64,000 nt of DNA from Candidatus Omnitrophota bacterium (GCA_029261065.1 JAJDCB010000030.1:48196-112195), one strand, 5' to 3'. Shown: positions 1 to 64,000, counted from the stretch's first letter. Notes: generated from the letters alone by a model not told the origin. Program-made: numbers and translations.

Positions 1-10
1 GACATTACGT

Positions 11-541
11 TTGATTATAGGATTTTTTATTTCATTAACGGTATTGTTTTTGGGGACGAATGTTGATGCGCATCACATTCGTGGGCTTCCTCATTATGGT
101 TATGCCGATAATTATCCGCAGACACCGACATATGAAGAAATACGTAGTGTAGGTGATTGGGAGATTAACTATTCTTATATTAGAATTTTTGAGACTAAAG
201 TGTGTGATCTAGCGGTCTATATCAAAAATACAAAAACAGGCAAACCGTATCAGGGGTCAGTTTCTTTTCATGTTTTTGCGCAGTGGGAAAAGCCGGAAGA
301 TACACACGCCTTTGACACGTTATTAGATCCTACAAATACGTTTCGTGTTCAATGGGTGTATGAAGACGATGGTTATTATTTTGTTCGGATTAAATTTGTC
401 GTTGATAATGAAGAGATTGTCGAAGAGTTTAAAATGCAGATGGGGGAGGTTGGTTTTAACTTCTTGTGGCTTATCTTGCCAGGTTCTGTCCTTTTGATTC
501 TTGTGTTGTTAGTTGTGTTTAAGAGGAGAGTGTCAAAGTGA
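11..541 (+). CDS. hypothetical secreted/membrane-anchored protein (N-terminal signal peptide, C-terminal TM helix)
   Basis: 176-aa ORF. Hydrophobic N-terminus MIIGFFISLTVLFLGTNVDA and C-terminal hydrophobic stretch followed by KRR. No recognisable catalytic motif. Confidence 0.4.
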   Translation: MIIGFFISLTVLFLGTNVDAHHIRGLPHYGYADNYPQTPTYEEIRSVGDWEINYSYIRIFETKVCDLAVYIKNTKTGKPYQGSVSFHVFAQWEKPEDTHAFDTLLDPTNTFRVQWVYEDDGYYFVRIKFVVDNEEIVEEFKMQMGEVGFNFLWLILPGSVLLILVLLVVFKRRVSK

Positions 542-2136
542 AGGGAAGCATGAAAGGAAGTATGAGCAGTTCCTTGGGGACGGATGGGTCCATGATTCAG
601 GACTCAGAGATGATTATGTCCGGGATCCCTGCATGGTTATTTTTTTTGGGAATTGGTCTTATATTAGTTGTGTCTTTTATAGCGGTTGAACTTCTCAATC
701 AAAAAACCAAGGAGAAGAAAAAATATTGGACGTTTAATCTGTTGAGTATAAAGTTTCTGGATACGTTAGTAAAAAAACCTTATTTTAAATTTTTATTTCA
801 GTTTCCGATGTTTTTGATTTTTTGTTTTATTATTTATGCAGGAATTTTTGGTCATGGCATCATCAATATAGCTCCTATTCTAACTTGGACGATTTGGTGG
901 ACAGGTTTGATATTTCTTATTTTGTTTTTTGGAAAAGCATGGTGTTTTGTTTGTCCGTGGGATTTTGTGGCGACATTATTTCAACATGGCAAACCGTTTG
1001 GTGTGAGCCGGCGCCCCTTTACTCTTGGATTAAAATGGCCTGAGAAATTTAACAATATTTATTTAGCGATCGGATTCTTTGTTGTTTTAACATGGTTTGA
1101 ACTCGGGTATAAAGTGACCTCCTCCCCGAGGGGAACAGCGATTATGGCTATTATGATGGTCTTCTTGGCTGTTTTTTCTGCTTTGATTTTTGAAAAAAGA
1201 TCATTCTGTAAACACGCCTGCCTGGTGGGACGCATTCAGGGTTTGTATTCAATGTTTGCTCCGGTTGAAATACGTGCTAATAAGTTATCGGTATGTGCCA
1301 CATGTGATACCAAGGATTGCTATTCAGGAAATGATAAAGGCAATGTTTGTCCGACATCGTTGACGATGCCGCAGGTGACAGCGAACAGTTATTGCATCCT
1401 ATGTACGGAGTGTATTAAAAGCTGTCCGCATGATAATATTGGTATTAATATTAGGCCGTTTGGAACTGACCTTGGCCGTTTTAAACGCGTTTTACCAGAT
1501 GAAGCGTGGCTGGCATTAGTTCTTCTTGTCTTAACGAGTTTTCACGGTTTAACCATGACACCGATGTGGGATTCTTTATCAGGGCCTTCCATTATTGGTT
1601 CTATACAATCTACATTTCACGTTGGCCGATTAAGTGCGTTTACGATAGGGATGGTTTCTTTTAATGGACTTTTGTTAGCTTTTTATTATTTGATCGCGTT
1701 ACTGACTTTTTATGTCGTCAAGGAAAAGGACGTTCCTATAAAGAGAATATTTGTTTATTATGCCTTCTCTATCCTTCCGGTTGCTTTGTTCTATCATTTG
1801 GCGCATAATGTCATGCATATTTTTATGGAAGGACCAATGGTTATTCCATTATTGTCTGATCCGCTAGGCGAAGGGAAGAATTTATTTGGAACAGCCACTT
1901 GGCAGGTTGGATCGGTGTTATCAACGAATGCGATCTGGATTATTCAAGTAGGGCTTGTCCTCTTAGGGCATATCTTTGGTATTGTGATTGCTCATTATGT
2001 GTCACGCAAATTATACAGCGATCCAAAGAAAGCCAGGGTGTCCCTTTTTCCTATGCTCTTAGGAATGATTGCCTATTCCTTTCTGTCGTTATGGATCATG
2101 CATTTAGATATGAATATGAGAAGCAGTTTGATGTAA
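538..2136 (+). CDS. polytopic membrane iron-sulfur protein, NapH/MauN/CcoG-like polyferredoxin
   Basis: GTG at 538 overlaps the upstream stop, and an RBS-like aagaggagag lies upstream. Multiple TM segments. Cys motifs CFVCPWD, CATCDTKDC...CP and CILCTECIKSCP indicate ferredoxin-type 4Fe-4S binding. An alternative ATG start is near 592. Confidence 0.5.
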   Translation: MKGSMKGSMSSSLGTDGSMIQDSEMIMSGIPAWLFFLGIGLILVVSFIAVELLNQKTKEKKKYWTFNLLSIKFLDTLVKKPYFKFLFQFPMFLIFCFIIYAGIFGHGIINIAPILTWTIWWTGLIFLILFFGKAWCFVCPWDFVATLFQHGKPFGVSRRPFTLGLKWPEKFNNIYLAIGFFVVLTWFELGYKVTSSPRGTAIMAIMMVFLAVFSALIFEKRSFCKHACLVGRIQGLYSMFAPVEIRANKLSVCATCDTKDCYSGNDKGNVCPTSLTMPQVTANSYCILCTECIKSCPHDNIGINIRPFGTDLGRFKRVLPDEAWLALVLLVLTSFHGLTMTPMWDSLSGPSIIGSIQSTFHVGRLSAFTIGMVSFNGLLLAFYYLIALLTFYVVKEKDVPIKRIFVYYAFSILPVALFYHLAHNVMHIFMEGPMVIPLLSDPLGEGKNLFGTATWQVGSVLSTNAIWIIQVGLVLLGHIFGIVIAHYVSRKLYSDPKKARVSLFPMLLGMIAYSFLSLWIMHLDMNMRSSLM

Positions 2137-2169
2137 GAAAACTGTTGTTCCAAAAAAAACCTGTAAACC

Positions 2170-2194
2170 TGTCATTCCCGAGACATCGGGAATC
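2170..2194. repeat. short palindromic repeat unit tgtcATTCCCgagacatcGGGAATc (ATTCCC-N8-GGGAAT), member of a window-wide family
   Basis: Perfect 6-bp inverted arms around an 8-nt spacer, 14 bp upstream of the NapG-like start. Same architecture as the units at 22908-23020 and 44276-44372. Confidence 0.6.
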
Positions 2195-2207
2195 TAATTA
2201 GAGATCC

Positions 2208-2798
2208 ATGAGCGATAAACCGATATCAAGAAGAGATTTTTTTAAACAAGGTTTCACAGAAGCGTTTAATTCTGTCCGGGAAGTCACGAATGCAGCGTGG
2301 GGGCCTGAAAAAGCGAAAGCACACAAGCCAGAACTTATTCGTCCTCCAGGAGCCTTGTTGGAGGAGCAATTTCTTGATAAATGCACACGATGCAACGAAT
2401 GCGCGAAAGTTTGTCCAGAAGAAGCTATTATACAATTTGTTGGTGAAGACTCGGTCAATCATTTAACACCCATGCTCAATTTACGTAAATCAGCATGTGT
2501 TTTGTGTGAAGGTTTTCCATGTGTCAAGGCGTGTGAACCAGCAGCGTTAGTGATGCCTTCATCGGCTAAAGAAGTCAAGATGGGAACAGCGGTTATTAAT
2601 CAAAAACTGTGTCACGCTTGGGCTGATGGGGCTGATTGTGATTATTGTGTTAAAGAGTGTCCTTTTCCCCAAGAGGCGATTTATTTGGATGACAACCGGC
2701 ATCCCGTTGTTAATGAAGAGATATGTACAGGATGCGGTTTATGTGAGAATATATGTCCTAGCCGTCAATCTGCGATTATCATAAAAAGATTAGAGTAG
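2208..2798 (+). CDS. Tat-signal ferredoxin-type protein with four 4Fe-4S motifs (NapG/MauM-like)
   Basis: N-terminal SRRDFFK twin-arginine motif. Four CxxCxxCxxxCP-type clusters: CTRCNECAKVCP, CVLCEGFPCVKACEP, CDYCVKECPF and CTGCGLCENICP. Confidence 0.65.
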   Translation: MSDKPISRRDFFKQGFTEAFNSVREVTNAAWGPEKAKAHKPELIRPPGALLEEQFLDKCTRCNECAKVCPEEAIIQFVGEDSVNHLTPMLNLRKSACVLCEGFPCVKACEPAALVMPSSAKEVKMGTAVINQKLCHAWADGADCDYCVKECPFPQEAIYLDDNRHPVVNEEICTGCGLCENICPSRQSAIIIKRLE

Positions 2799-2850
2799 TT
2801 CTGATGGTGGGATGAAATTTTTTTTGTTACTAATTAAGGAATGAACTGAT

Positions 2851-3336
2851 ATGGATGATCATACAGAAAACAATCAACCCCACGTTCTTTCGATCAATAT
2901 TTCAAAAGGTGGCGTTCCTAAGTTGCCCGTGGATGCGGTGTTTATTAATGTTCAAGGTTTAGAGGGGGATGGTCATAATCACGAAAAACATTATCGTCTG
3001 ACACAAGCTGTTTGTATTCAGGATATGGAACAACTTGAAGAGCTTGTGAAAAAAGGATATCCCTTGGGACCTGGTAGTGCAGGTGAAAATCTTACGGTTT
3101 GTTGTTTAAACGTTAATTCTTTGCCTATTGGAACGATATTGGAGTTCGCCGGTGGTGTTAAACTTGAGATTACGCGCGTCCGGCCGACGTGTTATGTCAT
3201 GGATCAAATCAATCCTATGCTCAAAGAGGATGCAGATGGTTGTCATGGTATGTATGCTAAAGTTATACAAAGTGGAACGATGAAGAAAAATGAAATGATT
3301 AGCGTGCATCAAGAAACAAAGCAGGGGTCTTATTAA
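2851..3336 (+). CDS. MOSC domain-containing protein (YiiM-like)
   Basis: GENLTV...LPIG...LEITRVRPTCY pattern typical of the MOSC beta-barrel with its conserved Cys. 161 aa. Confidence 0.55.
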   Translation: MDDHTENNQPHVLSINISKGGVPKLPVDAVFINVQGLEGDGHNHEKHYRLTQAVCIQDMEQLEELVKKGYPLGPGSAGENLTVCCLNVNSLPIGTILEFAGGVKLEITRVRPTCYVMDQINPMLKEDADGCHGMYAKVIQSGTMKKNEMISVHQETKQGSY

Positions 3337-3495
3337 TACGCGGAATTCTTCTTATATTTATTCATCTTTATTTTTTAAAAAATAATGTTATAATCATGAA
3401 TTAATTTCGCTCATACTCTATGTTATAGAGCGTTTACCTGTTTAGTTGTACGAATTCGTTCAAATTGTGACGGGCTCACTTTTAATAGAGTTAAT

Positions 3496-4515
3496 ATGAA
3501 AATTATTAGAAGAATTTTTCTTTGGTTTGTCGTTATAACCATTACAATCCTCACTTTAACGTGTGTTTTTCTTCAAACAAAAGGGCGAGAGCTTCTTGCT
3601 CAGAATTTTAGCAATGCCTTAAATCGTGATGTCAAGATTAGGGAAGTCCGCTATGTTTATCCAGCCGGATTTCAATTGTATGATACGTCCGTGGATGGTC
3701 TCATCATTGCGCGTCGTATTAGAATTTTTGCCAGATTGAGTACGTTGTGGCAGAAAGAATATAGGATAACGGAATTAAAGATTATTGAGCCAAAGCTAAC
3801 TTTTTTAAGATTAGAAAATGGTAAGTTTTTAATCGATGGCCTAGATAAGCAGTTAATAAGTCCTTCGCAATCAGAAGGTCAACCCGGCAATTCTCCGTAT
3901 GTTACGGATCTAGAAGAGACTTCAAAAGACAGTACAGAAGCGCAAATATTTATTGATAAAGTTGTCATCGAGGAGGGGGAATTTCAATTTAAAGATTTAT
4001 ACGTCAACTCTGTTAACCCCGCTTTTGATATGCGTGAATTAACGTTTGATCATACGGCAGTAACTTTGACGAATATAAAGCTTCCTATGAAGCAAGATAA
4101 ATTGAATTTTGATTTTTTGGCAAATGTAAAGGCTAAAGGTAAACCGCTCAATGATAATCGTTTAAAAATTTTGGGTTGGATGGATTACGAGAAAAAGGAT
4201 ATGGATGCCGCGCTAACATTATTTAATCTCGATGGGAGTGAGGGGGCATCAGCTCAGATGATTTCAGAGAATAATCACATGCAAGTCAGCGGTGTTTTAA
4301 GTATTCATGATTTAAATTTATTCAATCAAAAAAGTAAGCCATCACAAGGAGCATCTGTGGATCAAATTGTTTTAGGCGCCCTTTCTTCGATGAATGTTGC
4401 CATTGATACCCAATTTTCATTTGAAACACTTATGGATGATTTCCAGATTAAGAACATCTCTTTTTCAGGTAATTTGACAGATAAGGGTGTTGATAAGCAA
4501 AAAGTGCCTCAGTAA
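3496..4515 (+). CDS. hypothetical membrane-anchored protein (possibly AsmA-like N-terminal region)
   Basis: 339 aa with an N-terminal TM helix followed by a soluble domain. No catalytic motifs recognised. Confidence 0.3.
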   Translation: MKIIRRIFLWFVVITITILTLTCVFLQTKGRELLAQNFSNALNRDVKIREVRYVYPAGFQLYDTSVDGLIIARRIRIFARLSTLWQKEYRITELKIIEPKLTFLRLENGKFLIDGLDKQLISPSQSEGQPGNSPYVTDLEETSKDSTEAQIFIDKVVIEEGEFQFKDLYVNSVNPAFDMRELTFDHTAVTLTNIKLPMKQDKLNFDFLANVKAKGKPLNDNRLKILGWMDYEKKDMDAALTLFNLDGSEGASAQMISENNHMQVSGVLSIHDLNLFNQKSKPSQGASVDQIVLGALSSMNVAIDTQFSFETLMDDFQIKNISFSGNLTDKGVDKQKVPQ

Positions 4516-4593
4516 GGATTTTATTGCTGAATTAGAAATTTGTGATAAAATTGAGCCATTCTTTTGTTCTAAAAAAAGTTAAAATATTTTTAT

Positions 4594-4671
4594 GGTGGGT
4601 GTAGCTCAGTCCGGTAGAGCTCCTGGTTGTGGTCCAGGCGGTCGCGGGTTCAAGTCCCGTCACTCACCCCA
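4594..4671 (+). tRNA. tRNA-His (anticodon GTG) with extra 5' G(-1) and encoded CCA
   Basis: Cloverleaf is readable. Acceptor gGTGGGTG pairs with CACTCACC. D-arm is GCTC...GAGC. Anticodon stem CCTGG/CCAGG with loop TTGTGGT gives U33 and anticodon GTG. T-arm is GCGGG-TTCAAGT-CCCGT. The G-1:C73 eighth acceptor pair is the hallmark of tRNA-His. It resembles E. coli tRNA-His. Confidence 0.85.
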
Positions 4672-6231
4672 TTTTTCATTTTTTGCGTAGGATTTTTCGT
4701 AAACCTCAGTGTTTTCAACAGGATGATGAGGTTCTAACCGTTTATGAAGGGCCTGAACTCCTGGGGCTACTTCTCCAACTAGTTCAAGTGGTTTGTCGAG
4801 GGGAATAGATAGCTTTCTATCTAAAAGAAAGAGGTTCGAACCTAAAGCAGCTAGAATATCTCGTTTGTCATCTATCGTACCGAGTTCAAACCTATCTTTA
4901 GCGGTCTCAGCAAAATTCAGCATTGTTTCAGCGCGATCCAGCCACGTTTCTGCACGATTATTGGAATCATTTATTAATTCTTCGTATTTGTGCTTTTCTT
5001 GAATTAGCTTTTCTTTATGTTTTGAGAATTCTTCCGAACTGACCTCCCCGCTTAATCGGAGATCGAGTAATGCATCTAGTTTTCGTTTGCAAGTATCCCA
5101 CGCTTTACGGTGTGCGGTGACAATTTCCTTTTGATCTTCGGTTTCGTTAGCCTGTTCGGCTTTGAGTTGTTTGATTGCCCATTGATGAAATGAGGGAGGG
5201 ATGTTAATCTTGATTAAGGTATCTGTGATCTGTGTTTCAAGATCTTCCATTCGAACAGGTTTTTGAGAACATTTTTTAATTCGTTTAGTACAACGATAGT
5301 AAGTATAGTGATGAGTATTTCCATTTTTTTGATGTTTGGTTTTTTCTTCGGCTGTAATAGCCGCGCCACATTCACCGCAACGGATTAATCCTGTATAAGC
5401 GAAGCTGTGTGTTTTAGAGCAGGTAAAGGATCGTCTATCTAGAATTGTCTGAATCTCATTAAATTGGGATTTACTGATCATGGGTTTATGGTTACCAGGA
5501 TAAAGATTACTTTTCCATTTAAAATGACCATAATAAAATGGGTTACGAAACAACTCATGCATCTTACTTAGACTAAGAGGTTTATTGTTTGACGATGTTA
5601 ACCCAATTTTCTTAGAAAAAGTGTGGATAGATTTAATCGAACATTTTTTCTGGATTAATGTATCCCACAATTTTCTAACGAGTGCAAATTTGTCAGGATC
5701 TTTGTGTATAGGGGGAAGGTCGGGAAGTTTGTGTTTGTTATTCAAATATCCAATAGGTGGTTTATGTGGATACCAGCCATCTTCAACTTTTTTCCGCATA
5801 CCTCGTTTTGTATTTACGCTTAAATCAATTACAAATTGATTCGCCATACCAAATTCCAAGTTCATCATTAAAACGTTGTCAGAGGGCAAATAACCACGTT
5901 GGAAGGTCTGTATGTGTTGGATGATGCCTTGTTGGAGCATCCAGTTAATTTTGCCTCCGTCAATGGGATTTCGAGCTAGGCGGTCAAGTTTCCAGCAAAT
6001 AATACCATTCGCCTGTCCGTTTTGAATAGCATCAAGCATTTCATTGATTATTGGACGACCAGGTGCTTTAGCTGATTTTTCTTCGGTATAAATATCAGTA
6101 ATTTTCAGATTTTTATCTTTAGCAAGGTTTTTAAGTTCACTAATTTGGGAGGGAATGGAGGCTACTTGTTTGTCTTCACTCTCAGAAGATTTTCGTGCAT
6201 AAAGAAAATATTTAATTGGTGTCGAAATCAT
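4660..6231 (-). CDS. large serine recombinase (integrase) of an integrated element
   Basis: N-terminal resolvase catalytic domain YARKSSESEDKQ with the serine nucleophile and LDRLARN, then a recombinase domain. Zinc-ribbon CGECG...CTKRIKKC and a C-terminal coiled-coil are present. The stop overlaps the tRNA-His 3' end by about 12 bp. Confidence 0.85.
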   Translation of the reverse strand: MISTPIKYFLYARKSSESEDKQVASIPSQISELKNLAKDKNLKITDIYTEEKSAKAPGRPIINEMLDAIQNGQANGIICWKLDRLARNPIDGGKINWMLQQGIIQHIQTFQRGYLPSDNVLMMNLEFGMANQFVIDLSVNTKRGMRKKVEDGWYPHKPPIGYLNNKHKLPDLPPIHKDPDKFALVRKLWDTLIQKKCSIKSIHTFSKKIGLTSSNNKPLSLSKMHELFRNPFYYGHFKWKSNLYPGNHKPMISKSQFNEIQTILDRRSFTCSKTHSFAYTGLIRCGECGAAITAEEKTKHQKNGNTHHYTYYRCTKRIKKCSQKPVRMEDLETQITDTLIKINIPPSFHQWAIKQLKAEQANETEDQKEIVTAHRKAWDTCKRKLDALLDLRLSGEVSSEEFSKHKEKLIQEKHKYEELINDSNNRAETWLDRAETMLNFAETAKDRFELGTIDDKRDILAALGSNLFLLDRKLSIPLDKPLELVGEVAPGVQALHKRLEPHHPVENTEVYEKSYAKNEKWGE

Positions 6232-6431
6232 TGCTCAATTTTTTGTAACAGCTTTTTTAAGTCGGATTCTTTATAAAGACGATAGTTATTTATTGGATGT
6301 CTGTGTGGTTTTAGCTTGTCCGCTTTATCCCAATTTCGTAAAGTCTGTCCGGTTACTTTTAAAAGTTTTGCGGCTTCTTTAATTGTTATGTAATTGCTCA
6401 TAATGCCCCTCTCCTTAACCTTATAAAACAT
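6228..6431 (-). CDS. AlpA/excisionase-type helix-turn-helix DNA-binding protein
   Basis: ITIKEAAKLLKVTGQTLRNW is an HTH_17/MerR-like excisionase motif. It overlaps the integrase start by 4 bp. An internal Met at MSNYITIKEAA may be the real start, near 6401. Confidence 0.5.
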   Translation of the reverse strand: MFYKVKERGIMSNYITIKEAAKLLKVTGQTLRNWDKADKLKPHRHPINNYRLYKESDLKKLLQKIEQ

Positions 6432-6631
6432 TATAAATTAGTAAGATAGTAAATCAAAGCATATTCTTTTCTTTTAAAATTTGGTAAATATGATTTAAAA
6501 TTTGTGTTTTATTTAGTCGAACAATTATTTTTTTCATTGTTTATAATTTGAATGACAAGAATGACAAGTTTTTCTTATTTAAACCATTAATCGTGAATAA
6601 TAATTAAAGTATAGTGTTATTGTCATTCTTG

Positions 6632-8833
6632 TCATTGATTTTTTTTGAAAAAGTAAGAGCTTTTAATTCCTACCCAATAATGTGACTGCGCGTCTTTGTC
6701 TTCGCCAATAGAAAAATGTTTTATGAGCTGTTTGCCAAATTTAATCTTAGACAGTGGTCTGAAACAATTATCTTTGCACCAATTTTGATAGGTTTGGTGG
6801 AGATCACCTTTTTTGCTTGTTAATCCCTTCCCCAATCTACACGCCTCATCGACAAAAAGAAGAACATTGTTATTTTCTTTTTGATAATCAATCAGTTCTT
6901 CGCGGATAGATTTGTCTACTTCAAAATAATTTCGTTTTCGAAGTCGATTGAGTCCTAGTAAACACCAATTAAAAATTCCATTTAATTCGGTTTCCAGCTC
7001 ATATTTTAGGTTTTTGTTTTGTTCGCATTCGGGAAATTCCCGATTAAACCTTAATATAAGTAGTCTTCGAAAAAATGCGGGAGTCTTATCATCAACACGA
7101 GGCATATTGTTTAACGAAAAAACTAATTTGGAAAATGGGTTAAATTTAAAGGGTTGTTTAAATTTGTGGTCTGCCTGTATTTCATCGCCACTTATTACAG
7201 CTTTAAACATACTGTCGTATACTTCTGATTTGACGTTTGTTTCGGTACTGATATTAGCTAATTTTCCAAAAAGATTGGCTAAATAATGCGAATCATTAAA
7301 TTTTTCTAAAGAAATAGCTGAATAATTATCTTTACCTAGAATTAAGCCAAGGATGTAAAGAATAACACTTTTGCCATTAGCGCCATCACCAATAAGAAAA
7401 AGGGCTTTTTCATATTTTGTTTCTTTTGTAAGACACAATCCCATAAATTCTTGAAGTGCCTGAATTTTCTCAATGTTCTGCTCAAATATTTCGTTAATAG
7501 TCTGTTCCCATAAGGGGCAATGGGTATGTTTATTGAACTCAATATTTAGTTGAATCGTTGAGTAATTGTCTTGGTTGTGTTCTGTTAAAGCAAAGTTATC
7601 AAGATTAAATAGTCCATTCTTTAAATTGAGATATGGAGAACAATTAAGAATATTAGGGACAATAAAAGATTTTATTTTTAAAAAATGTATTATTTCATGG
7701 CTTTTGCGTTGGCTCGTTTTTGTTTTAAGGATTTCTAAGGTTAATTGATGTATTTGTTCTTCATGTGTTTTTGTGTAAACTCCCTCTGAATATTGATAAA
7801 AATTTTCTGCAGAGAATATGATTTTATTTTGCCCGAGTATTAAGTCAGCAATTTTTACGGAATTTATGCTTCCTCCGTCAATAAACTCTATGTTAGATGC
7901 GCTTTCTTTAGATTTGATAAAATCTTTAAGAAGGGAATCTTTTGCTTTTTGGAGTGAGTGCTTAAGATATGGATTTCCTTGTAACCTATATTTTTCTCCA
8001 ATAGGGTAATGTGTAAAAATTTTATATATTTCGTTATCAGTTGCTCCTGATTTGAGTAGGTTGATGATAACTTTAAAGTCAGCTTCGCTTCTCGACTCAA
8101 AACTATCTTGTGGTTTTTTGCCTTTTTCAATAAGTTGTCTGGTTTCATTAGAGAGATTAAGGGTATTTAGATTAATATTGTCTTGGATTGAGAGTTCTTT
8201 ATTAATTTTTAGGTTTTTTTGAAAGTCGCTAATTTTATAACGTAATGAATCGTCAAAATAGATGATTTTTACTTCTTTATGGTCATGTAGTACTTTACAG
8301 TTAGTTGTTGATGGTATTCGTAGTATTCGGTCAATATTATGAGTTCCATTATCTCCATGAAGGTCGGTGACTAATAGTTTCAGTATGTTTTCTATATTTT
8401 CAAAATTGTCTACAGGGAATAAGCCCGTTAATAACCAATAACAATGCAAACCATACCCGGAATCAACGATAATGGAAGGGGGTAGTTTGTAGCTTTTGAT
8501 AAATGTTATAGCCTCGCTTTGGGTTTTAAAGAAACAGTATTTTTTGTGTCCAATTTTTCCATAGTCAACATCTGTCCAGAGGCTTGTAATAAATTCTATT
8601 GATTCTTTTTTTCCTGATTGTTTTGATCGTGGAGCTACACCAAAATAGATGTCACCTGTTAATGTTGGCGTTAATTCAATAGCTTCAGTAATAGACTTTG
8701 CGAAATGTTGTTCTGCCTTACTATTTTTGATTGTTCGAATTTCTAAATAGCCTGACTGGTAGTCGAAAAAAGGAAGGAATAATGCATTAAAGAATTTTTG
8801 AGTTTCAAGTATTTTCATGAGTTGGGTGGTCAC
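6632..8833 (-). CDS. bifunctional primase-polymerase (PrimPol) fused to D5_N/P4-family SF3 helicase, replication protein of the mobile element
   Basis: N-terminal motifs WTDVDYGK, SGYGLHCYW (sGxGxH) and HNIDRILRIPST. C-terminal Walker A FLIGDGANGKSV with P4/D5-type helicase architecture. Confidence 0.75.
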   Translation of the reverse strand: MTTQLMKILETQKFFNALFLPFFDYQSGYLEIRTIKNSKAEQHFAKSITEAIELTPTLTGDIYFGVAPRSKQSGKKESIEFITSLWTDVDYGKIGHKKYCFFKTQSEAITFIKSYKLPPSIIVDSGYGLHCYWLLTGLFPVDNFENIENILKLLVTDLHGDNGTHNIDRILRIPSTTNCKVLHDHKEVKIIYFDDSLRYKISDFQKNLKINKELSIQDNINLNTLNLSNETRQLIEKGKKPQDSFESRSEADFKVIINLLKSGATDNEIYKIFTHYPIGEKYRLQGNPYLKHSLQKAKDSLLKDFIKSKESASNIEFIDGGSINSVKIADLILGQNKIIFSAENFYQYSEGVYTKTHEEQIHQLTLEILKTKTSQRKSHEIIHFLKIKSFIVPNILNCSPYLNLKNGLFNLDNFALTEHNQDNYSTIQLNIEFNKHTHCPLWEQTINEIFEQNIEKIQALQEFMGLCLTKETKYEKALFLIGDGANGKSVILYILGLILGKDNYSAISLEKFNDSHYLANLFGKLANISTETNVKSEVYDSMFKAVISGDEIQADHKFKQPFKFNPFSKLVFSLNNMPRVDDKTPAFFRRLLILRFNREFPECEQNKNLKYELETELNGIFNWCLLGLNRLRKRNYFEVDKSIREELIDYQKENNNVLLFVDEACRLGKGLTSKKGDLHQTYQNWCKDNCFRPLSKIKFGKQLIKHFSIGEDKDAQSHYWVGIKSSYFFKKNQ

Positions 8834-9101
8834 TTCCCGAGGTAATTGATCTATAAAGATTTAGTAGTTGGATTCCATTTTTTTCAGCTTCATCTTGAGT
8901 AAGATGAATTTTGTATTCATTGAAGTAAATTTCTTGAAATTTTTTAATGGCCTTTTGAGATAGCATAGGTTATCCATGAGTGATTAAACCTTTATAATGT
9001 CTAATATACTATGTTCTCATTTTTATATAAGGGACAGGAAGGGGGGTGAGTTTTTAGGAACAAATGTCCCCTTGTGTAGGGGGTGAGGATTGTAACTTTA
9101 T

Positions 9102-10001
9102 TTATTTCATAGATTTAGGAATTGCAAAAGCTCTTAAAAAATCACTATCATCGATAAGTTCTTTAAAGATTGTAGAATGATTTTTTATTTTGAGAAATTT
9201 AAGAATAGCATGCAATTCATTAAAATATAAGCCGTCAGAAAATTTTTCATTTTGTTGAATTGATTTTTTTATAAGCCCTGAAAGATATAGGTTACGAATG
9301 TGTCTTTTTAATCCTGATTTTGTTTTAAAGAGAGATTTTGTTTTTGACCCAATCTTTAGATTGTTTTTTAATGAACTTTTATAAGATATAATGCGATTTC
9401 TTTCATATCGTTTAAATTTTTTGCTTTGAAGTTCTGATTTAAAATAATATGGTAACCTTTGTAATCTTTTTTTTATATTATCAACAGTTTTTAGATAGTA
9501 GTTTGGATGTCGTTTTTTCCAATCTTTCATACATGTTTTATCTGGAGTATTTTTGATAAGCAGGAAGAGGTCCGCCATAATTTCGCAGCGTTTTTTATCC
9601 CCTAATCTCATTAATAGGGTTTTCATGCTCATTAAGAATAAGGCTATATTAAATTCTTTTTTTTCTTTAGACCGGAAACGCTTGCGATACTCTTTGCCAA
9701 CTTTTAACTCAATTCTGAGAAATCTGTGCATAGGTTCAAATATATTCTTGTGAGTTTTAATTTTGGCTAACAGGTTACAATCTTGCTCAAGCTTTGATAG
9801 ATAAGCACGTGCTGGATCGGGCAATTCATTCTTCTTGTTAATATAATTCATGCTTTCAGCTATCCTTTTGGAATAGTCATTTCTCAAGAAAATCCAATTT
9901 TCTCTCTTTGAATTTTTTTTAATATCCTGAAAAAATTCATCTAAAACCCCAGTGGAGATTAATTGTTTTCCTGTGATTTTATTATAATTATTATCTTTCA
10001 T
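9102..10001 (-). CDS. hypothetical basic (Lys/Arg-rich) protein, co-oriented upstream of the replication gene
   Basis: 299-aa ORF with no recognisable motif and very high K/R content. It is the first gene of the leftward int/rep module. Confidence 0.3.
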   Translation of the reverse strand: MKDNNYNKITGKQLISTGVLDEFFQDIKKNSKRENWIFLRNDYSKRIAESMNYINKKNELPDPARAYLSKLEQDCNLLAKIKTHKNIFEPMHRFLRIELKVGKEYRKRFRSKEKKEFNIALFLMSMKTLLMRLGDKKRCEIMADLFLLIKNTPDKTCMKDWKKRHPNYYLKTVDNIKKRLQRLPYYFKSELQSKKFKRYERNRIISYKSSLKNNLKIGSKTKSLFKTKSGLKRHIRNLYLSGLIKKSIQQNEKFSDGLYFNELHAILKFLKIKNHSTIFKELIDDSDFLRAFAIPKSMK

Positions 10002-10162
10002 GATTATTTTTGTAAGTTCTTATAATTTTATATTTGGAAAATGCTCTTCATTCGATTATAATGTTTTATAAGGTTTTTGTAAAATTAAATTACAAAGTAA
10101 GAAAATATTATTAAAATGATGTAGAGTATTGTGTTAGTGAAACTGGAGATTAAATTTCTAAA

Positions 10163-10381
10163 ATGAAAATAGGTTTTGATAAATTTAACTTGAACCAGAA
10201 ATTATATTCAGTAATTGGTGCTGTTATAGCTATTTTGACTTATATGGTCGACGCTGATAATTTAAATGTTGCGATAGGAATAGCTTTGCTAACTATTATT
10301 TTAGTGTTGATGCTGAAAAATCAATATATTTCTTATTGTCCTAGACACCCCTACCCTTACCTACCCAGATCCATTGACTAA
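10163..10381 (+). CDS. small hypothetical membrane protein
   Basis: 72 aa with two hydrophobic helices. First gene of the rightward cargo cluster. Confidence 0.25.
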   Translation: MKIGFDKFNLNQKLYSVIGAVIAILTYMVDADNLNVAIGIALLTIILVLMLKNQYISYCPRHPYPYLPRSID

Positions 10382-10429
10382 TTATTAATCATAGAGCATA
10401 CTTGTACTTTAATATTAAAGGGGAGAAGT

Positions 10430-11128
10430 ATGAAGAAAATAGGATTAATGGTCATAGGAATGTTGCTTTTTATAGTTAGCAATGCATGTGCTGTAATATT
10501 TGTGCATACAAGCGATTTTATTGTAAATTCTGATAGAACTAATTTTAATGGTTTTGAAGGCTTATCAACCCCGGGAACTGGTCAAATTTTAGCAAATGGT
10601 GTGTTTATATTAAATGATCCTTCTGAAGCAACTTACGAAGAAGATGGAATTGTAGTGACCCAGATTTTTGATCAATTTGTAGCGGGAAATGAAAGTTTTG
10701 GAATCTGGACTACACATTTTCCATCAGAAGGAACAAGAGATTGGTATCCTAATGGAGGAGATGATGGATATACGCGAATTACTAGATTGGGAGATTTAGA
10801 TTTTTTCAATGTTGGTTTTGATGTATCAAGTGGGACTGGAGGAAATAAATATCTTTTCATCCTATTGAATGATGGATCTATTGTTAGTCAAGGAAATGTC
10901 AATCGTCCAAATGGTCATAGTTATCTGGGCTTTTCTCATGGAGGTTTTGATGAAATATTGGTTAGATCAATAGATTCACCTTTAAGTAATCCAGAATTCT
11001 ATGATATGAGTTTGAACGGATTAAGCATTGATGAAATTGAACTTTCAGGTGTAATACCAGAGCCTACATCAATTATACTATTGGGAATTGGTTTAAGTGG
11101 AGCAGGTTTCTTTAGAAGAAAAAGATGA
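10430..11128 (+). CDS. PEP-CTERM sorting-domain protein (exosortase substrate)
   Basis: N-terminal signal peptide. C-terminal IPEPTSIILLGIGLSGAGFFRRKR is a canonical PEP motif + TM helix + Arg-rich tail. Confidence 0.7.
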   Translation: MKKIGLMVIGMLLFIVSNACAVIFVHTSDFIVNSDRTNFNGFEGLSTPGTGQILANGVFILNDPSEATYEEDGIVVTQIFDQFVAGNESFGIWTTHFPSEGTRDWYPNGGDDGYTRITRLGDLDFFNVGFDVSSGTGGNKYLFILLNDGSIVSQGNVNRPNGHSYLGFSHGGFDEILVRSIDSPLSNPEFYDMSLNGLSIDEIELSGVIPEPTSIILLGIGLSGAGFFRRKR

Positions 11129-11240
11129 AGAGATTGTTACTAATATGTATAACAGAAAAAAGCAGTATCAGAAATCTCTAATTATCGCTATCTTTACTTT
11201 GAAAACGGCATCCTAACCTCTTGGCAAGACTAGGTTAATC

Positions 11241-11429
11241 ATGGACACTATTATTTCTATAATCTGCTTAGTAGCAATTATCACTCTCTTTGTGCTATTG
11301 TTTTCAATCAACGCAACATTGAAAAACATCCTTGAAGAAATGTACAAGCAAAACGGAACAACCCCCCCATCAAATTTTGACTCTCAAGGGTTCTCTTCCC
11401 AACCCCCTGCCAATAAAGATGATTATTAA
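11241..11429 (+). CDS. small hypothetical membrane protein
   Basis: 62 aa. N-terminal TM helix and a Ser/Pro-rich tail. Confidence 0.25.
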   Translation: MDTIISIICLVAIITLFVLLFSINATLKNILEEMYKQNGTTPPSNFDSQGFSSQPPANKDDY

Positions 11430-11624
11430 ATCAACTGTTATCGCTATCTAACCTATTTTGTATTTAGGGCTTACTTGATGTAGGGAATCATCCTAAAGGT
11501 GCCAAAACTAATTATTAAGAGCCCCGGAGGAAAAAATATTTAAATTCATTAGATGAGTTGTTATAATAACTTCGTAAAGAGGTTGGTATTGTTTTTTATT
11601 GTTATTTACAGTGAGGGGGTTATT

Positions 11625-11933
11625 ATGCCGTTTAAAAGTGGTGTTAGTGGGAATCCTAATGGTCGTCCCAAGGGTAGCAGTTATTTTTCCAAGAAAGAGT
11701 TAGAAGAAGCTATAAGAAAGGTTGAGGGTGAGAATAAGGAAAATCTTTATGAGCATTTTGTAAGGCGTGCCTTTTTGAATGACAGGGTGCTGACAGTGTT
11801 AATGAATAAATTAGTGTCTGATGTTAGAAATGTTGAAATTGATAGTGATATCGATTTGATAAATGAAGAGTTAGAGTTTTTTCATGGAGAAAAAAAAGGA
11901 GATATGAAACGATTCGAGAAGTTTTATCAGTGA
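11625..11933 (+). CDS. hypothetical protein with N-terminal GNPNGRPKG motif
   Basis: Strong RBS gaggggg lies 5 nt before the ATG at 11625. The track ORF starts at 11553 but that stretch is hydrophobic and lacks an RBS. The motif SGNPNGRPKGS recurs in small phage/plasmid-associated proteins. Confidence 0.4.
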   Translation: MPFKSGVSGNPNGRPKGSSYFSKKELEEAIRKVEGENKENLYEHFVRRAFLNDRVLTVLMNKLVSDVRNVEIDSDIDLINEELEFFHGEKKGDMKRFEKFYQ

Positions 11934-12080
11934 TTTATTTTTTTAATTATTATACACTCTCTAATGCTAAAATTGTTTTTGACGGGATGAAGGGATCTGG
12001 CACTTTGTTTTCAAGCAAAGTCTTCGCCAAGATATATAAAGTTTCATTTCGTTTAGAGGAATACAAATAAGGAGATAAGT

Positions 12081-12509
12081 ATGAAAAACCTAATACTCGT
12101 ATTCACGTGCCTATTAATCATCGGATGCGCGACAACTAGCATTGGGAAAAAGTCTGCAATGCTTAGGATTGGAATGACAAAAGATGAAGTAATTGAGATT
12201 TTAGGAACTCCAAAGACAACTTCAGTTAAGGAAAAAAGCGATGGTGTTGTTGAAAAATGGTCATATTGGTCAAAAATGTTTTACGGCACTATTATTCTTG
12301 ATGATCCTAACATGGCAGGAGCAGGAAACCGCATAACTGTAACTTTCAAAAACGAACTTGTTTCATCTTGGGGGGATCAGCTAGATTATTCAGACATCAT
12401 GGAAAATTCTACTCAATTAATGGGTGAATATATGAAAAATATGCCTACTATTCAGGTTGAGCAAAAAGTTTATGACGGCGATAGGCAAGATGCTAAAGAG
12501 CAAGAATGA
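12081..12509 (+). CDS. hypothetical lipoprotein
   Basis: Signal peptide with lipobox LIIGC-ATT. 142 aa. Confidence 0.4.
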   Translation: MKNLILVFTCLLIIGCATTSIGKKSAMLRIGMTKDEVIEILGTPKTTSVKEKSDGVVEKWSYWSKMFYGTIILDDPNMAGAGNRITVTFKNELVSSWGDQLDYSDIMENSTQLMGEYMKNMPTIQVEQKVYDGDRQDAKEQE

Positions 12510-12575
12510 ACGTAAAAGGGAGTAAGAGTAAGGGTGGAGTTCCCCCGATAAAATGGACACAAACATGGGTGAATA

Positions 12576-13253
12576 ATGGATGAAAAAACTCCTTGGGGAA
12601 AATTACATGAGGAATGCATAATCCACGATTTTGATAATTTTGTAAAATATTTTGATGATGAGTTAGCTTCAGTTGTATTGTCGTTGGTTATTTGTGCTAA
12701 TGATTTAAAAATTTGTTTAGATTTGATTTTTACTGAAAAAAATGAATTCCCACATAAGGCGAACTATTTTTTTAAATTAGCAATATCACATCTTAGAGAG
12801 CTGGCTACAGTAGTTGGGAAAAAAGGAGAATTGGTTCAAAATTTTCTTCAAAGACATAATGATAAAACACTTTTAGAAAGTTGGAAAATTCTAGAAGATA
12901 ATTTGGCTAATTATGAAGGGCTTGTCAAAGATGTGTTAAAGGAAGTTAGAGATGATGCTTTTCATTATGAGTATTCGAAGGAAACTGTGAGTGCTTTAAA
13001 AAATTTTGATAAATTACAGGTTGCCTATCAAAAAAAGGGGGTTTTCAAAGAAAATCCAATAGGTCAGGTTTATTTGTTTGGGCATAAGGTGTCAGGGACG
13101 ATAATGAATGTTCATTTAGATAAAAAAAGTGTCCAGAAAATGAGTGAGGCTTCAAGTAATCTTTTTACATTTGTGGATAGTCTATTACATATTGCACAAC
13201 AAGAAGATGTATATTTGAGGAGTCTTGTAAAGAAACTAACAAAGAATAATTAA
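12576..13253 (+). CDS. hypothetical cytoplasmic protein
   Basis: 225 aa with no signal peptide and no recognisable domain. Confidence 0.3.
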   Translation: MDEKTPWGKLHEECIIHDFDNFVKYFDDELASVVLSLVICANDLKICLDLIFTEKNEFPHKANYFFKLAISHLRELATVVGKKGELVQNFLQRHNDKTLLESWKILEDNLANYEGLVKDVLKEVRDDAFHYEYSKETVSALKNFDKLQVAYQKKGVFKENPIGQVYLFGHKVSGTIMNVHLDKKSVQKMSEASSNLFTFVDSLLHIAQQEDVYLRSLVKKLTKNN

Positions 13254-13324
13254 TTTATTTGGAAAAGCCTATTTTCAACTATTTAACAAAATCATAACAC
13301 AACTATTTATTAAGAGGGGTATTT

Positions 13325-13834
13325 ATGAGAATAAAGGAAATACACAAGATTGTTTATTTGTTAATTACGGTTGTGATAGTAAGTGGTTGTTCTGCTATTA
13401 GAAATCATAGGAATTTTCAGCAACCATTAGAACAAAGCCTTACAGCATCTGTAGGTTCTGCTCTTGTGAGAATGAATCGGATTGGAGATTTACCAAACGC
13501 CTATGGTGGTAGAGATATTTATGGTGGAAAGGTTGATAAAGGTTATGTAGAGGTGAAATTAGTAGAAATCACCGATACTAAGGGATTAACCTTAAGTGTT
13601 AGTGATGTTGCTGTCCAATCGACTGAATCAACAATGACTAGATATGTAAATCCGAAATTAGTTGATGTAACTCAAAATGTTAACATTAGTTCTTCTGATA
13701 ATAGTAGTACAATTGTTGAAATTGATGGGAATGCTGAAAACGAATATGTTATTGGTGGTGTAAAAATAACATTTTTAGAAATAAGGAAATCATCAATAGT
13801 TTATACCATTGAAGATCTAATGGCGGTTAAATAA
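13325..13834 (+). CDS. hypothetical lipoprotein
   Basis: Signal peptide + lipobox IVSGC-SA. 169 aa. Confidence 0.4.
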   Translation: MRIKEIHKIVYLLITVVIVSGCSAIRNHRNFQQPLEQSLTASVGSALVRMNRIGDLPNAYGGRDIYGGKVDKGYVEVKLVEITDTKGLTLSVSDVAVQSTESTMTRYVNPKLVDVTQNVNISSSDNSSTIVEIDGNAENEYVIGGVKITFLEIRKSSIVYTIEDLMAVK

Positions 13835-14122
13835 AAATATGTTAATATTAACCTATGCAATGGGCGAGGGAAGAAGTTCTAACTTGGCTTAACCACCGAC
13901 CACATTTGTTATAACCCGTTGCAGTGTAATAAATTGCAGCGTGTTATTTTTATAATATAAATCCGACCAAACTAAGATGTCATGTAAGTTTGGTCTTGAC
14001 AAGGTGATTTCTTTAAAATAAACAGTGACAGGCACGGATTAAGGCAAGGCTGCGAGGCGGATCGGAAAAGAATGCCTGGCACTCATTATTTTTAAACGAA
14101 ATTATCTTCTATTTCTGATTTC

Positions 14123-14485
14123 ATGAAATTTAAAAATATTATTACATCTTTCCTTCAATATGGACTTGCTATATATGTTTTTATTATTATGGCATTTATA
14201 ATTTCCTTTAAATTAACAGAAGCGGTTTTGGAACCTTTTTATTGTCAACGATTGTTAGTATATGTTACAGGTATATGGATTGTAATGATGTTTCTTTTGA
14301 TAATCATTCATTATAAAATTATTTACCCTTATTCTCGTAGTAGTCCTATTAAAGGTCTTGTAATCCTTGCTTTGATTTTAAATTTTGTCACTTATATAAT
14401 TTCTTCAGGAGACTTTGGGAGTGAGTGTGGGAAGGCTTGGCTTGAATGCAACCAGGGAAATTGCAAAAAATCGAGTGAATTTTAA
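14123..14485 (+). CDS. hypothetical integral membrane protein
   Basis: 120 aa with 3 predicted TM helices and a Cys-rich C-terminus (CGKAWLECNQGNCKK). Confidence 0.3.
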   Translation: MKFKNIITSFLQYGLAIYVFIIMAFIISFKLTEAVLEPFYCQRLLVYVTGIWIVMMFLLIIIHYKIIYPYSRSSPIKGLVILALILNFVTYIISSGDFGSECGKAWLECNQGNCKKSSEF

Positions 14486-14510
14486 TAAGTTTGTTTAGTG
14501 TTCATTAATG

Positions 14511-14547
14511 AAGCAAACAGGTTCTAACCTGTTTCAGCCAGCCACCC
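14511..14547. repeat. 36-bp direct repeat copy 1 (aagcaaacaggttctaacctgtttcagccagccaccc) containing a 7-bp-stem hairpin
   Basis: Identical except for 1 nt to the copy at 16823-16860. Both lie about 25 bp after a + strand stop codon. Hairpin is aaacagg-ttctaa-cctgttt. Confidence 0.6.
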
Positions 14548-14634
14548 TTATTTTGTCTAACATGTTGGTATGCATGAGGTTAACTATATGCTCCTGACGA
14601 GATAGGTGGAAAGATTTTAAGAAGGAATGCCGAG

Positions 14635-15000
14635 ATGAAAAAGCCTCTAGTATGGATTGTTCTTATTGTTGTGATTGGTGTTTGTGTTTACAAAGCAAAT
14701 GAATTCAATGAAAATTATAAGAAGGGAATGAGTCGAGTAAAGTATGTCCCTCCTCATGAAAATGCGACGATTGATGAAGTGGAAAAGAAAATTGGAGACA
14801 AATTAACTATTACTAAGAAAGAGAATATCATTTTTGGAGTTGCTGAAGAACCAATGGGAATTTATATGGGTTCAGGTCCTCCTGTGTATATATTTGATGA
14901 GAACAATACACTAATTGATTACACATTAGATAGAGGGGATGATTTAAAATTTAGAAGAAGATGGTACATAGATAAAAAAGGTAATTCAACTGAAAATTAA
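14635..15000 (+). CDS. hypothetical secreted protein
   Basis: 121 aa with an N-terminal signal/anchor helix. Confidence 0.35.
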   Translation: MKKPLVWIVLIVVIGVCVYKANEFNENYKKGMSRVKYVPPHENATIDEVEKKIGDKLTITKKENIIFGVAEEPMGIYMGSGPPVYIFDENNTLIDYTLDRGDDLKFRRRWYIDKKGNSTEN

Positions 15001-15082
15001 TTTTGGATTAAAGTATTCAACAAGTTTTCTGACATTAAGCTCGTCAACGAAGCGACCTTTATTCCTAACTAAAGGAAATACA

Positions 15083-15769
15083 ATGAATAAATTATTATTC
15101 CTCTTTGTGTTATTATCCCTTTCTTCAAATGTTTTTGCAGAATCAATAAATTCTTCACCTAAAGAAGTTTCCAGATCTGAAATAATTGAAAAACTATCAG
15201 CAATTAACTCTTTATATTACGAGATGACATCAAGAACTTCATCGGACACGCCGTTACCGGGTGGCGATGCAATTTCTGATGAAAAAGTGTGGTTTAAGGA
15301 AGGCTACTGGCGTACAGATATTCATTCAGAATCCGCTAATGCAAAGAAAAGAATAAATATTTCAACACCGGAAGCAAGTTATTTCTATAATTCATTTTCA
15401 GATGAAACAAAAAAAAGAGACGGGGGAGCAGGACAGGATTTAAAGAATTTCTTATTTCGATTCTTCTTTGCAACGCTAAAAAGAGAGGAGTCTTTTAAAA
15501 TATTAGGAACAGAGGAGATAGATGGTAAGATTACTACGATACTAGAAATTATTCAAAGTCCTAAGAAGATGAATGTGGAAGGTCAAGATATCAGTATAAA
15601 GGAGAAAAGAATTAAAGTTTGGATTTGGAATGAGAAAGGTGTACCACTCAAACAAGAAGAAAAGTGGCAGGATAATGATTTTCCAATAGAGTATACAACA
15701 ATGATTACATATAAAAATTATAGTTTTGATGAAATACCAAGTGAAATATTTGATATATTAAAAGAATAA
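15083..15769 (+). CDS. hypothetical secreted protein (possibly LolA-like fold)
   Basis: 228 aa. Signal peptide MNKLLFLFVLLSLSSNVFA. The domain assignment is speculative. Confidence 0.35.
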   Translation: MNKLLFLFVLLSLSSNVFAESINSSPKEVSRSEIIEKLSAINSLYYEMTSRTSSDTPLPGGDAISDEKVWFKEGYWRTDIHSESANAKKRINISTPEASYFYNSFSDETKKRDGGAGQDLKNFLFRFFFATLKREESFKILGTEEIDGKITTILEIIQSPKKMNVEGQDISIKEKRIKVWIWNEKGVPLKQEEKWQDNDFPIEYTTMITYKNYSFDEIPSEIFDILKE

Positions 15770-15850
15770 TTTAGCGTTCAAATTAATTTTTTATTGCGTC
15801 AATTTCGTGTATTATTTGGATGTTATGAAACTTTTTTGTTTGGAGGCCAG

Positions 15851-16798
15851 ATGACGAATAAATCTAATAATCTAAAAAGCATTCAGACAGTTTTTATTCC
15901 CCTAACTACAAAAATTATTTTAATTTTAATTTTAATTTTTTGTTTTTACTCTTCTTCATTTGGGCAGGATATTTCAAATATGGAGGAGCGAATAAAGAAT
16001 GCTCAGATATTTTATGTTAATGAGCAAGTCAATAAGAAGCCTGAAATATATGAAGGGGATAGGTTGGTTTGTAAACTAAAATCGGCAGAAATATATTACG
16101 CTGGTCAAAAAAGCATTAATTATTTGAGCAATGAGACCAGTCAAAAATCTACTGAAGAGTTGCGCTTTAAGTTAGAAATTTTTGGTCCAGAAAAATATAA
16201 TCTTATCCCCAGAGAACGATTATCAAGCAGTGTTATAAAAGGTGGGAAAATAACAATCGCAGAAGATGAAATAGGTAAGAATCTTGTGAGCAATAAATCT
16301 TCAATATCACATGATTCAAATTATTATACTTTTACTCAACATCCTATAACAATGCATGGAGAAGCAACCATTACTGGGCTTCAATTGCCTTCTAAGGATG
16401 CGAAAATATTAAAATTGTTAGAAGGTTATTTAACTGTCCACAATGCAGAACAGACAAGTGAGAAAGAATTGAATCCTTTAATAGGTAATGTAGGAAAAGG
16501 CATTGCGATTAATGAAGAAGCAGAAATTACATTTAAAGTTTATGATGATAATGTTGAATACATTTTAGAGTGGGAGGAGGGTCAAGATAAGCCGTATCTT
16601 GATATAGAGTATTATTCGAAAGACGGCACAAAATTAAAGCGTAAAGGTGGGGGGAGTTCAGGAGTTAATAGGAAAATTGAATATCAGCAGAAGTTTGTTG
16701 AGGCATTTCCTCCTGATGCTTACGTTATAATAAAATATCCAAAAAAAGTAAATGAAATTCAAATTTCTTTTTCTTTTAAGGATATTCCTTTACCATAG
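15851..16798 (+). CDS. hypothetical secreted/membrane-anchored protein
   Basis: A ggagg RBS precedes the ATG at 15851. Long hydrophobic signal-anchor. Track ORF begins at 15794. Confidence 0.4.
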   Translation: MTNKSNNLKSIQTVFIPLTTKIILILILIFCFYSSSFGQDISNMEERIKNAQIFYVNEQVNKKPEIYEGDRLVCKLKSAEIYYAGQKSINYLSNETSQKSTEELRFKLEIFGPEKYNLIPRERLSSSVIKGGKITIAEDEIGKNLVSNKSSISHDSNYYTFTQHPITMHGEATITGLQLPSKDAKILKLLEGYLTVHNAEQTSEKELNPLIGNVGKGIAINEEAEITFKVYDDNVEYILEWEEGQDKPYLDIEYYSKDGTKLKRKGGGSSGVNRKIEYQQKFVEAFPPDAYVIIKYPKKVNEIQISFSFKDIPLP

Positions 16799-16822
16799 TT
16801 ATTGATAATTATTAGTGAGTGG

Positions 16823-16860
16823 CAAGCAAACAGGTTCTAACCTGCTTCAGCCAGCCACCC
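16823..16860. repeat. 36-bp direct repeat copy 2 (caagcaaacaggttctaacctgcttcagccagccaccc)
   Basis: Matches 14511-14547. Lies about 30 bp outside the left IR of the IS481 element. Confidence 0.6.
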
Positions 16861-16891
16861 CATTCTGTTTCAGGTCCATACCGGACACATG

Positions 16892-18159
16892 GGTAACAGT
16901 TTGTACCGGAGACATAGGTTACACTATCTCCGGTGCAAACGGGTACTCTAACGGTTCGACTTTTTTGGTTTCTAAATCAAAAAATCCTAAGTCATAATTC
17001 ATAAAAGTAACAAGCCACACATCATCGTTGATTTCTTTAACACCAACGACCTGTCCAGCAAGAGCACGGCTTAAATTAATTTTGTTTCTTCTAATACAAA
17101 TTCTACCGCAATTTGTTACCGTAACAGTTCTATCATGAAAAGGGTAGTTAAGTTCTTCAATTCCTTTGTAAATGCGAGTTGAAGTCTTATATAATTCGCT
17201 AGGGTATTTCATATCAATGGCTTGATGAGGTCTATCTGTATTAAACTCTTGAATAAAGTTATCGAATTTTTCTTGTTGTTGCAATAAGTTTATTCCTGGA
17301 GGTTTTGTTGCCTCTTGTTTGAGTGTTAAATGCATACGTTCATGTCTTCCATTTTGCTGCGGATTACCTGGCTTAATTCTTTCAATAGCAATACCAAGAC
17401 GTAGCCACCAAACAGAAAGTTTGCTTAATCCAAACAGTGCATTGGCAGAAGAGAATGGGAGGCCATTATCTGTACGAATAGTTTTTGGTAAGCCATATTT
17501 CTGAAAAGTTTGTTTTAAGGTGCTGAAGGCATGGATTTCTTTGGTGCTTTCCTGTCCTTCACAAGCGAGTAAATAGCGACTACAGAAGTCTGTAATCGTT
17601 AAGGGATAACAATAAGTTTTATTGCCAAGCATAAATTCACCTTTGTAATCAGCGCACCATAAGTCATTAGGATTTTGATGTTTTGAAAAAGGAGTCCCCT
17701 GAGGTTTAAATCGTCTTCTTTTTCTTCGTTTGACTAAACCATTTCGATCAAGAACACAATGAATAGTGTTTTTAGCAGGAGTCTTTACTTCTGGATACTT
17801 TCGTTTTAATTGTTCTTGTATTTTAGGAGCACCCCAGGAAGGTTTGTCTTGTTTTATTCTTAAGATTTCATTTTCGATTTGAATTGGTAATTTATTTGCG
17901 TAACGATGCGGCTTCCTGGCTCGATTTGTAAGGCCGTGAAGACCGATATCCTTGTAGCGATTCCAAAATTTATAACCTGTCTTTCGTGAGATATCAAATT
18001 CACGGCAAAGTTCAGACATTTTGTCACCTTGTATTAATCTTCCTATAAATTTCATTTTTTCATCCATAATAACACTCTCTTTCCATGGCATATGTAGTAC
18101 CTCCTTATATGCCATTATTGTATAAAGTGTTACCTATGTCTCCGGTATATTGTGTTACC
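16892..18159 (-). mobile_element. IS481-family insertion sequence (about 1.27 kb) with imperfect terminal inverted repeats
   Basis: Left end ggtaacagtttgtaccggagacataggttacact matches the reverse complement of the right end aagtgttacctatgtctccggtatattgtgttacc, about 28/34 identical. It encloses a single DDE transposase gene. No clear target-site duplication was identified. Confidence 0.7.
16919..18115 (-). CDS. IS481-family DDE transposase (integrase core, rve)
   Basis: N-terminal HTH then a DDE/rve core (...TDNGLPF...). The transposase sits within the IRs. The likely true start is MDEKMKFIGRL, near 18067. Confidence 0.8.
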   Translation of the reverse strand: MAYKEVLHMPWKESVIMDEKMKFIGRLIQGDKMSELCREFDISRKTGYKFWNRYKDIGLHGLTNRARKPHRYANKLPIQIENEILRIKQDKPSWGAPKIQEQLKRKYPEVKTPAKNTIHCVLDRNGLVKRRKRRRFKPQGTPFSKHQNPNDLWCADYKGEFMLGNKTYCYPLTITDFCSRYLLACEGQESTKEIHAFSTLKQTFQKYGLPKTIRTDNGLPFSSANALFGLSKLSVWWLRLGIAIERIKPGNPQQNGRHERMHLTLKQEATKPPGINLLQQQEKFDNFIQEFNTDRPHQAIDMKYPSELYKTSTRIYKGIEELNYPFHDRTVTVTNCGRICIRRNKINLSRALAGQVVGVKEINDDVWLVTFMNYDLGFFDLETKKVEPLEYPFAPEIV

Positions 18160-18193
18160 TATCTCTCAGGAAGCACACCGAAGGAAAAAACAA

Positions 18194-18272
18194 GGAATTG
18201 TCTCGATGTTTTTGCGAGACAATTCCCAATCTGTTTTAAAGACAGAACTTCTCTTGTTGAGGTTCTGTCTTT
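18194..18272. repeat. two adjacent perfect hairpins outside the right IS481 IR (ggaattgtctcg-N8-cgagacaattcc, then aaagacagaac-N13-gttctgtcttt)
   Basis: A 12-bp and an 11-bp perfect inverted repeat read directly. The second is followed by a T-rich run. They may be terminator or att remnants. Confidence 0.5.
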
Positions 18273-18380
18273 TCCTTTTGTTGACAAAAAAAAGTAGAAA
18301 AAAATGAAATTTTACATATTTCATAGTAAAATATTAGGAAAAGCTGACTTTTTTATCAAATTTAATATTATTATTCCACT

Positions 18381-18938
18381 ATGAATCTTAAAAGACTTTT
18401 AAATGATGCTCTAATAGATGCGGTAATTCAAACGTTTCAGAGTATGACTAATTACATTCCTTTGCCCACCGAAGGTAATATCGAAATCACGAGCGAAGAT
18501 AGTATTATGACCTCGATTAGCCTAGTTGGCATAATCAAAGGTGATCTGGAGCTATATATATCCTTAGCCGAGGCTAAAAAGATTGTTTCGATCATGCTAG
18601 ATAAAGATGTGGATGAAGCTTCCGCATCTGTAACGGATGGAATGTGTGAGGTTGTTAATATCATGGCCGGACTGTTCAAGAAAAATCTTAGCAAGAATAA
18701 GTTTAGTTTTGAAGTCAGTATTCCAAAAGCCATAAAAGGGACAAGGATTAGCAGATGTATTCCTTCTCAAATAACGGTTATTAACCAAAGTTTTATTTAC
18801 GAAGCTATTTCTTTTAGTGCTATGCTCGTCTATTCGATCAATAAAAGTCACATCCAGGAGATGGGGTTTGATGATATCGAAGAAGAAAAGGCCTTTACAG
18901 AATCCTTGAGGATGTTAAAAGATACATTAGAACCTTAG
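18381..18938 (+). CDS. CheX/CheC-like chemotaxis phosphatase-fold protein
   Basis: Collinear similarity to CheX: N-terminal ALIDAVIQTF, central SLVGIIKGDLELYISLAEAKKIVSIM, and the E..N motif VTDGMCEVVNIMAGLF. Confidence 0.55.
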   Translation: MNLKRLLNDALIDAVIQTFQSMTNYIPLPTEGNIEITSEDSIMTSISLVGIIKGDLELYISLAEAKKIVSIMLDKDVDEASASVTDGMCEVVNIMAGLFKKNLSKNKFSFEVSIPKAIKGTRISRCIPSQITVINQSFIYEAISFSAMLVYSINKSHIQEMGFDDIEEEKAFTESLRMLKDTLEP

Positions 18939-18956
18939 TCACCAAGTGTATTTTTT

Positions 18957-18993
18957 TTAAAAACCTTTGTTAATACAACAAAGGTTTTTTTTA
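18957..18993 (+). terminator. rho-independent terminator (aaaaacctttgtt-aataca-acaaaggttttttttt)
   Basis: 11-bp stem followed by a U-tract 20 bp after the stop of the CheX-like gene. Confidence 0.7.
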
Positions 18994-19196
18994 TTTAGGA
19001 ATTTCGGGGCTTAAACGAAATTCCATATTTGTGTAATACTCGGTAGTTTATTCTGGGGTTTATACCGTTGAGTTGGATTGGGATTAAGATGAGTCAAAAT
19101 AAGAGGTTTTCTTCTTTGTTATTTATTGACATATTGTAATATAAAAAGTAATCATGATCTTAAGGGTTATTCTAGGAAGGTAGGAGGAGTTTAGGA

Positions 19197-20645
19197 GTGC
19201 TGAAGAAAATAATATTGAGTTTTGGGGTGCTTTTTTGTTTTGCATCATGCATAGCGGCCGATGAGGGGTTTAAGATTTATGATCTTAAGGTGCCGGGCCA
19301 GACACAGCAGGTCCACTATCAGCTTTATTATCCCCAAATGTTTAAAGATAAGAATTTGCCTGTCTTAATTTGTGTGGGAGGCCTGCCGATTATTGATGGG
19401 AAATATGTGCATTCGGACACGAAAGAGTGTTTTGGGCCCGCTTGGAAACAAATGGCTGATGAGCGTGGCTTGGCTATTTTAGGGGTTGGGTTTTTGTTTG
19501 ATGAAGAGGATTGGAAGCACAAGAAGAGTTATCAGTATCCACGTGCTTGGTCGGGAAGAGCGGTATTAGATATTCTTCAAAAATTAAGTCAAGAACATCG
19601 AATAAACATCGATGAGCTATTTTTGTATGGTGTATCCGCGGGTTCTCAGTTTTCGATGCGATTTGCGTTTATGAATCCTTTAAAAGTGAAGGGTGTGACG
19701 GCACATGCAGCAGGGGGGTATGATCCGCCATTAGGCAAAATTCCAACTAAGTTTTTAATGACAGTTGGTGAGAATGATAATGTTAAATTTGTGCGTAAAG
19801 ACATGGCAGTCGAGTTTTCTCAAGCAGCTAGTTTGTTTGACATTGATCATCAATTAGAAATCATTCCAGATATTGCGCATATTCAGACAGAAAAGCAAAA
19901 TGAAATGTCGCGTGAGTTTATTCAGGATGTTTTGGACTCAGAAAATATTAAAGAAGATTTAAGTTTCGATATTCCGAGCGTAGCTATGGGAATTCGCGAA
20001 GAAGATTTGTTTACGACTTTTCCGCGTGATCAGGCACGGACACGCCGCGTCCAAGGTTCTGATGAATGGATTACTTACCTATATGGTCCCCAACAGAAAG
20101 ATTTTATTACTTTTTATATTAAGGAAGGGCAAGTTTTTAATTGGGGGCTGAATGCGCGTAGTGAAATTGTTGATGAGTATTTAAGTGAGTTTGCCTCTGG
20201 TGGATTGATGCGTAGCTATCCTAATATTTCTAAAGCATTAGTTAATGCGATGAATCACCTGCCAGAAGAAGCCTTTTTTAAAGTTACGGATCGTAAGAAA
20301 CCTCTTGTCTTTTTAGATGTGATCACCTCCGGTATCGCACGATATGCTAATGCAACACAGATGCGATTAAGAGCAGATGATCCGCCCGCATTTCAAGATG
20401 GATTTTATGTGATTAAGCTTGGCGATGAGCTTAATAATGGAGATGCGAAGGCTATTGAAGGGGTTATTTTGCATGAAATCATTCATGATTATTTGGATCA
20501 TTTAAATGGGGCTCCAGTCACATGCGATACAGAACGTCAAACGAATCGGCTTCTTAAAGAATGGGGATTTGAAGAAAATTGGCAGATGGCGAGTGATCAA
20601 TTTGGGGCAAAAAACAAGTCTGATAGTCCCTGTTTTGATGAATAA
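19197..20645 (+). CDS. secreted alpha/beta-hydrolase (esterase/depolymerase-like) with C-terminal HExxH-containing domain
   Basis: Signal peptide. GxSxG nucleophile elbow GVSAGSQ. A separate C-terminal region carries ILHEIIHDYLDH. Confidence 0.5.
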   Translation: MLKKIILSFGVLFCFASCIAADEGFKIYDLKVPGQTQQVHYQLYYPQMFKDKNLPVLICVGGLPIIDGKYVHSDTKECFGPAWKQMADERGLAILGVGFLFDEEDWKHKKSYQYPRAWSGRAVLDILQKLSQEHRINIDELFLYGVSAGSQFSMRFAFMNPLKVKGVTAHAAGGYDPPLGKIPTKFLMTVGENDNVKFVRKDMAVEFSQAASLFDIDHQLEIIPDIAHIQTEKQNEMSREFIQDVLDSENIKEDLSFDIPSVAMGIREEDLFTTFPRDQARTRRVQGSDEWITYLYGPQQKDFITFYIKEGQVFNWGLNARSEIVDEYLSEFASGGLMRSYPNISKALVNAMNHLPEEAFFKVTDRKKPLVFLDVITSGIARYANATQMRLRADDPPAFQDGFYVIKLGDELNNGDAKAIEGVILHEIIHDYLDHLNGAPVTCDTERQTNRLLKEWGFEENWQMASDQFGAKNKSDSPCFDE

Positions 20646-20735
20646 GCCCAAATTTATTCACCCTATAAATCTCTTTCCAATACAATTATTCGATGGTATC
20701 GTGATTTAAGTTTTATAAATAATGATAAACAGAAA

Positions 20736-22937
20736 TTGTGTTCCATGCCTCTGTCCCCAAACCATCACATAATATTTACTAAAAAAAAGTCTATCGTATT
20801 ATTTGCTTTATCTTTTTGTCTTTGGATGTTTTGTTTCAAAGGATTTATATTTGGCGATTTAACACTCACCTCCGATGCGTTGGCCTATTTCGAACATTTT
20901 CAATATTTCTTAAATAATGTCTCTCGTGGTGTTTTTCCTCTGTGGGAACCAGCTCGGCTGGAGGGAACGCCTGTGGATTTCTTCTGGCGACGCATTGGCT
21001 GTTATAATCCTACTTTTAGTCTTATCTTATTATTAAAGACGGTTGGTTTTTCTTATTTAACGTCTTATTTGATATATTTTTCACTGTATTATTTTTTAGG
21101 ATGTTTTGCCTTCTACCTTCTTTGTAACCGTATTTTTAAAAATGCCAACGTTGCTTTTGTTGCCTTTTTATTGTTGTACTTTTCTTCCCTTTCAACCCGT
21201 ATTTTTGATTCTTATATCCTCCTGACATGCGTGCCTTTGAGTTGGTTGTTTTATTTTATTGTTGCCTTTAGCCAATCACCAAAGCGTAAAAATTTTCTTG
21301 GAGCTACATTTAGCATGATGATTCTTCTGACAACGTACGTACCTTTTTATTTTTTTACGATTGTCATGACCTTTGTTTTTTGCTTTTTTATTGTCTATTT
21401 CAAAACATCCCTGTTTTATTTAAAACAGTTTTTAACCTTTATAAAAGACAATAAAGTCTTAGCGGTGCTTTGTACTGCATTTTTGCTAGCATCGTTAATA
21501 CCTGGAATTTTGTTTTTTATCGAGGGGAGAAGTGGGGAGCTGGTCATTCCGTTGCGTCATGGAGAATCGACTTCAGAGAATATGATGGCTGTTGATTATG
21601 TGAATATTACTCGTTGGGGTCTCGAGGAGGATTTGGCTTATTCAGCCGCTTACTCCAATTTAAGAAGGTTTAAATTCGCCATTCTTTATGTTCCTGCCTT
21701 TAGCTTTGTGATTTTGGCTATTGGGTTATTGTTGGGGCTTAGAAAAAGATTGGTGTTTCTTTTTACGTGGGGATTGCTTCTCCTGCTTATGTTTTCACAC
21801 TATGCGCCTATTTATGATTTTTTGTATGATCATATTTTTTATTTTGAATACTTTCGCAATCTTCATTTCTTTTTGTGGATGATTATTTTACCCATTTTTA
21901 TTTTGTTTGTTGCAGAACAATTAAGCATCTATTTTTCCTTAAAAGAAAGAAAAGACATCAAGAATATGGCTATTGTGGTAGTTCCCTTAATTGGGTTGCT
22001 CGTCGTACTTCTTTTACAAAAAGATGCAATTCTTTCAACCTATCTCGTTGTATTTGGATCTTTGCTCTTTTTTGTTCTTTATGGATTAGGGATTCTAAAA
22101 GAAAAGGGATGGGTCTTATCCTGTATCCTTTTAGGATTAATCGTTATTCAGCCGTTAGAAGTTTATCGTTATTTACATCTTAATACGGAAATTTTTGATT
22201 CAGGGTATCGGCAAGTGGAACCAAAACTAACTCTTTCATTGCCTGATAAAGAAACACGAGAAGGTTTGGGTTTAAGTGAGAAATATCGAGATTTAAAAAG
22301 TTATAAAGAAGAGGCGCCTTTTAGTGTTTATATGGGTGTCAGTTGGTTGCATTCTCTTCGACGGGAGTTAAATAATGAGGTTTTTAGTGATTACAGTGCA
22401 AATAAACTGATTCTTTATGATAACGTTCAGTGGGTGGATGACAATGATGTAGATATCGACTTTGTTGGAGATGTGTTTGTTCAGAATAAAAATGTTGCTC
22501 TTATTGCATCAAAGGATCCGCAATTTTTACGAGAAGGGGGATCAAAGACTAAAAATCCACAAGCTCAGTTTGTAACAAAAACTTCTTCTAAAGTGAAAGT
22601 GAAACATTACGATATTAATGATTTGAAATTAGAAACACATTTGGATCGCGATCAGTTTTTAGTCTTTAACGATTCTTTTCATAGTGGTTGGCAGGCGTAT
22701 ATTGATGGAACCAAAGTTGATATTGTTAGGGCGAACCTTGCTTTTAAGGGATTGTGGATTCCAAAGGGGGAACATGTTGTAGTTTTTCGATTTGGACATT
22801 TATGGCAATACGCTTTGAACTTCTCTTTAATGGCCTTGTTTTATGCGGTGTTTGGCTATTTGCTAATTTTATTTTATTGTTGCAAGTATAAGACGAAAAG
22901 TAATAGTGTCGTCCCCGCGAAAGCGGGGATCAAGTAA
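20736..22937 (+). CDS. large polytopic membrane protein, YfhO/GT-C-like (putative glycosyl- or lipid-transferase); C-terminus fused to a palindromic repeat
   Basis: About 14 TM helices then a roughly 250-aa extracytoplasmic C-terminal domain. The last 9 codons (VVPAKAGIK) are encoded by repeat unit 22908-22931. Confidence 0.45.
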   Translation: MCSMPLSPNHHIIFTKKKSIVLFALSFCLWMFCFKGFIFGDLTLTSDALAYFEHFQYFLNNVSRGVFPLWEPARLEGTPVDFFWRRIGCYNPTFSLILLLKTVGFSYLTSYLIYFSLYYFLGCFAFYLLCNRIFKNANVAFVAFLLLYFSSLSTRIFDSYILLTCVPLSWLFYFIVAFSQSPKRKNFLGATFSMMILLTTYVPFYFFTIVMTFVFCFFIVYFKTSLFYLKQFLTFIKDNKVLAVLCTAFLLASLIPGILFFIEGRSGELVIPLRHGESTSENMMAVDYVNITRWGLEEDLAYSAAYSNLRRFKFAILYVPAFSFVILAIGLLLGLRKRLVFLFTWGLLLLLMFSHYAPIYDFLYDHIFYFEYFRNLHFFLWMIILPIFILFVAEQLSIYFSLKERKDIKNMAIVVVPLIGLLVVLLLQKDAILSTYLVVFGSLLFFVLYGLGILKEKGWVLSCILLGLIVIQPLEVYRYLHLNTEIFDSGYRQVEPKLTLSLPDKETREGLGLSEKYRDLKSYKEEAPFSVYMGVSWLHSLRRELNNEVFSDYSANKLILYDNVQWVDDNDVDIDFVGDVFVQNKNVALIASKDPQFLREGGSKTKNPQAQFVTKTSSKVKVKHYDINDLKLETHLDRDQFLVFNDSFHSGWQAYIDGTKVDIVRANLAFKGLWIPKGEHVVVFRFGHLWQYALNFSLMALFYAVFGYLLILFYCCKYKTKSNSVVPAKAGIK

Positions 22938-23020
22938 TAGTTGTTATCGCGCACGGTTCCCCGCTTTCGCGGGGATGACACATTTAGTATCAATAGGTTC
23001 ACGCTTTCACGGGAATGACA
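22908..23020. repeat. cluster of three ATyCCC-N8-GGGrAT palindromic repeat units
   Basis: Units are gtcgtccccgcgaaagcggggatc (22908-22931, +), gttccccgctttcgcggggatgacac (22956-22981, inverted) and ggttcacgctttcacgggaatgaca (22996-23020, inverted, degenerate). The same family occurs at 2170, about 26533 and 44276-44372. Confidence 0.7.
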
Positions 23021-23038
23021 AATTTAGTTGTATAAAAC

Positions 23039-23965
23039 ATGAAATCATTTATTCATTACCTAAAACTCATCTCAACCCGCATTATCATCCTGTATCTCAT
23101 CGGCTATGGCATTATCCACATCTGTTTGGATGCAAAAGCCTCACAGCGTACGGCTAATCTATTGGCCTTAAATCGTATTCGGCCGGAGAGTTTTAATTAT
23201 CTCGTTAAGCTTTCAAAGGAGCAAGTTGAGCCTGATGCAGATAGTATTGATGGGTTTGTTCATTATTATGAAAAGGTCTTACAATTTGTTGGCCATCGCG
23301 CGGATGGTTATGGGCTGTTGGCCTATAGTTTGTGTCAAAAAGGTGAAAAGAAAAAATGTGTGGAAGCTTATAAGAGGGCTATTAAAGAGAATGCGACATT
23401 TTTTTGGTATTATCATAATTTGGGCGTGGTATATTATCAGGATGGTCGATACAAAGAGGCCTTTGATATTCTAAGCCAAGGGGTTGTTTTGCCTCCGGAG
23501 GCAACGTTTACGTATATAGGAACCTCACAGCGCTTGTATGTGCCTTTATTATCAATGGATTCCGAGGATATTCGGCCAAAACTCATTTCAGAATATAGGC
23601 TAGGGCATAAAGATAGTTATTTGATGATGGTTCAAAGCGCTTATGGATTGAAGGATTACAAAGAGGGGCTTCAATTGGCAATAAGAGCGATTGAGAATCA
23701 GTTAGACCAGCGAGGAGAGTTTTATTTTTATGCGGGTTTGGCATCGCATGAATTAAAGGATTATCCTAAAGCTGTGTATTTTTTCAAAGAAAGTATGAAA
23801 AGAGATGAAAAAAATCATGAGGTGGTGTACCATTTAGCGTTAAGTATTCAGGCCGCGGGAAAAGCCCAGATGGCGCAGAAAATTATTCAAAAATCAGAAG
23901 GGCTTAAACGTCTGTCGGGATCAACAGCATATTCAGATCAAAACTTTGCGTTAAAATTGTATTAA
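23039..23965 (+). CDS. TPR-repeat protein with N-terminal membrane anchor
   Basis: Several 34-residue W/LG/Y-A-F/A-P TPR-like repeats (e.g. ATFFWYYHNLGVVYYQDGRYKEAF). Hydrophobic N-terminus. Confidence 0.5.
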   Translation: MKSFIHYLKLISTRIIILYLIGYGIIHICLDAKASQRTANLLALNRIRPESFNYLVKLSKEQVEPDADSIDGFVHYYEKVLQFVGHRADGYGLLAYSLCQKGEKKKCVEAYKRAIKENATFFWYYHNLGVVYYQDGRYKEAFDILSQGVVLPPEATFTYIGTSQRLYVPLLSMDSEDIRPKLISEYRLGHKDSYLMMVQSAYGLKDYKEGLQLAIRAIENQLDQRGEFYFYAGLASHELKDYPKAVYFFKESMKRDEKNHEVVYHLALSIQAAGKAQMAQKIIQKSEGLKRLSGSTAYSDQNFALKLY

Positions 23966-23975
23966 AGGGATAAGT

Positions 23976-25172
23976 ATGAATAAATCAAAACCGAGCATCC
24001 TACATCTGGCAACACTTTTTTTGATCGGATTGTATTTTTTTCTTTGTTTGACTCACTTTTCATTTCAAAGACCATTATGGAATGATGAGAGCTGTGTTTT
24101 TTTAAGCATTCAACAATTCTCTCAGAAAGAAATATTTACAAGGACGATGTTGGCTGATCAGGTGTTTCCTCGAACTTATTTATTTTTTATTCAAAGTTTT
24201 TCCACCATTTTTAATTTTCATCCTCTTAGTCTACGTTTACCTTCCTTGATATGTATGTTTATAGCCTTCTTTTTGTGGCTTAAAATTGCAAAGATTGTTT
24301 TTAAGAGTGAATTAGAACGTTTTATTTTTGTGTTATGTTGGTGCGCATCCATTCCGTTGGTGTATTATTCGGCGGAATTAAAACAATATTCGATGGATCT
24401 AATGGCAGGGGCCTTATTTTTGTTGTTTCTTTTTAAACAGCAACAGTGGCAGGCTTCTGAGGATAAGAAAAAATTTGGGTTAACACTTATGGCCCTGCCT
24501 TTTTTAGGGTTGTTTTCTTATCCAGCCTTAATGTTATCTTTTCTTCCTTTATACAATTTGTGTTTGTATGCCAAAAATGAGAATAAAAAACATTTTAAAT
24601 ACGTTCTACTATATGGAACGTCTATGGCGATTGTTATTCTCATATCTTATTTTTTTGATATGCGTTTAAGACCAATTAAGACTGTTACAGATGGATTTGG
24701 CGATTATTTTATTTCTTTTGCTTCGTTCGGTGAGTTTTTTAAGACCTTAGGGGAGGGAGTAAATAACTTGTTTTCGCGTTATTTGGCGGAACATCCAAAG
24801 GTTTTAAAGAAGTTTGTTCGTAGTTTTATGACATTTGGTTTGTTTTATATGTTTTATGCTTTTTTTAAAAATTTTAAAAAGCAACGCTATTATCTTAACA
24901 CCTTAAATGTCCTTGCCTTTGCTATCTTTCTGGAATTGTTTATGTTAGGTGCGTTAAAAAAATATCCCTTTACTGTACCAAGAACGTCTTTGTTTTTTTC
25001 TCCAATAGTTTTCTTTTTAACGATTAAGGGGATTGGTGTGCTTAAGGATATTAACAAGCCAATTTATTATATAATTAATACTAGTTTTATTATATTTTTA
25101 ATAGCGTTAACGGTGGGGCTTACAAACGTTGTTTTATTTCAGTATTTGGGAGGACAATCGGCCCTTTGGTGA
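23976..25172 (+). CDS. hypothetical polytopic membrane protein
   Basis: 398 aa with about 10 TM helices. No diagnostic motif. Confidence 0.35.
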   Translation: MNKSKPSILHLATLFLIGLYFFLCLTHFSFQRPLWNDESCVFLSIQQFSQKEIFTRTMLADQVFPRTYLFFIQSFSTIFNFHPLSLRLPSLICMFIAFFLWLKIAKIVFKSELERFIFVLCWCASIPLVYYSAELKQYSMDLMAGALFLLFLFKQQQWQASEDKKKFGLTLMALPFLGLFSYPALMLSFLPLYNLCLYAKNENKKHFKYVLLYGTSMAIVILISYFFDMRLRPIKTVTDGFGDYFISFASFGEFFKTLGEGVNNLFSRYLAEHPKVLKKFVRSFMTFGLFYMFYAFFKNFKKQRYYLNTLNVLAFAIFLELFMLGALKKYPFTVPRTSLFFSPIVFFLTIKGIGVLKDINKPIYYIINTSFIIFLIALTVGLTNVVLFQYLGGQSALW

Positions 25173-25336
25173 TTTAAAGGACTCAAAAATATTCTTGCCA
25201 CAAAGGGAGCCCCCATATATAATAGGCTCCAATAAAGGACTTCATTTGGTGAAAAAGAATGTAAGTTGTTATATAATCAGAACTTGAGTGTTAATCGTAT
25301 TAATGCTTGAGTCATCAATACAAGTGGAGGTTTTGT

Positions 25337-25660
25337 ATGGCTGTTTTGGAAATAACAAATGACAATTTTGAGAGTGAAGTATTAAAGTCAGATTTGCCTG
25401 TATTAGTCGACTTTTGGGCAGAATGGTGTGGGCCATGCAAAATGATTGCCCCTATTGTGGATGAAATTTCAGGTGAGTTAGAAGGAAAGTTAAAGGTGTC
25501 CAAATTAAATATCGACGATTCGCAGGAATTAGCGGTTAAATTCAATGTTATGTCTATTCCTACTCTTTTGATATTTAAAAATGGTGAGCCTGTCGAAGCT
25601 ATTGTTGGTGCAATGTCCAAAGACCAGCTATTAGATAAAATCAACCCTCACGTAGCATAA
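25337..25660 (+). CDS. trxA: thioredoxin
   Basis: WAEWCGPCK active site. About 107 aa from the ATG at 25337, which is preceded by a ggagg RBS. Track ORF starts at 25307. Confidence 0.85.
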   Translation: MAVLEITNDNFESEVLKSDLPVLVDFWAEWCGPCKMIAPIVDEISGELEGKLKVSKLNIDDSQELAVKFNVMSIPTLLIFKNGEPVEAIVGAMSKDQLLDKINPHVA

Positions 25661-25669
25661 AGGTCAATT

Positions 25670-26020
25670 ATGTTTATAGAATTTTGTAAATCCAAATTAG
25701 CACACGCTACAATTACCGATTCCCATCTGCATTATGAAGGAAGCATTACGGTTGATATTGATTTATTAAACGTTGTTGATATTGTTCCAGGAGAGAAGGT
25801 TCAGATTCTTAATATGAACAATGGGCAACGGTTTGATACTTATGCGATTGAAGGCAAGGCAGGATCTGGTGAAGTCTGTTTAAATGGTCCAGCGGCAAGA
25901 TTAGGTTTGATTGGTGATAAGATTATGATCTTAAGTTATGCAATGGTAGACCATCAAGAAGCCAAGACTATAAAGACAAAAGTTGCGCATTTAAACGATA
26001 AGAATGAAATTAAGGTTTAA
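25670..26020 (+). CDS. panD: aspartate 1-decarboxylase proenzyme
   Basis: KLH.ATIT...LHYEGSITVD. 116 aa with the conserved G-S self-cleavage region. Confidence 0.8.
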   Translation: MFIEFCKSKLAHATITDSHLHYEGSITVDIDLLNVVDIVPGEKVQILNMNNGQRFDTYAIEGKAGSGEVCLNGPAARLGLIGDKIMILSYAMVDHQEAKTIKTKVAHLNDKNEIKV

Positions 26021-26022
26021 TT

Positions 26023-26520
26023 ATGGGGTCTCTCCTAAAGGTACGTCAATACGGTGATCCTTGTCTTAGGCAGAAGTCGGTTCTTGTAGAGGAAATTGGT
26101 GTCCCTGAAAGAATGCTTATACAAGCGATGGTTCAGACGATGCATGAAGACAAGGGCATTGGTCTTGCTGCTCCTCAAGTTGGTATTAATAAACGTATAT
26201 TTGTAATAGACATCGGTGATGGGCCTATGGTGTTCATCAATCCTAAAATTATTAACGCCGAAGGAGCTAGTGTTTTAGAAGAGGGATGTTTAAGTATTCC
26301 CGAAGCATTAGTAAAAGTTGAGCGCCCTGAGAAGATTCGCGTGCAGTATAGAGATGAAGATAATAAGTTGTTTGAACGAGATTTTGATGAGTTGCAGGCG
26401 CGTGTGATTCAGCATGAAAATGACCATTTGGATGGTAAGATGATTGTTGATTATGCGACGGAAGAAGAGTTGGCGAAGTGGAAGAAGAAGCTTGAAGAGA
26501 TTGAGAAAGAAAAAAAGTAA
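26023..26520 (+). CDS. def: peptide deformylase
   Basis: The three PDF motifs GIGLAAPQVG, EGCLSIP and HENDHLDG. Confidence 0.85.
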   Translation: MGSLLKVRQYGDPCLRQKSVLVEEIGVPERMLIQAMVQTMHEDKGIGLAAPQVGINKRIFVIDIGDGPMVFINPKIINAEGASVLEEGCLSIPEALVKVERPEKIRVQYRDEDNKLFERDFDELQARVIQHENDHLDGKMIVDYATEEELAKWKKKLEEIEKEKK

Positions 26521-26530
26521 AGGCCATATT

Positions 26531-26555
26531 GGCATCCCCGCGCGAGGATAACACA
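26531..26555. repeat. degenerate copy of the palindromic repeat family (gcATCCCCgcgcgaggATaacac) in the def-lipA spacer
   Basis: Left arm ATCCCC is intact and the right arm is degenerate. It generates a spurious N-terminal extension (MASPREDN) on the lipA ORF. Confidence 0.4.
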
Positions 26556-26561
26556 ATTCTT

Positions 26562-27449
26562 ATGACTACTACAACACCACAAAAACTTCCCTCCTGGTTC
26601 CGTCAGGACATTCCCAATATAGAAAAAATTCGTTCCATGCAAAAGATGTTTCGTTCAACAGGCTTACATACTGTTTGTGAGAGTGCGCGATGTCCTAATA
26701 TGGGTAAATGCTGGGGGCAGGGAGTTGCTACATTTATGATTCTCGGTGAAATTTGTACACGGGCGTGTCGGTTTTGTGCGGTTAAGGCGGGTCATCCTAT
26801 GAAGGTCGATGAAAAGGAACCAAAACACATTGCTGATGCAGTCAAGGCTTTGCAGTTGCGGTATGTTGTTATAACATCTGTTGCACGCGATGATTTGCCA
26901 GATGAAGGGGCCCAACATTTTTATGAGACGATTCAAGCGGTTCGTCAAGCGATGCCAAATATTAAAATTGAAGTGCTTATTCCAGATTTTTCAAATAAGT
27001 GGGATAGTTTAAAGGTTGTTGTTGATGCAAAACCTGAGGTTGTTAGCCACAATGTTGAGAGTGTTAAACGTTTATCAAACCGGATCCGTCCACAGGCGAG
27101 TTATGAGCGTTCGTTGGATGTTTTAAGGAACTTTAAGAAGCTAGATCGTGATATCTTTACAAAATCAAGTATTATGGTTGGATTAGGAGAAACGGAAGAG
27201 GAACTTATATCGACAATGAAGGATCTTTTGGCTGTTGAATGCGATATTTTAACAATTGGTCAATACCTGGCTCCAACCCAATTAAAGAGACATCTTCCTG
27301 TTGAAACATTTTATACACCGGATCAATTTAAATCATTAAAAACACTTGGCATGAAATTAGGATTTAAACATGTTATGAGCGGTCCCTTGGTAAGAAGTTC
27401 GTTTATCGCTGAAGAAGGGTATCGTGAGTGTGTGGAGAGTTTAGGATAA
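26562..27449 (+). CDS. lipA: lipoyl synthase (radical SAM)
   Basis: N-terminal auxiliary cluster CESARCPNMGKCW and radical-SAM CTRACRFCAV. Start chosen at MTTTTPQKL, downstream of the repeat-derived extension. Confidence 0.8.
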   Translation: MTTTTPQKLPSWFRQDIPNIEKIRSMQKMFRSTGLHTVCESARCPNMGKCWGQGVATFMILGEICTRACRFCAVKAGHPMKVDEKEPKHIADAVKALQLRYVVITSVARDDLPDEGAQHFYETIQAVRQAMPNIKIEVLIPDFSNKWDSLKVVVDAKPEVVSHNVESVKRLSNRIRPQASYERSLDVLRNFKKLDRDIFTKSSIMVGLGETEEELISTMKDLLAVECDILTIGQYLAPTQLKRHLPVETFYTPDQFKSLKTLGMKLGFKHVMSGPLVRSSFIAEEGYRECVESLG

Positions 27450-27451
27450 AC

Positions 27452-28462
27452 ATGGCAGAGAATAATAAATTAAAAGATATCGGCTCCTTTATTATGCGCT
27501 TTGGCGTTAGCGCATTATTATTGTGGTTTATTTATACAAAAATTGATGTCGAACAGACGAAAGAAGTTTTAAAAACAGCAAAAATTTCTTATATTGTTTA
27601 TGCCTTCTTGATTTTTTCTTTTGGCCATTCTTTTCTGATTTATCGGTGGTGGATTTTTATTAAGGCGTTGGATTTAGTGACAACAGTGATGAATGTTACC
27701 CGCTATTTTTTTATTGGTCTGTTTGGGAATCTCGTTTTGCCAAGTGCCATTGGGGGAGATGTGATAAAAATTTTAGGCATGTGTAAGACCAGCGATCAAA
27801 AGCCGCGTGTGATTGCCTCTGTTTTGCTTGATCGTTTAAGTGGGTTTGCTGGGCTTGTGATTGTCGCTGTTTTCTCGTTTATATTTGGTTTTAATCTTAT
27901 CGAAAATAAAATGTTGGCGATTCCTATTGTATTGATGGGTGTTGGGTCCTTCTGTATTATTTCTATTTTATTTAATGAAAAGATCTATTCGTTTTTTTGT
28001 AAAGTTTTTGGCAAGTTTCCTAAGCTCCAAAAAAGTCTTATGAATATGCATTATGATATTATGTTGCTCAAAGATAAACCAATGGAGGGGTGGAAGGCTA
28101 TTGGTTTATCCGCTTTTGGACAAATCAATTTGGCACTTTGTTATTATTTGCTTGCTTTAGGGTTACATCAAAGTGTAAATCCTGTTTATTTTTTAATTTT
28201 TATTCCTATTATTTGTGTCGGCTCTGCTTTTCCATCGATTGGGGGATTAGGTGTCAGAGAGGTTGTTGCTGCTATTTTGTTTGCTCAAATTGGGGTTGGA
28301 GAAGGGATCGCGGTAAGCATGACACTGCTTAATTATTTATTTATGATTGTTATGGGTTTATTAGGAGGATTGTTTTATGTCGTTACAATACCTTCTGGAC
28401 GGGTACAACATCAGTCATCAGATCGAGATGCCGGAGAATCTGTCTCTTCAGGAACAGCGTGA
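27452..28462 (+). CDS. flippase-like / lysylphosphatidylglycerol-synthase TM-domain family membrane protein (UPF0104)
   Basis: 8 TM helices with ...IGGDVIKILGM...LDRLSG... signature. ATG at 27452 follows the lipA stop. The 3' end overlaps the next gene by 86 bp. Confidence 0.5.
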   Translation: MAENNKLKDIGSFIMRFGVSALLLWFIYTKIDVEQTKEVLKTAKISYIVYAFLIFSFGHSFLIYRWWIFIKALDLVTTVMNVTRYFFIGLFGNLVLPSAIGGDVIKILGMCKTSDQKPRVIASVLLDRLSGFAGLVIVAVFSFIFGFNLIENKMLAIPIVLMGVGSFCIISILFNEKIYSFFCKVFGKFPKLQKSLMNMHYDIMLLKDKPMEGWKAIGLSAFGQINLALCYYLLALGLHQSVNPVYFLIFIPIICVGSAFPSIGGLGVREVVAAILFAQIGVGEGIAVSMTLLNYLFMIVMGLLGGLFYVVTIPSGRVQHQSSDRDAGESVSSGTA

Positions 28463-28895
28463 ATTTCTCATATCGTGGATTGAAAGGCAGCGGCCTCAAG
28501 GGAGTCTGCGTAATACGGTGACAGTCGTTTTTGATGGTCAGTCAGGGATGTGGGGTGGATCTTTGTCAAATCAGCAGATGAAAGTGATGTTTTCATCAGA
28601 TGGACAAACGGCAGACGATCTTATTAAACGTCTTGTTGAAGAGGCCGATCATAAGAAAAATATTATTGTGGTCACTGATGATCGTGCTATTCAATATGCT
28701 GTTCGGGCTTCAGGTGCTAAAGTGTTAGCCGTCAAAGAGTTCTTTGCAAAGACAACATCATTGAAATCCCAAAGTAGACAAAAGTCTTCTTCGATAGATC
28801 AATCTAAGCCCAAAAACATTTCAAAGACAGTAGAATCTGAAATAAACAGCGAACTGACAAAGATTTGGTTGAATAAAAAAAATAAGGGTAAATAG
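28377..28895 (+). CDS. NYN-domain ribonuclease, YacP/Rae1-like
   Basis: LLDGYNISHQ start motif, TVVFDG and SSDGQTADDLI acidic residues typical of the YacP NYN family. Confidence 0.6.
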   Translation: MSLQYLLDGYNISHQIEMPENLSLQEQREFLISWIERQRPQGSLRNTVTVVFDGQSGMWGGSLSNQQMKVMFSSDGQTADDLIKRLVEEADHKKNIIVVTDDRAIQYAVRASGAKVLAVKEFFAKTTSLKSQSRQKSSSIDQSKPKNISKTVESEINSELTKIWLNKKNKGK

Positions 28896-29035
28896 GATCC
28901 AGTCCGAGAATAGCTTACTTCAGAATTGTATGTTGTAAAAAAATAACTTACAATATAACATATGATAAAAAATTTATTCGTGGACAATCTCTTAGATTAA
29001 CAATTTTTTAACTTTGACTTATAATAGAAGCATTA

Positions 29036-29806
29036 ATGAACGTTATAATCAAGCCTTGTATAAATTTTATATTCAGTTTGGGGCGAGCCTTTTGTTTTTT
29101 AGGTGAAGTATTATGGTGTATTATCAGTGGACGGATTCGATTTGGAGAGTTACTTAAGCAAATTTATGAACAAGGTTTGCAATCTGTAGTTATTATTGCT
29201 TTAACTTCTTTGGCATCAGGCATCGTATTGGCCTTACAAGGTTATGTGATGATGGTTCGATTTGGGGCCAAGGAATATATTGCCCAATTGGTTGCTCTTT
29301 CTTTGGTTCGAGAGCTGAGTCCTGTTTTTACAGCCTTGATCTTCTCTGGAAAAGCGGGTGCTCGTATCGCAGCTGAACTGGGTACGATGAATGTTAACGA
29401 TCAGATGTTAGCAACACGGACGTTGGGCGTTGACCCAATCGAATTTCTTGTCGCCCCACGGATGTTAGCTTGTATTTTAGTTTTGCCTTTGTTAACGGTT
29501 TTTTCTGAAATTGTAGGTATTGCTGGCGGGTATTATATCGGAGTTCATGAAGCGAATATTCCAAGCAGTTTTTATATCAATCAAACGTTAAAATCGATTC
29601 GTTTTGTCGATTTTTTTAGCGGATTTGCTAAGATAATATTTTTCTCTGGTATTGTTGGTTGGGTATGCTGTTATCAAGGATACTCGACCAAAGGCGGGTC
29701 ATTGGGCGTTGGTAAGTATACAACAAATGCGGTTGCCTATTCGTATATTTTGGTCATTGTTTTTAATACTATTTTAACGAAGGTCATATTAACGTTGTGG
29801 GAATAG
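29036..29806 (+). CDS. mlaE: ABC transporter permease, MlaE family
   Basis: 256 aa with 5-6 TM helices and the conserved MlaE layout (...SLVRELSPVFTALIF...). Confidence 0.7.
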   Translation: MNVIIKPCINFIFSLGRAFCFLGEVLWCIISGRIRFGELLKQIYEQGLQSVVIIALTSLASGIVLALQGYVMMVRFGAKEYIAQLVALSLVRELSPVFTALIFSGKAGARIAAELGTMNVNDQMLATRTLGVDPIEFLVAPRMLACILVLPLLTVFSEIVGIAGGYYIGVHEANIPSSFYINQTLKSIRFVDFFSGFAKIIFFSGIVGWVCCYQGYSTKGGSLGVGKYTTNAVAYSYILVIVFNTILTKVILTLWE

Positions 29807-29848
29807 GGTGAAATCATTTTTTTATAATTTGCCTAGGAGACAAAGACA

Positions 29849-30184
29849 TTGCGAAAAATAATTTTAATGAGTCTTTTACTTGTTGTTGTGGTATTCCATA
29901 GCGGCTGTACGAGAAGGTCGGGTAATATCGGAAACCTTCAAAGTTATGGGTTTCAAGCAGCAGAAGCCGATTGGATTCGAAATGGAGAGCCGATTGAATT
30001 TGAAGAGGGGTATTGGTATCCTGCGGATGATATTGAGGTGTTAATTGATGCTGAGGTGTATGTTGTTGGTGAATTCCGAGGGGTGCAGATATTTGTTGAT
30101 AAATTAGATGTGCGTCCTTATCGACGACTATACACAAAGTTTGGAAGAAATAAGTTCCGATTTTATGAGAAGATGCGTGAATGA
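29849..30184 (+). CDS. small lipoprotein inserted between mlaE and mlaF
   Basis: Signal peptide + lipobox FHSGC-TRR. 111 aa. Overlaps the mlaF start (ATGA). Confidence 0.4.
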   Translation: MRKIILMSLLLVVVVFHSGCTRRSGNIGNLQSYGFQAAEADWIRNGEPIEFEEGYWYPADDIEVLIDAEVYVVGEFRGVQIFVDKLDVRPYRRLYTKFGRNKFRFYEKMRE

Positions 30185-30897
30185 TAAATGTCGAGAATAT
30201 TAAAAAGTCGTTTAGTGGTCAGGTCATTCTTGATGAGATTAATTTAAAGATTCCATCGGGTGAAATATTAGCTATTTTAGGAGAAAGTGGTACCGGAAAA
30301 AGTGTTTTGCTTAAGACGATTATGGGTTTACTCAAACCTGATGGCGGAAAAGTTGAGATAGATGGTGTTAATATGACGAAATTACCGGAGAGAAAGAAGT
30401 TAGATCTTCGTAAGAAAATCGGGTATTTATTTCAAGAAGGCGCTCTTTACGATTTTATGAATGTTTTTGAGAACATCGCTTTTCCTTTAAAGGAACATAC
30501 GAAGTTATCCCGTGGGGACATTAAAGAAAAAGTTCTTAACGTTTTAAAGGTTGTTGATCTAGAGGGAGTGGAGGCGAAGTACCCAACAGAATTAAGTGGT
30601 GGTATGAAAAAACGGGTAGGGTTAGCACGTTCCATTATTCTTGATTGTAAAGTTTTATTATGTGACGAACCAACCTCAGGGTTGGATCCTATTCGAAGCC
30701 GTGATATTTCGGATTTGATTAGAGATGTATCAAAGAAAATAAACTGTACAACGGTTATAACATCTCACGATATAGAAAACGCCTTTCGCGTTTCCGACCG
30801 TTTAGCGCTTCTACGTGAGGGTAAATTTGTTGCCATCGGAACACAACAAGATTTAGAAAGCAGTGAAGATCTTTTTGTAAAAGATTTTATTCGTTAA
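30181..30897 (+). CDS. mlaF: ABC transporter ATP-binding protein, MlaF family
   Basis: Walker A GESGTGKS, signature LSGGMKKR, Walker B LLCDEP. Confidence 0.8.
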   Translation: MINVENIKKSFSGQVILDEINLKIPSGEILAILGESGTGKSVLLKTIMGLLKPDGGKVEIDGVNMTKLPERKKLDLRKKIGYLFQEGALYDFMNVFENIAFPLKEHTKLSRGDIKEKVLNVLKVVDLEGVEAKYPTELSGGMKKRVGLARSIILDCKVLLCDEPTSGLDPIRSRDISDLIRDVSKKINCTTVITSHDIENAFRVSDRLALLREGKFVAIGTQQDLESSEDLFVKDFIR

Positions 30898-30917
30898 CCG
30901 TATGAGGTTGGGAAATT

Positions 30918-31589
30918 ATGGAACAGAGAGAGCTAAAAAGATATTTTTTTGCAGGTCTATTTGTCATGGTTGGTGTTTTTCTTTTGTTTCAAGTCATCTA
31001 TATTCTGGGTAAGGATAAAGGATTAACTCAACCTAAATTTCAGATCATCGTACATTATTTAGATGTTAATGGTCTACAAAAAGGCGCTCCTATTCGGATT
31101 GCTGGGGTTAATGTGGGAAATGTTGCAAGTGTAGGTTTTTTGGAACAAGAAGTTGATGGTCGGCGTGTGGAGGTTGTTTTAAACATTTTTAATAAATATA
31201 GAAAACAACTGCAGAAGCCTTCCAACTTTGTTATTCAATCGGAAGGAATTTTAGGAGAAAAGTTAATCGAAATAACAGAGTCCAGTGAAGGGCCCCCCTT
31301 AGATTTAACACAACCTATAAAAGGCGCTGATTCTATTAGTGTTGACGATTTAGCTGCAGTCTTTGCACAAGCGGCCCAAGCTTTTACAAAGGCCTCGGAA
31401 GATTTAAGTACCATTGATTATAAACACATCTCAGAAATCGTGGCTGAAGGTGGCGAGTCATTAACAGCAACGTCCAGAGGAATTAATGAAGTTTTGATAG
31501 AAATGAAATATGTTACTAAAAAAACAAAACGGCTTATCAATCGTGTCGAGGGTAAATTAATCGATGACGATCTATTTAAGGTTTTTTAA
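30918..31589 (+). CDS. mlaD: MCE-domain substrate-binding protein, MlaD family
   Basis: N-terminal TM anchor then an MCE domain (GAPIRIAGVNVGNVASV). Confidence 0.7.
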   Translation: MEQRELKRYFFAGLFVMVGVFLLFQVIYILGKDKGLTQPKFQIIVHYLDVNGLQKGAPIRIAGVNVGNVASVGFLEQEVDGRRVEVVLNIFNKYRKQLQKPSNFVIQSEGILGEKLIEITESSEGPPLDLTQPIKGADSISVDDLAAVFAQAAQAFTKASEDLSTIDYKHISEIVAEGGESLTATSRGINEVLIEMKYVTKKTKRLINRVEGKLIDDDLFKVF

Positions 31590-31609
31590 ATTAGTTAAAG
31601 GATGCCAAT

Positions 31610-32683
31610 ATGTCTGAAATTATTATTTTTGGAATAACAATGCCCGCCTGGATTGTTGTGCCTGTCGCTTTCTTTTTATGGATTACGATATTTACAATCA
31701 TTAAGAGGCTTGTATTTAAAGCTGTCCGTAAATTAACAGAAAAGACAAAGACAAAGGCCGATGATATTTTTATAAAGGCTGCTGATTTCCCTCTTAATTT
31801 ATTAATTTTTACAAGTGGTGGTGCAATTGTTGAAAGAATGCTGCCTCTGGCTACAAATGTCGAATTAACCCAATATTTTCTCATCGCCTTTAAAGCAACA
31901 ACGATTATCGCTGTTGTTGTGTTTGTGGAAAGATTTATTAATGGTCTTATCTTAGAGTATTCAAGTAAAGTTCCTGTCTTGCGGACATCAGGGGGGATAG
32001 CTAAAGGGCTTGTGCGTGTTATTGTTATTGGTTTGGGTATGCTTATTTTGTTGGATAGTTTTGGTGTTTCTATCACACCGATTATTGCTTCTTTAGGAAT
32101 TGGATCGTTGGCAGTAGCGCTAGCTCTTCAGCCGACATTGGAGAACTTTTTCTCTGGGATTCAATTGATTATCGATAAACCGATTCAAGTAGGACATTTT
32201 GTAAAGTTGGAAACAGGAGAAGAAGGTTACGTTCATAAGATTGGTTGGCGATCGACGTGGGTAAGGTTTTTGGGCAATAACATGGTTATTATGCCTAATA
32301 GTTCTTTAGTGAATTCAAGGATCGTTAATTATTATTATCCAGAGAGAGAGCTTGCTGTATTAGTGCAGGTTGGTGTTCATTATGGCTCGGATTTAGAACA
32401 TGTTGAAAAGGTAACATGTGAGGTGGGTAAAGAGGTTCTTACTAAACTTGATGGGGGTGTTGATGAGTTTGATCCGTTTATTCGTTATCATACTTTTGAT
32501 AACTCAAGCATAAATTTCTCTGTTATATTGCGTGCGAAAGAATTTGTAGATAACTATCTCATTAAGCATGAGTTTATTAAACTGTTACATAAAAGGTTTA
32601 ATGAAGAAGGGATTACCATTCCGTATCCCATTCGTGCGATTAATTACGATCAGGAAAAATCTTTTTCTACTGAAGAATCATAA
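31610..32683 (+). CDS. mechanosensitive ion channel, MscS family
   Basis: TM helices followed by the conserved MscS beta-domain (PIQVGHFVKLETGEEGYVHKIGWRSTWVR). Confidence 0.75.
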   Translation: MSEIIIFGITMPAWIVVPVAFFLWITIFTIIKRLVFKAVRKLTEKTKTKADDIFIKAADFPLNLLIFTSGGAIVERMLPLATNVELTQYFLIAFKATTIIAVVVFVERFINGLILEYSSKVPVLRTSGGIAKGLVRVIVIGLGMLILLDSFGVSITPIIASLGIGSLAVALALQPTLENFFSGIQLIIDKPIQVGHFVKLETGEEGYVHKIGWRSTWVRFLGNNMVIMPNSSLVNSRIVNYYYPERELAVLVQVGVHYGSDLEHVEKVTCEVGKEVLTKLDGGVDEFDPFIRYHTFDNSSINFSVILRAKEFVDNYLIKHEFIKLLHKRFNEEGITIPYPIRAINYDQEKSFSTEES

Positions 32684-32702
32684 TTAAAGAAAGGAATAGT
32701 AA

Positions 32703-32999
32703 ATGTTTGTCCTAGGAAATTTTATTCAAGCCCTTGCTTATGTGTTAAATACCCTTATTACGCTTTATTATTACATCCTTATTATTCGTGTTTTACTCAG
32801 TTGGGTCAATCCGGATCCTTATAATCCTATTGTACAGATGTTGTATAAAGCGGCTGATCCGTATCTTAATTTATTCAGACGTTTTATTCCTCCATTGGGA
32901 AGGGTGGATATCTCTGCTATTATAGGTATTCTGGCGTTGGTTTTTGTTCAGCAATTTTTGATACAATCCTTGTATCAAATCGCTGCTATGTTTCAATAA
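32703..32999 (+). CDS. YggT family membrane protein
   Basis: 98 aa with two TM helices and IRVLLSWV...DPYNPI typical of YggT/Ycf19. Confidence 0.6.
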   Translation: MFVLGNFIQALAYVLNTLITLYYYILIIRVLLSWVNPDPYNPIVQMLYKAADPYLNLFRRFIPPLGRVDISAIIGILALVFVQQFLIQSLYQIAAMFQ

Positions 33000-33079
33000 A
33001 TTTGTGCTTGAAAATTTTTAAGTTTGCGTATATGATTGACGCAAATTAATTATCGTTTTTTAAAGATTGGAGATTTGAA

Positions 33080-33370
33080 ATGTTAGACAAAATGAAACAA
33101 CTAATGGATATGAAGAAACAAGCGGACAAAATTAAGCGCGAACTTGATGGCGTTAGTGTGGACGTTGAAGAAGTCCGAGGAATAAAGATTACAATTAATG
33201 GTTCCCAAGTTTTTCAGGCCGTTGAGATTGAAGAAGGTTTGGTTGAATCAATTGATAAAAAGAAGTTAGAATCTCATTTATTAAGAAGTATGAATGCTGC
33301 TGTTAAGAAATCACAAAATATGGCAGCGATGAAGATGAGAGATGTTATGCCGGGATTTCCTGGTATGTAA
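33080..33370 (+). CDS. ybaB: YbaB/EbfC nucleoid-associated protein
   Basis: MLDKMKQLMDMKKQADKIKREL... layout matches YbaB (helix then beta-hairpin dimer). About 96 aa. Confidence 0.65.
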   Translation: MLDKMKQLMDMKKQADKIKRELDGVSVDVEEVRGIKITINGSQVFQAVEIEEGLVESIDKKKLESHLLRSMNAAVKKSQNMAAMKMRDVMPGFPGM

Positions 33371-33462
33371 GAGATTGTCCAATTGCGGATAATCTTATAA
33401 GTGGATTTATTCCTTCAGGTTGTAGGAATGACAATATTAACTGGTTTTAAGGAGGATAAGAA

Positions 33463-33699
33463 ATGCCTTACGATAAATCGCTAGATGTAGAATCATTTAA
33501 AGAAACAAAAGAATTTGAGGGCTCACGAATTTCTGTTGGAGTTTTTTCATATAATGGGGGAGAGATGAAAATTCAGATTTCGCGTGAAAATCAAAATGCT
33601 AATGAAGAGTGGCGCTTTGCCAAATTAGGTCGTTTAACTAAAGATGAGGCAAAAGAAGTTGTTCCTATTATGATGAAGGCTGTAGAAAGTATAGGATAA
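33463..33699 (+). CDS. hypothetical protein (possible PC4/YdbC-like ssDNA-binding fold)
   Basis: 78 aa. Weak resemblance (ISRENQNANEEWRFAKLGRLTKDE) to bacterial PC4-like proteins. Speculative. Confidence 0.25.
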   Translation: MPYDKSLDVESFKETKEFEGSRISVGVFSYNGGEMKIQISRENQNANEEWRFAKLGRLTKDEAKEVVPIMMKAVESIG

Positions 33700-33744
33700 G
33701 TTTTAAGTAAAGTATTAAAGATTTAATTTTAAGGAGTTTGTATT

Positions 33745-34224
33745 ATGTCTGATGATGTTGTTTATCTTACAAGAGCGGGTTACAATAAGTTATTTGCAGA
33801 ACTTGAAGCTTTAAAATCGGAAAGAATTAAAATCTCTGCAGCTATTGAAGACGCTCGTCTACAGGGTGATCTAAAAGAGAATGCTGAATATGCTGCAGCA
33901 AAAGAAGCTCAAGGTTACAATGTCGCGCGCGGCACAGATATTGAATCCAAATTAGCCAAAGTTCGAATCATTGAAGATGAAGATATTCCTGGAGATAAAA
34001 TTTATATCGGAGCCATCGTTACGTTGATGGATTTGGATATGGATGAAGAGTTTACTTATATGTTAGTCTCACCTGAGGAGGCTGATTATGATGAAAACAA
34101 AATATCGATTATCTCCCCCATCGGAAAAGCCTTAATGGGCCACGCCGAAGACGAAGAACTCGCCATAGATGTTCCAGCCGGAACACTTAATTATAAAGTT
34201 TTAAAAATAGAGCGTCCTAAATAA
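33745..34224 (+). CDS. greA: transcription elongation factor GreA
   Basis: N-terminal coiled-coil with acidic tip (AIEDARLQGDLKENAEYAAAKE) and a C-terminal FKBP-like domain. Confidence 0.85.
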   Translation: MSDDVVYLTRAGYNKLFAELEALKSERIKISAAIEDARLQGDLKENAEYAAAKEAQGYNVARGTDIESKLAKVRIIEDEDIPGDKIYIGAIVTLMDLDMDEEFTYMLVSPEEADYDENKISIISPIGKALMGHAEDEELAIDVPAGTLNYKVLKIERPK

Positions 34225-34233
34225 ATCATTTTT

Positions 34234-34260
34234 CCTTCCTCGCCTTATAAGCGAGGAAGG
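34234..34260. terminator. convergent-gene hairpin (ccttcctcgc-cttataa-gcgaggaagg) between greA and the minus-strand membrane gene
   Basis: Perfect 10-bp stem. A T-run precedes it on + and an A-run follows it. Plausible bidirectional terminator. Confidence 0.5.
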
Positions 34261-34261
34261 A

Positions 34262-35701
34262 TTAAGATACCGTCTTTTTTCCTACCGAAATTTTCTGTGA
34301 CTCCCACAAAGAATAATATACCCAAAATAATATTGTTGGTAAGACAGCAAAAAGAATCCTGTGTAAGGTGTTTTGTAGCCACCAACCAATTTCAAAGTAA
34401 GTATTTAAAAAATAATAAAATGTGACAATCCCTGTATAACACAAAAGAAAGATAGGGATAATGATTATTTTAGAAGACAAACATTTTAATCGACTCATAA
34501 TAAGTCCAATAAAGACAATCACCCATAACCCATTCCATTTTGGTTCCAAATAAGTAAACTCTCCCATGGTTTTTCCTACCATTTTATAAAAAGCGTTCCA
34601 TAAGGGGGCGCACATCTCAAAGAAATAAAATCCGAAGACTGTTTTAATGCGGTTTAGGGTAATTGGTTTTGTTGGAGATGTAAGGCCATTAACGAAGGTT
34701 TGATTGTTAGGCGAGTAAAAGATTTCAAAAATAATGGTAGGTAAAAAAGCAAAAAAGGCCCCTAAAAAGAAGGGAATAAGTAATCTTTTTTTGTTAGCCT
34801 CTTTGTTTTTCCAGAAGAAAAAGACTGGAGTTAGAAATAATATGACAAGGGATGCAAGATAACCTTCGCTTTTTGAGAAACTTAATAAACCAAGAAAAAT
34901 ACCACCGAGTAGGGCAAAGCTTTTGTTATTTTCGGTTTTAGCCATAATTAAAGAAAAGAAACTCGCTAATAAATAAAATCCGACAATGTTGTCACTATAT
35001 TGACTGTAAGACAATTTATTTAAAAGGGGCAAGCTCAAAAAAATAAAGGCAATCAAGATAGCATAAACAGATTGTGTGAGGTGTTTTAGGCTGTAATACA
35101 AGAGGCCTAAGCCTAAAATGGTATAAGCGTAAGAAGAGAAGACGGGAACTTTATAGATGGCTTCACTCTGGAACACCCAACCCCAAACATTGACGAGGGG
35201 AAAGAGGAGTGGGTAGTGAGGGCTTGATCGCCATAGAATAGGATCAAACATGTTTTTCCAATTTTCTGCTCCTAAGAAAATAAATTTAGCCTTTAAATTC
35301 CAAACCTGCCACGCATCCCAACCCCCATAAGCGTAAAAATGGGCTTGATACCAAAGTGGAACAGAGGCTCCTATAATGAGTATTAATGGGATAACATTAA
35401 AGGCATCTTTGGGCTGAAACGTTATTAATGGAAGATTATTTTTTTTAATAAGGAATAAAAGGAGAATAGATAGAGCTAGAAAAACAATTCCATGAATAAT
35501 AAGAAGGGCTGTTGGTTGAAAACGATTGAGAAAGATTAACGAAAAGAAATTAATATAAGCACTGAGTCCTAATCCAAGGCCACCGGCAAGCATCAATTTA
35601 AGCATTCGTTCTAGAGAGTGCTTAAGAAATAGGATATGAATAAAAAGATAGCCTATTAGAAGAGAGATAACAAAGGGAAGATAGATAAGTAGTGTTTTCA
35701 T
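34262..35701 (-). CDS. GT-C-fold-like polytopic membrane protein (ArnT/PMT/YkcB-like putative glycosyltransferase), paralog A
   Basis: About 12 TM helices. Acidic first-loop motif YGGWDAW and HYPLLFPLVNVW shared with its paralog at 36120-37487. Confidence 0.45.
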   Translation of the reverse strand: MKTLLIYLPFVISLLIGYLFIHILFLKHSLERMLKLMLAGGLGLGLSAYINFFSLIFLNRFQPTALLIIHGIVFLALSILLLFLIKKNNLPLITFQPKDAFNVIPLILIIGASVPLWYQAHFYAYGGWDAWQVWNLKAKFIFLGAENWKNMFDPILWRSSPHYPLLFPLVNVWGWVFQSEAIYKVPVFSSYAYTILGLGLLYYSLKHLTQSVYAILIAFIFLSLPLLNKLSYSQYSDNIVGFYLLASFFSLIMAKTENNKSFALLGGIFLGLLSFSKSEGYLASLVILFLTPVFFFWKNKEANKKRLLIPFFLGAFFAFLPTIIFEIFYSPNNQTFVNGLTSPTKPITLNRIKTVFGFYFFEMCAPLWNAFYKMVGKTMGEFTYLEPKWNGLWVIVFIGLIMSRLKCLSSKIIIIPIFLLCYTGIVTFYYFLNTYFEIGWWLQNTLHRILFAVLPTILFWVYYSLWESQKISVGKKTVS

Positions 35702-36123
35702 TGTCTTTGAGCGATGACGATTCCAAATTGATTGCGGCCAAGTGCTATTGCTTTAATTTTGTTCATCTCTAAATGGGCAACCCCATCGGATGAGCAGGCA
35801 AAAATGATATATTTATGATTTAAGTTGTTAAAATCTAACACAATGGGAGCTAAGGCGAATTGTGCGTGTGCAAAAAGTTTTGCGTTCTTTGGATCATCCA
35901 TGTCTTTGTCTGTGTAATATCCCATATATTCGACATCTTTTAAAAATGCCTCAATCCCTGCAAATTGATAACCCACCACATTAAAATCCAGAATTTTTTT
36001 ATAATTGTAAATGCGGCGAATTTCCTCTTTGAGTACGACGCTATTTGTTATCGTTAAGACGATAAGTGCTAAACAAAATAAAAATTGAGGGACAGTTCTA
36101 GGTTTTACGCGTGAGAAATTCAT
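35698..36123 (-). CDS. small membrane-anchored partner protein, paralog A
   Basis: 141 aa, N-terminal TM. The motif AQFALAPIVLD is shared with the 142-aa paralog (AQYFLAPTILE). 4-bp overlaps on both sides. Confidence 0.4.
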   Translation of the reverse strand: MNFSRVKPRTVPQFLFCLALIVLTITNSVVLKEEIRRIYNYKKILDFNVVGYQFAGIEAFLKDVEYMGYYTDKDMDDPKNAKLFAHAQFALAPIVLDFNNLNHKYIIFACSSDGVAHLEMNKIKAIALGRNQFGIVIAQRQ

Positions 36124-37487
36124 GTGTTTTCTATTTTTTTATTTTGGGGCCAATATACATAAAAAACATGAAATAGGATGGCCGGTAACAGATAAAAATA
36201 AATTCTAGGCAAAGAATAAGGGATCCACCAGTTAAGTCGGGTCTGTGTGCTGACTAAATATATAAAGATTATGATGATGAAGTAGCTCAAGAAAAAAAGA
36301 GTAACCCATAAGGTTTCTTTTTTTAAAAATTTAAATAATTTGGTAATCACCATGATAAGGATTAACATCCATATGTAACACCATTTTTTGTGAATAATTT
36401 CTTTACCTAAATAATCAAAAATAACGGCTAGACGATTGACGTTGATCATTTGTAATCCGGTTTGAGAGATGTTTGGTAAGATATCGCTATTAGGAGGTGC
36501 TAGAAATAACTTAAAGATAATGGTTGGTAAACAGGCTATAAGAAGTGTTATCAGAAAAAGCACATAGCAGGGCAGGTTGCTTTTTTGTTTGTTGCGTTGT
36601 TGCCAGAGTCGAATGAGAAAGATAACGGATAGTAATGCAGCAAAAACAATGCCTTCATTTTTTGCAAAGGTTAAGAATCCTAAATTTAAACCAGCTAGAA
36701 TAGAGATAGCAGGGTTTGACTCTTTATCGAGGAGATAAAAACAAATAAGGCTTATCAAGACAAACAAAGCAATAAGGATATCCGCATATTGTTGTGTGGC
36801 GCTAAATGCAAAATAAGGATGAAAGCCTAAGATAAGGGTCGCAAGTAGAGCATAGCCTTTTTTGATAAACAATGATAATCCTGTGTACATAAACATCGCA
36901 CAAGAGACGGTCAGCAGTATGCACGTGATAAACGGGACATAAAGCATGTGGGTATGAGAGAAGCTATTAAGCCATACATTGATAAGCGGCAATAACAAGG
37001 GATAGTCGGGGTGTGTGTGCCAAGAAAGGTTTGTTAGAATGTCGTCTAAGGGTGCACTACTTAGAAGTAAAAATTTCATTTTCATATTCCACATCGCCCA
37101 AGCATCCCATTCTCCATGAGGGTGGACGGATGCCACATAGTAATAAAGAGCAATAAGAAGTGTGAAGGCACAAATGACACTATAAGAAAAGAAAGAAAGT
37201 TTGTGTATGCGAAAGGGGTTGAGTAAGGTTCTGATGTTTTTGTTTGTTTTTAAGTTAAGTAGGATGACGCCTAAGAGGCTTAGAAGATTAAGACCTACAA
37301 TCAGCCAAGCATAAAATTTGTTAAAGAGAAGAAAGACAAAGAATGTCAGATAAGCCGAGAGACATAGGCCTGTGATGATAGATAAGCTTAAGTGTAGGAG
37401 GCTTTGATAGTATCGGGTTTCTTTGAAAATAAGCGAAAGGCTAAAGTACCCGAGGAGAAAAGAAATTAAGTGTGCGATGATAAACAT
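36120..37487 (-). CDS. GT-C-fold-like polytopic membrane protein, paralog B
   Basis: HGEWDAWAMWNMKMKF and HPDYPLLLPLINVW are collinear with the 479-aa paralog. Confidence 0.45.
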   Translation of the reverse strand: MFIIAHLISFLLGYFSLSLIFKETRYYQSLLHLSLSIITGLCLSAYLTFFVFLLFNKFYAWLIVGLNLLSLLGVILLNLKTNKNIRTLLNPFRIHKLSFFSYSVICAFTLLIALYYYVASVHPHGEWDAWAMWNMKMKFLLLSSAPLDDILTNLSWHTHPDYPLLLPLINVWLNSFSHTHMLYVPFITCILLTVSCAMFMYTGLSLFIKKGYALLATLILGFHPYFAFSATQQYADILIALFVLISLICFYLLDKESNPAISILAGLNLGFLTFAKNEGIVFAALLSVIFLIRLWQQRNKQKSNLPCYVLFLITLLIACLPTIIFKLFLAPPNSDILPNISQTGLQMINVNRLAVIFDYLGKEIIHKKWCYIWMLILIMVITKLFKFLKKETLWVTLFFLSYFIIIIFIYLVSTQTRLNWWIPYSLPRIYFYLLPAILFHVFYVYWPQNKKIENT

Positions 37488-37489
37488 TG

Positions 37490-37918
37490 TTATTTTCGTC
37501 TTAAGAGTAAAGCTTGTCCATATTCGTTGTTGGTTGTGCGCATGGCATTGAGCGTTTTAATTGTTTTAACAATATAAGGTGGATCCTCAGAGTCAATGAT
37601 ACTAAAGAGATGCGAGTCATCTTGCAACTCAAGAATAGTTGGCGCTAAAAAATATTGGGCCTGAAGAAGGATGCCGTCATTATCTTCTCGTGTAATAGCT
37701 TTGCTGGTTAGATAGCCGGCCCTTTTTTCGTTTTTAAGAAAAGGTTTAAATGTTTCAAATTGTGTGCCTGGTTCAAGATAAACGGGTAGGTTTAAATTTT
37801 CATGGTATTTCTTAATGCAATAGACGCCTGCATGAAAAATATTGTAAATGATTAAACACAGGCAAAGAGAGGCGATTGCTCCATTGAGGGAGAAGAGATA
37901 TTTGAGGGCCTGACGCAT
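37490..37918 (-). CDS. small membrane-anchored partner protein, paralog B
   Basis: 142 aa, homologous to 35698-36123. Confidence 0.4.
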   Translation of the reverse strand: MRQALKYLFSLNGAIASLCLCLIIYNIFHAGVYCIKKYHENLNLPVYLEPGTQFETFKPFLKNEKRAGYLTSKAITREDNDGILLQAQYFLAPTILELQDDSHLFSIIDSEDPPYIVKTIKTLNAMRTTNNEYGQALLLRRK

Positions 37919-37955
37919 GGACTTATTTTACAATTGTTAAGGAATTGTGTGGTAA

Positions 37956-39644
37956 TTATTTCAACTTTTCTTGAATCTCTGCGATCAGGTTATGATCAAA
38001 TTCATATTCTAATTCTTTGGCACGTAGGATGTGTGTTAATGCTTTTGGGTAATCCTTTTTGTGTCTATAAATTTTCGAAAGAAAATAATGCCCTTTTCCT
38101 GAGTCTTTATTCGTTTCTATGGCTTTAAGCCCTGATACTAAAGCCTCATCGTATCGATTTGATTTGATATATAAAAGACACTTATTAATAAGAGCTTTGG
38201 TGTATTCGGGATCATATTTAAGAGCTAAGTTGTAATTAACAACGGCGAGATCATATTTTTCTGAGTTTTGATATACAAGCCCAAGGTTGTAATGAGCATT
38301 TACATATTTAGGACGAAGCTTGACGGCTTTAGTAAAATCGGCGATCGCTAAATCGTATTGCTTTTTGCGAAGATAGATAACGCCTCTGTTATTAAGGATG
38401 AGAGGCGTGTTGGAAGAATATTCCATGGCTTTATCCCAAACCTTACCAGCATCTTTCCAGACTTTGTTTTGAAAGTGTGTTCGTGTGCCCAGTAATCCTA
38501 AGATGATGACGATACAAGTTGAAGCGATAAGAAAATGTTTTTGTTTGCGTTTTTTTGTTTGGGTTAATAATTGATCGGCTAGAGAACCTAATAAAAGACA
38601 GAGCCCTAAGCTGGGTAGGTACATAAAGCGATCAGCCACAACACTAACATGAACTTCTTCGGCCATGCGTAATAGGAAAAAGATGGAAAAGTAATAGTAG
38701 AGAAGAGCAAATAGGACTAAACGGTTTTTTCGAAAGCGAATTAGCAAATAGATAATAAGGGCAAAGACAATGACAGCAATGTTGTAATGAAGGTGATCAA
38801 ATCCAATGGGTTTGGGTAATTCATAAATTGGGCTTAAGTGAATGGGCAGGAAGAACTTTTGAATGTAAAATGTAAATGACCAGGTCCAGATCATGATTGC
38901 TTGGATAAAGTCTTTGGCTGGGACCCTCGCGTTAATTAAATAGGTAACTGCCGCGACAGGAACGATATAGAAAAAATGAGGAATTTTTTCTTTTAGAACA
39001 TTAAATGTGATCTTTCGGCCATGGTACCAGTCGAGGACCAGGAGAATAAAGGGTAAACTTAAGGCCATGGATTTTGCCAAGATGCTTAATAATCCTGCTA
39101 ACATTGATAAGATGAAAAATTTAATTTTTTTGTTGTCAAGATAATGCCAATAACTGCATAAGGCTAACATATAGAAAAAGGCATAAAGGACATCTTTTCT
39201 CTCCGTAATCCAAGCAACCGATTCGACATGCATCGGATGAATACCAAAGAGAAGGGCTGCCAGAAAAGCAGCCCGTATGCTGAGCCCCATCTGCAGGGCC
39301 AAAAGATAAATGAGGCCGCAGACGGCAACGTGTAAAAGGATGTTATTTAATATATAGAGAAAAGGCTTATCTTCAACGAAATGCCATTCTATGGCAAATG
39401 ATAAGACGCTTAAAGGAGCGTAAGTCTTTGTGACAGTTGATTTAAAGATATTTTTGATGCTCTGGAAACTAAGATGATGGACATCTACATTATCTGTCAC
39501 ATAAACATCATCATCCCAATTGGTGAATTCGTTTCCTAGATTTGAGGAAAAAAGGACAAATACAATGATTCCTAAGCAAATAGCCGTTAAAATGGCCTTT
39601 TTTTTGGGGATCGGGGGCGTAATAGTCTTAGATCGCTTTTTCAT
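37956..39644 (-). CDS. TMTC-like membrane glycosyltransferase: N-terminal GT-C/PMT-like TM domain + C-terminal TPR repeats
   Basis: Conserved N-terminal FTNWDDDVYVTDN (FxxDD) motif, about 10 TM helices, and a C-terminal run of TPR units (AHYNLGLVYQNSEKYDLA...). Confidence 0.55.
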   Translation of the reverse strand: MKKRSKTITPPIPKKKAILTAICLGIIVFVLFSSNLGNEFTNWDDDVYVTDNVDVHHLSFQSIKNIFKSTVTKTYAPLSVLSFAIEWHFVEDKPFLYILNNILLHVAVCGLIYLLALQMGLSIRAAFLAALLFGIHPMHVESVAWITERKDVLYAFFYMLALCSYWHYLDNKKIKFFILSMLAGLLSILAKSMALSLPFILLVLDWYHGRKITFNVLKEKIPHFFYIVPVAAVTYLINARVPAKDFIQAIMIWTWSFTFYIQKFFLPIHLSPIYELPKPIGFDHLHYNIAVIVFALIIYLLIRFRKNRLVLFALLYYYFSIFFLLRMAEEVHVSVVADRFMYLPSLGLCLLLGSLADQLLTQTKKRKQKHFLIASTCIVIILGLLGTRTHFQNKVWKDAGKVWDKAMEYSSNTPLILNNRGVIYLRKKQYDLAIADFTKAVKLRPKYVNAHYNLGLVYQNSEKYDLAVVNYNLALKYDPEYTKALINKCLLYIKSNRYDEALVSGLKAIETNKDSGKGHYFLSKIYRHKKDYPKALTHILRAKELEYEFDHNLIAEIQEKLK

Positions 39645-39844
39645 AATTCCATAAGCATATCATTTTTTAGGCCAAAAGCAAAGAATTGATTAGAGGTCAT
39701 TTAAAAGAGCCCTTAATGGTGTTCGTTTCTTAAGAGTACGTATTTTTCCTTGTATCCCATATGTTTAGGGGCTAGAATAATGACCTAACTTAAGTGTTTC
39801 TCCCTTTTTTTAATGAGATTTTTTAAAAAAGTATCCAAAAGTGT

Positions 39845-41524
39845 ATGAAACGTAATATTTGGTTTTTATGTATTGGCCTCATTATCGTTACTGGTATTTT
39901 TGCTAGAGTATATGATTTGAGTGGTCATTTTAGCCATATAGATGATATTGGTGTTGCCAAAACGATACTCGATCACAAGCTCGCTGATAAATCTCCTTTT
40001 CTAGCCGTTCCTTCCCGTTGGACATTCGCCCCTTTTCAATATTTTATTACCCCTTTTTTAGTCTCTATTGATCACACCTATCGTCAGCTTTTATTTTGGG
40101 GTCGTTTGCCTTCCTGTTTTTTTGGGATCTTAGGGATATTTTTTATGATTCAGTTTTATCGCCTTTATGAAGGTGATTTTTCTTATAAGACTCTTGTTCC
40201 GTTGTTCTTTTTTTGCTGTACCTGGGAAAACATCATATTCTCGAAACTTATGTATAATTATGCATTGGCTGTGACCGCATTCGTCGTATTGCTGATCCTT
40301 TATATGGATTATTTAAAGAAAATGAACTTTACTCTTAAAAAAGTTCTTTTTAACAGTTTGTGTTTAGGGGCGTTATGTTGGATGCATTATATTTTTCTTT
40401 ATTTTGTTCCTGTGTTTTATTTGTGTACATTTTTATATGCTTGCCAGTTCACGGAAAATAAGGGCAAAGTTGTTTTACAATATTGTTTAGGTGGGATCGT
40501 TGTCATTGTGTCTGTGTTTCCTTTGTGGTTTCTTTTTCTTCGGAAATTAATAGCCTCTGGACATTATGGGTTATATGGTTGGAATAGTGGAATTGATAAA
40601 GAATTTGTTTTTCATCTCCCAGAGGCGGGCTTCTTTCACGATATAGGTTATGCCGTTTCTTTTTTCTTTAAAAATTTCTTCTATATTTTTCAATTAAACA
40701 CAGGGTTTTTCCCAAACACACACTCCATTTTCCTACCTTTAAGTATAGTATTTCTTATTTTCTTTGTAATTGGGTTTTTTAGATTATTAACTCACAAAAA
40801 TTTGCATAAACGCTATTTAGGAATTTTCTTTGTTGTAACGATAATTGTATGGATTCTTTTAGTATGTACGCAGCGTCTTACTTTTTCACCAACGCGACAT
40901 AATTTTATTTTTATGCCGTTAATTGTTATTACACTGACCGAAGGGCTTTACTTGGTGCTTAAGGAGATTGGAAAGCGGATCGGGAGAAGTCATTTTAAGG
41001 ATTGGGGACAAGCAGTAATAATTGTAGGGTTGTTAATTTTGTTTGGATGTCATTATCAAACATTTCTTATCGAACGAAAAGATCGGTTAAATGAGCAAGA
41101 GATTTTAAAAATAGTTAAAACATACAATGTTGATACCATTATTCTGGCTGTTTGGACTCAACAAGTTGAGATGATGAAGAGTATTCGAGATCATTTTCAA
41201 TTTTATGAAACAGGATTTCGTGAAGATGCCAATATCTCGAAGGGGCCATCGACATATAAAAGGATTGCTTGGATTAGTCATCGAGATAAATTTAGTCCCA
41301 AATCTTACGAAAGGGCGAGATCAGCTGTAAATCATTATATTTATTACACTAATCCTAGACGTGTTAAGCGTAATAAGAAAGAATTGTCGTTGTTAAGATA
41401 TACTTTTAGATCTTATCGGGTGATTTATAAAAAGGTTATTGATTCAGATGTCGAACTCGAATTTGATAATAGAACACATAATGGAACGAATAATTTGTAT
41501 ATCTATATATTAGAGAGAAATTAA
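39845..41524 (+). CDS. polytopic membrane protein, GT-C-like (putative glycosyltransferase)
   Basis: 559 aa. First-loop acidic motif SHIDDIGVA and more than 10 TM helices. Confidence 0.4.
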   Translation: MKRNIWFLCIGLIIVTGIFARVYDLSGHFSHIDDIGVAKTILDHKLADKSPFLAVPSRWTFAPFQYFITPFLVSIDHTYRQLLFWGRLPSCFFGILGIFFMIQFYRLYEGDFSYKTLVPLFFFCCTWENIIFSKLMYNYALAVTAFVVLLILYMDYLKKMNFTLKKVLFNSLCLGALCWMHYIFLYFVPVFYLCTFLYACQFTENKGKVVLQYCLGGIVVIVSVFPLWFLFLRKLIASGHYGLYGWNSGIDKEFVFHLPEAGFFHDIGYAVSFFFKNFFYIFQLNTGFFPNTHSIFLPLSIVFLIFFVIGFFRLLTHKNLHKRYLGIFFVVTIIVWILLVCTQRLTFSPTRHNFIFMPLIVITLTEGLYLVLKEIGKRIGRSHFKDWGQAVIIVGLLILFGCHYQTFLIERKDRLNEQEILKIVKTYNVDTIILAVWTQQVEMMKSIRDHFQFYETGFREDANISKGPSTYKRIAWISHRDKFSPKSYERARSAVNHYIYYTNPRRVKRNKKELSLLRYTFRSYRVIYKKVIDSDVELEFDNRTHNGTNNLYIYILERN

Positions 41525-43588
41525 ATGTTAAACCAAATAGGATTGGATAGACTTTTGTATAAAGGGTTTGGATTGCAAACAAAGAAGGCGCAGGTTGCTT
41601 TTTTAGTGATACTGGCCATTAAAGTGTTGGTGATGATTCTATTTTCTTCAGATTATCAGAATCGCCTTTTTATTCCTTTTGTACAATATTTTATCGAAGT
41701 CTCTGGTAATCCTTGGGATTATTTCTATGCGCAAGGGAGATATGATCAATTCCCATATTCACCTGTTATGCTTTACTTTTTATCTATTTGTTATGCGCCT
41801 TTTTATTTATTAGGAGCTACCCATTCTTTATTAGGCCAGTTTTTCTTTAAATTACCAACGCTGTTTGCTGATCTCACCATTTTTTATTTATTGTGTCGTA
41901 TGTTTGAAGACAAAATGAAGGTGATGATTTATTATTTTGCAACACCTATCATTATTTATGCCTGTTATATGCATTCTCAGTTGGATCTTATACCAACGGC
42001 ATTACTTTTTTTATCGGTTTATTTATTAACTAAACGAAACTGTATCACCTCAGCGCTTGTATTCGGTTTGGCCGTGTGTGCCAAATTACATGTTGTTGCA
42101 GCTTTCCCGCTCCTGCTTATTTATTTACTAAAAACACACAAATTAAGAGGTGTTATGACTTTTTTATTCATAGCACCGTCAGTGTTTTTGATTATTGTTT
42201 TTCCTTTTTGGACAGAAGGTTATCAGCAGTTGGTGCTTAATAATTCCAAGCAAACGTTGATTTATGATTCTTACATCGCTGTAGGCAACCTGAAAGTATA
42301 CTTTACCGTTTTGTTGGTGGCCATTTTTTATGCGCGCGTCAGTGCTTTTCGTAAGATGAATAAAGATCTGCTCTACACATTTTTGGCCCTTATTTTTTCA
42401 ACGTTTGTATCATTGGCCCAACCCTCGCCGGGATGGTATGTGTGGTTGTTTCCTTTTCTTAGTATCTTTTTTATAAAATTTCATGAAAAAGCTCAACATA
42501 TTATTCGCTTATATGTGGCACTAAACGTGATGTATTTAGTTTATATGTTGCTTTTTTATTTACCCGAGTATCATGATCTTATTTTCTTGAAAACACCTAT
42601 TCATTTTAAGATCGATATTGAGAAATATCGTAATGTTAGTTTTACATTGCTCGAAGCTGTATTAATAGCGAGTATGTATGCTTTTTATAAGTTTGGAATC
42701 AGAAGTAACTTTTATTATAAGAAAAATACACCAGGCGTTATTGGGATTTCTGGTGATAGTGCCGCCGGTAAAACGACGATCCTATCTGATATAAGAAAGC
42801 TTTTTGGCCATCGTGTTTTAGAGTTAGAAGGGGACGCTGATCATAAGTGGGAACGCGATGATGAGCATTGGGAGGAGTTAACGCATTTAAATCCGAAAGC
42901 CAATTATCTTCATCGGCAATATAATGATATTCTTAATCTTCATAATCGTAATGCTGCTTTTCGTTGTGATTATGATCATAGTACGGGTAGGTTTACAAGT
43001 TCAAGAAAAGTAAGGGCAGATGACTATATTGTTTTAAGCGGACTACATGCTTTTTATCTTCCTAAAATGCGTAAGATTATTGATTTAAAAGTATTTGTTG
43101 ATACAGATGAAGGGTTGCGTCGATATTGGAAGGTTCAACGGGACACACGTGATCGTGGACGTAAAGTCAAAGATATCTTAAAGCAGATGGACCAGCGTGC
43201 TTTAGATGTTAAAAAATATATTCACCCTCAATATGATTTTGCAGATATTGTTGTTCAGTACTTTACGGATGATCCTATTAAATATGAAGAGCGTAATGCC
43301 AGGTATCATATGAAGTGTAAGGTTATTCTTGATTCAAACGTTTCTCTTCAAGCGATTGTTCATCGATTAGAAACAAAGCTTGATGTAACTTGGGACTATT
43401 CTCAAGATTTAAAAAATCAAAGTCTTATTGTGGATGGATGGCTTGAAAAAGAATATATCGCAAAGATGGCCCAAGAATATATAGTCAATTTAGAAGAATT
43501 GTTGGGTGATGATCCTATTTGGTTGGATGGTTACCGAGGTCTTGTTCAGTTTATGGTGTTGTTAATGTTAAGTGAGAAATTAAAATGA
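41525..43588 (+). CDS. fusion protein: N-terminal polytopic membrane domain (GT-C/DUF2029-like) + C-terminal uridine-kinase/PRK-family P-loop kinase domain
   Basis: C-terminal 230 aa: Walker A GISGDSAAGKTT and ...VLSGLHAFYL...VFVDTDEGLRRYWKVQRDTRDRGR...YDFADIVV, collinear with Udk. The N-terminal 400 aa has about 11 TM helices. Confidence 0.6.
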   Translation: MLNQIGLDRLLYKGFGLQTKKAQVAFLVILAIKVLVMILFSSDYQNRLFIPFVQYFIEVSGNPWDYFYAQGRYDQFPYSPVMLYFLSICYAPFYLLGATHSLLGQFFFKLPTLFADLTIFYLLCRMFEDKMKVMIYYFATPIIIYACYMHSQLDLIPTALLFLSVYLLTKRNCITSALVFGLAVCAKLHVVAAFPLLLIYLLKTHKLRGVMTFLFIAPSVFLIIVFPFWTEGYQQLVLNNSKQTLIYDSYIAVGNLKVYFTVLLVAIFYARVSAFRKMNKDLLYTFLALIFSTFVSLAQPSPGWYVWLFPFLSIFFIKFHEKAQHIIRLYVALNVMYLVYMLLFYLPEYHDLIFLKTPIHFKIDIEKYRNVSFTLLEAVLIASMYAFYKFGIRSNFYYKKNTPGVIGISGDSAAGKTTILSDIRKLFGHRVLELEGDADHKWERDDEHWEELTHLNPKANYLHRQYNDILNLHNRNAAFRCDYDHSTGRFTSSRKVRADDYIVLSGLHAFYLPKMRKIIDLKVFVDTDEGLRRYWKVQRDTRDRGRKVKDILKQMDQRALDVKKYIHPQYDFADIVVQYFTDDPIKYEERNARYHMKCKVILDSNVSLQAIVHRLETKLDVTWDYSQDLKNQSLIVDGWLEKEYIAKMAQEYIVNLEELLGDDPIWLDGYRGLVQFMVLLMLSEKLK

Positions 43589-44304
43589 GAGAGATCCCTT
43601 GGAGTCCTATAACTGGTTTATTGTTGGATTTGGATAATACGTTATACGATTACAACAAAGCACATCAACCAGCTTTACGAGAAGTTGTTCAGTTTTTATC
43701 TCAAAAGACTGGAGTTGTTAAAGAGGATATAGAAAAAGAATATGGTGTTGCTCGTGGGATGATTCATCAGCAGTTAAAGGGTAAAGCATCAAGTCATAAT
43801 CGTTTACTGTATTTTCAAAAGTTATTAGAAAATATAAATAAACCCATCATGCCTTATGCCTTAGAAGCGTATGATTTGTATTGGGATGTGTTTATTGAAC
43901 ATATTGTTTTGTTTGATGAGGTGATGTCTTTTTTAGAGAAAAATCAGGATAAAAGGATTTGTATCTTAACGGATTTAACAGCTGATATTCAGCATAAGAA
44001 GTTGCATAAGCTTGGATTAAGTTCTTATATTCACGCCCTTGTAACAAGTGAAGAAGTGGGCGTTGAGAAACCTGATCGCGGGATGTTTGAATGTGGGTTA
44101 AAGAAGTTAGGATGTATGAAAGAAGAGGTTTGTATGATCGGGGATAACTATGAGAAGGATGTGATGGGAGCGGTTGAGTTGGGTATGAAAGCGATTTGGG
44201 TGAATAAGGAGGGGGGGGAGCGTAGGGAGAGAGCTCTGGTTGTGGAGGTTGAGGATTTAAATTTTTCTTTAATGAGTTCCCCGCTTTCGCGGGGACGACA
44301 GTAG
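43585..44304 (+). CDS. HAD-superfamily phosphatase
   Basis: Motif I LLDLDNTLYD, motif III K, motif IV GDNYEKDV. The last about 10 codons (SSPLSRGRQ) come from palindromic repeat unit 44276-44300. Confidence 0.65.
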   Translation: MREIPWSPITGLLLDLDNTLYDYNKAHQPALREVVQFLSQKTGVVKEDIEKEYGVARGMIHQQLKGKASSHNRLLYFQKLLENINKPIMPYALEAYDLYWDVFIEHIVLFDEVMSFLEKNQDKRICILTDLTADIQHKKLHKLGLSSYIHALVTSEEVGVEKPDRGMFECGLKKLGCMKEEVCMIGDNYEKDVMGAVELGMKAIWVNKEGGERRERALVVEVEDLNFSLMSSPLSRGRQ

Positions 44305-44372
44305 TATGCGATCTCTGTTTTCGCGGGGACGACAACTATACTGTCATCCTCGCGAAAGCGGGGATCCGTGCG
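44276..44372. repeat. cluster of palindromic repeat units (gttccccgctttcgcggggacgaca; half-unit gttttcgcggggacgacaa; tgtcatcctcgcgaaagcggggatccgtgcg)
   Basis: Same ATCCCC-N8-GGGGAT family as at 22908-23020. It spans the end of the HAD gene and the start region of the next gene. Confidence 0.7.
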
Positions 44373-44395
44373 GTTTTACTGTTCAAAGAGTAACC

Positions 44396-46042
44396 ATGCA
44401 AATTATAATCCCTATGTCCGGCGTAGGCAAGCGTTTCATTGACGCTGGCTATAAAGATGTTAAACCGTTAATCGAAGTGGACGGTTTGCCTATCATTGCA
44501 CATGTTATCAACATGTTTCCGGGTGAAAATAATTTTACTTTTGTCTGCAATAAAACGCATTTACAAGAAACGCCAATGGAAGAAATTTTAAAAGGTCTTG
44601 CTCCTTTTGGAAAAATTATAGGGATCGAACCTCATAAGAAAGGTCCTGTCTATGCGGTGGCAGAAGTGTTTGACGCAATTGATGAAAGGGAGGAGACAAT
44701 CGTTAACTATTGTGATTTTTCAAAGTATTGGGATTATGATGGCTTTCTTTCTCATACAAGAGCGCGGCAGGCTGATGGTGCGATAGCAGCGTATAAGGGG
44801 TTTCATCCTCATATGTTAGGTTCTACCAATTATGCCTTTATGCGCGACGATCAACAATGGCTTTTAGAAATTCAAGAGAAAGAGCCGTTTACGGATAATC
44901 GTATGCAAGAATATGCTTCTGATGGAACGTATTATTTTAAAAACGGCGGACTCGTAAAAAAATATTTTCAGCAATTGATGGATGAGGATATAAACCTTAA
45001 AGGAGAATATTATATAAGTTTGGTCTATACGTTAATGCTGAGAGATGGTCTTAAGTCTTCTGTTTATGAAATACAACATATGTTGCAATGGGGGGAGCCT
45101 GGACATTTACAAGAGTATCAACAATGGTCAAAATATTTTTCTAAAATGGTTGATGAGACAAAAAGCATTATCAATAATGAAGAGACGATTAATCTAATAC
45201 CTTTAGCTGGACGTGGACAACGATTTGTTGATGAAGGCTATCAAACACCAAAACCTCTTATAGATGTCAGTGGAAAACCAATGATTGTTCAGGCGGCCTC
45301 TTATTTGCCTCAATCGGGGGCGCAAACTTTTATTTGTTTAGAAGATCATCTAAAAGAATATCCTATCAAAGTTGCTCTTCTAGAAGCCTATCCCCAAGCC
45401 AATATTGTTTCCCTTAATGAAGTTACAGAAGGTCAGGCGTGCACGTGTGAGAAAGGAATAAGAGAAGAGGATTATGATAAACCGTTGTTTATTGCCGCCT
45501 CAGATAATGGAATGATATGGTCTGAAAAAAAGTTGCAATCCTTATTGGATGATACCTCAATAGGTTGTCTCGTTTGGAGTTTCCGGCATCATCCTTCAAG
45601 CGCTCAAAATCCTCAAATGTATGGTTGGATTAAAACGGATGAGAAAGAAAATGTTTTAGGCGTCTCAGTTAAAGTTCCAATTTCAGATGATCCGTTTAAT
45701 GATCATGCCATCATCGGGGCTTTTTATTTTCGTAAAGCCAGATTTTTTATTGATGCATTAGAACGACTTTATAAGAGTGATGTTCGTGTTAATAATGAAT
45801 TTTATGTCGATAGCTGCATTAACGAAATTGTGGCCATGGGTTTAAAGGCAAAAGTCTTTGAGGTGGATCATTATATCTGTTGGGGAACGCCGAATGATTT
45901 AAAAACATACGAATACTGGCAAAGTTATTTTCATAAAAGTGATCAACATCCGTATTGTTTAGAGAAAGATCGGAGAATGGAGTTAAGTAAATTGAAGGAT
46001 TATGAAAAAAAATATTCTTCTTTTAAACAGGAGCACAATTAA
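44396..46042 (+). CDS. tandem double nucleotidyltransferase (two sugar-phosphate/alcohol-phosphate NTP-transferase domains, LicC/IspD-like)
   Basis: Duplicated N-terminal signatures IIPMSGVGKRF...KPLIEVDGLPII and LIPLAGRGQRF...KPLIDVSGKPMI. Start placed at MQIIIPMSG (ATG 44396), because the upstream 30 codons are repeat-derived. Confidence 0.55.
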   Translation: MQIIIPMSGVGKRFIDAGYKDVKPLIEVDGLPIIAHVINMFPGENNFTFVCNKTHLQETPMEEILKGLAPFGKIIGIEPHKKGPVYAVAEVFDAIDEREETIVNYCDFSKYWDYDGFLSHTRARQADGAIAAYKGFHPHMLGSTNYAFMRDDQQWLLEIQEKEPFTDNRMQEYASDGTYYFKNGGLVKKYFQQLMDEDINLKGEYYISLVYTLMLRDGLKSSVYEIQHMLQWGEPGHLQEYQQWSKYFSKMVDETKSIINNEETINLIPLAGRGQRFVDEGYQTPKPLIDVSGKPMIVQAASYLPQSGAQTFICLEDHLKEYPIKVALLEAYPQANIVSLNEVTEGQACTCEKGIREEDYDKPLFIAASDNGMIWSEKKLQSLLDDTSIGCLVWSFRHHPSSAQNPQMYGWIKTDEKENVLGVSVKVPISDDPFNDHAIIGAFYFRKARFFIDALERLYKSDVRVNNEFYVDSCINEIVAMGLKAKVFEVDHYICWGTPNDLKTYEYWQSYFHKSDQHPYCLEKDRRMELSKLKDYEKKYSSFKQEHN

Positions 46043-46755
46043 TGGCTAAGAAAAAACTTTCTATTGTTGTTCCTTGTTACAATGAAGAAAAAAATATTCC
46101 TCTTATTCTTAATCGCTTTCTTAAAGTTTTAGGTCGAGCTGATATTGAAGTTATTTTGGTCAATAATGGATCAACGGATGATAGTGAGAATGTTTTAAAG
46201 GAATTATTACCTCAGTATCCTTTTGCAAGATCGGTTAGAGTTGAAGTCAATCAAGGTTATGGTTTTGGTATTATTGCCGGGCTTAATGAAGCTGTTGGTG
46301 ATTATATCGGTTGGACGCACGCAGATATGCAAACAGATCCTAATGATGTGATGAGAGCGTTGGCTATCATTGAAGAAAAAGGGAGTCCATTAAACATTTT
46401 TATTAAGGGAGACCGCCGAAATCGACAATTGTTTGATCAAGTGTTTACCTGGGGGATGAGTTGTTTTGAGTCAATGTATTTGGGGAAACGATTATGGGAT
46501 ATTAATGCGCAACCAAATATTTTTTCTCGGTCATTTTATTCAACGTGGAAAAATCCTCCACATGATTTCTCGTTAGATTTGTATGCTTTATATATGGCTA
46601 GGCGGCAAGATATAGAAGTTGTTCGATTTGAAGTTGTTTTTCCCAAACGGATTTACGGTCAATCCAGTTGGAATACAGGATTAAAATCAAAAGGTAAGTT
46701 TATTAAAAGAACACTCGATTTTAGTGTCTCTTTAAAAAAGAGATTAAAAGTATGA
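46042..46755 (+). CDS. GT2 family glycosyltransferase, Dpm1/GtrB-like polyprenyl-phosphate sugar synthase
   Basis: LSIVVPCYNEEKNI with DxD-like NNGSTDDS. Short soluble catalytic-domain size (237 aa). Confidence 0.65.
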   Translation: MAKKKLSIVVPCYNEEKNIPLILNRFLKVLGRADIEVILVNNGSTDDSENVLKELLPQYPFARSVRVEVNQGYGFGIIAGLNEAVGDYIGWTHADMQTDPNDVMRALAIIEEKGSPLNIFIKGDRRNRQLFDQVFTWGMSCFESMYLGKRLWDINAQPNIFSRSFYSTWKNPPHDFSLDLYALYMARRQDIEVVRFEVVFPKRIYGQSSWNTGLKSKGKFIKRTLDFSVSLKKRLKV

Positions 46756-47357
46756 TTTACATCGCACATCGTATCAACTCTAAAGAAGAGTTAAAAAAAT
46801 TACCTCAAGAATTTGGTGTTGAATTAGATTTGCGTGATCATGGTGAGCAACTCATTGTTCAACATGACCCTTTTAAAGATGGAGAAAATTTTGAAGAGTA
46901 TCTAGGAGAATATCAACACGGGCTTATGATACTTAATATTAAAAGCGAACGCATTGAACATCGTGTTTTGGATTTGCTTGAAAAATATGCTATTAAAGAT
47001 TATTTCTTCCTCGATTCATCTTTTCCTATGGTTTATACATTAAGCCAATCGGGCGAGCACAATGTCGCTGTGCGTTTTTCGGAATTTGAAGGGATTGATA
47101 CTGTTTTAGCTATGAAAAAACAAGTCAATTGGGTTTGGGTCGATTGTTTTACAAAAATGCCTTTGGATCGAGATAAAAGTTTAGCTATTAAACAAGCGGG
47201 TTTAAAAATATGTTTAGTTTCTCCAGAGTTGCAAGGCCGAGATGATCAAATAGAGGCGTATGCCAAAGAAATTCTGGATGCTTCAATAGATGTTGATGCT
47301 ATTTGTACAAAAAGTTACAATATTGAGAGATGGCAATCCATTCTTAAACGAGCATAA
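46752..47357 (+). CDS. glycerophosphodiester phosphodiesterase (GDPD)-like domain protein
   Basis: IAHRIN...ELDLRDHGEQLIVQHD matches the GDPD TIM-barrel N-terminal catalytic His/Asp pattern. 201 aa. Confidence 0.45.
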   Translation: MIYIAHRINSKEELKKLPQEFGVELDLRDHGEQLIVQHDPFKDGENFEEYLGEYQHGLMILNIKSERIEHRVLDLLEKYAIKDYFFLDSSFPMVYTLSQSGEHNVAVRFSEFEGIDTVLAMKKQVNWVWVDCFTKMPLDRDKSLAIKQAGLKICLVSPELQGRDDQIEAYAKEILDASIDVDAICTKSYNIERWQSILKRA

Positions 47358-47360
47358 ATT

Positions 47361-48431
47361 ATGAAACAAGAAATTACGATAAACGATCCTTTAGAAAAAT
47401 ATCAGAAGGAGCTTTCTGATATTAAGTTTGCTCTTGATGCTTCGACCATTGTTGCGATGACCGACCAAAAGGGCAAGATCACTTATGTTAATGATAAGTT
47501 CTGCAAAATATCTCAGTATAGTCGTGATGAACTCATAGGAGAAGATCATCGCATTATTAATTCGAACCATCACCCTAAAGAGTTTTTTAAAAATTTGTGG
47601 GATACAATTAAAAAGGGAGAGGTTTGGAGTGGAGAAATTAAGAATAGAACGAGAAGGGGGACTTATTATTGGGTTAGCACGACCATTGTTCCTTTTCTAG
47701 ATTTTGAAGGTAAGCCCTATCAGTATGTGGCTATTCGTCATGAAATAACAAAACGTAAAGAGATGGAGGCGGCTGTTAAGCAGTTGCCACAACGCATTAT
47801 TCATGCGCAGGAAAAAGAAAGAGAAGGGATCTCGCGAGAAATTCATGATGACTTAGGGCAATCCTTGGCTATGCTAAAGATGTCGATTCAGTCGACGATT
47901 CATAATGATCAACTGAGACCGGAAATAGCGTCATACGAGAAGATATTGCAATATCTAAATAAGATTATTGATAAAACTCGCCATTTAGCTTCTGGCTTAA
48001 GGCCTTCTACATTAGAGGTTGTTGGATTAACGACAGCTTTAAAAACTCTTATTAACGATTTTAAGACGTATTCTTCAATTGAAGTTCATTTTCATTGTAT
48101 TGATCTAGAAGATTTTAATTTTAAAGGTGAGGTGATAAATATTTACAGAATTGTTCAAGAAGCCTTAAATAACATTACTAAACATTCTCAAGCGAGTACT
48201 CTTAACATTGATATTAACTATTGTGATCAGATGTTAAATCTTAGCATTAAAGACAATGGAGTTGGCATGGAGATAGAGAGTAGTTCTTTTGAAAATAGTG
48301 TAGTTGGTGGCTTGGGGCTTACGACGATAAAAGAACGTGTTAGCATGCTTAAAGGAGAAATGTTCATTAAATCAAAATCTAATCAAGGAACAAAACTTTT
48401 GTTTCGTATCCCAGTTGATAAGAAAGGTTGA
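47361..48431 (+). CDS. PAS sensor histidine kinase (HisKA_3 / NarX-type)
   Basis: PAS ([26 protein letters not shown]), H-box [17 protein letters not shown], and HATPase N/G boxes ([18 protein letters not shown]). Confidence 0.75.
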
Positions 48432-49081
48432 ATGTAATGGATCGGTTACGTATTATCATCGCAGATGATCATCAAATATTTAGAGAAGGTTTAAAAAATT
48501 TAATTGAGTCCAACGAGAACTATTCTGTTGTTGGAGAAGCAAATGATGGAGAAAAGCTTTTAGAGCTTGTGAAGCATAAAAAGAGCGATGTGATTATTTC
48601 TGACATATCAATGCCCAATATGGATGGGTTAAGTGCTATAAAAAAAATTTCAGAACAATTTCCAGATATTAAAATCTTAGTTCTTTCGATGCTAAAAGAC
48701 AATGTGCATTTAAAGAATGCCCTTAGTCATGGTGCGGCGGGTTACATTTTAAAAGATGATGCCTATGATGAGTTGCAAATGGCCATTGAGCGAGTGAGAA
48801 AAGGGAAACGATACATATCATCGGCCTTATCACAGTTATTTGTCGAAAGGCATGTTTGTGCAGATAACGATCTTGACGCCCCTTCATTAGAAATTCTTAC
48901 GAAAAGAGAGCGAGAGGTTCTTAAATATGTTGCAAAGGGTTATCCGAACAAGTTGATAGCAAGCAGGCTAAAAATTAGTTCACGCACAGTTGAGGCCCAC
49001 CGTGGTAATCTTTCCAAAAAGCTTGGCATTTTTAACACAGCAGGTTTAGTCAAATATGCCCTTTCTAAAACCCTCCTTTAG
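48428..49081 (+). CDS. response regulator, NarL/LuxR family
   Basis: REC domain (IIADDH..., D in VIISDISMP) + C-terminal LuxR HTH ([36 protein letters not shown]). Confidence 0.8.
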
Positions 49082-49204
49082 TTAAACTTCGTAATAATAC
49101 TTAGATTGTTTGTGGAACCTCCTTATTTCGGATAAGTCCTATTTGTCTTAAAATATTAGTGTAAGGTTAACTTAATAGAGGAATGATTTAAAAAGGATGA
49201 TTTT

Positions 49205-49594
49205 ATGAAAACAAAGATTTTATTAATCGAAGACAATGATGATTTTAGGAATGCGGTGAAGGGCTACTTAAATGAACAAATACTAGATATTGAGATTTTT
49301 GAAGCTTGTACAGGGGAAATGGGTGTAACGAAAGCTTCTTTAGTTAAGCCTGATATTGCTATTGTTGATCTAAACTTGCCGCATGCTAATGGGTTTGAAG
49401 TCATTAAAATGTTGAAAGAAGATCATCCGAATTGTTTTCTTATTGTATTAACCATGCTTGAGGTAGAACAGTTTAAGCAGTTGGCCAAAGAGTTGAACGT
49501 TGTTGATTTTGTTGGGAAAAGTGAGCTTTTTGATCGTCTCGTACCTGTCGTTAATAAATATGTAGAAAAATGCAGAGAAGCCAGTATGGTCTAG
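49205..49594 (+). CDS. single-domain response regulator (receiver only)
   Basis: KILLIEDN...DIAIVDLNLP...VLTM receiver signature. 129 aa. Confidence 0.65.
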   Translation: MKTKILLIEDNDDFRNAVKGYLNEQILDIEIFEACTGEMGVTKASLVKPDIAIVDLNLPHANGFEVIKMLKEDHPNCFLIVLTMLEVEQFKQLAKELNVVDFVGKSELFDRLVPVVNKYVEKCREASMV

Positions 49595-49603
49595 AAGAAA
49601 GGG

Positions 49604-49861
49604 GTGATAAAAATGATTACAGAGATCGGAATCGTTTCAGGTGAAATATTGACAGCTCTTGATGAGATAGACACGCCTTTAGATATTCAACAACTTTTCC
49701 TTTATGTCGATGCCCCTCAGGATGTCATCACTATGGGGATAGGTTGGCTAATTCGCGAGGGTTATGTACATTTACACTTTGAAAATGGGCATTATTTTAT
49801 TGAAAAGCAAAAAAGGCGCTGCGATAAGAGTAATCTAGCCAGCAATACTTTTGGTGTGTAG
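49604..49861 (+). CDS. hypothetical small protein (possible winged-helix)
   Basis: 85 aa, 9 bp after the receiver gene. Fold assignment is speculative. Confidence 0.25.
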   Translation: MIKMITEIGIVSGEILTALDEIDTPLDIQQLFLYVDAPQDVITMGIGWLIREGYVHLHFENGHYFIEKQKRRCDKSNLASNTFGV

Positions 49862-50026
49862 AGTTTCGTTTTACAGATATTCCATTTTTACTCAATTTTT
49901 CCTTCCTTAAATTTAGGCAATTTTTTCTACATTTTTCCTCCATTAGGCTTTACAATCAATAAAACAAAATACTAGATATAATATTTTTTCATTATTAATG
50001 AAATTTCTTAAAGGTATTCTGATTCT

Positions 50027-51043
50027 ATGATTAAAGTAGGTATTATTGGATGTGGGTATTGGGGGCCGAATCATATACGTATTTTTTCTCAATTGGCTAA
50101 CTCTCAAGCTGTGATGTGTGCTGATTTGGATGAAAATCGGTTGGCAAATGTTAAAGATTTATACCCTAATCTCCAAACAACAACAAATTATAAAGATATT
50201 TTGACCAATGATGAGATAAGGGCTGTGTGTATCGCATCACCTACCAATACCCATTTTAATCTCACCAAAGAGGCTTTAGAGCATGGCAAGCATGTTCTTG
50301 TAGAAAAACCTCTTGCTTTACATACAAAAGAATGTCAGGAACTCAAGGAGTTAGCTGAAAAAAAGAAGTTGGTGCTTATGGTGGGCCACGTTTTTCTTTT
50401 TAATTCCAGCATCCAATGGCTTAAAGATTACATTAAAGCCGGAGAGATGGGACAAATTTATTATGCTTATTGTACGCGAACCAATTTAGGACCATTTCGT
50501 TATGATGTTAATGCGTTATGGGATTTAGCCCCACACGATATTTCTATCTTAAATTATTTATTTGAAGGTTCTCCTATTAATGTCTCGGGACGCGGTCAGA
50601 AATCATTAGGCAGTTCGCTTGAAGATTTATCATTTGCTACTATGGAATACGAACAAGGCATTATTGCAAACGTTCATGTGAGTTGGTTGGATCCAAAGAA
50701 GGTGAGGCAGATGACAATTGTTGGAGAGAAAAAGATGGTGACGTGGGATGATTTAGATGGTTTAGGTCCGATTAAGCTTTATGATAAACATGTTGAGAAA
50801 ACCTCAACCTATTATGCGACGTACGGGGAGTTTCAGTTGCTTTCTAAAGAAGGAAGTATCACGTTACCCAATATCTCAGCAAGTGAACCTTTAAAGGCGC
50901 AGGGTCAGTATTTTATGGAGTGTGTGGAGAAGGTAAAAAATCCTGATCTAGCCGATGCGCAAAAAGGATTGGAGGTTGTTAAAACGTTGTGTGGTATTCA
51001 AGAATCCATGGATTTAAAGGGAACTTGTGTTGCCATTATATAG
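50027..51043 (+). CDS. Gfo/Idh/MocA family NAD(P)-dependent sugar oxidoreductase
   Basis: Rossmann KVGIIGCGYWGPNH, then EKPLA and the C-terminal alpha/beta domain typical of the family. Confidence 0.7.
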   Translation: MIKVGIIGCGYWGPNHIRIFSQLANSQAVMCADLDENRLANVKDLYPNLQTTTNYKDILTNDEIRAVCIASPTNTHFNLTKEALEHGKHVLVEKPLALHTKECQELKELAEKKKLVLMVGHVFLFNSSIQWLKDYIKAGEMGQIYYAYCTRTNLGPFRYDVNALWDLAPHDISILNYLFEGSPINVSGRGQKSLGSSLEDLSFATMEYEQGIIANVHVSWLDPKKVRQMTIVGEKKMVTWDDLDGLGPIKLYDKHVEKTSTYYATYGEFQLLSKEGSITLPNISASEPLKAQGQYFMECVEKVKNPDLADAQKGLEVVKTLCGIQESMDLKGTCVAII

Positions 51044-51055
51044 AGAGATAAAGCT

Positions 51056-51619
51056 ATGAGTTATTTTAAACACGAAAAAGCGATTGTTCACCCAGAAGCC
51101 GAAATAGGCGAGGGGACACGTTTATGGGCGAACACTAATATTCAGCAGGGCGCTACGATTGGCAAAGATTGTAATATTTGTGATGGAAGTTTTGTAGAGA
51201 GTGGCGCGATTGTTGGTAATCATGTCACGGTCAAACATCATGTTTCTATTTTTGATGGTGTCACGATTGAAGATGATGTATTTATCGGATCCAATATTGC
51301 CTTTATTAACGATCGGTATCCTCGGAGTAATAACGGGGGTGAGTGGACGTTAGAGAAGACTACGGTTAAAGAAGGTGCGACGTTAGGAAGTAATGTTGTT
51401 ATACTTTGCGGGTTAAGTGTTGGGCGTTACGCTGTTGTTGGGGCGGGAAGTGTTGTAACAAAAGATGTTGATGATTACACGATTGTAGGTGGTAATCCTG
51501 CGCGTCAAATGGGTTATGCTTGTGTGTGCGGTAAAAAGTTAGATAAGGAATTATCTTGTAGTTGTGGGAAAAAATATTTATTGAAAGATAAAGCGCTTGT
51601 GATGGATGATCAAAAATGA
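51056..51619 (+). CDS. hexapeptide-repeat (left-handed beta-helix) sugar N-acetyltransferase with C-terminal Cys4 motif
   Basis: Repeating [LIV]G.... hexads (IGKDCNICDGSFVESGAIVGNHVTV...). C-terminal CVCGKK...CSCGKK. Confidence 0.65.
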   Translation: MSYFKHEKAIVHPEAEIGEGTRLWANTNIQQGATIGKDCNICDGSFVESGAIVGNHVTVKHHVSIFDGVTIEDDVFIGSNIAFINDRYPRSNNGGEWTLEKTTVKEGATLGSNVVILCGLSVGRYAVVGAGSVVTKDVDDYTIVGGNPARQMGYACVCGKKLDKELSCSCGKKYLLKDKALVMDDQK

Positions 51620-52347
51620 GCAAAGTTCTCGTCTCCCCGGTCGCGTTCAACGAAAAAATTAAGTTACAAAATGTTATAAAACGATTTTTGAAAAGTGAGT
51701 TTAACGGTACGTTTGATTATTTGATCGTGGATGATGCCTCAACAGATGGGCAAACAGAGATGATTGCCGGGTATAAAGATCAAGGGGTTATGACCCTTAG
51801 ACATCAAACACGTCAAGGCGTTGGTTCGGCCATTCGTACAGCTATACGGTATGCTCAAAAACATGATTACGATGTATTGGTGATTATGGCCGGTAATGAT
51901 AAAGATAACCCAGAGGAAATTGCAAGATTAACAGATCCGATCATTAAAGACGGGTGCGATCTTGTCCAAGGATCTCGTTATTTAGGAAAAAATGGCATTG
52001 GTGGGGATATGCCTTTTTATCGAAAGATTGCAACGAGATTACATCCGATGTTACTTTCTTTAATTTCTGGACGTCGTGTTACAGATTCGACAAATGGTTT
52101 TAGGGCTTTTCGTTTATCTCTTTTTAATGATGAACGCATTAACATTGATCAATCTTGGTTAGATCAATATGAGCTGGAACCTTATTTGTTATATAAAGTT
52201 ATTAAATTAGGTCATAAATTTCAAGAAGCTTCTGTAACAAAGATATATCCAGCTAAGAAGTTGGGTTATACAAAAATGCGTCCTTTAATCGGTTGGTGGA
52301 GTATATTGCGCCCGCTGATTTATTTAGGATTGGGTATAAGAAAATAA
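51616..52347 (+). CDS. GT2 family glycosyltransferase, Dpm1-like
   Basis: DYLIVDDASTDGQT and LVQGSRY motifs. 243 aa. Confidence 0.6.
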   Translation: MSKVLVSPVAFNEKIKLQNVIKRFLKSEFNGTFDYLIVDDASTDGQTEMIAGYKDQGVMTLRHQTRQGVGSAIRTAIRYAQKHDYDVLVIMAGNDKDNPEEIARLTDPIIKDGCDLVQGSRYLGKNGIGGDMPFYRKIATRLHPMLLSLISGRRVTDSTNGFRAFRLSLFNDERINIDQSWLDQYELEPYLLYKVIKLGHKFQEASVTKIYPAKKLGYTKMRPLIGWWSILRPLIYLGLGIRK

Positions 52348-52380
52348 AAAGATAAACCTCTTTAAATAAAGGAACGAATA

Positions 52381-52650
52381 ATGGCTAAAATACTCGCTTT
52401 CTTTTTGGTGTGTTGCATTTCGATTGGTTGTAGTTATGAAGGAAAATCTATTCAATCATATTTGAAAGATCCTCGATCCATCATCCAGGATCCTCATTTT
52501 ACTAGTTATCAAGAAAAGAGAGGGGATTTGGAAAGCCAGTATTTAAAGAAAGAAATTGCTTACGTTGATTATGTTGAGCAAATGGATCAGTTAGATCAAA
52601 AATATTCACAAGAAGTTCAAGAGAGAAGTTCGATTATTAATACACAATAG
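52381..52650 (+). CDS. small hypothetical lipoprotein
   Basis: Lipobox SIGC-SYE. 89 aa. Confidence 0.35.
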   Translation: MAKILAFFLVCCISIGCSYEGKSIQSYLKDPRSIIQDPHFTSYQEKRGDLESQYLKKEIAYVDYVEQMDQLDQKYSQEVQERSSIINTQ

Positions 52651-52651
52651 A

Positions 52652-53413
52652 TTGTGTGTGTTTGGAGTGCTTATGAAGTTGTATGGGAAAAATCCAGTGT
52701 TAGAAAGGCTACGGTCGAATCCGAAAAGCATTAAAAAGATTCATGTGGAGCAAGGTGTTCAAGGTTTAACGGTGATCAGGCAAAAAGCGAAACAATGGAA
52801 TATCCCTGTTATAGCGACAACGCGATCCAAGATGCAAAAGATTGGACGGTCGCTTAATACGCAAGGAATTGTGGTTGTTGTAGACGATTTTGAATATATG
52901 CCATTTGATGATTTGTTAGAACAAGCTCTTAAGAAAAAACGGTGTATTCTTTTTCTAGATGAGATTAATGATCCGCAGAATTTAGGGGCTATTATTCGTA
53001 GTGCAGGGTGCTTAGGACATTTTTCAATAGTGTTACCTTCCCATAAATCTGTTTCCGTGACTGAGGCTGCTTTACGAGTAGCTTCAGGAGGGGAAAGTCA
53101 TGTTGCTATTGCTAAGGTGTCGAATTTAAATCAGGCGATTAGAGAGGCTAAAGGTGAAGGGTTTCATATTGTTGGTACGGTTGTCAATGCCAAACAAACA
53201 CTAGAGAAGACGCAACTCCCGTTTCCTTTGGGTATTGTTGTTGGGTCGGAACAAAAAGGAATTCGGGATGTGATTCGCAAAAATTTGGATTTAGAAGTTC
53301 AAATACCGATGTACATTGATCGGCTTTCATTTAACGTTGCTCATGCAACAACAATTCTTTGTTATGAAGTCACAAGACAAAAACTTATCAGAAAAAAACC
53401 AAGAGACAGCTGA
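52652..53413 (+). CDS. SpoU/TrmH-family RNA 2'-O-methyltransferase (RlmB-like)
   Basis: LFLDEINDPQNLGAIIRSAGCLG, GSEQKGI, and the SPOUT C-terminal knot LSFNVAHA. Confidence 0.7.
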   Translation: MCVFGVLMKLYGKNPVLERLRSNPKSIKKIHVEQGVQGLTVIRQKAKQWNIPVIATTRSKMQKIGRSLNTQGIVVVVDDFEYMPFDDLLEQALKKKRCILFLDEINDPQNLGAIIRSAGCLGHFSIVLPSHKSVSVTEAALRVASGGESHVAIAKVSNLNQAIREAKGEGFHIVGTVVNAKQTLEKTQLPFPLGIVVGSEQKGIRDVIRKNLDLEVQIPMYIDRLSFNVAHATTILCYEVTRQKLIRKKPRDS

Positions 53414-53981
53414 TCTAAACGCAATTAACTTTTTTGCAGAAGCGGGTCTTCTTAAAAGAGTAAAACGTAGCGGTTGGTGGGTTGCTGGTATCAAGGATCC
53501 TGAAAGTGTTGCCGAGCATTGTTATCGTTGTGCTGTCATTGGATATTATATGGCGCATGAAGAAAAGGTCGATCCTTTTAAGGTTATGACCATGACATTG
53601 TTTAATGATATTCATGAAGCGCGTATTAATGATTTGCATAAGATGGGACATTATTATATTGATTTTCGAGAAGCAGAAAAGAAGGTTTTTAAAGATCAAA
53701 CTAAGGGTTTAAAAAGTGAAGTAAGAGAAGAGTTGGAAGGGACGAGAAAAGATTATGATGAGCAGGTCACCAAAGAAAGTCTTGTCGCGCGCGATGCGGA
53801 TATTTTTGAATGTTTAATTCAAGCGAAAGAATACACTGATAACGGTCACGCCCAAGCTAAAAAATTTTTGAAAGTAGCACCAGGTCACTTAAAAACAAAA
53901 ACCGCTAAGCGTTGGTGGAAACAGTTAGAAAATTGGCATAGTGGAGACTGGTGGGAGAATGTTGTTAAGTTTGAACGGTGA
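53364..53981 (+). CDS. HD-domain phosphohydrolase (YfbR-like)
   Basis: H...HD motif: AEHCYRCAVIGYY...LFNDIHEARINDL...D. Start uncertain: the track ORF begins at 53316 inside the upstream gene. Confidence 0.5.
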   Translation: MKSQDKNLSEKNQETADLNAINFFAEAGLLKRVKRSGWWVAGIKDPESVAEHCYRCAVIGYYMAHEEKVDPFKVMTMTLFNDIHEARINDLHKMGHYYIDFREAEKKVFKDQTKGLKSEVREELEGTRKDYDEQVTKESLVARDADIFECLIQAKEYTDNGHAQAKKFLKVAPGHLKTKTAKRWWKQLENWHSGDWWENVVKFER

Positions 53982-54749
53982 TTGATGAAAATGCGCAGAT
54001 TTTTTTCATTTTGTTGTGTTATAAGTTTATTGTTTCTTTTTGGCTGTTCGTACAATGCGGCTACGGGACGGCGAGAGATTATTGCGATTTCTACCTCTGA
54101 AGAAGTTGCTCTTGGCCAAAAAGCCCACAATGGTATTCTTAAAGAATTTACTCTTTCTTCCGATGAAACGCTAAATGAGAAGGTTAATCGTATCGGTAAA
54201 AGGCTTGTCCGTGTTTCTGATCGGCAAGATTATCAATATCATTTTTATGTTATTGATAAAAAAGAGTTTAATGCTTTTACCACCCCAGGTGGACATATCT
54301 ATTTTCATGCAGGTCTTTTAGAGCATTTAAGTACGGATGATCAGATTGCTGGAGTCTTGGCTCATGAAATTGGTCATTGTGCGGCTAAACATACTATTAA
54401 AAAATATCAGGCGGCATTGGGATATAACTTTTTAGGAAATCTTGTTTTAAACCGTATTGGTGGCGGCGCTCAGCAAATTGCTAATTTAAGTTCAGGTGTT
54501 ATCATGAACTTGGCTTTTTCAGCCTATGGCCGCAAAGATGAATATGAAGCAGATCGTTTAGCTATAAAATATATGTATTTAGCTGGTTACGATATTGATG
54601 GCATGATTGGTGTATTGAAAGTTTTGGAACAAGCCTCAAAGGGGGCTTCTAAAACGCCTCTTATTTTGAGAAGTCATCCGTATTTGAAAGATAGGATTAC
54701 AGCGGCCAAGCAGGAGATTGTCAATATTAAGGTAAAGTTTGGGGAATGA
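53982..54749 (+). CDS. M48-family zinc metallopeptidase lipoprotein
   Basis: Lipobox LFGC-SY, HExxH VLAHEIGHCAAKH, downstream E (EYEADRLA). Confidence 0.7.
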   Translation: MMKMRRFFSFCCVISLLFLFGCSYNAATGRREIIAISTSEEVALGQKAHNGILKEFTLSSDETLNEKVNRIGKRLVRVSDRQDYQYHFYVIDKKEFNAFTTPGGHIYFHAGLLEHLSTDDQIAGVLAHEIGHCAAKHTIKKYQAALGYNFLGNLVLNRIGGGAQQIANLSSGVIMNLAFSAYGRKDEYEADRLAIKYMYLAGYDIDGMIGVLKVLEQASKGASKTPLILRSHPYLKDRITAAKQEIVNIKVKFGE

Positions 54750-54824
54750 AATTTTGATAACATCCAATAATCTTTGATTTTCCATTTGCGATTAGTAATT
54801 TAATGTTAGAATGGAGCTAATACA

Positions 54825-55130
54825 ATGAAACGAATTGGTATTGCTGCTAGTAAAATGGCCAAGGGAAATCGTGCGCTTTACAACGGCTATGTTGTATTGA
54901 TTTCCGCCCTTTTTTCATTGTTTATTTTTGTCATTGCTGGTGCTAGTGTTGTCTTTGCGCTAATCATTATTGCCACCATTGGTAATGAAATTATGCCAGA
55001 TGACAATTTTACAGAAAACTGGAAATCCATCCTTACTGTTTGTATGGTTTCTCTAACAGTCATCATTGCCATTTTTAACGTTTTTGCTATTACAAAGAAT
55101 ATTAAATTTCCTAAAGGAATAGAAAAATAA
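54825..55130 (+). CDS. small hypothetical membrane protein
   Basis: 101 aa, 3 TM helices. Confidence 0.3.
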
Positions 55131-57436
55131 TGGTTCAGAATAAAATAGATTTTGAGCAGTGTTTAAATCAACTCCCCGTTGGTTTCTTTCGTGCCCATGT
55201 GGGTAGAAATTCCAAACTTACTTTTGTAAACGAGAATATTTTGAAATTATTGGGATATTCGAAAACAGAGATGATGAAAGTTAAAGCGTCATCTTTTTTT
55301 GTAGAGAAAAAAAGCTACAACTTACTTATAAAAAATGTTGCGGCTGATGGTTATGTTCACGATATGGAAGTGTGTTTTAAGAAAAAAAATAAAAAAACGA
55401 TATGGTGTTTATTGTCGGCTCAATATGTTCAAGGAGTTGGACGTAAGGAAGCGTACATGGATGTTACGGTGAGAGATTTCTCTCAACGTAAACAGATTGA
55501 GAAGGATTTGATCGAATCAAAAGAGATGTTTCAAACTGTCTTTAATAATTCGGCCACCGCAATTACTGTAACGGATAAAAACGAAAAAATTGTCGCTTGG
55601 AATCCTTTTGCTGAAAGGATGTTGGGTATGGAGCGAGAAGCTTTGTTTAATAAACCCATCAAAGATTTATACCCACCTAAAGAGTGGCGCCGGTTGCGTT
55701 CTTTTAGAATTAGAAGAAAGGGGATGCTCTCTGATATTGAAACGCAGATTATAAAACCGGATGGTAAAATTATAGATGTTAATATCTCGGTTACGGTTTT
55801 AAAAAATCTTGAGGGAAAAGTGGTAGGTTCTATTGGGATTATGAGAGATATTACGAACCAAAAGATTGCAGATAAAAAGGTAAGAGAATCGGAAAATAAG
55901 ATTCGTGTTATTCTTGATAATTCTGCAGCAGCGATCACCTTAACAGATGACCAAGAGCGTATCGTTTCTTGGAATAAATATACAGAACATATGCTGGGCA
56001 TGAAAAAGAACGATCTTTATCTTAAAGATGTTAGCTCGTTATATCCTGAAGATGAATGGAAAAAAATTCGTTCTGAGAAAATTCGAAAAATTGGTTCCAA
56101 GCATCATTTAGAAACAAAGGTTGTTAAGAGAGATGGTCATATCATTGATATCGATTTATCCATTAATGTCCTTAGAGATGATAAAGGGAAATTGATTGGA
56201 TCGGTTGGTATTATGCAAGATATCACTGAACAAAAACGTTTTCAGGAAATGCTTATTCAGGCAAAACTGTCCGCCGAGGAAGCCAATAGCGCTAAAACTC
56301 TTTTTCTAGCTAATATGTCACATGAAGTGCGTACACCCATGAACACCATTTTGGGAATGGTTGATCTGACATTGGATACAGAGCTCTCTGATGAACAAAA
56401 AGAAAATTTATCAGTTGTTAAAGATGCTGCTGATAATCTGTTGGGTCTTTTAAATGATATTCTTGATTTATCTAGGGTTGAGGCGGGAAAAATTTCTTTA
56501 GAAAAAATAGAGTTTCACTTACATAACGTTGCTAGAAGTGTTTGTAAGGGGTTGTCCGTTATCTCACGGGCAAAAAAATTGGAGATTGTTTTAAACTTTG
56601 CAGATGATGTCCCAGAGATGATTTTAGGGGACCCTGTTCGATTAAGACAGGTTTTGGTTAATTTGATTAATAATGCCATTAAATTTACGCATAAAGGTAA
56701 CATCACCTTAGATATTAGTTTAGCTTCAAAAAAGGGTGAGGATGTATTGATTAGTTTTGCTGTTAAGGATCAAGGGATCGGTATTCCGTTGGATCGACAA
56801 GATAAAATTTTTGAGGTGTTTACTCAAGCGGATGACTCGACAACAAGAAGATTTGGAGGCACAGGTCTTGGACTTGCTATCTCAAAGCGATTAGTTGAGA
56901 TGATGGGGGGAGATATTGGGGTCGAGAGTAAAGAAGGAAAGGGGAGTACGTTTAAATTTACGGCTGCGTACAAAGCATTGTCGGAGGAGAGGGTTTCAGC
57001 GTTAGGGATCGCTTCTCAAGAGGTTGAAAAAGAAAAGAGTGATGCTCCTGAGGTAAAAGATTTAAAAATTTTGTTAGCAGAAGATAATATTGTAAATCAA
57101 AAAATTGCAGCGCGCATGTTAGAAAAACAAGGATGGACGGTGACGTGTGCGGATAACGGAAAAGAAGTTCTTGATTTGATTATTGCCAATGAATTTGATG
57201 TTGTGCTTATGGATGCACATATGCCCATTCTTGATGGGTTAGAAGCCACACAAATTATTCGAAAAAATGAAACAAATACAGGTAAGCATATTCCTATCAT
57301 TGCTTTAACGGCTCGTGCTATGCAGGAAGACCGTAAAAAGTGTTTGGATTCTGGAATGGATGGTTATGTATCAAAACCGATAGATCGAAAAAAATTATTT
57401 GATGAAATCATTAATACAGTTAGAAAGGAAAAATAA
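55130..57436 (+). CDS. hybrid sensor histidine kinase (multiple PAS + HisKA + HATPase + receiver)
   Basis: Three PAS-like repeats ending DIT.QK/RDIT. H-box [12 protein letters not shown] boxes [19 protein letters not shown]-terminal REC ILLAEDN...VLMDAHMP...KP. Confidence 0.8.
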
Positions 57437-57437
57437 C

Positions 57438-57797
57438 ATGAGTGAACACGTTATAGATTTAGAAGAATTTTTGGAAAGAGTTCAGGATGATAAAGAATTA
57501 TTGCTAGAACTTTTAGATATATTCATGGATGATTTTCAACAAAAGCGCAAATTGTTAGACACCGCTATTTCATCTAATGATTTTGAGGAAGTAAAAAATA
57601 TTTCTCATTCTATAAAAGGTGCATCGGGTAATATTTCTGCTAAGTCTTTGCGTATGTTGTTTCTTCGGCTAGAAGATATGGGTGGCAATAGTGACCTTTC
57701 TGGGGCGCAAGATTTATTGATAGATGTTGATAAAAGCTTTGATGATTTGAAAAAGAGATGTGCAGAGTTAAAAACGGAGTTAGGAAGTGATAATTAA
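57438..57797 (+). CDS. Hpt (histidine phosphotransfer) domain protein
   Basis: HSIKGASGNISA is the HxxKG phospho-His motif. ATG at 57438 has RBS aaaggaa. Track ORF begins at 57399. Confidence 0.65.
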   Translation: MSEHVIDLEEFLERVQDDKELLLELLDIFMDDFQQKRKLLDTAISSNDFEEVKNISHSIKGASGNISAKSLRMLFLRLEDMGGNSDLSGAQDLLIDVDKSFDDLKKRCAELKTELGSDN

Positions 57798-57805
57798 AGC
57801 CTTCG

Positions 57806-59668
57806 ATGTCCATCCTCAAAAAAATTCATAATACACTTTATAACATTAAACAATCTCAAGTTTTGTTGTTGTTGTGCGCCATAGGATTGTTATGTTATTT
57901 CAATACCCTTACCTTTCCCTTCGTCCACGATGATGTTGTTTTTATCGTTCAAAATCCTAATATTGATCGTATCGATCTAAAACAAATATTTGATAGAACC
58001 TCCCCTTTAACGCAAGACCATTCGATCGTTAATGATTATTACAGGCCTTTTTTGGAAATTCTTTATCGTCTCCAATACAAGGTGTTTCGATTTCATGCGG
58101 GAGGGTATCATTTTTTAAACATCATTCTTCATGTTTTAAATAGTTTTTTAGTTTTTCTTATTGCGATGTGTTTGGTTAAGGATCGGGAAGAAAAGGACGT
58201 TCGCCAAGATCAAGAAGGGCTTGGGTTTTCTGGGAAGATGTTTGCTTTAGCCGTCTCTGTCTTTTTTCTGACGCATCCTGTTCAAAGTGAGGCTGTTGCT
58301 TGTATATCAGGTATATCCAATCTTATTTTTGTTTTTTTGTTATTGGGAAGTTTTTATTTTTATATTCAGTTTGAAGAAAAGAGAAGGGTTGGTTTATATG
58401 TGGCTTCTTTATTTGCGTTTTTGCTCTCCCTGCTAGCTAAAGAGCAAGCAATCGTCTTGCCATTTTTGATTGTTCTTTATGATTTATGGATATCAAAATA
58501 TTCTAAAAGTTATTTAAAGAAGGTGTTTCAGTGTTTGCCATTTTTTGTTTTGTTGCTTGGTTATTTTCTTGCTAGGGAGCACATCTTAGGATTGTCGATG
58601 GCGAGTGTGTTTGATTTTAAGGGAGAGCTTTGGTTGCGGATATTAGCCATCCCTCAAACCCTGTTAATGTATATTAAGATAATGTTTTATCCCGTTGATT
58701 TGCATTATTATCGCAACACCGATATCTTGCTGCCTTGGGTATTGCCAACAGTTTTTTTAAGTTTATTAATAGGAATTCTTCTTTTTCTTGTTTTAAAATT
58801 AAAGTCTTTTCATCGTCGATACGTTGCTTTTGGTCTTGGGTTCTTTTTTATAACGTTGGCTCCGGTTTTAAACATTGTTCCGTTAGTTAATGAATATTCT
58901 TTCATTTTAACAGCCGAGCATTTTTTGTATTTACCTTTGTTGGGGGTTATAATCAGCGTTTTGGTGGCATTTGATTTCTTGGCAAAAAAATTTAATTGCA
59001 ATAGGCATATACTGTTTCAAATATCCCTGTTTCTTGTCTTGGTTTTTATTGGTATCACTCATAAGCAGGTCACCTATTGGAGGGGAGAAATCCCACTGTT
59101 TGAAAGAACCATCGCTTTTGAGAAAGATTTTGGACGGGGTCATCTTCTTTTGGCTAAAGCATATTTTAGGGCAGGTAGGCTAATTGAAGCGCAAAAAGAA
59201 TATGAACGCGCGTTGGAAATTATGACGCGATATGTTGAAATTTCTTACCATCAGGGTGCTAAAGAAGTCTATCTAGGCTTCATTAAGGAAATACATAGGG
59301 AATTGGCCCAATGTTTGTTTGCTAAAACAGATTACCAAGGTTCCATAGATCATTATTTAAGTCTTTTAAAGATGCAAGAAGGGGATATGAATCTGTATAA
59401 TGGTATTGCGATGAGTTATTGTGGCATTTATGATAGTAAGAATGCTGAATTTTATTTTGAGAAGACATTGCAGTTTGATCAAGGAAACTTGATGATTAGA
59501 AATAATATGGGGGTTTGTTTTATGAAAAGTGGGGCATTTCAAAAGGCATTTAATGTTTTTGATAGTATTCTTAAAATGGATTCTGATTATGCGCCAACAT
59601 TAGAGAATTTAGAGCTACTTAAAGAAACACTGAAATTAAGAGAACACAAAATCAAGGGCTTAGAATGA
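57806..59668 (+). CDS. TMTC-like membrane glycosyltransferase (GT-C TM domain + C-terminal TPR repeats), second copy
   Basis: N-terminal FPFVHDDVVFIVQN (FxxDD) motif as in 37956-39644, about 11 TM helices, and a C-terminal TPR-like region. Confidence 0.55.
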   Translation: MSILKKIHNTLYNIKQSQVLLLLCAIGLLCYFNTLTFPFVHDDVVFIVQNPNIDRIDLKQIFDRTSPLTQDHSIVNDYYRPFLEILYRLQYKVFRFHAGGYHFLNIILHVLNSFLVFLIAMCLVKDREEKDVRQDQEGLGFSGKMFALAVSVFFLTHPVQSEAVACISGISNLIFVFLLLGSFYFYIQFEEKRRVGLYVASLFAFLLSLLAKEQAIVLPFLIVLYDLWISKYSKSYLKKVFQCLPFFVLLLGYFLAREHILGLSMASVFDFKGELWLRILAIPQTLLMYIKIMFYPVDLHYYRNTDILLPWVLPTVFLSLLIGILLFLVLKLKSFHRRYVAFGLGFFFITLAPVLNIVPLVNEYSFILTAEHFLYLPLLGVIISVLVAFDFLAKKFNCNRHILFQISLFLVLVFIGITHKQVTYWRGEIPLFERTIAFEKDFGRGHLLLAKAYFRAGRLIEAQKEYERALEIMTRYVEISYHQGAKEVYLGFIKEIHRELAQCLFAKTDYQGSIDHYLSLLKMQEGDMNLYNGIAMSYCGIYDSKNAEFYFEKTLQFDQGNLMIRNNMGVCFMKSGAFQKAFNVFDSILKMDSDYAPTLENLELLKETLKLREHKIKGLE

Positions 59669-60375
59669 CGACAGTCGAAATAGTATTATTTATTGGAATT
59701 ATTTTTTTCTTAATCCTAATTGTGGTTATATTTTTAATTCCAACGGAGTCTCGTCTTAAAAAGAAAAGACGAAGGGTTGCAAATAAACCGCCGGAGAAAA
59801 GTAAGGATTGGAAAGAGACAGCTTTAAGGTTGGAGCAACATATTCATTCAAAAAGTCAGACAATCGTTACACTTGAACGAGAAGCAAAGGCTCGCAATAA
59901 AGCGTTGTTAATTGAAAAAGCAAAAGTGGATAAGGTGAAAGACAAGTTGAAACAAGAGAGAGGATGGCAGCAAAAAGAGTTGGGTTCTGTAGAGCGGCAA
60001 ACGAAAGAATTGCAGGTTTTGAAAAACGAATTACGGGTGATTCAAGATAATTTGGGTAAGGAACATTCTGCTAACATTCGACTTAGGAAGGAGCTCGAGG
60101 AAGTTAATAAGAAATGTGAAGCCTATAATGCCAAACGAAGAGCAGCCGAGGCAGAAGTATCACAATTTAAAACGCATACAGCAGCTCAAAAGCAGGAGAT
60201 TTCCCATCTTAAGAAGGATGTTGCCGAGTTATCAAAGAAAAAACAAGATACGCAATGGGTTGCCAAAACGGAATATCTCAAGCTTGAACGAGAGTTAAAA
60301 GAAACGGAAAAGAGTCTTCAACGGAAATTAAGAGAAGCAGAGCAGCAGCTTGATAAGATTAAACGTGAATTTTAG
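59665..60375 (+). CDS. membrane-anchored coiled-coil protein
   Basis: N-terminal TM helix then about 200 aa of K/E-rich heptad-like sequence. Confidence 0.35.
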   Translation: MTTVEIVLFIGIIFFLILIVVIFLIPTESRLKKKRRRVANKPPEKSKDWKETALRLEQHIHSKSQTIVTLEREAKARNKALLIEKAKVDKVKDKLKQERGWQQKELGSVERQTKELQVLKNELRVIQDNLGKEHSANIRLRKELEEVNKKCEAYNAKRRAAEAEVSQFKTHTAAQKQEISHLKKDVAELSKKKQDTQWVAKTEYLKLERELKETEKSLQRKLREAEQQLDKIKREF

Positions 60376-60383
60376 TATAAGTT

Positions 60384-61571
60384 ATGTCGTCTAAAAATAT
60401 TTTTGCAAAACGAACAAATTGGCCGTTAGAAATTAATCAGATTAGTGAACGGCTTAGCTATCTTAAGAAAAATAAAATCCCCTATATTGATCTTACCTTA
60501 TCAAATCCAACCCGGTGTGGTTTTGATTATCCTTCCAAAGAAATATTGTCAGCTTTAAGTGATGAAAGGGCAATGGAATATTATCCAGAATCATTTGGAT
60601 TGGATGATGCGCGTAATGCGGTTTGTGATTATTATCGTAAAAAAGGTTTAAAGGTCGATAAGAATCAGATTATTCTAACGTCAAGCACATCAGAGGCGTA
60701 TTCTTATTTATTTCGTTTGTTAGCAAATCCCAATGACCGCGTTCTTTTCCCACAACCAAGTTATCCGTTGTTTGAATTTTTAGTAGATCTGCATGATTTA
60801 CGAATGGGGTATTACACCCTTAACTATGATGGGGCATGGGGGCTGGGTGAAGATTTTTTAAATAATTTTGATAAATCGACACGTGCCTTTATTTTGGTTA
60901 ATCCGAATAACCCAACAGGCTCTTATATAAAGTTTTTAGAGTTAGCTCGAATTAATGATCTTTGTGATGAATACGAGGTGCCTATTATTTGTGACGAAGT
61001 TTTTCATGATTTTCCGTTTAATGAGAAGCTTAAACCAATAAGCATGGTGACAAATAATAAAGTTTTAACCTTTACGTTAGGTGGGTTATCGAAATCTTTG
61101 GGTTTGCCCCAAATGAAATTATCTTGGATTGTGATCAATGGCCCTGTTAACCTGGTTGAGGAAGCTAAAAAGCGTTTGGAGATTATCGCCGATACGTATC
61201 TTTCTGTAAATACACCAGCTCAACTTTCTTTAAGACAATGGTTTACGCTCAAAGATAATATTCAAAGCCAAATAAAGTCGCGCATATTAAACAATTATCA
61301 TTTTGCTCAGCAGCAAGTTAAGTTATTGAAACGTATACAATTGTTGGATGTTGAAGGAGGCTGGTATATTACATTAAAGTTATCCACTTCACGTAATGAG
61401 GATGAATGGGTGTTAAAGTTGCTTAATAATTATCATGTCTATGTTCATCCAGGGTATTTCTTTGATTTTGATCAAGGAAATCATCTCATTGTTAGTTTAT
61501 TGGGACCTCAAGAGGCCTTCCAAGAGGGTTTGACGAGAGTTTTAAGCCGAATTGAGCAAGAAGGCGGATAG
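60384..61571 (+). CDS. PLP-dependent aminotransferase, class I/II fold
   Basis: NPNNPTG, LCDEVF and GLSKSLGLP (PLP-Lys) motifs. Confidence 0.65.
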   Translation: MSSKNIFAKRTNWPLEINQISERLSYLKKNKIPYIDLTLSNPTRCGFDYPSKEILSALSDERAMEYYPESFGLDDARNAVCDYYRKKGLKVDKNQIILTSSTSEAYSYLFRLLANPNDRVLFPQPSYPLFEFLVDLHDLRMGYYTLNYDGAWGLGEDFLNNFDKSTRAFILVNPNNPTGSYIKFLELARINDLCDEYEVPIICDEVFHDFPFNEKLKPISMVTNNKVLTFTLGGLSKSLGLPQMKLSWIVINGPVNLVEEAKKRLEIIADTYLSVNTPAQLSLRQWFTLKDNIQSQIKSRILNNYHFAQQQVKLLKRIQLLDVEGGWYITLKLSTSRNEDEWVLKLLNNYHVYVHPGYFFDFDQGNHLIVSLLGPQEAFQEGLTRVLSRIEQEGG

Positions 61572-61646
61572 CTTTTTAAAGCCCTTTAAATGAAGACAAA
61601 TGATGTTATAATGTGAAAAATATAAAGAGCGTAAGGAGTTACAATT

Positions 61647-62120
61647 ATGAGTGAAAGACCTCAATGGGATGAATATTTTTTAAAGTTGGCCATGTTGGCC
61701 TCAGAGAGGGCAACGTGTCCACGTATGCATTGTGGGTGTGTTTTGGTCAAGGATAAGGAGGTTATTGCCTCTGGATATAATGGTTCTATTCCTGGAGATG
61801 TGCATTGTGAGGATGAGGGGTGTTTGATTGTTGATAATCATTGTGTGAGGACGGTTCATGCAGAGATGAATGCTGTTGTTCAGGCTGCCAAAAGAGGGCA
61901 TGCCGTTAAAGGAGCTACCGCTTATGTGACAAATATGCCGTGTTCAACGTGTGCCAAATCTTTAATTGCGGCGGGTATAAAACGGGTTGTTGTTTTTTCA
62001 GATTATCATGATACGCTAGCTCTTGATTTTTTTAAGACAGCCAACGTTGTGATAGATAAGATAAAAATGCCCTCTACGACTATTTCTTATAACTTAAAAG
62101 ATTATTCTTCAGCGAGGTAA
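61647..62120 (+). CDS. dCMP (deoxycytidylate) deaminase, ComEB-like
   Basis: Zinc motifs HAEMNA and PCSTCAKS. Confidence 0.75.
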   Translation: MSERPQWDEYFLKLAMLASERATCPRMHCGCVLVKDKEVIASGYNGSIPGDVHCEDEGCLIVDNHCVRTVHAEMNAVVQAAKRGHAVKGATAYVTNMPCSTCAKSLIAAGIKRVVVFSDYHDTLALDFFKTANVVIDKIKMPSTTISYNLKDYSSAR

Positions 62121-62124
62121 CCTT

Positions 62125-62520
62125 ATGAGCAAAGCTAAAGTTCTTATAGCAGATGATGAGCCTGAAATTCTCGATGTCATGGTACGTAAAGTGGCTTTGG
62201 AAGGTTACGAGGTTTTTGATGCGAAGGATGGTCAGGAGGCCTGGGAGAAGATTCAAAAAGAAAATCCGGATGTTATCGTTTTAGACATTACAATGCCTCA
62301 CAAAGGTGGGTTAGAGGTTTTAAGGGATCTTCGTAAAAATCCTTCGTCTTTGAAATGGCAACCGGTTATTTTAGTATCAGCTCATCGGGATTTAGAAGAT
62401 TTAAAAAAAGGCTTCGCGCTTGAGGCAGATCATTACATTGGTAAACCTTGTCGCGTGGAAGATATTATAAAGGCTATTAAATTGATGTTAAGTTTAGCTC
62501 CCAAAAGAGATGTTCTCTAA
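62125..62520 (+). CDS. single-domain response regulator (receiver)
   Basis: VLIADDE...VIVLDITMP...ILVSAH...K receiver signature. 131 aa. Confidence 0.65.
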   Translation: MSKAKVLIADDEPEILDVMVRKVALEGYEVFDAKDGQEAWEKIQKENPDVIVLDITMPHKGGLEVLRDLRKNPSSLKWQPVILVSAHRDLEDLKKGFALEADHYIGKPCRVEDIIKAIKLMLSLAPKRDVL

Positions 62521-62609
62521 AATACAAATGATTAGAAGTTTTTCAATAATTAATTTTAGTTTAGTTTAATGGGCCTGAAGTTAATTTTGAATAACTTCTA
62601 GAAGAATAT

Positions 62610-63413
62610 ATGAAGATTATTTTAGTATTTATTTTATTTATAGTCCTTTTTGTTCTTTATGTGCGTTACCTAGAAAATAAAACTCTTTTTTATCCAGCCA
62701 AATTATTATCATCAACTCCAAATGATATTGGTGTCTCCTACGAAGATGTCTTTATAACTACTGAAGATGGCTGTAAGTTACATGGTTGGTTTGTTCCTGC
62801 AGAAGATAGCCGCAGTACATTACTTTTTTTTCATGGCAATGCGGGTAATATTTCTGATAGATTAGGAAAGATTCAACTTTTTCATCGGATGCGTTTAAAT
62901 GTGTTGATTATCGATTATAGAGGTTTTGGACAAAGTAACGGTAAGCCAACAGAATCAGGAATGTACTTAGATGCAAAGGCTGCTTTTGATTATTTGAAAA
63001 ATAGTAAAAAAGATATGCTTGATTCCCTTATTGTTTATGGCGCTTCGTTAGGTGGCGTAGCTGCCATTAATTTGGCATCTCGTGAAGAGATAACAGCGTT
63101 AATTGTAGATTCATCTTTTTCTAATGCCGTTGATATGGCGAAAAGGATTTATCCTTTTATTCCATCATTTTTGGTGACCATAAAGCTGGATAATATTTCA
63201 AAGATAAAAAAAATATCAATACCGAAGCTTTTTATTCATAGTGTTGATGATATGACGATTCCTTATTCTTTGGGCCAAAAATTGTTTGAAGCAGCCAAAG
63301 ATCCAAAAGAGATGCTTACAATTAGTGGGGGGCATAATGATGGTCATATTCATGACGAAGAAAAATACAACTCCGCAATTGAGATATTTTTAGATCAACA
63401 TCAATTACGATAA
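62610..63413 (+). CDS. alpha/beta-hydrolase fold protein
   Basis: FHGNAGN oxyanion region, nucleophile elbow GASLGG, C-terminal D and H (SGGHNDGH). Confidence 0.6.
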   Translation: MKIILVFILFIVLFVLYVRYLENKTLFYPAKLLSSTPNDIGVSYEDVFITTEDGCKLHGWFVPAEDSRSTLLFFHGNAGNISDRLGKIQLFHRMRLNVLIIDYRGFGQSNGKPTESGMYLDAKAAFDYLKNSKKDMLDSLIVYGASLGGVAAINLASREEITALIVDSSFSNAVDMAKRIYPFIPSFLVTIKLDNISKIKKISIPKLFIHSVDDMTIPYSLGQKLFEAAKDPKEMLTISGGHNDGHIHDEEKYNSAIEIFLDQHQLR

Positions 63414-63431
63414 CAAAGGTAGTCGTTTACA

Positions 63432-64000
63432 ATGACAGAAAATATTACAAGTTTACAAAATCCTCGGATTAAACAATTGGTTAAATTGCGTGATCGTAAG
63501 ACACGCGATAAAACAGGTTATACTCTAATTGACGGATTGCGCGAATTAATGCTAGCCGTTAGTTCAAAGCAAGAGATAAAGGAAATATTTATTTGTTCGC
63601 CTTTGTTAGATGAAAAAAGTTATCGTATTATAAAAAAGCAGAAAGTATCCGTTTTCGAAGTTCCAAAAAAAGTATTTGATAAAATTAGTTACGGAGATCG
63701 TCAAGAAGGGCTTCTTGCTGTTTGTCAGCCAAAGCAATCTTCTATTACTAATTTAACATTGCCCAAAAATCCACTTTGTGTTGTTATCGAACATCTTGAG
63801 AAACCAGGAAATCTAGGAGCCATTTTAAGAACGTGTGATGGAGCTGGTGTTGATGCAGTGTTTGCTTGTGAATCTTTAACAGATCTTTATAACCCTAATG
63901 TGATTCGAGCAAGTTTGGGAACAGTTTTTTCTGTTAACACAGTTGTTTGTACGAATGAAGAGGCGTATGGCTATTTTCAAGATCACAACATTACAAGTTG
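63432..64000 (+). CDS. SpoU/TrmH-family RNA methyltransferase (partial, runs off window end)
   Basis: ATG at 63432. N-terminal substrate-binding domain, then HLEKPGNLGAILRTCDGAGVDAVF SPOUT motif. No stop before 64000. Confidence 0.6.
   Translation, partial: MTENITSLQNPRIKQLVKLRDRKTRDKTGYTLIDGLRELMLAVSSKQEIKEIFICSPLLDEKSYRIIKKQKVSVFEVPKKVFDKISYGDRQEGLLAVCQPKQSSITNLTLPKNPLCVVIEHLEKPGNLGAILRTCDGAGVDAVFACESLTDLYNPNVIRASLGTVFSVNTVVCTNEEAYGYFQDHNITS

Follow-up and report, generated by a model that had tools for sequence, protein, structure and literature searches.

What kind of product calls for two consecutive nucleotidyltransferase domains in one protein, together with a glycosyltransferase and a phosphodiesterase-like enzyme? 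The question is raised by three genes at positions 44396-47357 of a 64,000-nt stretch of DNA from a Candidatus Omnitrophota bacterium (the window), which encode a 548-aa tandem nucleotidyltransferase (NT), a 237-aa GT2 glycosyltransferase and a 201-aa GDPD-fold protein (ORF3). A preliminary description of this DNA had reported the three ORFs with overlapping stops and starts, and these were found exactly where it had placed them: the NT stop and the GT2 start overlap by 1 nt (TAATG), and the GT2 stop and the ORF3 start by 4 nt (ATGA). The three-gene arrangement is real, but it is half of a larger cassette whose upstream genes had been left out. Positions 39845-47357 form one operon, in which all genes are tightly packed on the plus strand:

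39845 to 41524, plus strand: 559-aa polytopic membrane protein, first gene of the operon (ORF; hydropathy, ~10-12 hydrophobic segments)
41525 to 42730, plus strand: N-terminal membrane domain of a 687-aa fusion protein, predicted GT-C fold, GT87/GT50-like (orthologue matches, family profile)
42731 to 43588, plus strand: C-terminal phosphoribulokinase-like P-loop kinase domain of the same 687-aa fusion (PF00485, PRK07429, PDB, motifs)
43585 to 44304, plus strand: HAD-IA phosphatase with an intact DxDxT motif (PF13419, NF053830)
44272 to 44366, no strand assigned: REP-like palindromic unit of 22 nt, three copies (repeat sequence)
44396 to 45160, plus strand: tandem NT, N-terminal half, aa 1-255 (family match, alignment, model)
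45161 to 46042, plus strand: tandem NT, C-terminal half, aa 256-548 (family match, alignment, model)
46042 to 46755, plus strand: soluble 237-aa GT2, putative polyprenyl-phosphate glycosyl synthase of the Dpm1/GtrB/ArnC type (PF00535, PDB)
46752 to 47357, plus strand: ORF3, 201-aa minimal GDPD-fold protein (fold model, motifs)

The gene for the 559-aa protein ends at 41524 and that for the fusion starts at 41525, while the fusion and HAD genes overlap by 4 nt. The REP-like copies sit in the operon's only non-overlapping gene junction, where most orthologous cassettes carry the gene for a class II aldolase. The NT ORF spans 44306-46042; its orthologues all begin with MQIIIPMSG, which corresponds to position 44396 and to a protein of 548 aa, and the 30-codon extension upstream of this start falls within the REP-like palindrome. 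The GT-C/phosphoribulokinase fusion and the HAD phosphatase were absent from the preliminary description, and the aldolase and GtrA, present in orthologous cassettes, were not visible to its reader.

We compared the operon with 82 loci from other genomes, representing more than 12 phyla. NT is encoded in all 82, the aldolase in 73, GT2 in 71 (median identity, 63%), ORF3 in 67, the HAD phosphatase in 61, the GT-C/kinase fusion in 63 and GtrA in 49; many of the loci without GT2 or ORF3 are cut by contig ends, and the HAD gene is missing beside the cassette in a few (L021, L071, L077). The canonical gene order, PRK-HAD-ALD-NT-GtrA-GT2-ORF3, is kept in dozens of genomes, and the proteins are ~60% identical between phyla. 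The NT-GT2-ORF3 arrangement, which recurs in the same order, is far beyond chance. Carriers include Leptospira, Campylobacterota, Chlamydiota, gut Melainabacteria and Paenibacillus; the full set also resides on a 33-kb E. coli IncR plasmid, where it adjoins IS26, and on the Hirschia plasmid pHbal01. The cassette is widespread and horizontally mobile. Searches of the literature and of family databases returned no paper or curated family describing it, and neither the tandem NT nor the minimal GDPD-fold enzyme has a curated family of its own.

Two consecutive NTP-transferase signatures had been noticed in NT, and both are present, at aa 6-34 (PMSGVGKRF..KPLIEVDGLPII) and at aa 269-297 (PLAGRGQRF..KPLIDVSGKPMI). 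The Pfam model NTP_transferase (PF00483) matched two stretches of the protein with 42.7 bits (cutoff, 21.2), and hhalign aligned the two halves as homologues (probability, 99.95%; 26% identity across 243 columns). Mapping of the catalytic residues onto GlmU, by sequence alignment and inspection, located in each half the GxGxR loop with its downstream conserved Lys, the Asp after strand 4 that binds metal, the lysine of (E)K-x-P and the E-Y-Y motif. Across 22 orthologues there is no variation in the pairs R13/R276, K23/K286, D107/D370, K162/K426 and E204-x-Y206/E468-x-Y470. Invariant positions of the N half comprise G9-x-G11-x-R13, K23, D107, E161-K162, E204-Y205-Y206 and W232-G233-x-P235, and those of the C half G272-x-G274-x-R276, K286, D370, K426, E468-x-Y470-x-D472 and W496-G-T-P-x-D501, where E468-F-Y470 is the counterpart of the sugar-binding motif E204-Y-Y206. 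Both halves keep all of the canonical residues, including the nucleotide-binding Arg and Lys, and both are predicted to be catalytically competent, with active sites of the GlmU/RmlA type. The long invariant motifs are specific to each half (HPHMLGxTNYAF versus NPQMYGW), suggesting two distinct substrate pockets.

An AF2 model of NT (pLDDT, 89) gave 4evw, GlmU, GMPPB, UGPase and RmlA as its best Foldseek matches (E values from 1e-15 to 1e-12), and NT scored at most 47 bits against the NCBIfam equivalogs for GlmU, RmlA, GalU, MurU, HddC, KdsB and IspD, whose cutoffs are 155-718. The sequence matches of the C-terminal half include HddC, the GDP-heptose enzyme. The closest solved structure to each half is PDB 4EVW, a 'nucleoside-diphosphate-sugar pyrophosphorylase' of Vibrio cholerae RC9 from structural genomics, and the motif PM(A/S)GxGxRF..AGYxxPK is common to both proteins. 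However, 4EVW has one domain in place of the tandem, and because it has no known substrate it is uninformative on the function of NT.

ORF3 gave no Pfam or NCBIfam match, even at E 10, and no PDB match with either the single sequence or a profile; hhalign against an approximate UgpQ sequence gave an E value of 0.14. The earlier label of a GDPD-like protein holds for the fold and for the catalytic motifs, both His residues included, but not for sequence similarity to PF03009. The model adopts the GDPD TIM-barrel fold, with B. subtilis GlpQ (5t91) among its matches, and its His-Arg, Glu-x-Asp and His-Asp motifs follow strands 1, 2 and 3. H6-R7, E24-x-D26 and H38 are invariant in 35 sequences and D39 is nearly so, the catalytic residues being assigned by motif position rather than by coordinate superposition; a Rhizobium relative, 32% identical to ORF3, has the canonical AHRG..GVETDVRD..AHD. 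GlpQ-type GDPDs trim glycerol-phosphate polymers, and the cyclising phospholipases D and sphingomyelinases D are relatives of the GDPDs. Compared with GlpQ, UgpQ and these relatives, ORF3 is shorter by ~50 residues and has no insertion domain, shows no detectable sequence similarity to Pfam GDPD, and is cytoplasmic and linked or fused to nucleotidyltransferases and glycosyltransferases. It has no signal peptide or TM segment, as expected of a cytoplasmic protein, and in other organisms it occurs fused to GT2, to GT61, to a single NT or, in either order, to the tandem NT. This location and these fusions to NTs and Leloir GTs indicate a role in donor synthesis, not in extracellular trimming. We regard ORF3 as a putative phosphodiesterase, or cyclic-phosphodiesterase, whose substrate would be a sugar-phosphate diester, and the genomic context argues for a substrate other than glycerophosphodiesters.

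The comparison of GT2 with polyprenyl-phosphate-sugar synthases is supported by a PF00535 match of 83 bits and by its best PDB matches, ArnC (E = 1.5e-12), DPMS (1.2e-9) and GtrB (1.7e-9). When aligned to these structures, GT2 has H-A-D rather than D-A-D at the DxD position, with the second Asp kept, and hydropathy analysis detected no TM segment. Its genetic partners are the GT-C domain of the same operon and, in the orthologous cassettes that carry it, GtrA, which is fused to NT in one case (P0094); the window operon has neither GtrA nor the aldolase. We regard GT2 as a putative polyprenyl-phosphate glycosyl synthase that would use an NDP-sugar to glycosylate polyprenyl phosphate.

The membrane domain of the fusion protein had no Pfam match in the window sequence. 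Among 12 orthologues, GT87 matched three (best E, 9e-7) and ALG6/ALG8 matched one, and the family profile matched GPI mannosyltransferase 1 (PIG-M) weakly over 294 residues in the PDB (E = 0.003). F76-P77-Y78, P111, D116 and D154 are invariant. Based on the orthologues and on this weak profile match, we predict a GT-C glycosyltransferase that uses a polyprenyl-phosphate-sugar donor. The kinase domain scored 115 bits against PF00485 (cutoff, 22), and among NCBIfam models it scored 173 bits against PRK07429 (cutoff, 236) versus 82 bits against uridine kinase; its best PDB match was the cyanobacterial phosphoribulokinase (PRK) 6hzk, with an E value of 4e-30 versus 1e-14 for uridine kinase. Alignment to the Synechococcus PRK revealed that the P-loop and the Ru5P-binding residues are kept, and the motifs D437..H440..R444, Y483-x-H485-x-x-G488 and K536-x-x-R539-D540..R544 are fully or almost fully conserved in 60 orthologues (D540 in 59 of the 60). 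The window protein has Ser in place of the Walker-B Glu of PRK, at a position where family members carry Ser, Ala or Glu.

The HAD phosphatase matched PF13419 with 81 bits. Its best NCBIfam match, ahead of the next one by 39 bits, was NF053830, ribulose-1,5-bisphosphate 5-phosphatase (154.7 bits; E = 3e-45; cutoff, 330), and its best PDB match was N-acylneuraminate-9-phosphatase. We assign it as a putative ribulose-1,5-bisphosphate 5-phosphatase. Since both the kinase and the HAD protein fall below the curated PRK and RuBP-phosphatase cutoffs, they are relatives rather than members of these families and may act on another sugar phosphate. The class II aldolase of the cassette is nearest to rhamnulose-1-P aldolase; this aldolase-family protein probably alters the stereochemistry of the pentulose 1-phosphate in most cassettes, and the window lineage has lost it.

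Together, the fusion, the HAD phosphatase, the aldolase and GtrA point to a pentulose-phosphate-derived sugar that travels via a lipid carrier to the GT-C domain. We propose, with a probability of roughly one half, that the operon is a self-contained, three-component extracytoplasmic glycosylation cassette, in which such a sugar is handled by a soluble arm that supplies the precursor and a membrane arm that delivers it. Judging from family relationships, the PRK-like kinase would convert ribulose 5-phosphate to ribulose 1,5-bisphosphate, and the HAD enzyme would strip the 5-phosphate to yield ribulose 1-phosphate, now free to close into a furanose ring. NT and ORF3 would turn this into a nucleotide-activated donor by two separate nucleotidyl transfers: the first would give NDP-1-ribulofuranose, ORF3 would recruit the adjacent anomeric OH to close a 1,2-cyclic phosphate and open this to ribulofuranose 2-phosphate, and the second would give NDP-2-ribulofuranose, the true glycosyl donor. 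A shift of the phosphate to the anomeric position of the ketofuranose could explain why two NT steps and a phosphodiesterase are present. Following the known three-component logic, the soluble GT2 would then load the sugar onto polyprenyl phosphate, the lipid-linked sugar would be flipped (by GtrA in most cassettes), and the kinase-fused GT-C domain would attach it to an extracytoplasmic acceptor. The substrate's identity, the sequence of reactions, the acceptor and the passage through a cyclic phosphate are inferences; for the last of these there is chemical precedent only. There is also a tension in that the NT fold resembles enzymes acting on anomeric sugar-1-phosphates, whereas the phosphate of Ru1P is non-anomeric; the literature searched reported no nucleotide-activated pentulose.

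Cousin modules occur outside the cassette. A P. aeruginosa plasmid carries an NT-phosphodiesterase-HAD-NT module whose second, separate NT has lost the conserved Lys, and in Rhizobium an ORF3-like protein, a HAD protein and a tandem NT are encoded beside a GT41, indicating that the soluble module feeds Leloir-type GTs. It is conceivable, but unlikely, that a tandem or paired NT, a GDPD-fold enzyme and a HAD phosphatase constitute a general, unrecognised nucleotide-activation route for neutral 2-ketoses, in which a ketose 1-phosphate would be nucleotidylated, converted by the GDPD-like enzyme through a 1,2-cyclic phosphate to the anomeric 2-phosphate and, by a second transfer, made into an NDP-2-ketofuranose. 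The starting compound would be Ru1P in the cassette, formed from Ru5P by the PRK-like kinase and the 5-phosphatase; in the kinase-less cousins, it may be fructose 1-phosphate derived from fructose 1,6-bisphosphate. Such a route would supply the missing donors for ribulo-, xylulo- and fructofuranose residues of bacterial glycans.

Parts of the proposed pathway have counterparts in known systems. In the GtrA/GtrB/Gtr(type) O-antigen glucosylation of Shigella and Salmonella, and in the mycobacterial PpgS/Rv3632/Rv3779 system, the sugar is linked to polyprenyl phosphate by a Dpm1-type GT2, exported through a flippase of the GtrA family and finally transferred, outside the cytoplasm, by a GT-C enzyme. 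The cassette likewise contains a Dpm1-type GT2, a GT-C domain and, in 49/82 cases, GtrA. By contrast, its GT-C is fused to a kinase, its GT2 has no membrane anchor and the window copy has no GtrA; moreover, Gtr systems use housekeeping UDP-sugars, whereas the cassette brings its own kinase, phosphatase, tandem NT and phosphodiesterase. In ADP- and GDP-heptose biosynthesis, a kinase (HldA or HddA), the HAD phosphatase GmhB and a nucleotidyltransferase (HldC or HddC) act in the same logic, by which a distally phosphorylated sugar is phosphorylated, loses its distal phosphate to a HAD enzyme and is then nucleotidylated. The cassette differs in having a PRK-type P-loop kinase instead of a ribokinase or GHMP kinase, no isomerase, an extra NT activity and a GDPD-fold enzyme.

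A HAD enzyme of this kind forms cyclised Ru1P in haloarchaea, where it shares an operon with a class II Ru1P aldolase (PMC9700705). This non-carboxylating pentose bisphosphate pathway thus resembles the cassette in pairing a HAD protein of the same best-match family with a class II aldolase, but it is catabolic and archaeal and obtains RuBP from R15P isomerase, whereas in the cassette RuBP would come from a PRK-like kinase, Ru1P is proposed to serve biosynthesis and the HAD protein is below the equivalog cutoff. Three-component pentofuranose systems employ PRPP and a UbiA-type phosphoribosyltransferase, followed by dephosphorylation of the lipid-linked product, a MATE flippase and GT136 (Kelly, Whitfield et al. 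2024, PMC11127046). These systems and mycobacterial decaprenyl-phospho-arabinose synthesis share with the cassette, as proposed here, a cytoplasmic lipid-linked pentose that is flipped and used by a GT-C enzyme, with an auxiliary epimerase diversifying the sugar; unlike them, the cassette has no PRPP enzyme, and its route would run through a nucleotide sugar and GT2.

The same architecture could instead deliver an aldopentofuranose, with the kinase phosphorylating the anomeric O1 of ribose-5-P or arabinose-5-P, the HAD enzyme removing the 5-phosphate, one NT half forming NDP-ribofuranose or NDP-arabinofuranose, just as happens in the ADP-heptose pathway, and the other half and ORF3 serving otherwise, for example in recycling a cyclic-phosphate breakdown product of the labile furanosyl nucleotide. 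This would suit the resemblance of the NT halves to anomeric sugar-1-P nucleotidyltransferases, HddC included, and the sub-cutoff scores of the kinase and HAD protein, whose substrates may differ; lipid-linked pentofuranose donors for GT-C enzymes are, in addition, established (PMC11127046). Nevertheless, we consider it somewhat unlikely: three independent components (the PRK motifs, the RuBP-phosphatase best match and the relative of ketose-1-P aldolases) indicate ribulose phosphates, and it gives no necessary role to the strictly co-conserved second NT half and ORF3.

The preliminary description suggested phosphodiester-linked head-group chemistry. Applied to the cassette, NT would make an activated phospho-alcohol (such as NDP-1-ribulose, akin to CDP-ribitol or CDP-glycerol) as well as an NDP-sugar, and the GDPD-like enzyme would trim or edit the resulting decoration. 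The two competent NT sites and the GDPD fold, with GlpQ among the matches, agree with it, and Ru1P is chemically a primary phospho-alcohol. However, the conserved transferases, a Dpm1-type GT2 and a GT-C, both transfer glycosyl groups, the conserved genes of the cassette include no CDP-alcohol phosphotransferase and no TagF-like, LicD-like or Stealth transferase, and ORF3 is cytoplasmic and fused to NTs and Leloir GTs. This reading is improbable, and nothing points to the pairing of a CDP-alcohol with an NDP-sugar that had been suggested, or to phosphocholine or glycerol-phosphate head groups.

It had also been suggested that one of the NT domains is regulatory. One half might be a pseudo-subunit of structural or regulatory function and only the other catalytic, a situation known from GMPPA/GMPPB and from the large and small subunits of ADP-glucose pyrophosphorylase, given that sugar nucleotidyltransferases are commonly dimers, that human GMPPA/GMPPB are among the structural matches and that the second NT of the P. 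aeruginosa cousin lacks the conserved Lys. In this family, such a role is quite improbable because the active sites are conserved in both halves, all catalytic residues being invariant across phyla, and because each half has its own long invariant motif. Finally, a catabolic pentose-bisphosphate shunt unrelated to the adjoining NT, GT2 and GDPD genes would have the same three activities (kinase, HAD and aldolase) as the haloarchaeal pathway (PMC9700705), but is hardly credible, as the kinase is covalently fused to GT-C in 60 loci, one gene order is kept across more than 12 phyla and on plasmids, and the completing aldolase is absent from the window lineage.

If the proposed glycosylation cassette exists as we describe it, thousands of bacteria in more than 12 phyla would have in common a portable module through which a sugar derived from a pentulose, and drawn from the pentose-phosphate pathway, is added to a component of the envelope. 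Such surface modifications typically alter recognition by phages, antibodies and antimicrobial peptides. The literature searched gave no account of neutral-ketose activation for glycan synthesis, for which a cassette that combines a phosphodiesterase with two nucleotidyl transfers offers a concrete candidate that can be tested, directly tractable owing to its presence on a 33-kb E. coli plasmid.

The 559-aa membrane protein that opens the operon had no Pfam or NCBIfam match, and a homologue is encoded in only four of the 82 related loci, including the sister locus L003. It is a lineage-specific partner of the cassette, possibly a second GT-C-type transferase or a substitute for the flippase.

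Six ORFs on the same strand, with ends that touch or overlap, occupied positions 39845-47357 in the ORF listing:

Genes of the cassette in the window
39845-41524, +, polytopic membrane protein, 559 aa
41525-43588, +, GT-C/phosphoribulokinase (PRK)-like fusion, 687 aa
43585-44304, +, HAD phosphatase, 239 aa
44306/44396-46042, +, tandem nucleotidyltransferase (NT), 578/548 aa
46042-46755, +, GT2, 237 aa
46752-47357, +, GDPD-fold protein (ORF3), 201 aa

The preliminary description had recognized the last three genes (44396-47357) as a set with overlapping ends and had read two NTP-transferase signatures in the 548-aa protein. Both points were confirmed: the NT stop and the GT2 start share TAATG, the GT2 stop and the ORF3 start share ATGA, and Pfam matched NTP_transferase twice in the 548-aa NT, as well as Glycos_transf_2 in the 237-aa GT2. 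The NT start was placed at 44396 because all orthologues open with MQIIIPMSG or a similar sequence; the mechanically called ORF starts at 44306 and is 30 codons longer, and this extension lies inside a REP-like palindrome. The 22-nt palindromic unit, TCCCCGCTTTCGCGGGGACGAC, was present in five copies in the window versus zero expected, three at the HAD/NT junction (44272-44366) and two near 22.9 kb (22908-22979), and looks like a dispersed repeat of the REP/MITE type. The HAD gene takes its final codons and its stop from the first copy of this unit, and the remaining copies at the junction account for the spurious N-terminal stretch of the NT ORF.

The two halves of NT (aa 1-255 and 256-548) are homologous to each other (hhalign probability 99.95%, 26% identity over 243 columns), so the tandem protein goes back to an old internal duplication. 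Comparison of 22 orthologues from many phyla revealed invariant residues in both halves: the Arg of the GxGxR loop (R13, R276), the Lys that follows this loop (K23, K286), an Asp that follows strand 4 (D107, D370), the Lys of the EK-x-P type (K162, K426), and an E-Y/F-Y motif (E204-Y206, E468-Y470), the counterpart in the alignment of the sugar-binding GEYY of GlmU. The nucleotide-binding Arg and Lys that the preliminary description expected in each half are thus present throughout, and its alternative of one active and one regulatory domain was rejected as unlikely for the NT family, since both active sites are invariant. Long invariant motifs private to each half suggest two different pockets. 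The AF2 model (pLDDT 89) matched the single-domain NT 4evw, GlmU, GMPPB, UDP-glucose pyrophosphorylases and RmlA; in the NCBIfam search every equivalog fell well short of its cutoff.

ORF3 has at least 3,882 homologues, with about 65% identity across phyla, and its relatives form 1,798 cluster representatives at 50% identity, yet searches of Pfam and NCBIfam placed it in no family of either library. Its AF2 model is very confident (pLDDT 95.6). Conservation is complete at H6-R7, E24-x-D26 and H38 and almost complete at D39; mapped by motif position on the model, these residues stand at the ends of strands 1-3, the GDPD positions of HR(G), E-x-D and HD. A Rhizobium plasmid encodes a relative (32% identity) that reads AHRG...GVETDVRD...AHD, the canonical GDPD pattern. 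Pfam, NCBIfam, PDB phmmer and a PDB profile search gave no sequence link between ORF3 and GDPD, nor did hhalign against an approximate UgpQ sequence establish one. The assignment is thus based on the fold, the motifs and the bridging homologue, not on a direct sequence match. Judged by its predicted structure, ORF3 is a trimmed GDPD-fold enzyme that kept its catalytic residues, and the GDPD-like protein with catalytic His of the preliminary description stands by virtue of the fold and the invariant H6 and H38, but as a protein outside PF03009 by sequence. Elsewhere ORF3 is fused to the tandem NT (in both orders), to a single NT domain, to GT2 and to GT61. In three comparison proteins (P0259, P0265 and P0290) GT61 glycosyltransferase domains are joined to ORF3-like domains; plant GT61 includes pentofuranosyl (arabinofuranosyl) transferases.

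The C-terminal domain of the 687-aa fusion, spanning aa ~402-687, scored 173 bits against NCBIfam PRK07429 versus 82 against uridine kinase, its best PDB match was a cyanobacterial PRK (4e-30, versus 1e-14 for uridine kinase), and the PRK substrate motifs were invariant or nearly so in 60 orthologues of the fusion. The 239-aa HAD best matched the NCBIfam ribulose-1,5-bisphosphate 5-phosphatase (155 bits, under the 330-bit cutoff), and both the kinase and the HAD assignments are best matches scoring under curated family cutoffs. The N-terminal 400 residues of the fusion are polytopic; Pfam GT87 was matched by 3 of 12 orthologues and the family profile of the membrane domain matched GPI mannosyltransferase 1, which makes this domain a putative GT-C enzyme, for the window protein by way of its orthologues and the family profile. 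GT2, which has no TM segment, has ArnC, DPMS and GtrB as its closest solved relatives. The class II aldolase that accompanies the cassette in other genomes is nearest to rhamnulose-1-P aldolase; neither an aldolase nor a GtrA was found anywhere in the 64-kb window.

To follow the spread of the cassette, we scanned one genome per species and found the tandem NT in 315 of 185,579 species. Carriers include Bacteroidota, Bacillota, Melainabacteria, Dependentiae, Chlamydiota, Campylobacterota, Bdellovibrionota, Spirochaetota, Cloacimonadota, Planctomycetota, Nitrospirota, Omnitrophota, SAR324 and Gammaproteobacteria. Synteny was analyzed in 82 loci, 80 from the species scan and 2 from Paenibacillus, with the window proteins and two from Paenibacillus as tblastn queries. 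The tandem NT was detected in 82/82 loci, the aldolase (ALD) in 73/82, GT2 in 71/82, ORF3 in 67/82, the PRK fusion in 63/82, HAD in 61/82 and GtrA in 49/82. The order was nearly always PRK-HAD-ALD-NT-GtrA-GT2-ORF3, many gaps being contig ends, and PGAP named all of the proteins generically. One protein (P0094) fuses the tandem NT to GtrA. The window copy groups with that of a Planctomycetales MAG (L003): both are devoid of aldolase and GtrA, in place of which they have the 559-aa membrane protein, and in the window copy the aldolase slot is filled by three REP-like units. In a Bacteroidetes MAG (L042, 10001-11653) the tandem NT stands alone, with no other cassette gene within 10 kb on either side.

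The whole cassette also occurs on Hirschia baltica pHbal01 and on a 33-kb IncR plasmid of E. coli, next to IS26. It was present in 2 of 5,426 complete E. coli genomes, plasmid-borne both times. Two plasmid records with it are NZ_CP145712.1 (L083), with a complete eight-gene cassette at 6022-14984 and an NT of 46% identity, and NZ_JCAPUP010000005.1; both plasmids are ~33 kb and, where typed, IncR, the cassette is flanked by IS26, and the host isolates came from human stool and from a bullfrog. The E. coli plasmid cassette is a ready experimental system.

Distant cousin modules (27-32% identity) were found on plasmids. In that of the P. aeruginosa PA83 plasmid (L085, 9001-11831; NT-phosphodiesterase-HAD-NT), which adjoins LPS genes, two NTs encoded by separate genes surround an ORF3-like phosphodiesterase and a HAD phosphatase, and the second NT lacks the conserved Lys. 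In an attempt to pair these NTs (NT-a and NT-b) with the halves of the tandem protein, NT-a matched both to an equal degree. Scandinavium and Acetobacter have clusters with NT and HAD genes that are related to the Pseudomonas module. On a Rhizobium rhizoryzae plasmid (L084, 7606-11183), an ORF3-like gene, HAD and a tandem NT lie beside GT41 and an ALTTAQ-repeat protein. No kinase was found beside these modules (L084, L085 and two further distant loci, L088 and L089). NT, GDPD-like protein and phosphatase thus form a recurrent soluble module; since it serves different Leloir-type glycosyltransferases, its predicted product is a nucleotide-sugar donor.

A catabolic pentose shunt was rejected, as the GT-C fusion and the synteny speak against it. 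In the donor-forming pathway that we propose instead, the PRK-like kinase would convert ribulose 5-phosphate to ribulose 1,5-bisphosphate (RuBP), from which HAD would remove the 5-phosphate. This order of kinase, distal phosphatase and NT parallels ADP/GDP-heptose synthesis, where a kinase and then a distal phosphatase precede the nucleotidyltransferase. A related haloarchaeal HAD removes the 5-phosphate of RuBP to give cyclised ribulose 1-phosphate (Ru1P), and its gene adjoins that of a class II Ru1P aldolase (PMC9700705). The heptose parallel leaves a second NT activity and the phosphodiesterase unaccounted for, and the phosphate of Ru1P is on C1, not on the anomeric C2. Since these three features are unexplained by the parallel, we put forward a cyclic-phosphate route, purely as a hypothesis: the first NT would activate the 1-phosphate of Ru1P, the GDPD-like enzyme would form and then open a 1,2-cyclic phosphate to yield the 2-phosphate, and the second NT would make the real glycosyl donor. 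Chemical precedents are the decay of UDP-glucose to glucose 1,2-cyclic phosphate, the opening of ADP-ribose 1'',2''-cyclic phosphate to the 1''-phosphate and the formation of cyclic phosphates by GDPD-fold phospholipases D.

For delivery, GT2, a flippase and the GT-C would hand the sugar on, an arm that resembles Gtr systems and pentofuranose systems (PMC11127046) and is already known in kind. Monoderm as well as diderm bacteria carry the cassette, and it travels on plasmids, which argues for an acceptor that is widely shared or for a partner protein that varies (559 aa in the window, 586 aa in E. coli). In a full-text literature search we found no paper describing the cassette and no report of a nucleotide-activated pentulose, the nearest literature being conceptual neighbours only (PMC11127046, PMC9700705). 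The supply arm, that is, the PRK-like kinase fused to GT-C, the RuBP-phosphatase-like HAD, the tandem NT and the minimal GDPD-fold enzyme, was not found in the searched full-text literature or in curated family libraries. We give a modest probability to the view that the soluble module activates 2-ketoses in a manner that is new in kind.

The surroundings of the cassette are rich in lipid-linked-sugar-dependent transferases. A divergent minus-strand operon (34262-39644) adjoins it and contains a TPR membrane protein (37956-39644), a PMT-family GT-C protein (36120-37487), a 479-aa protein without Pfam match and, at 35698-36123 and 37490-37918, paralogous proteins of 141/142 aa, which were considered as GtrA and rejected as single-TM proteins. 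A further PMT_2 protein lies at 23976-25172, and the neighbouring PMT-type transferases may use the donor of the cassette. Four nucleotides past ORF3 begins a PAS/HisKA_3 histidine kinase; a LuxR-type response regulator overlaps it, and a lone receiver protein comes next (47361-49594). A second contig with the window locus (L087) repeats this arrangement, which was not seen beside the cassette in other genomes (1/82 loci), so that any regulatory link would be lineage-specific. Three genes that overlap at their ends (50027-52347) encode a Gfo/Idh/MocA oxidoreductase, a hexapeptide acyltransferase and a second GT2, a set typical for synthesis and transfer of an acetamido sugar (WbpB/WbpD-like). 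Near the start of the window, the minus strand encodes, after tRNA-His (4595-4671), a large serine recombinase (4660-6231) and then a P4-family primase (6632-8833). Next comes a segment of reduced G+C (0.31-0.33 versus ~0.36); the stretch 4595-16000 is probably a mobile element integrated at tRNA-His. An IS481-family transposase lies at 16919-18115.
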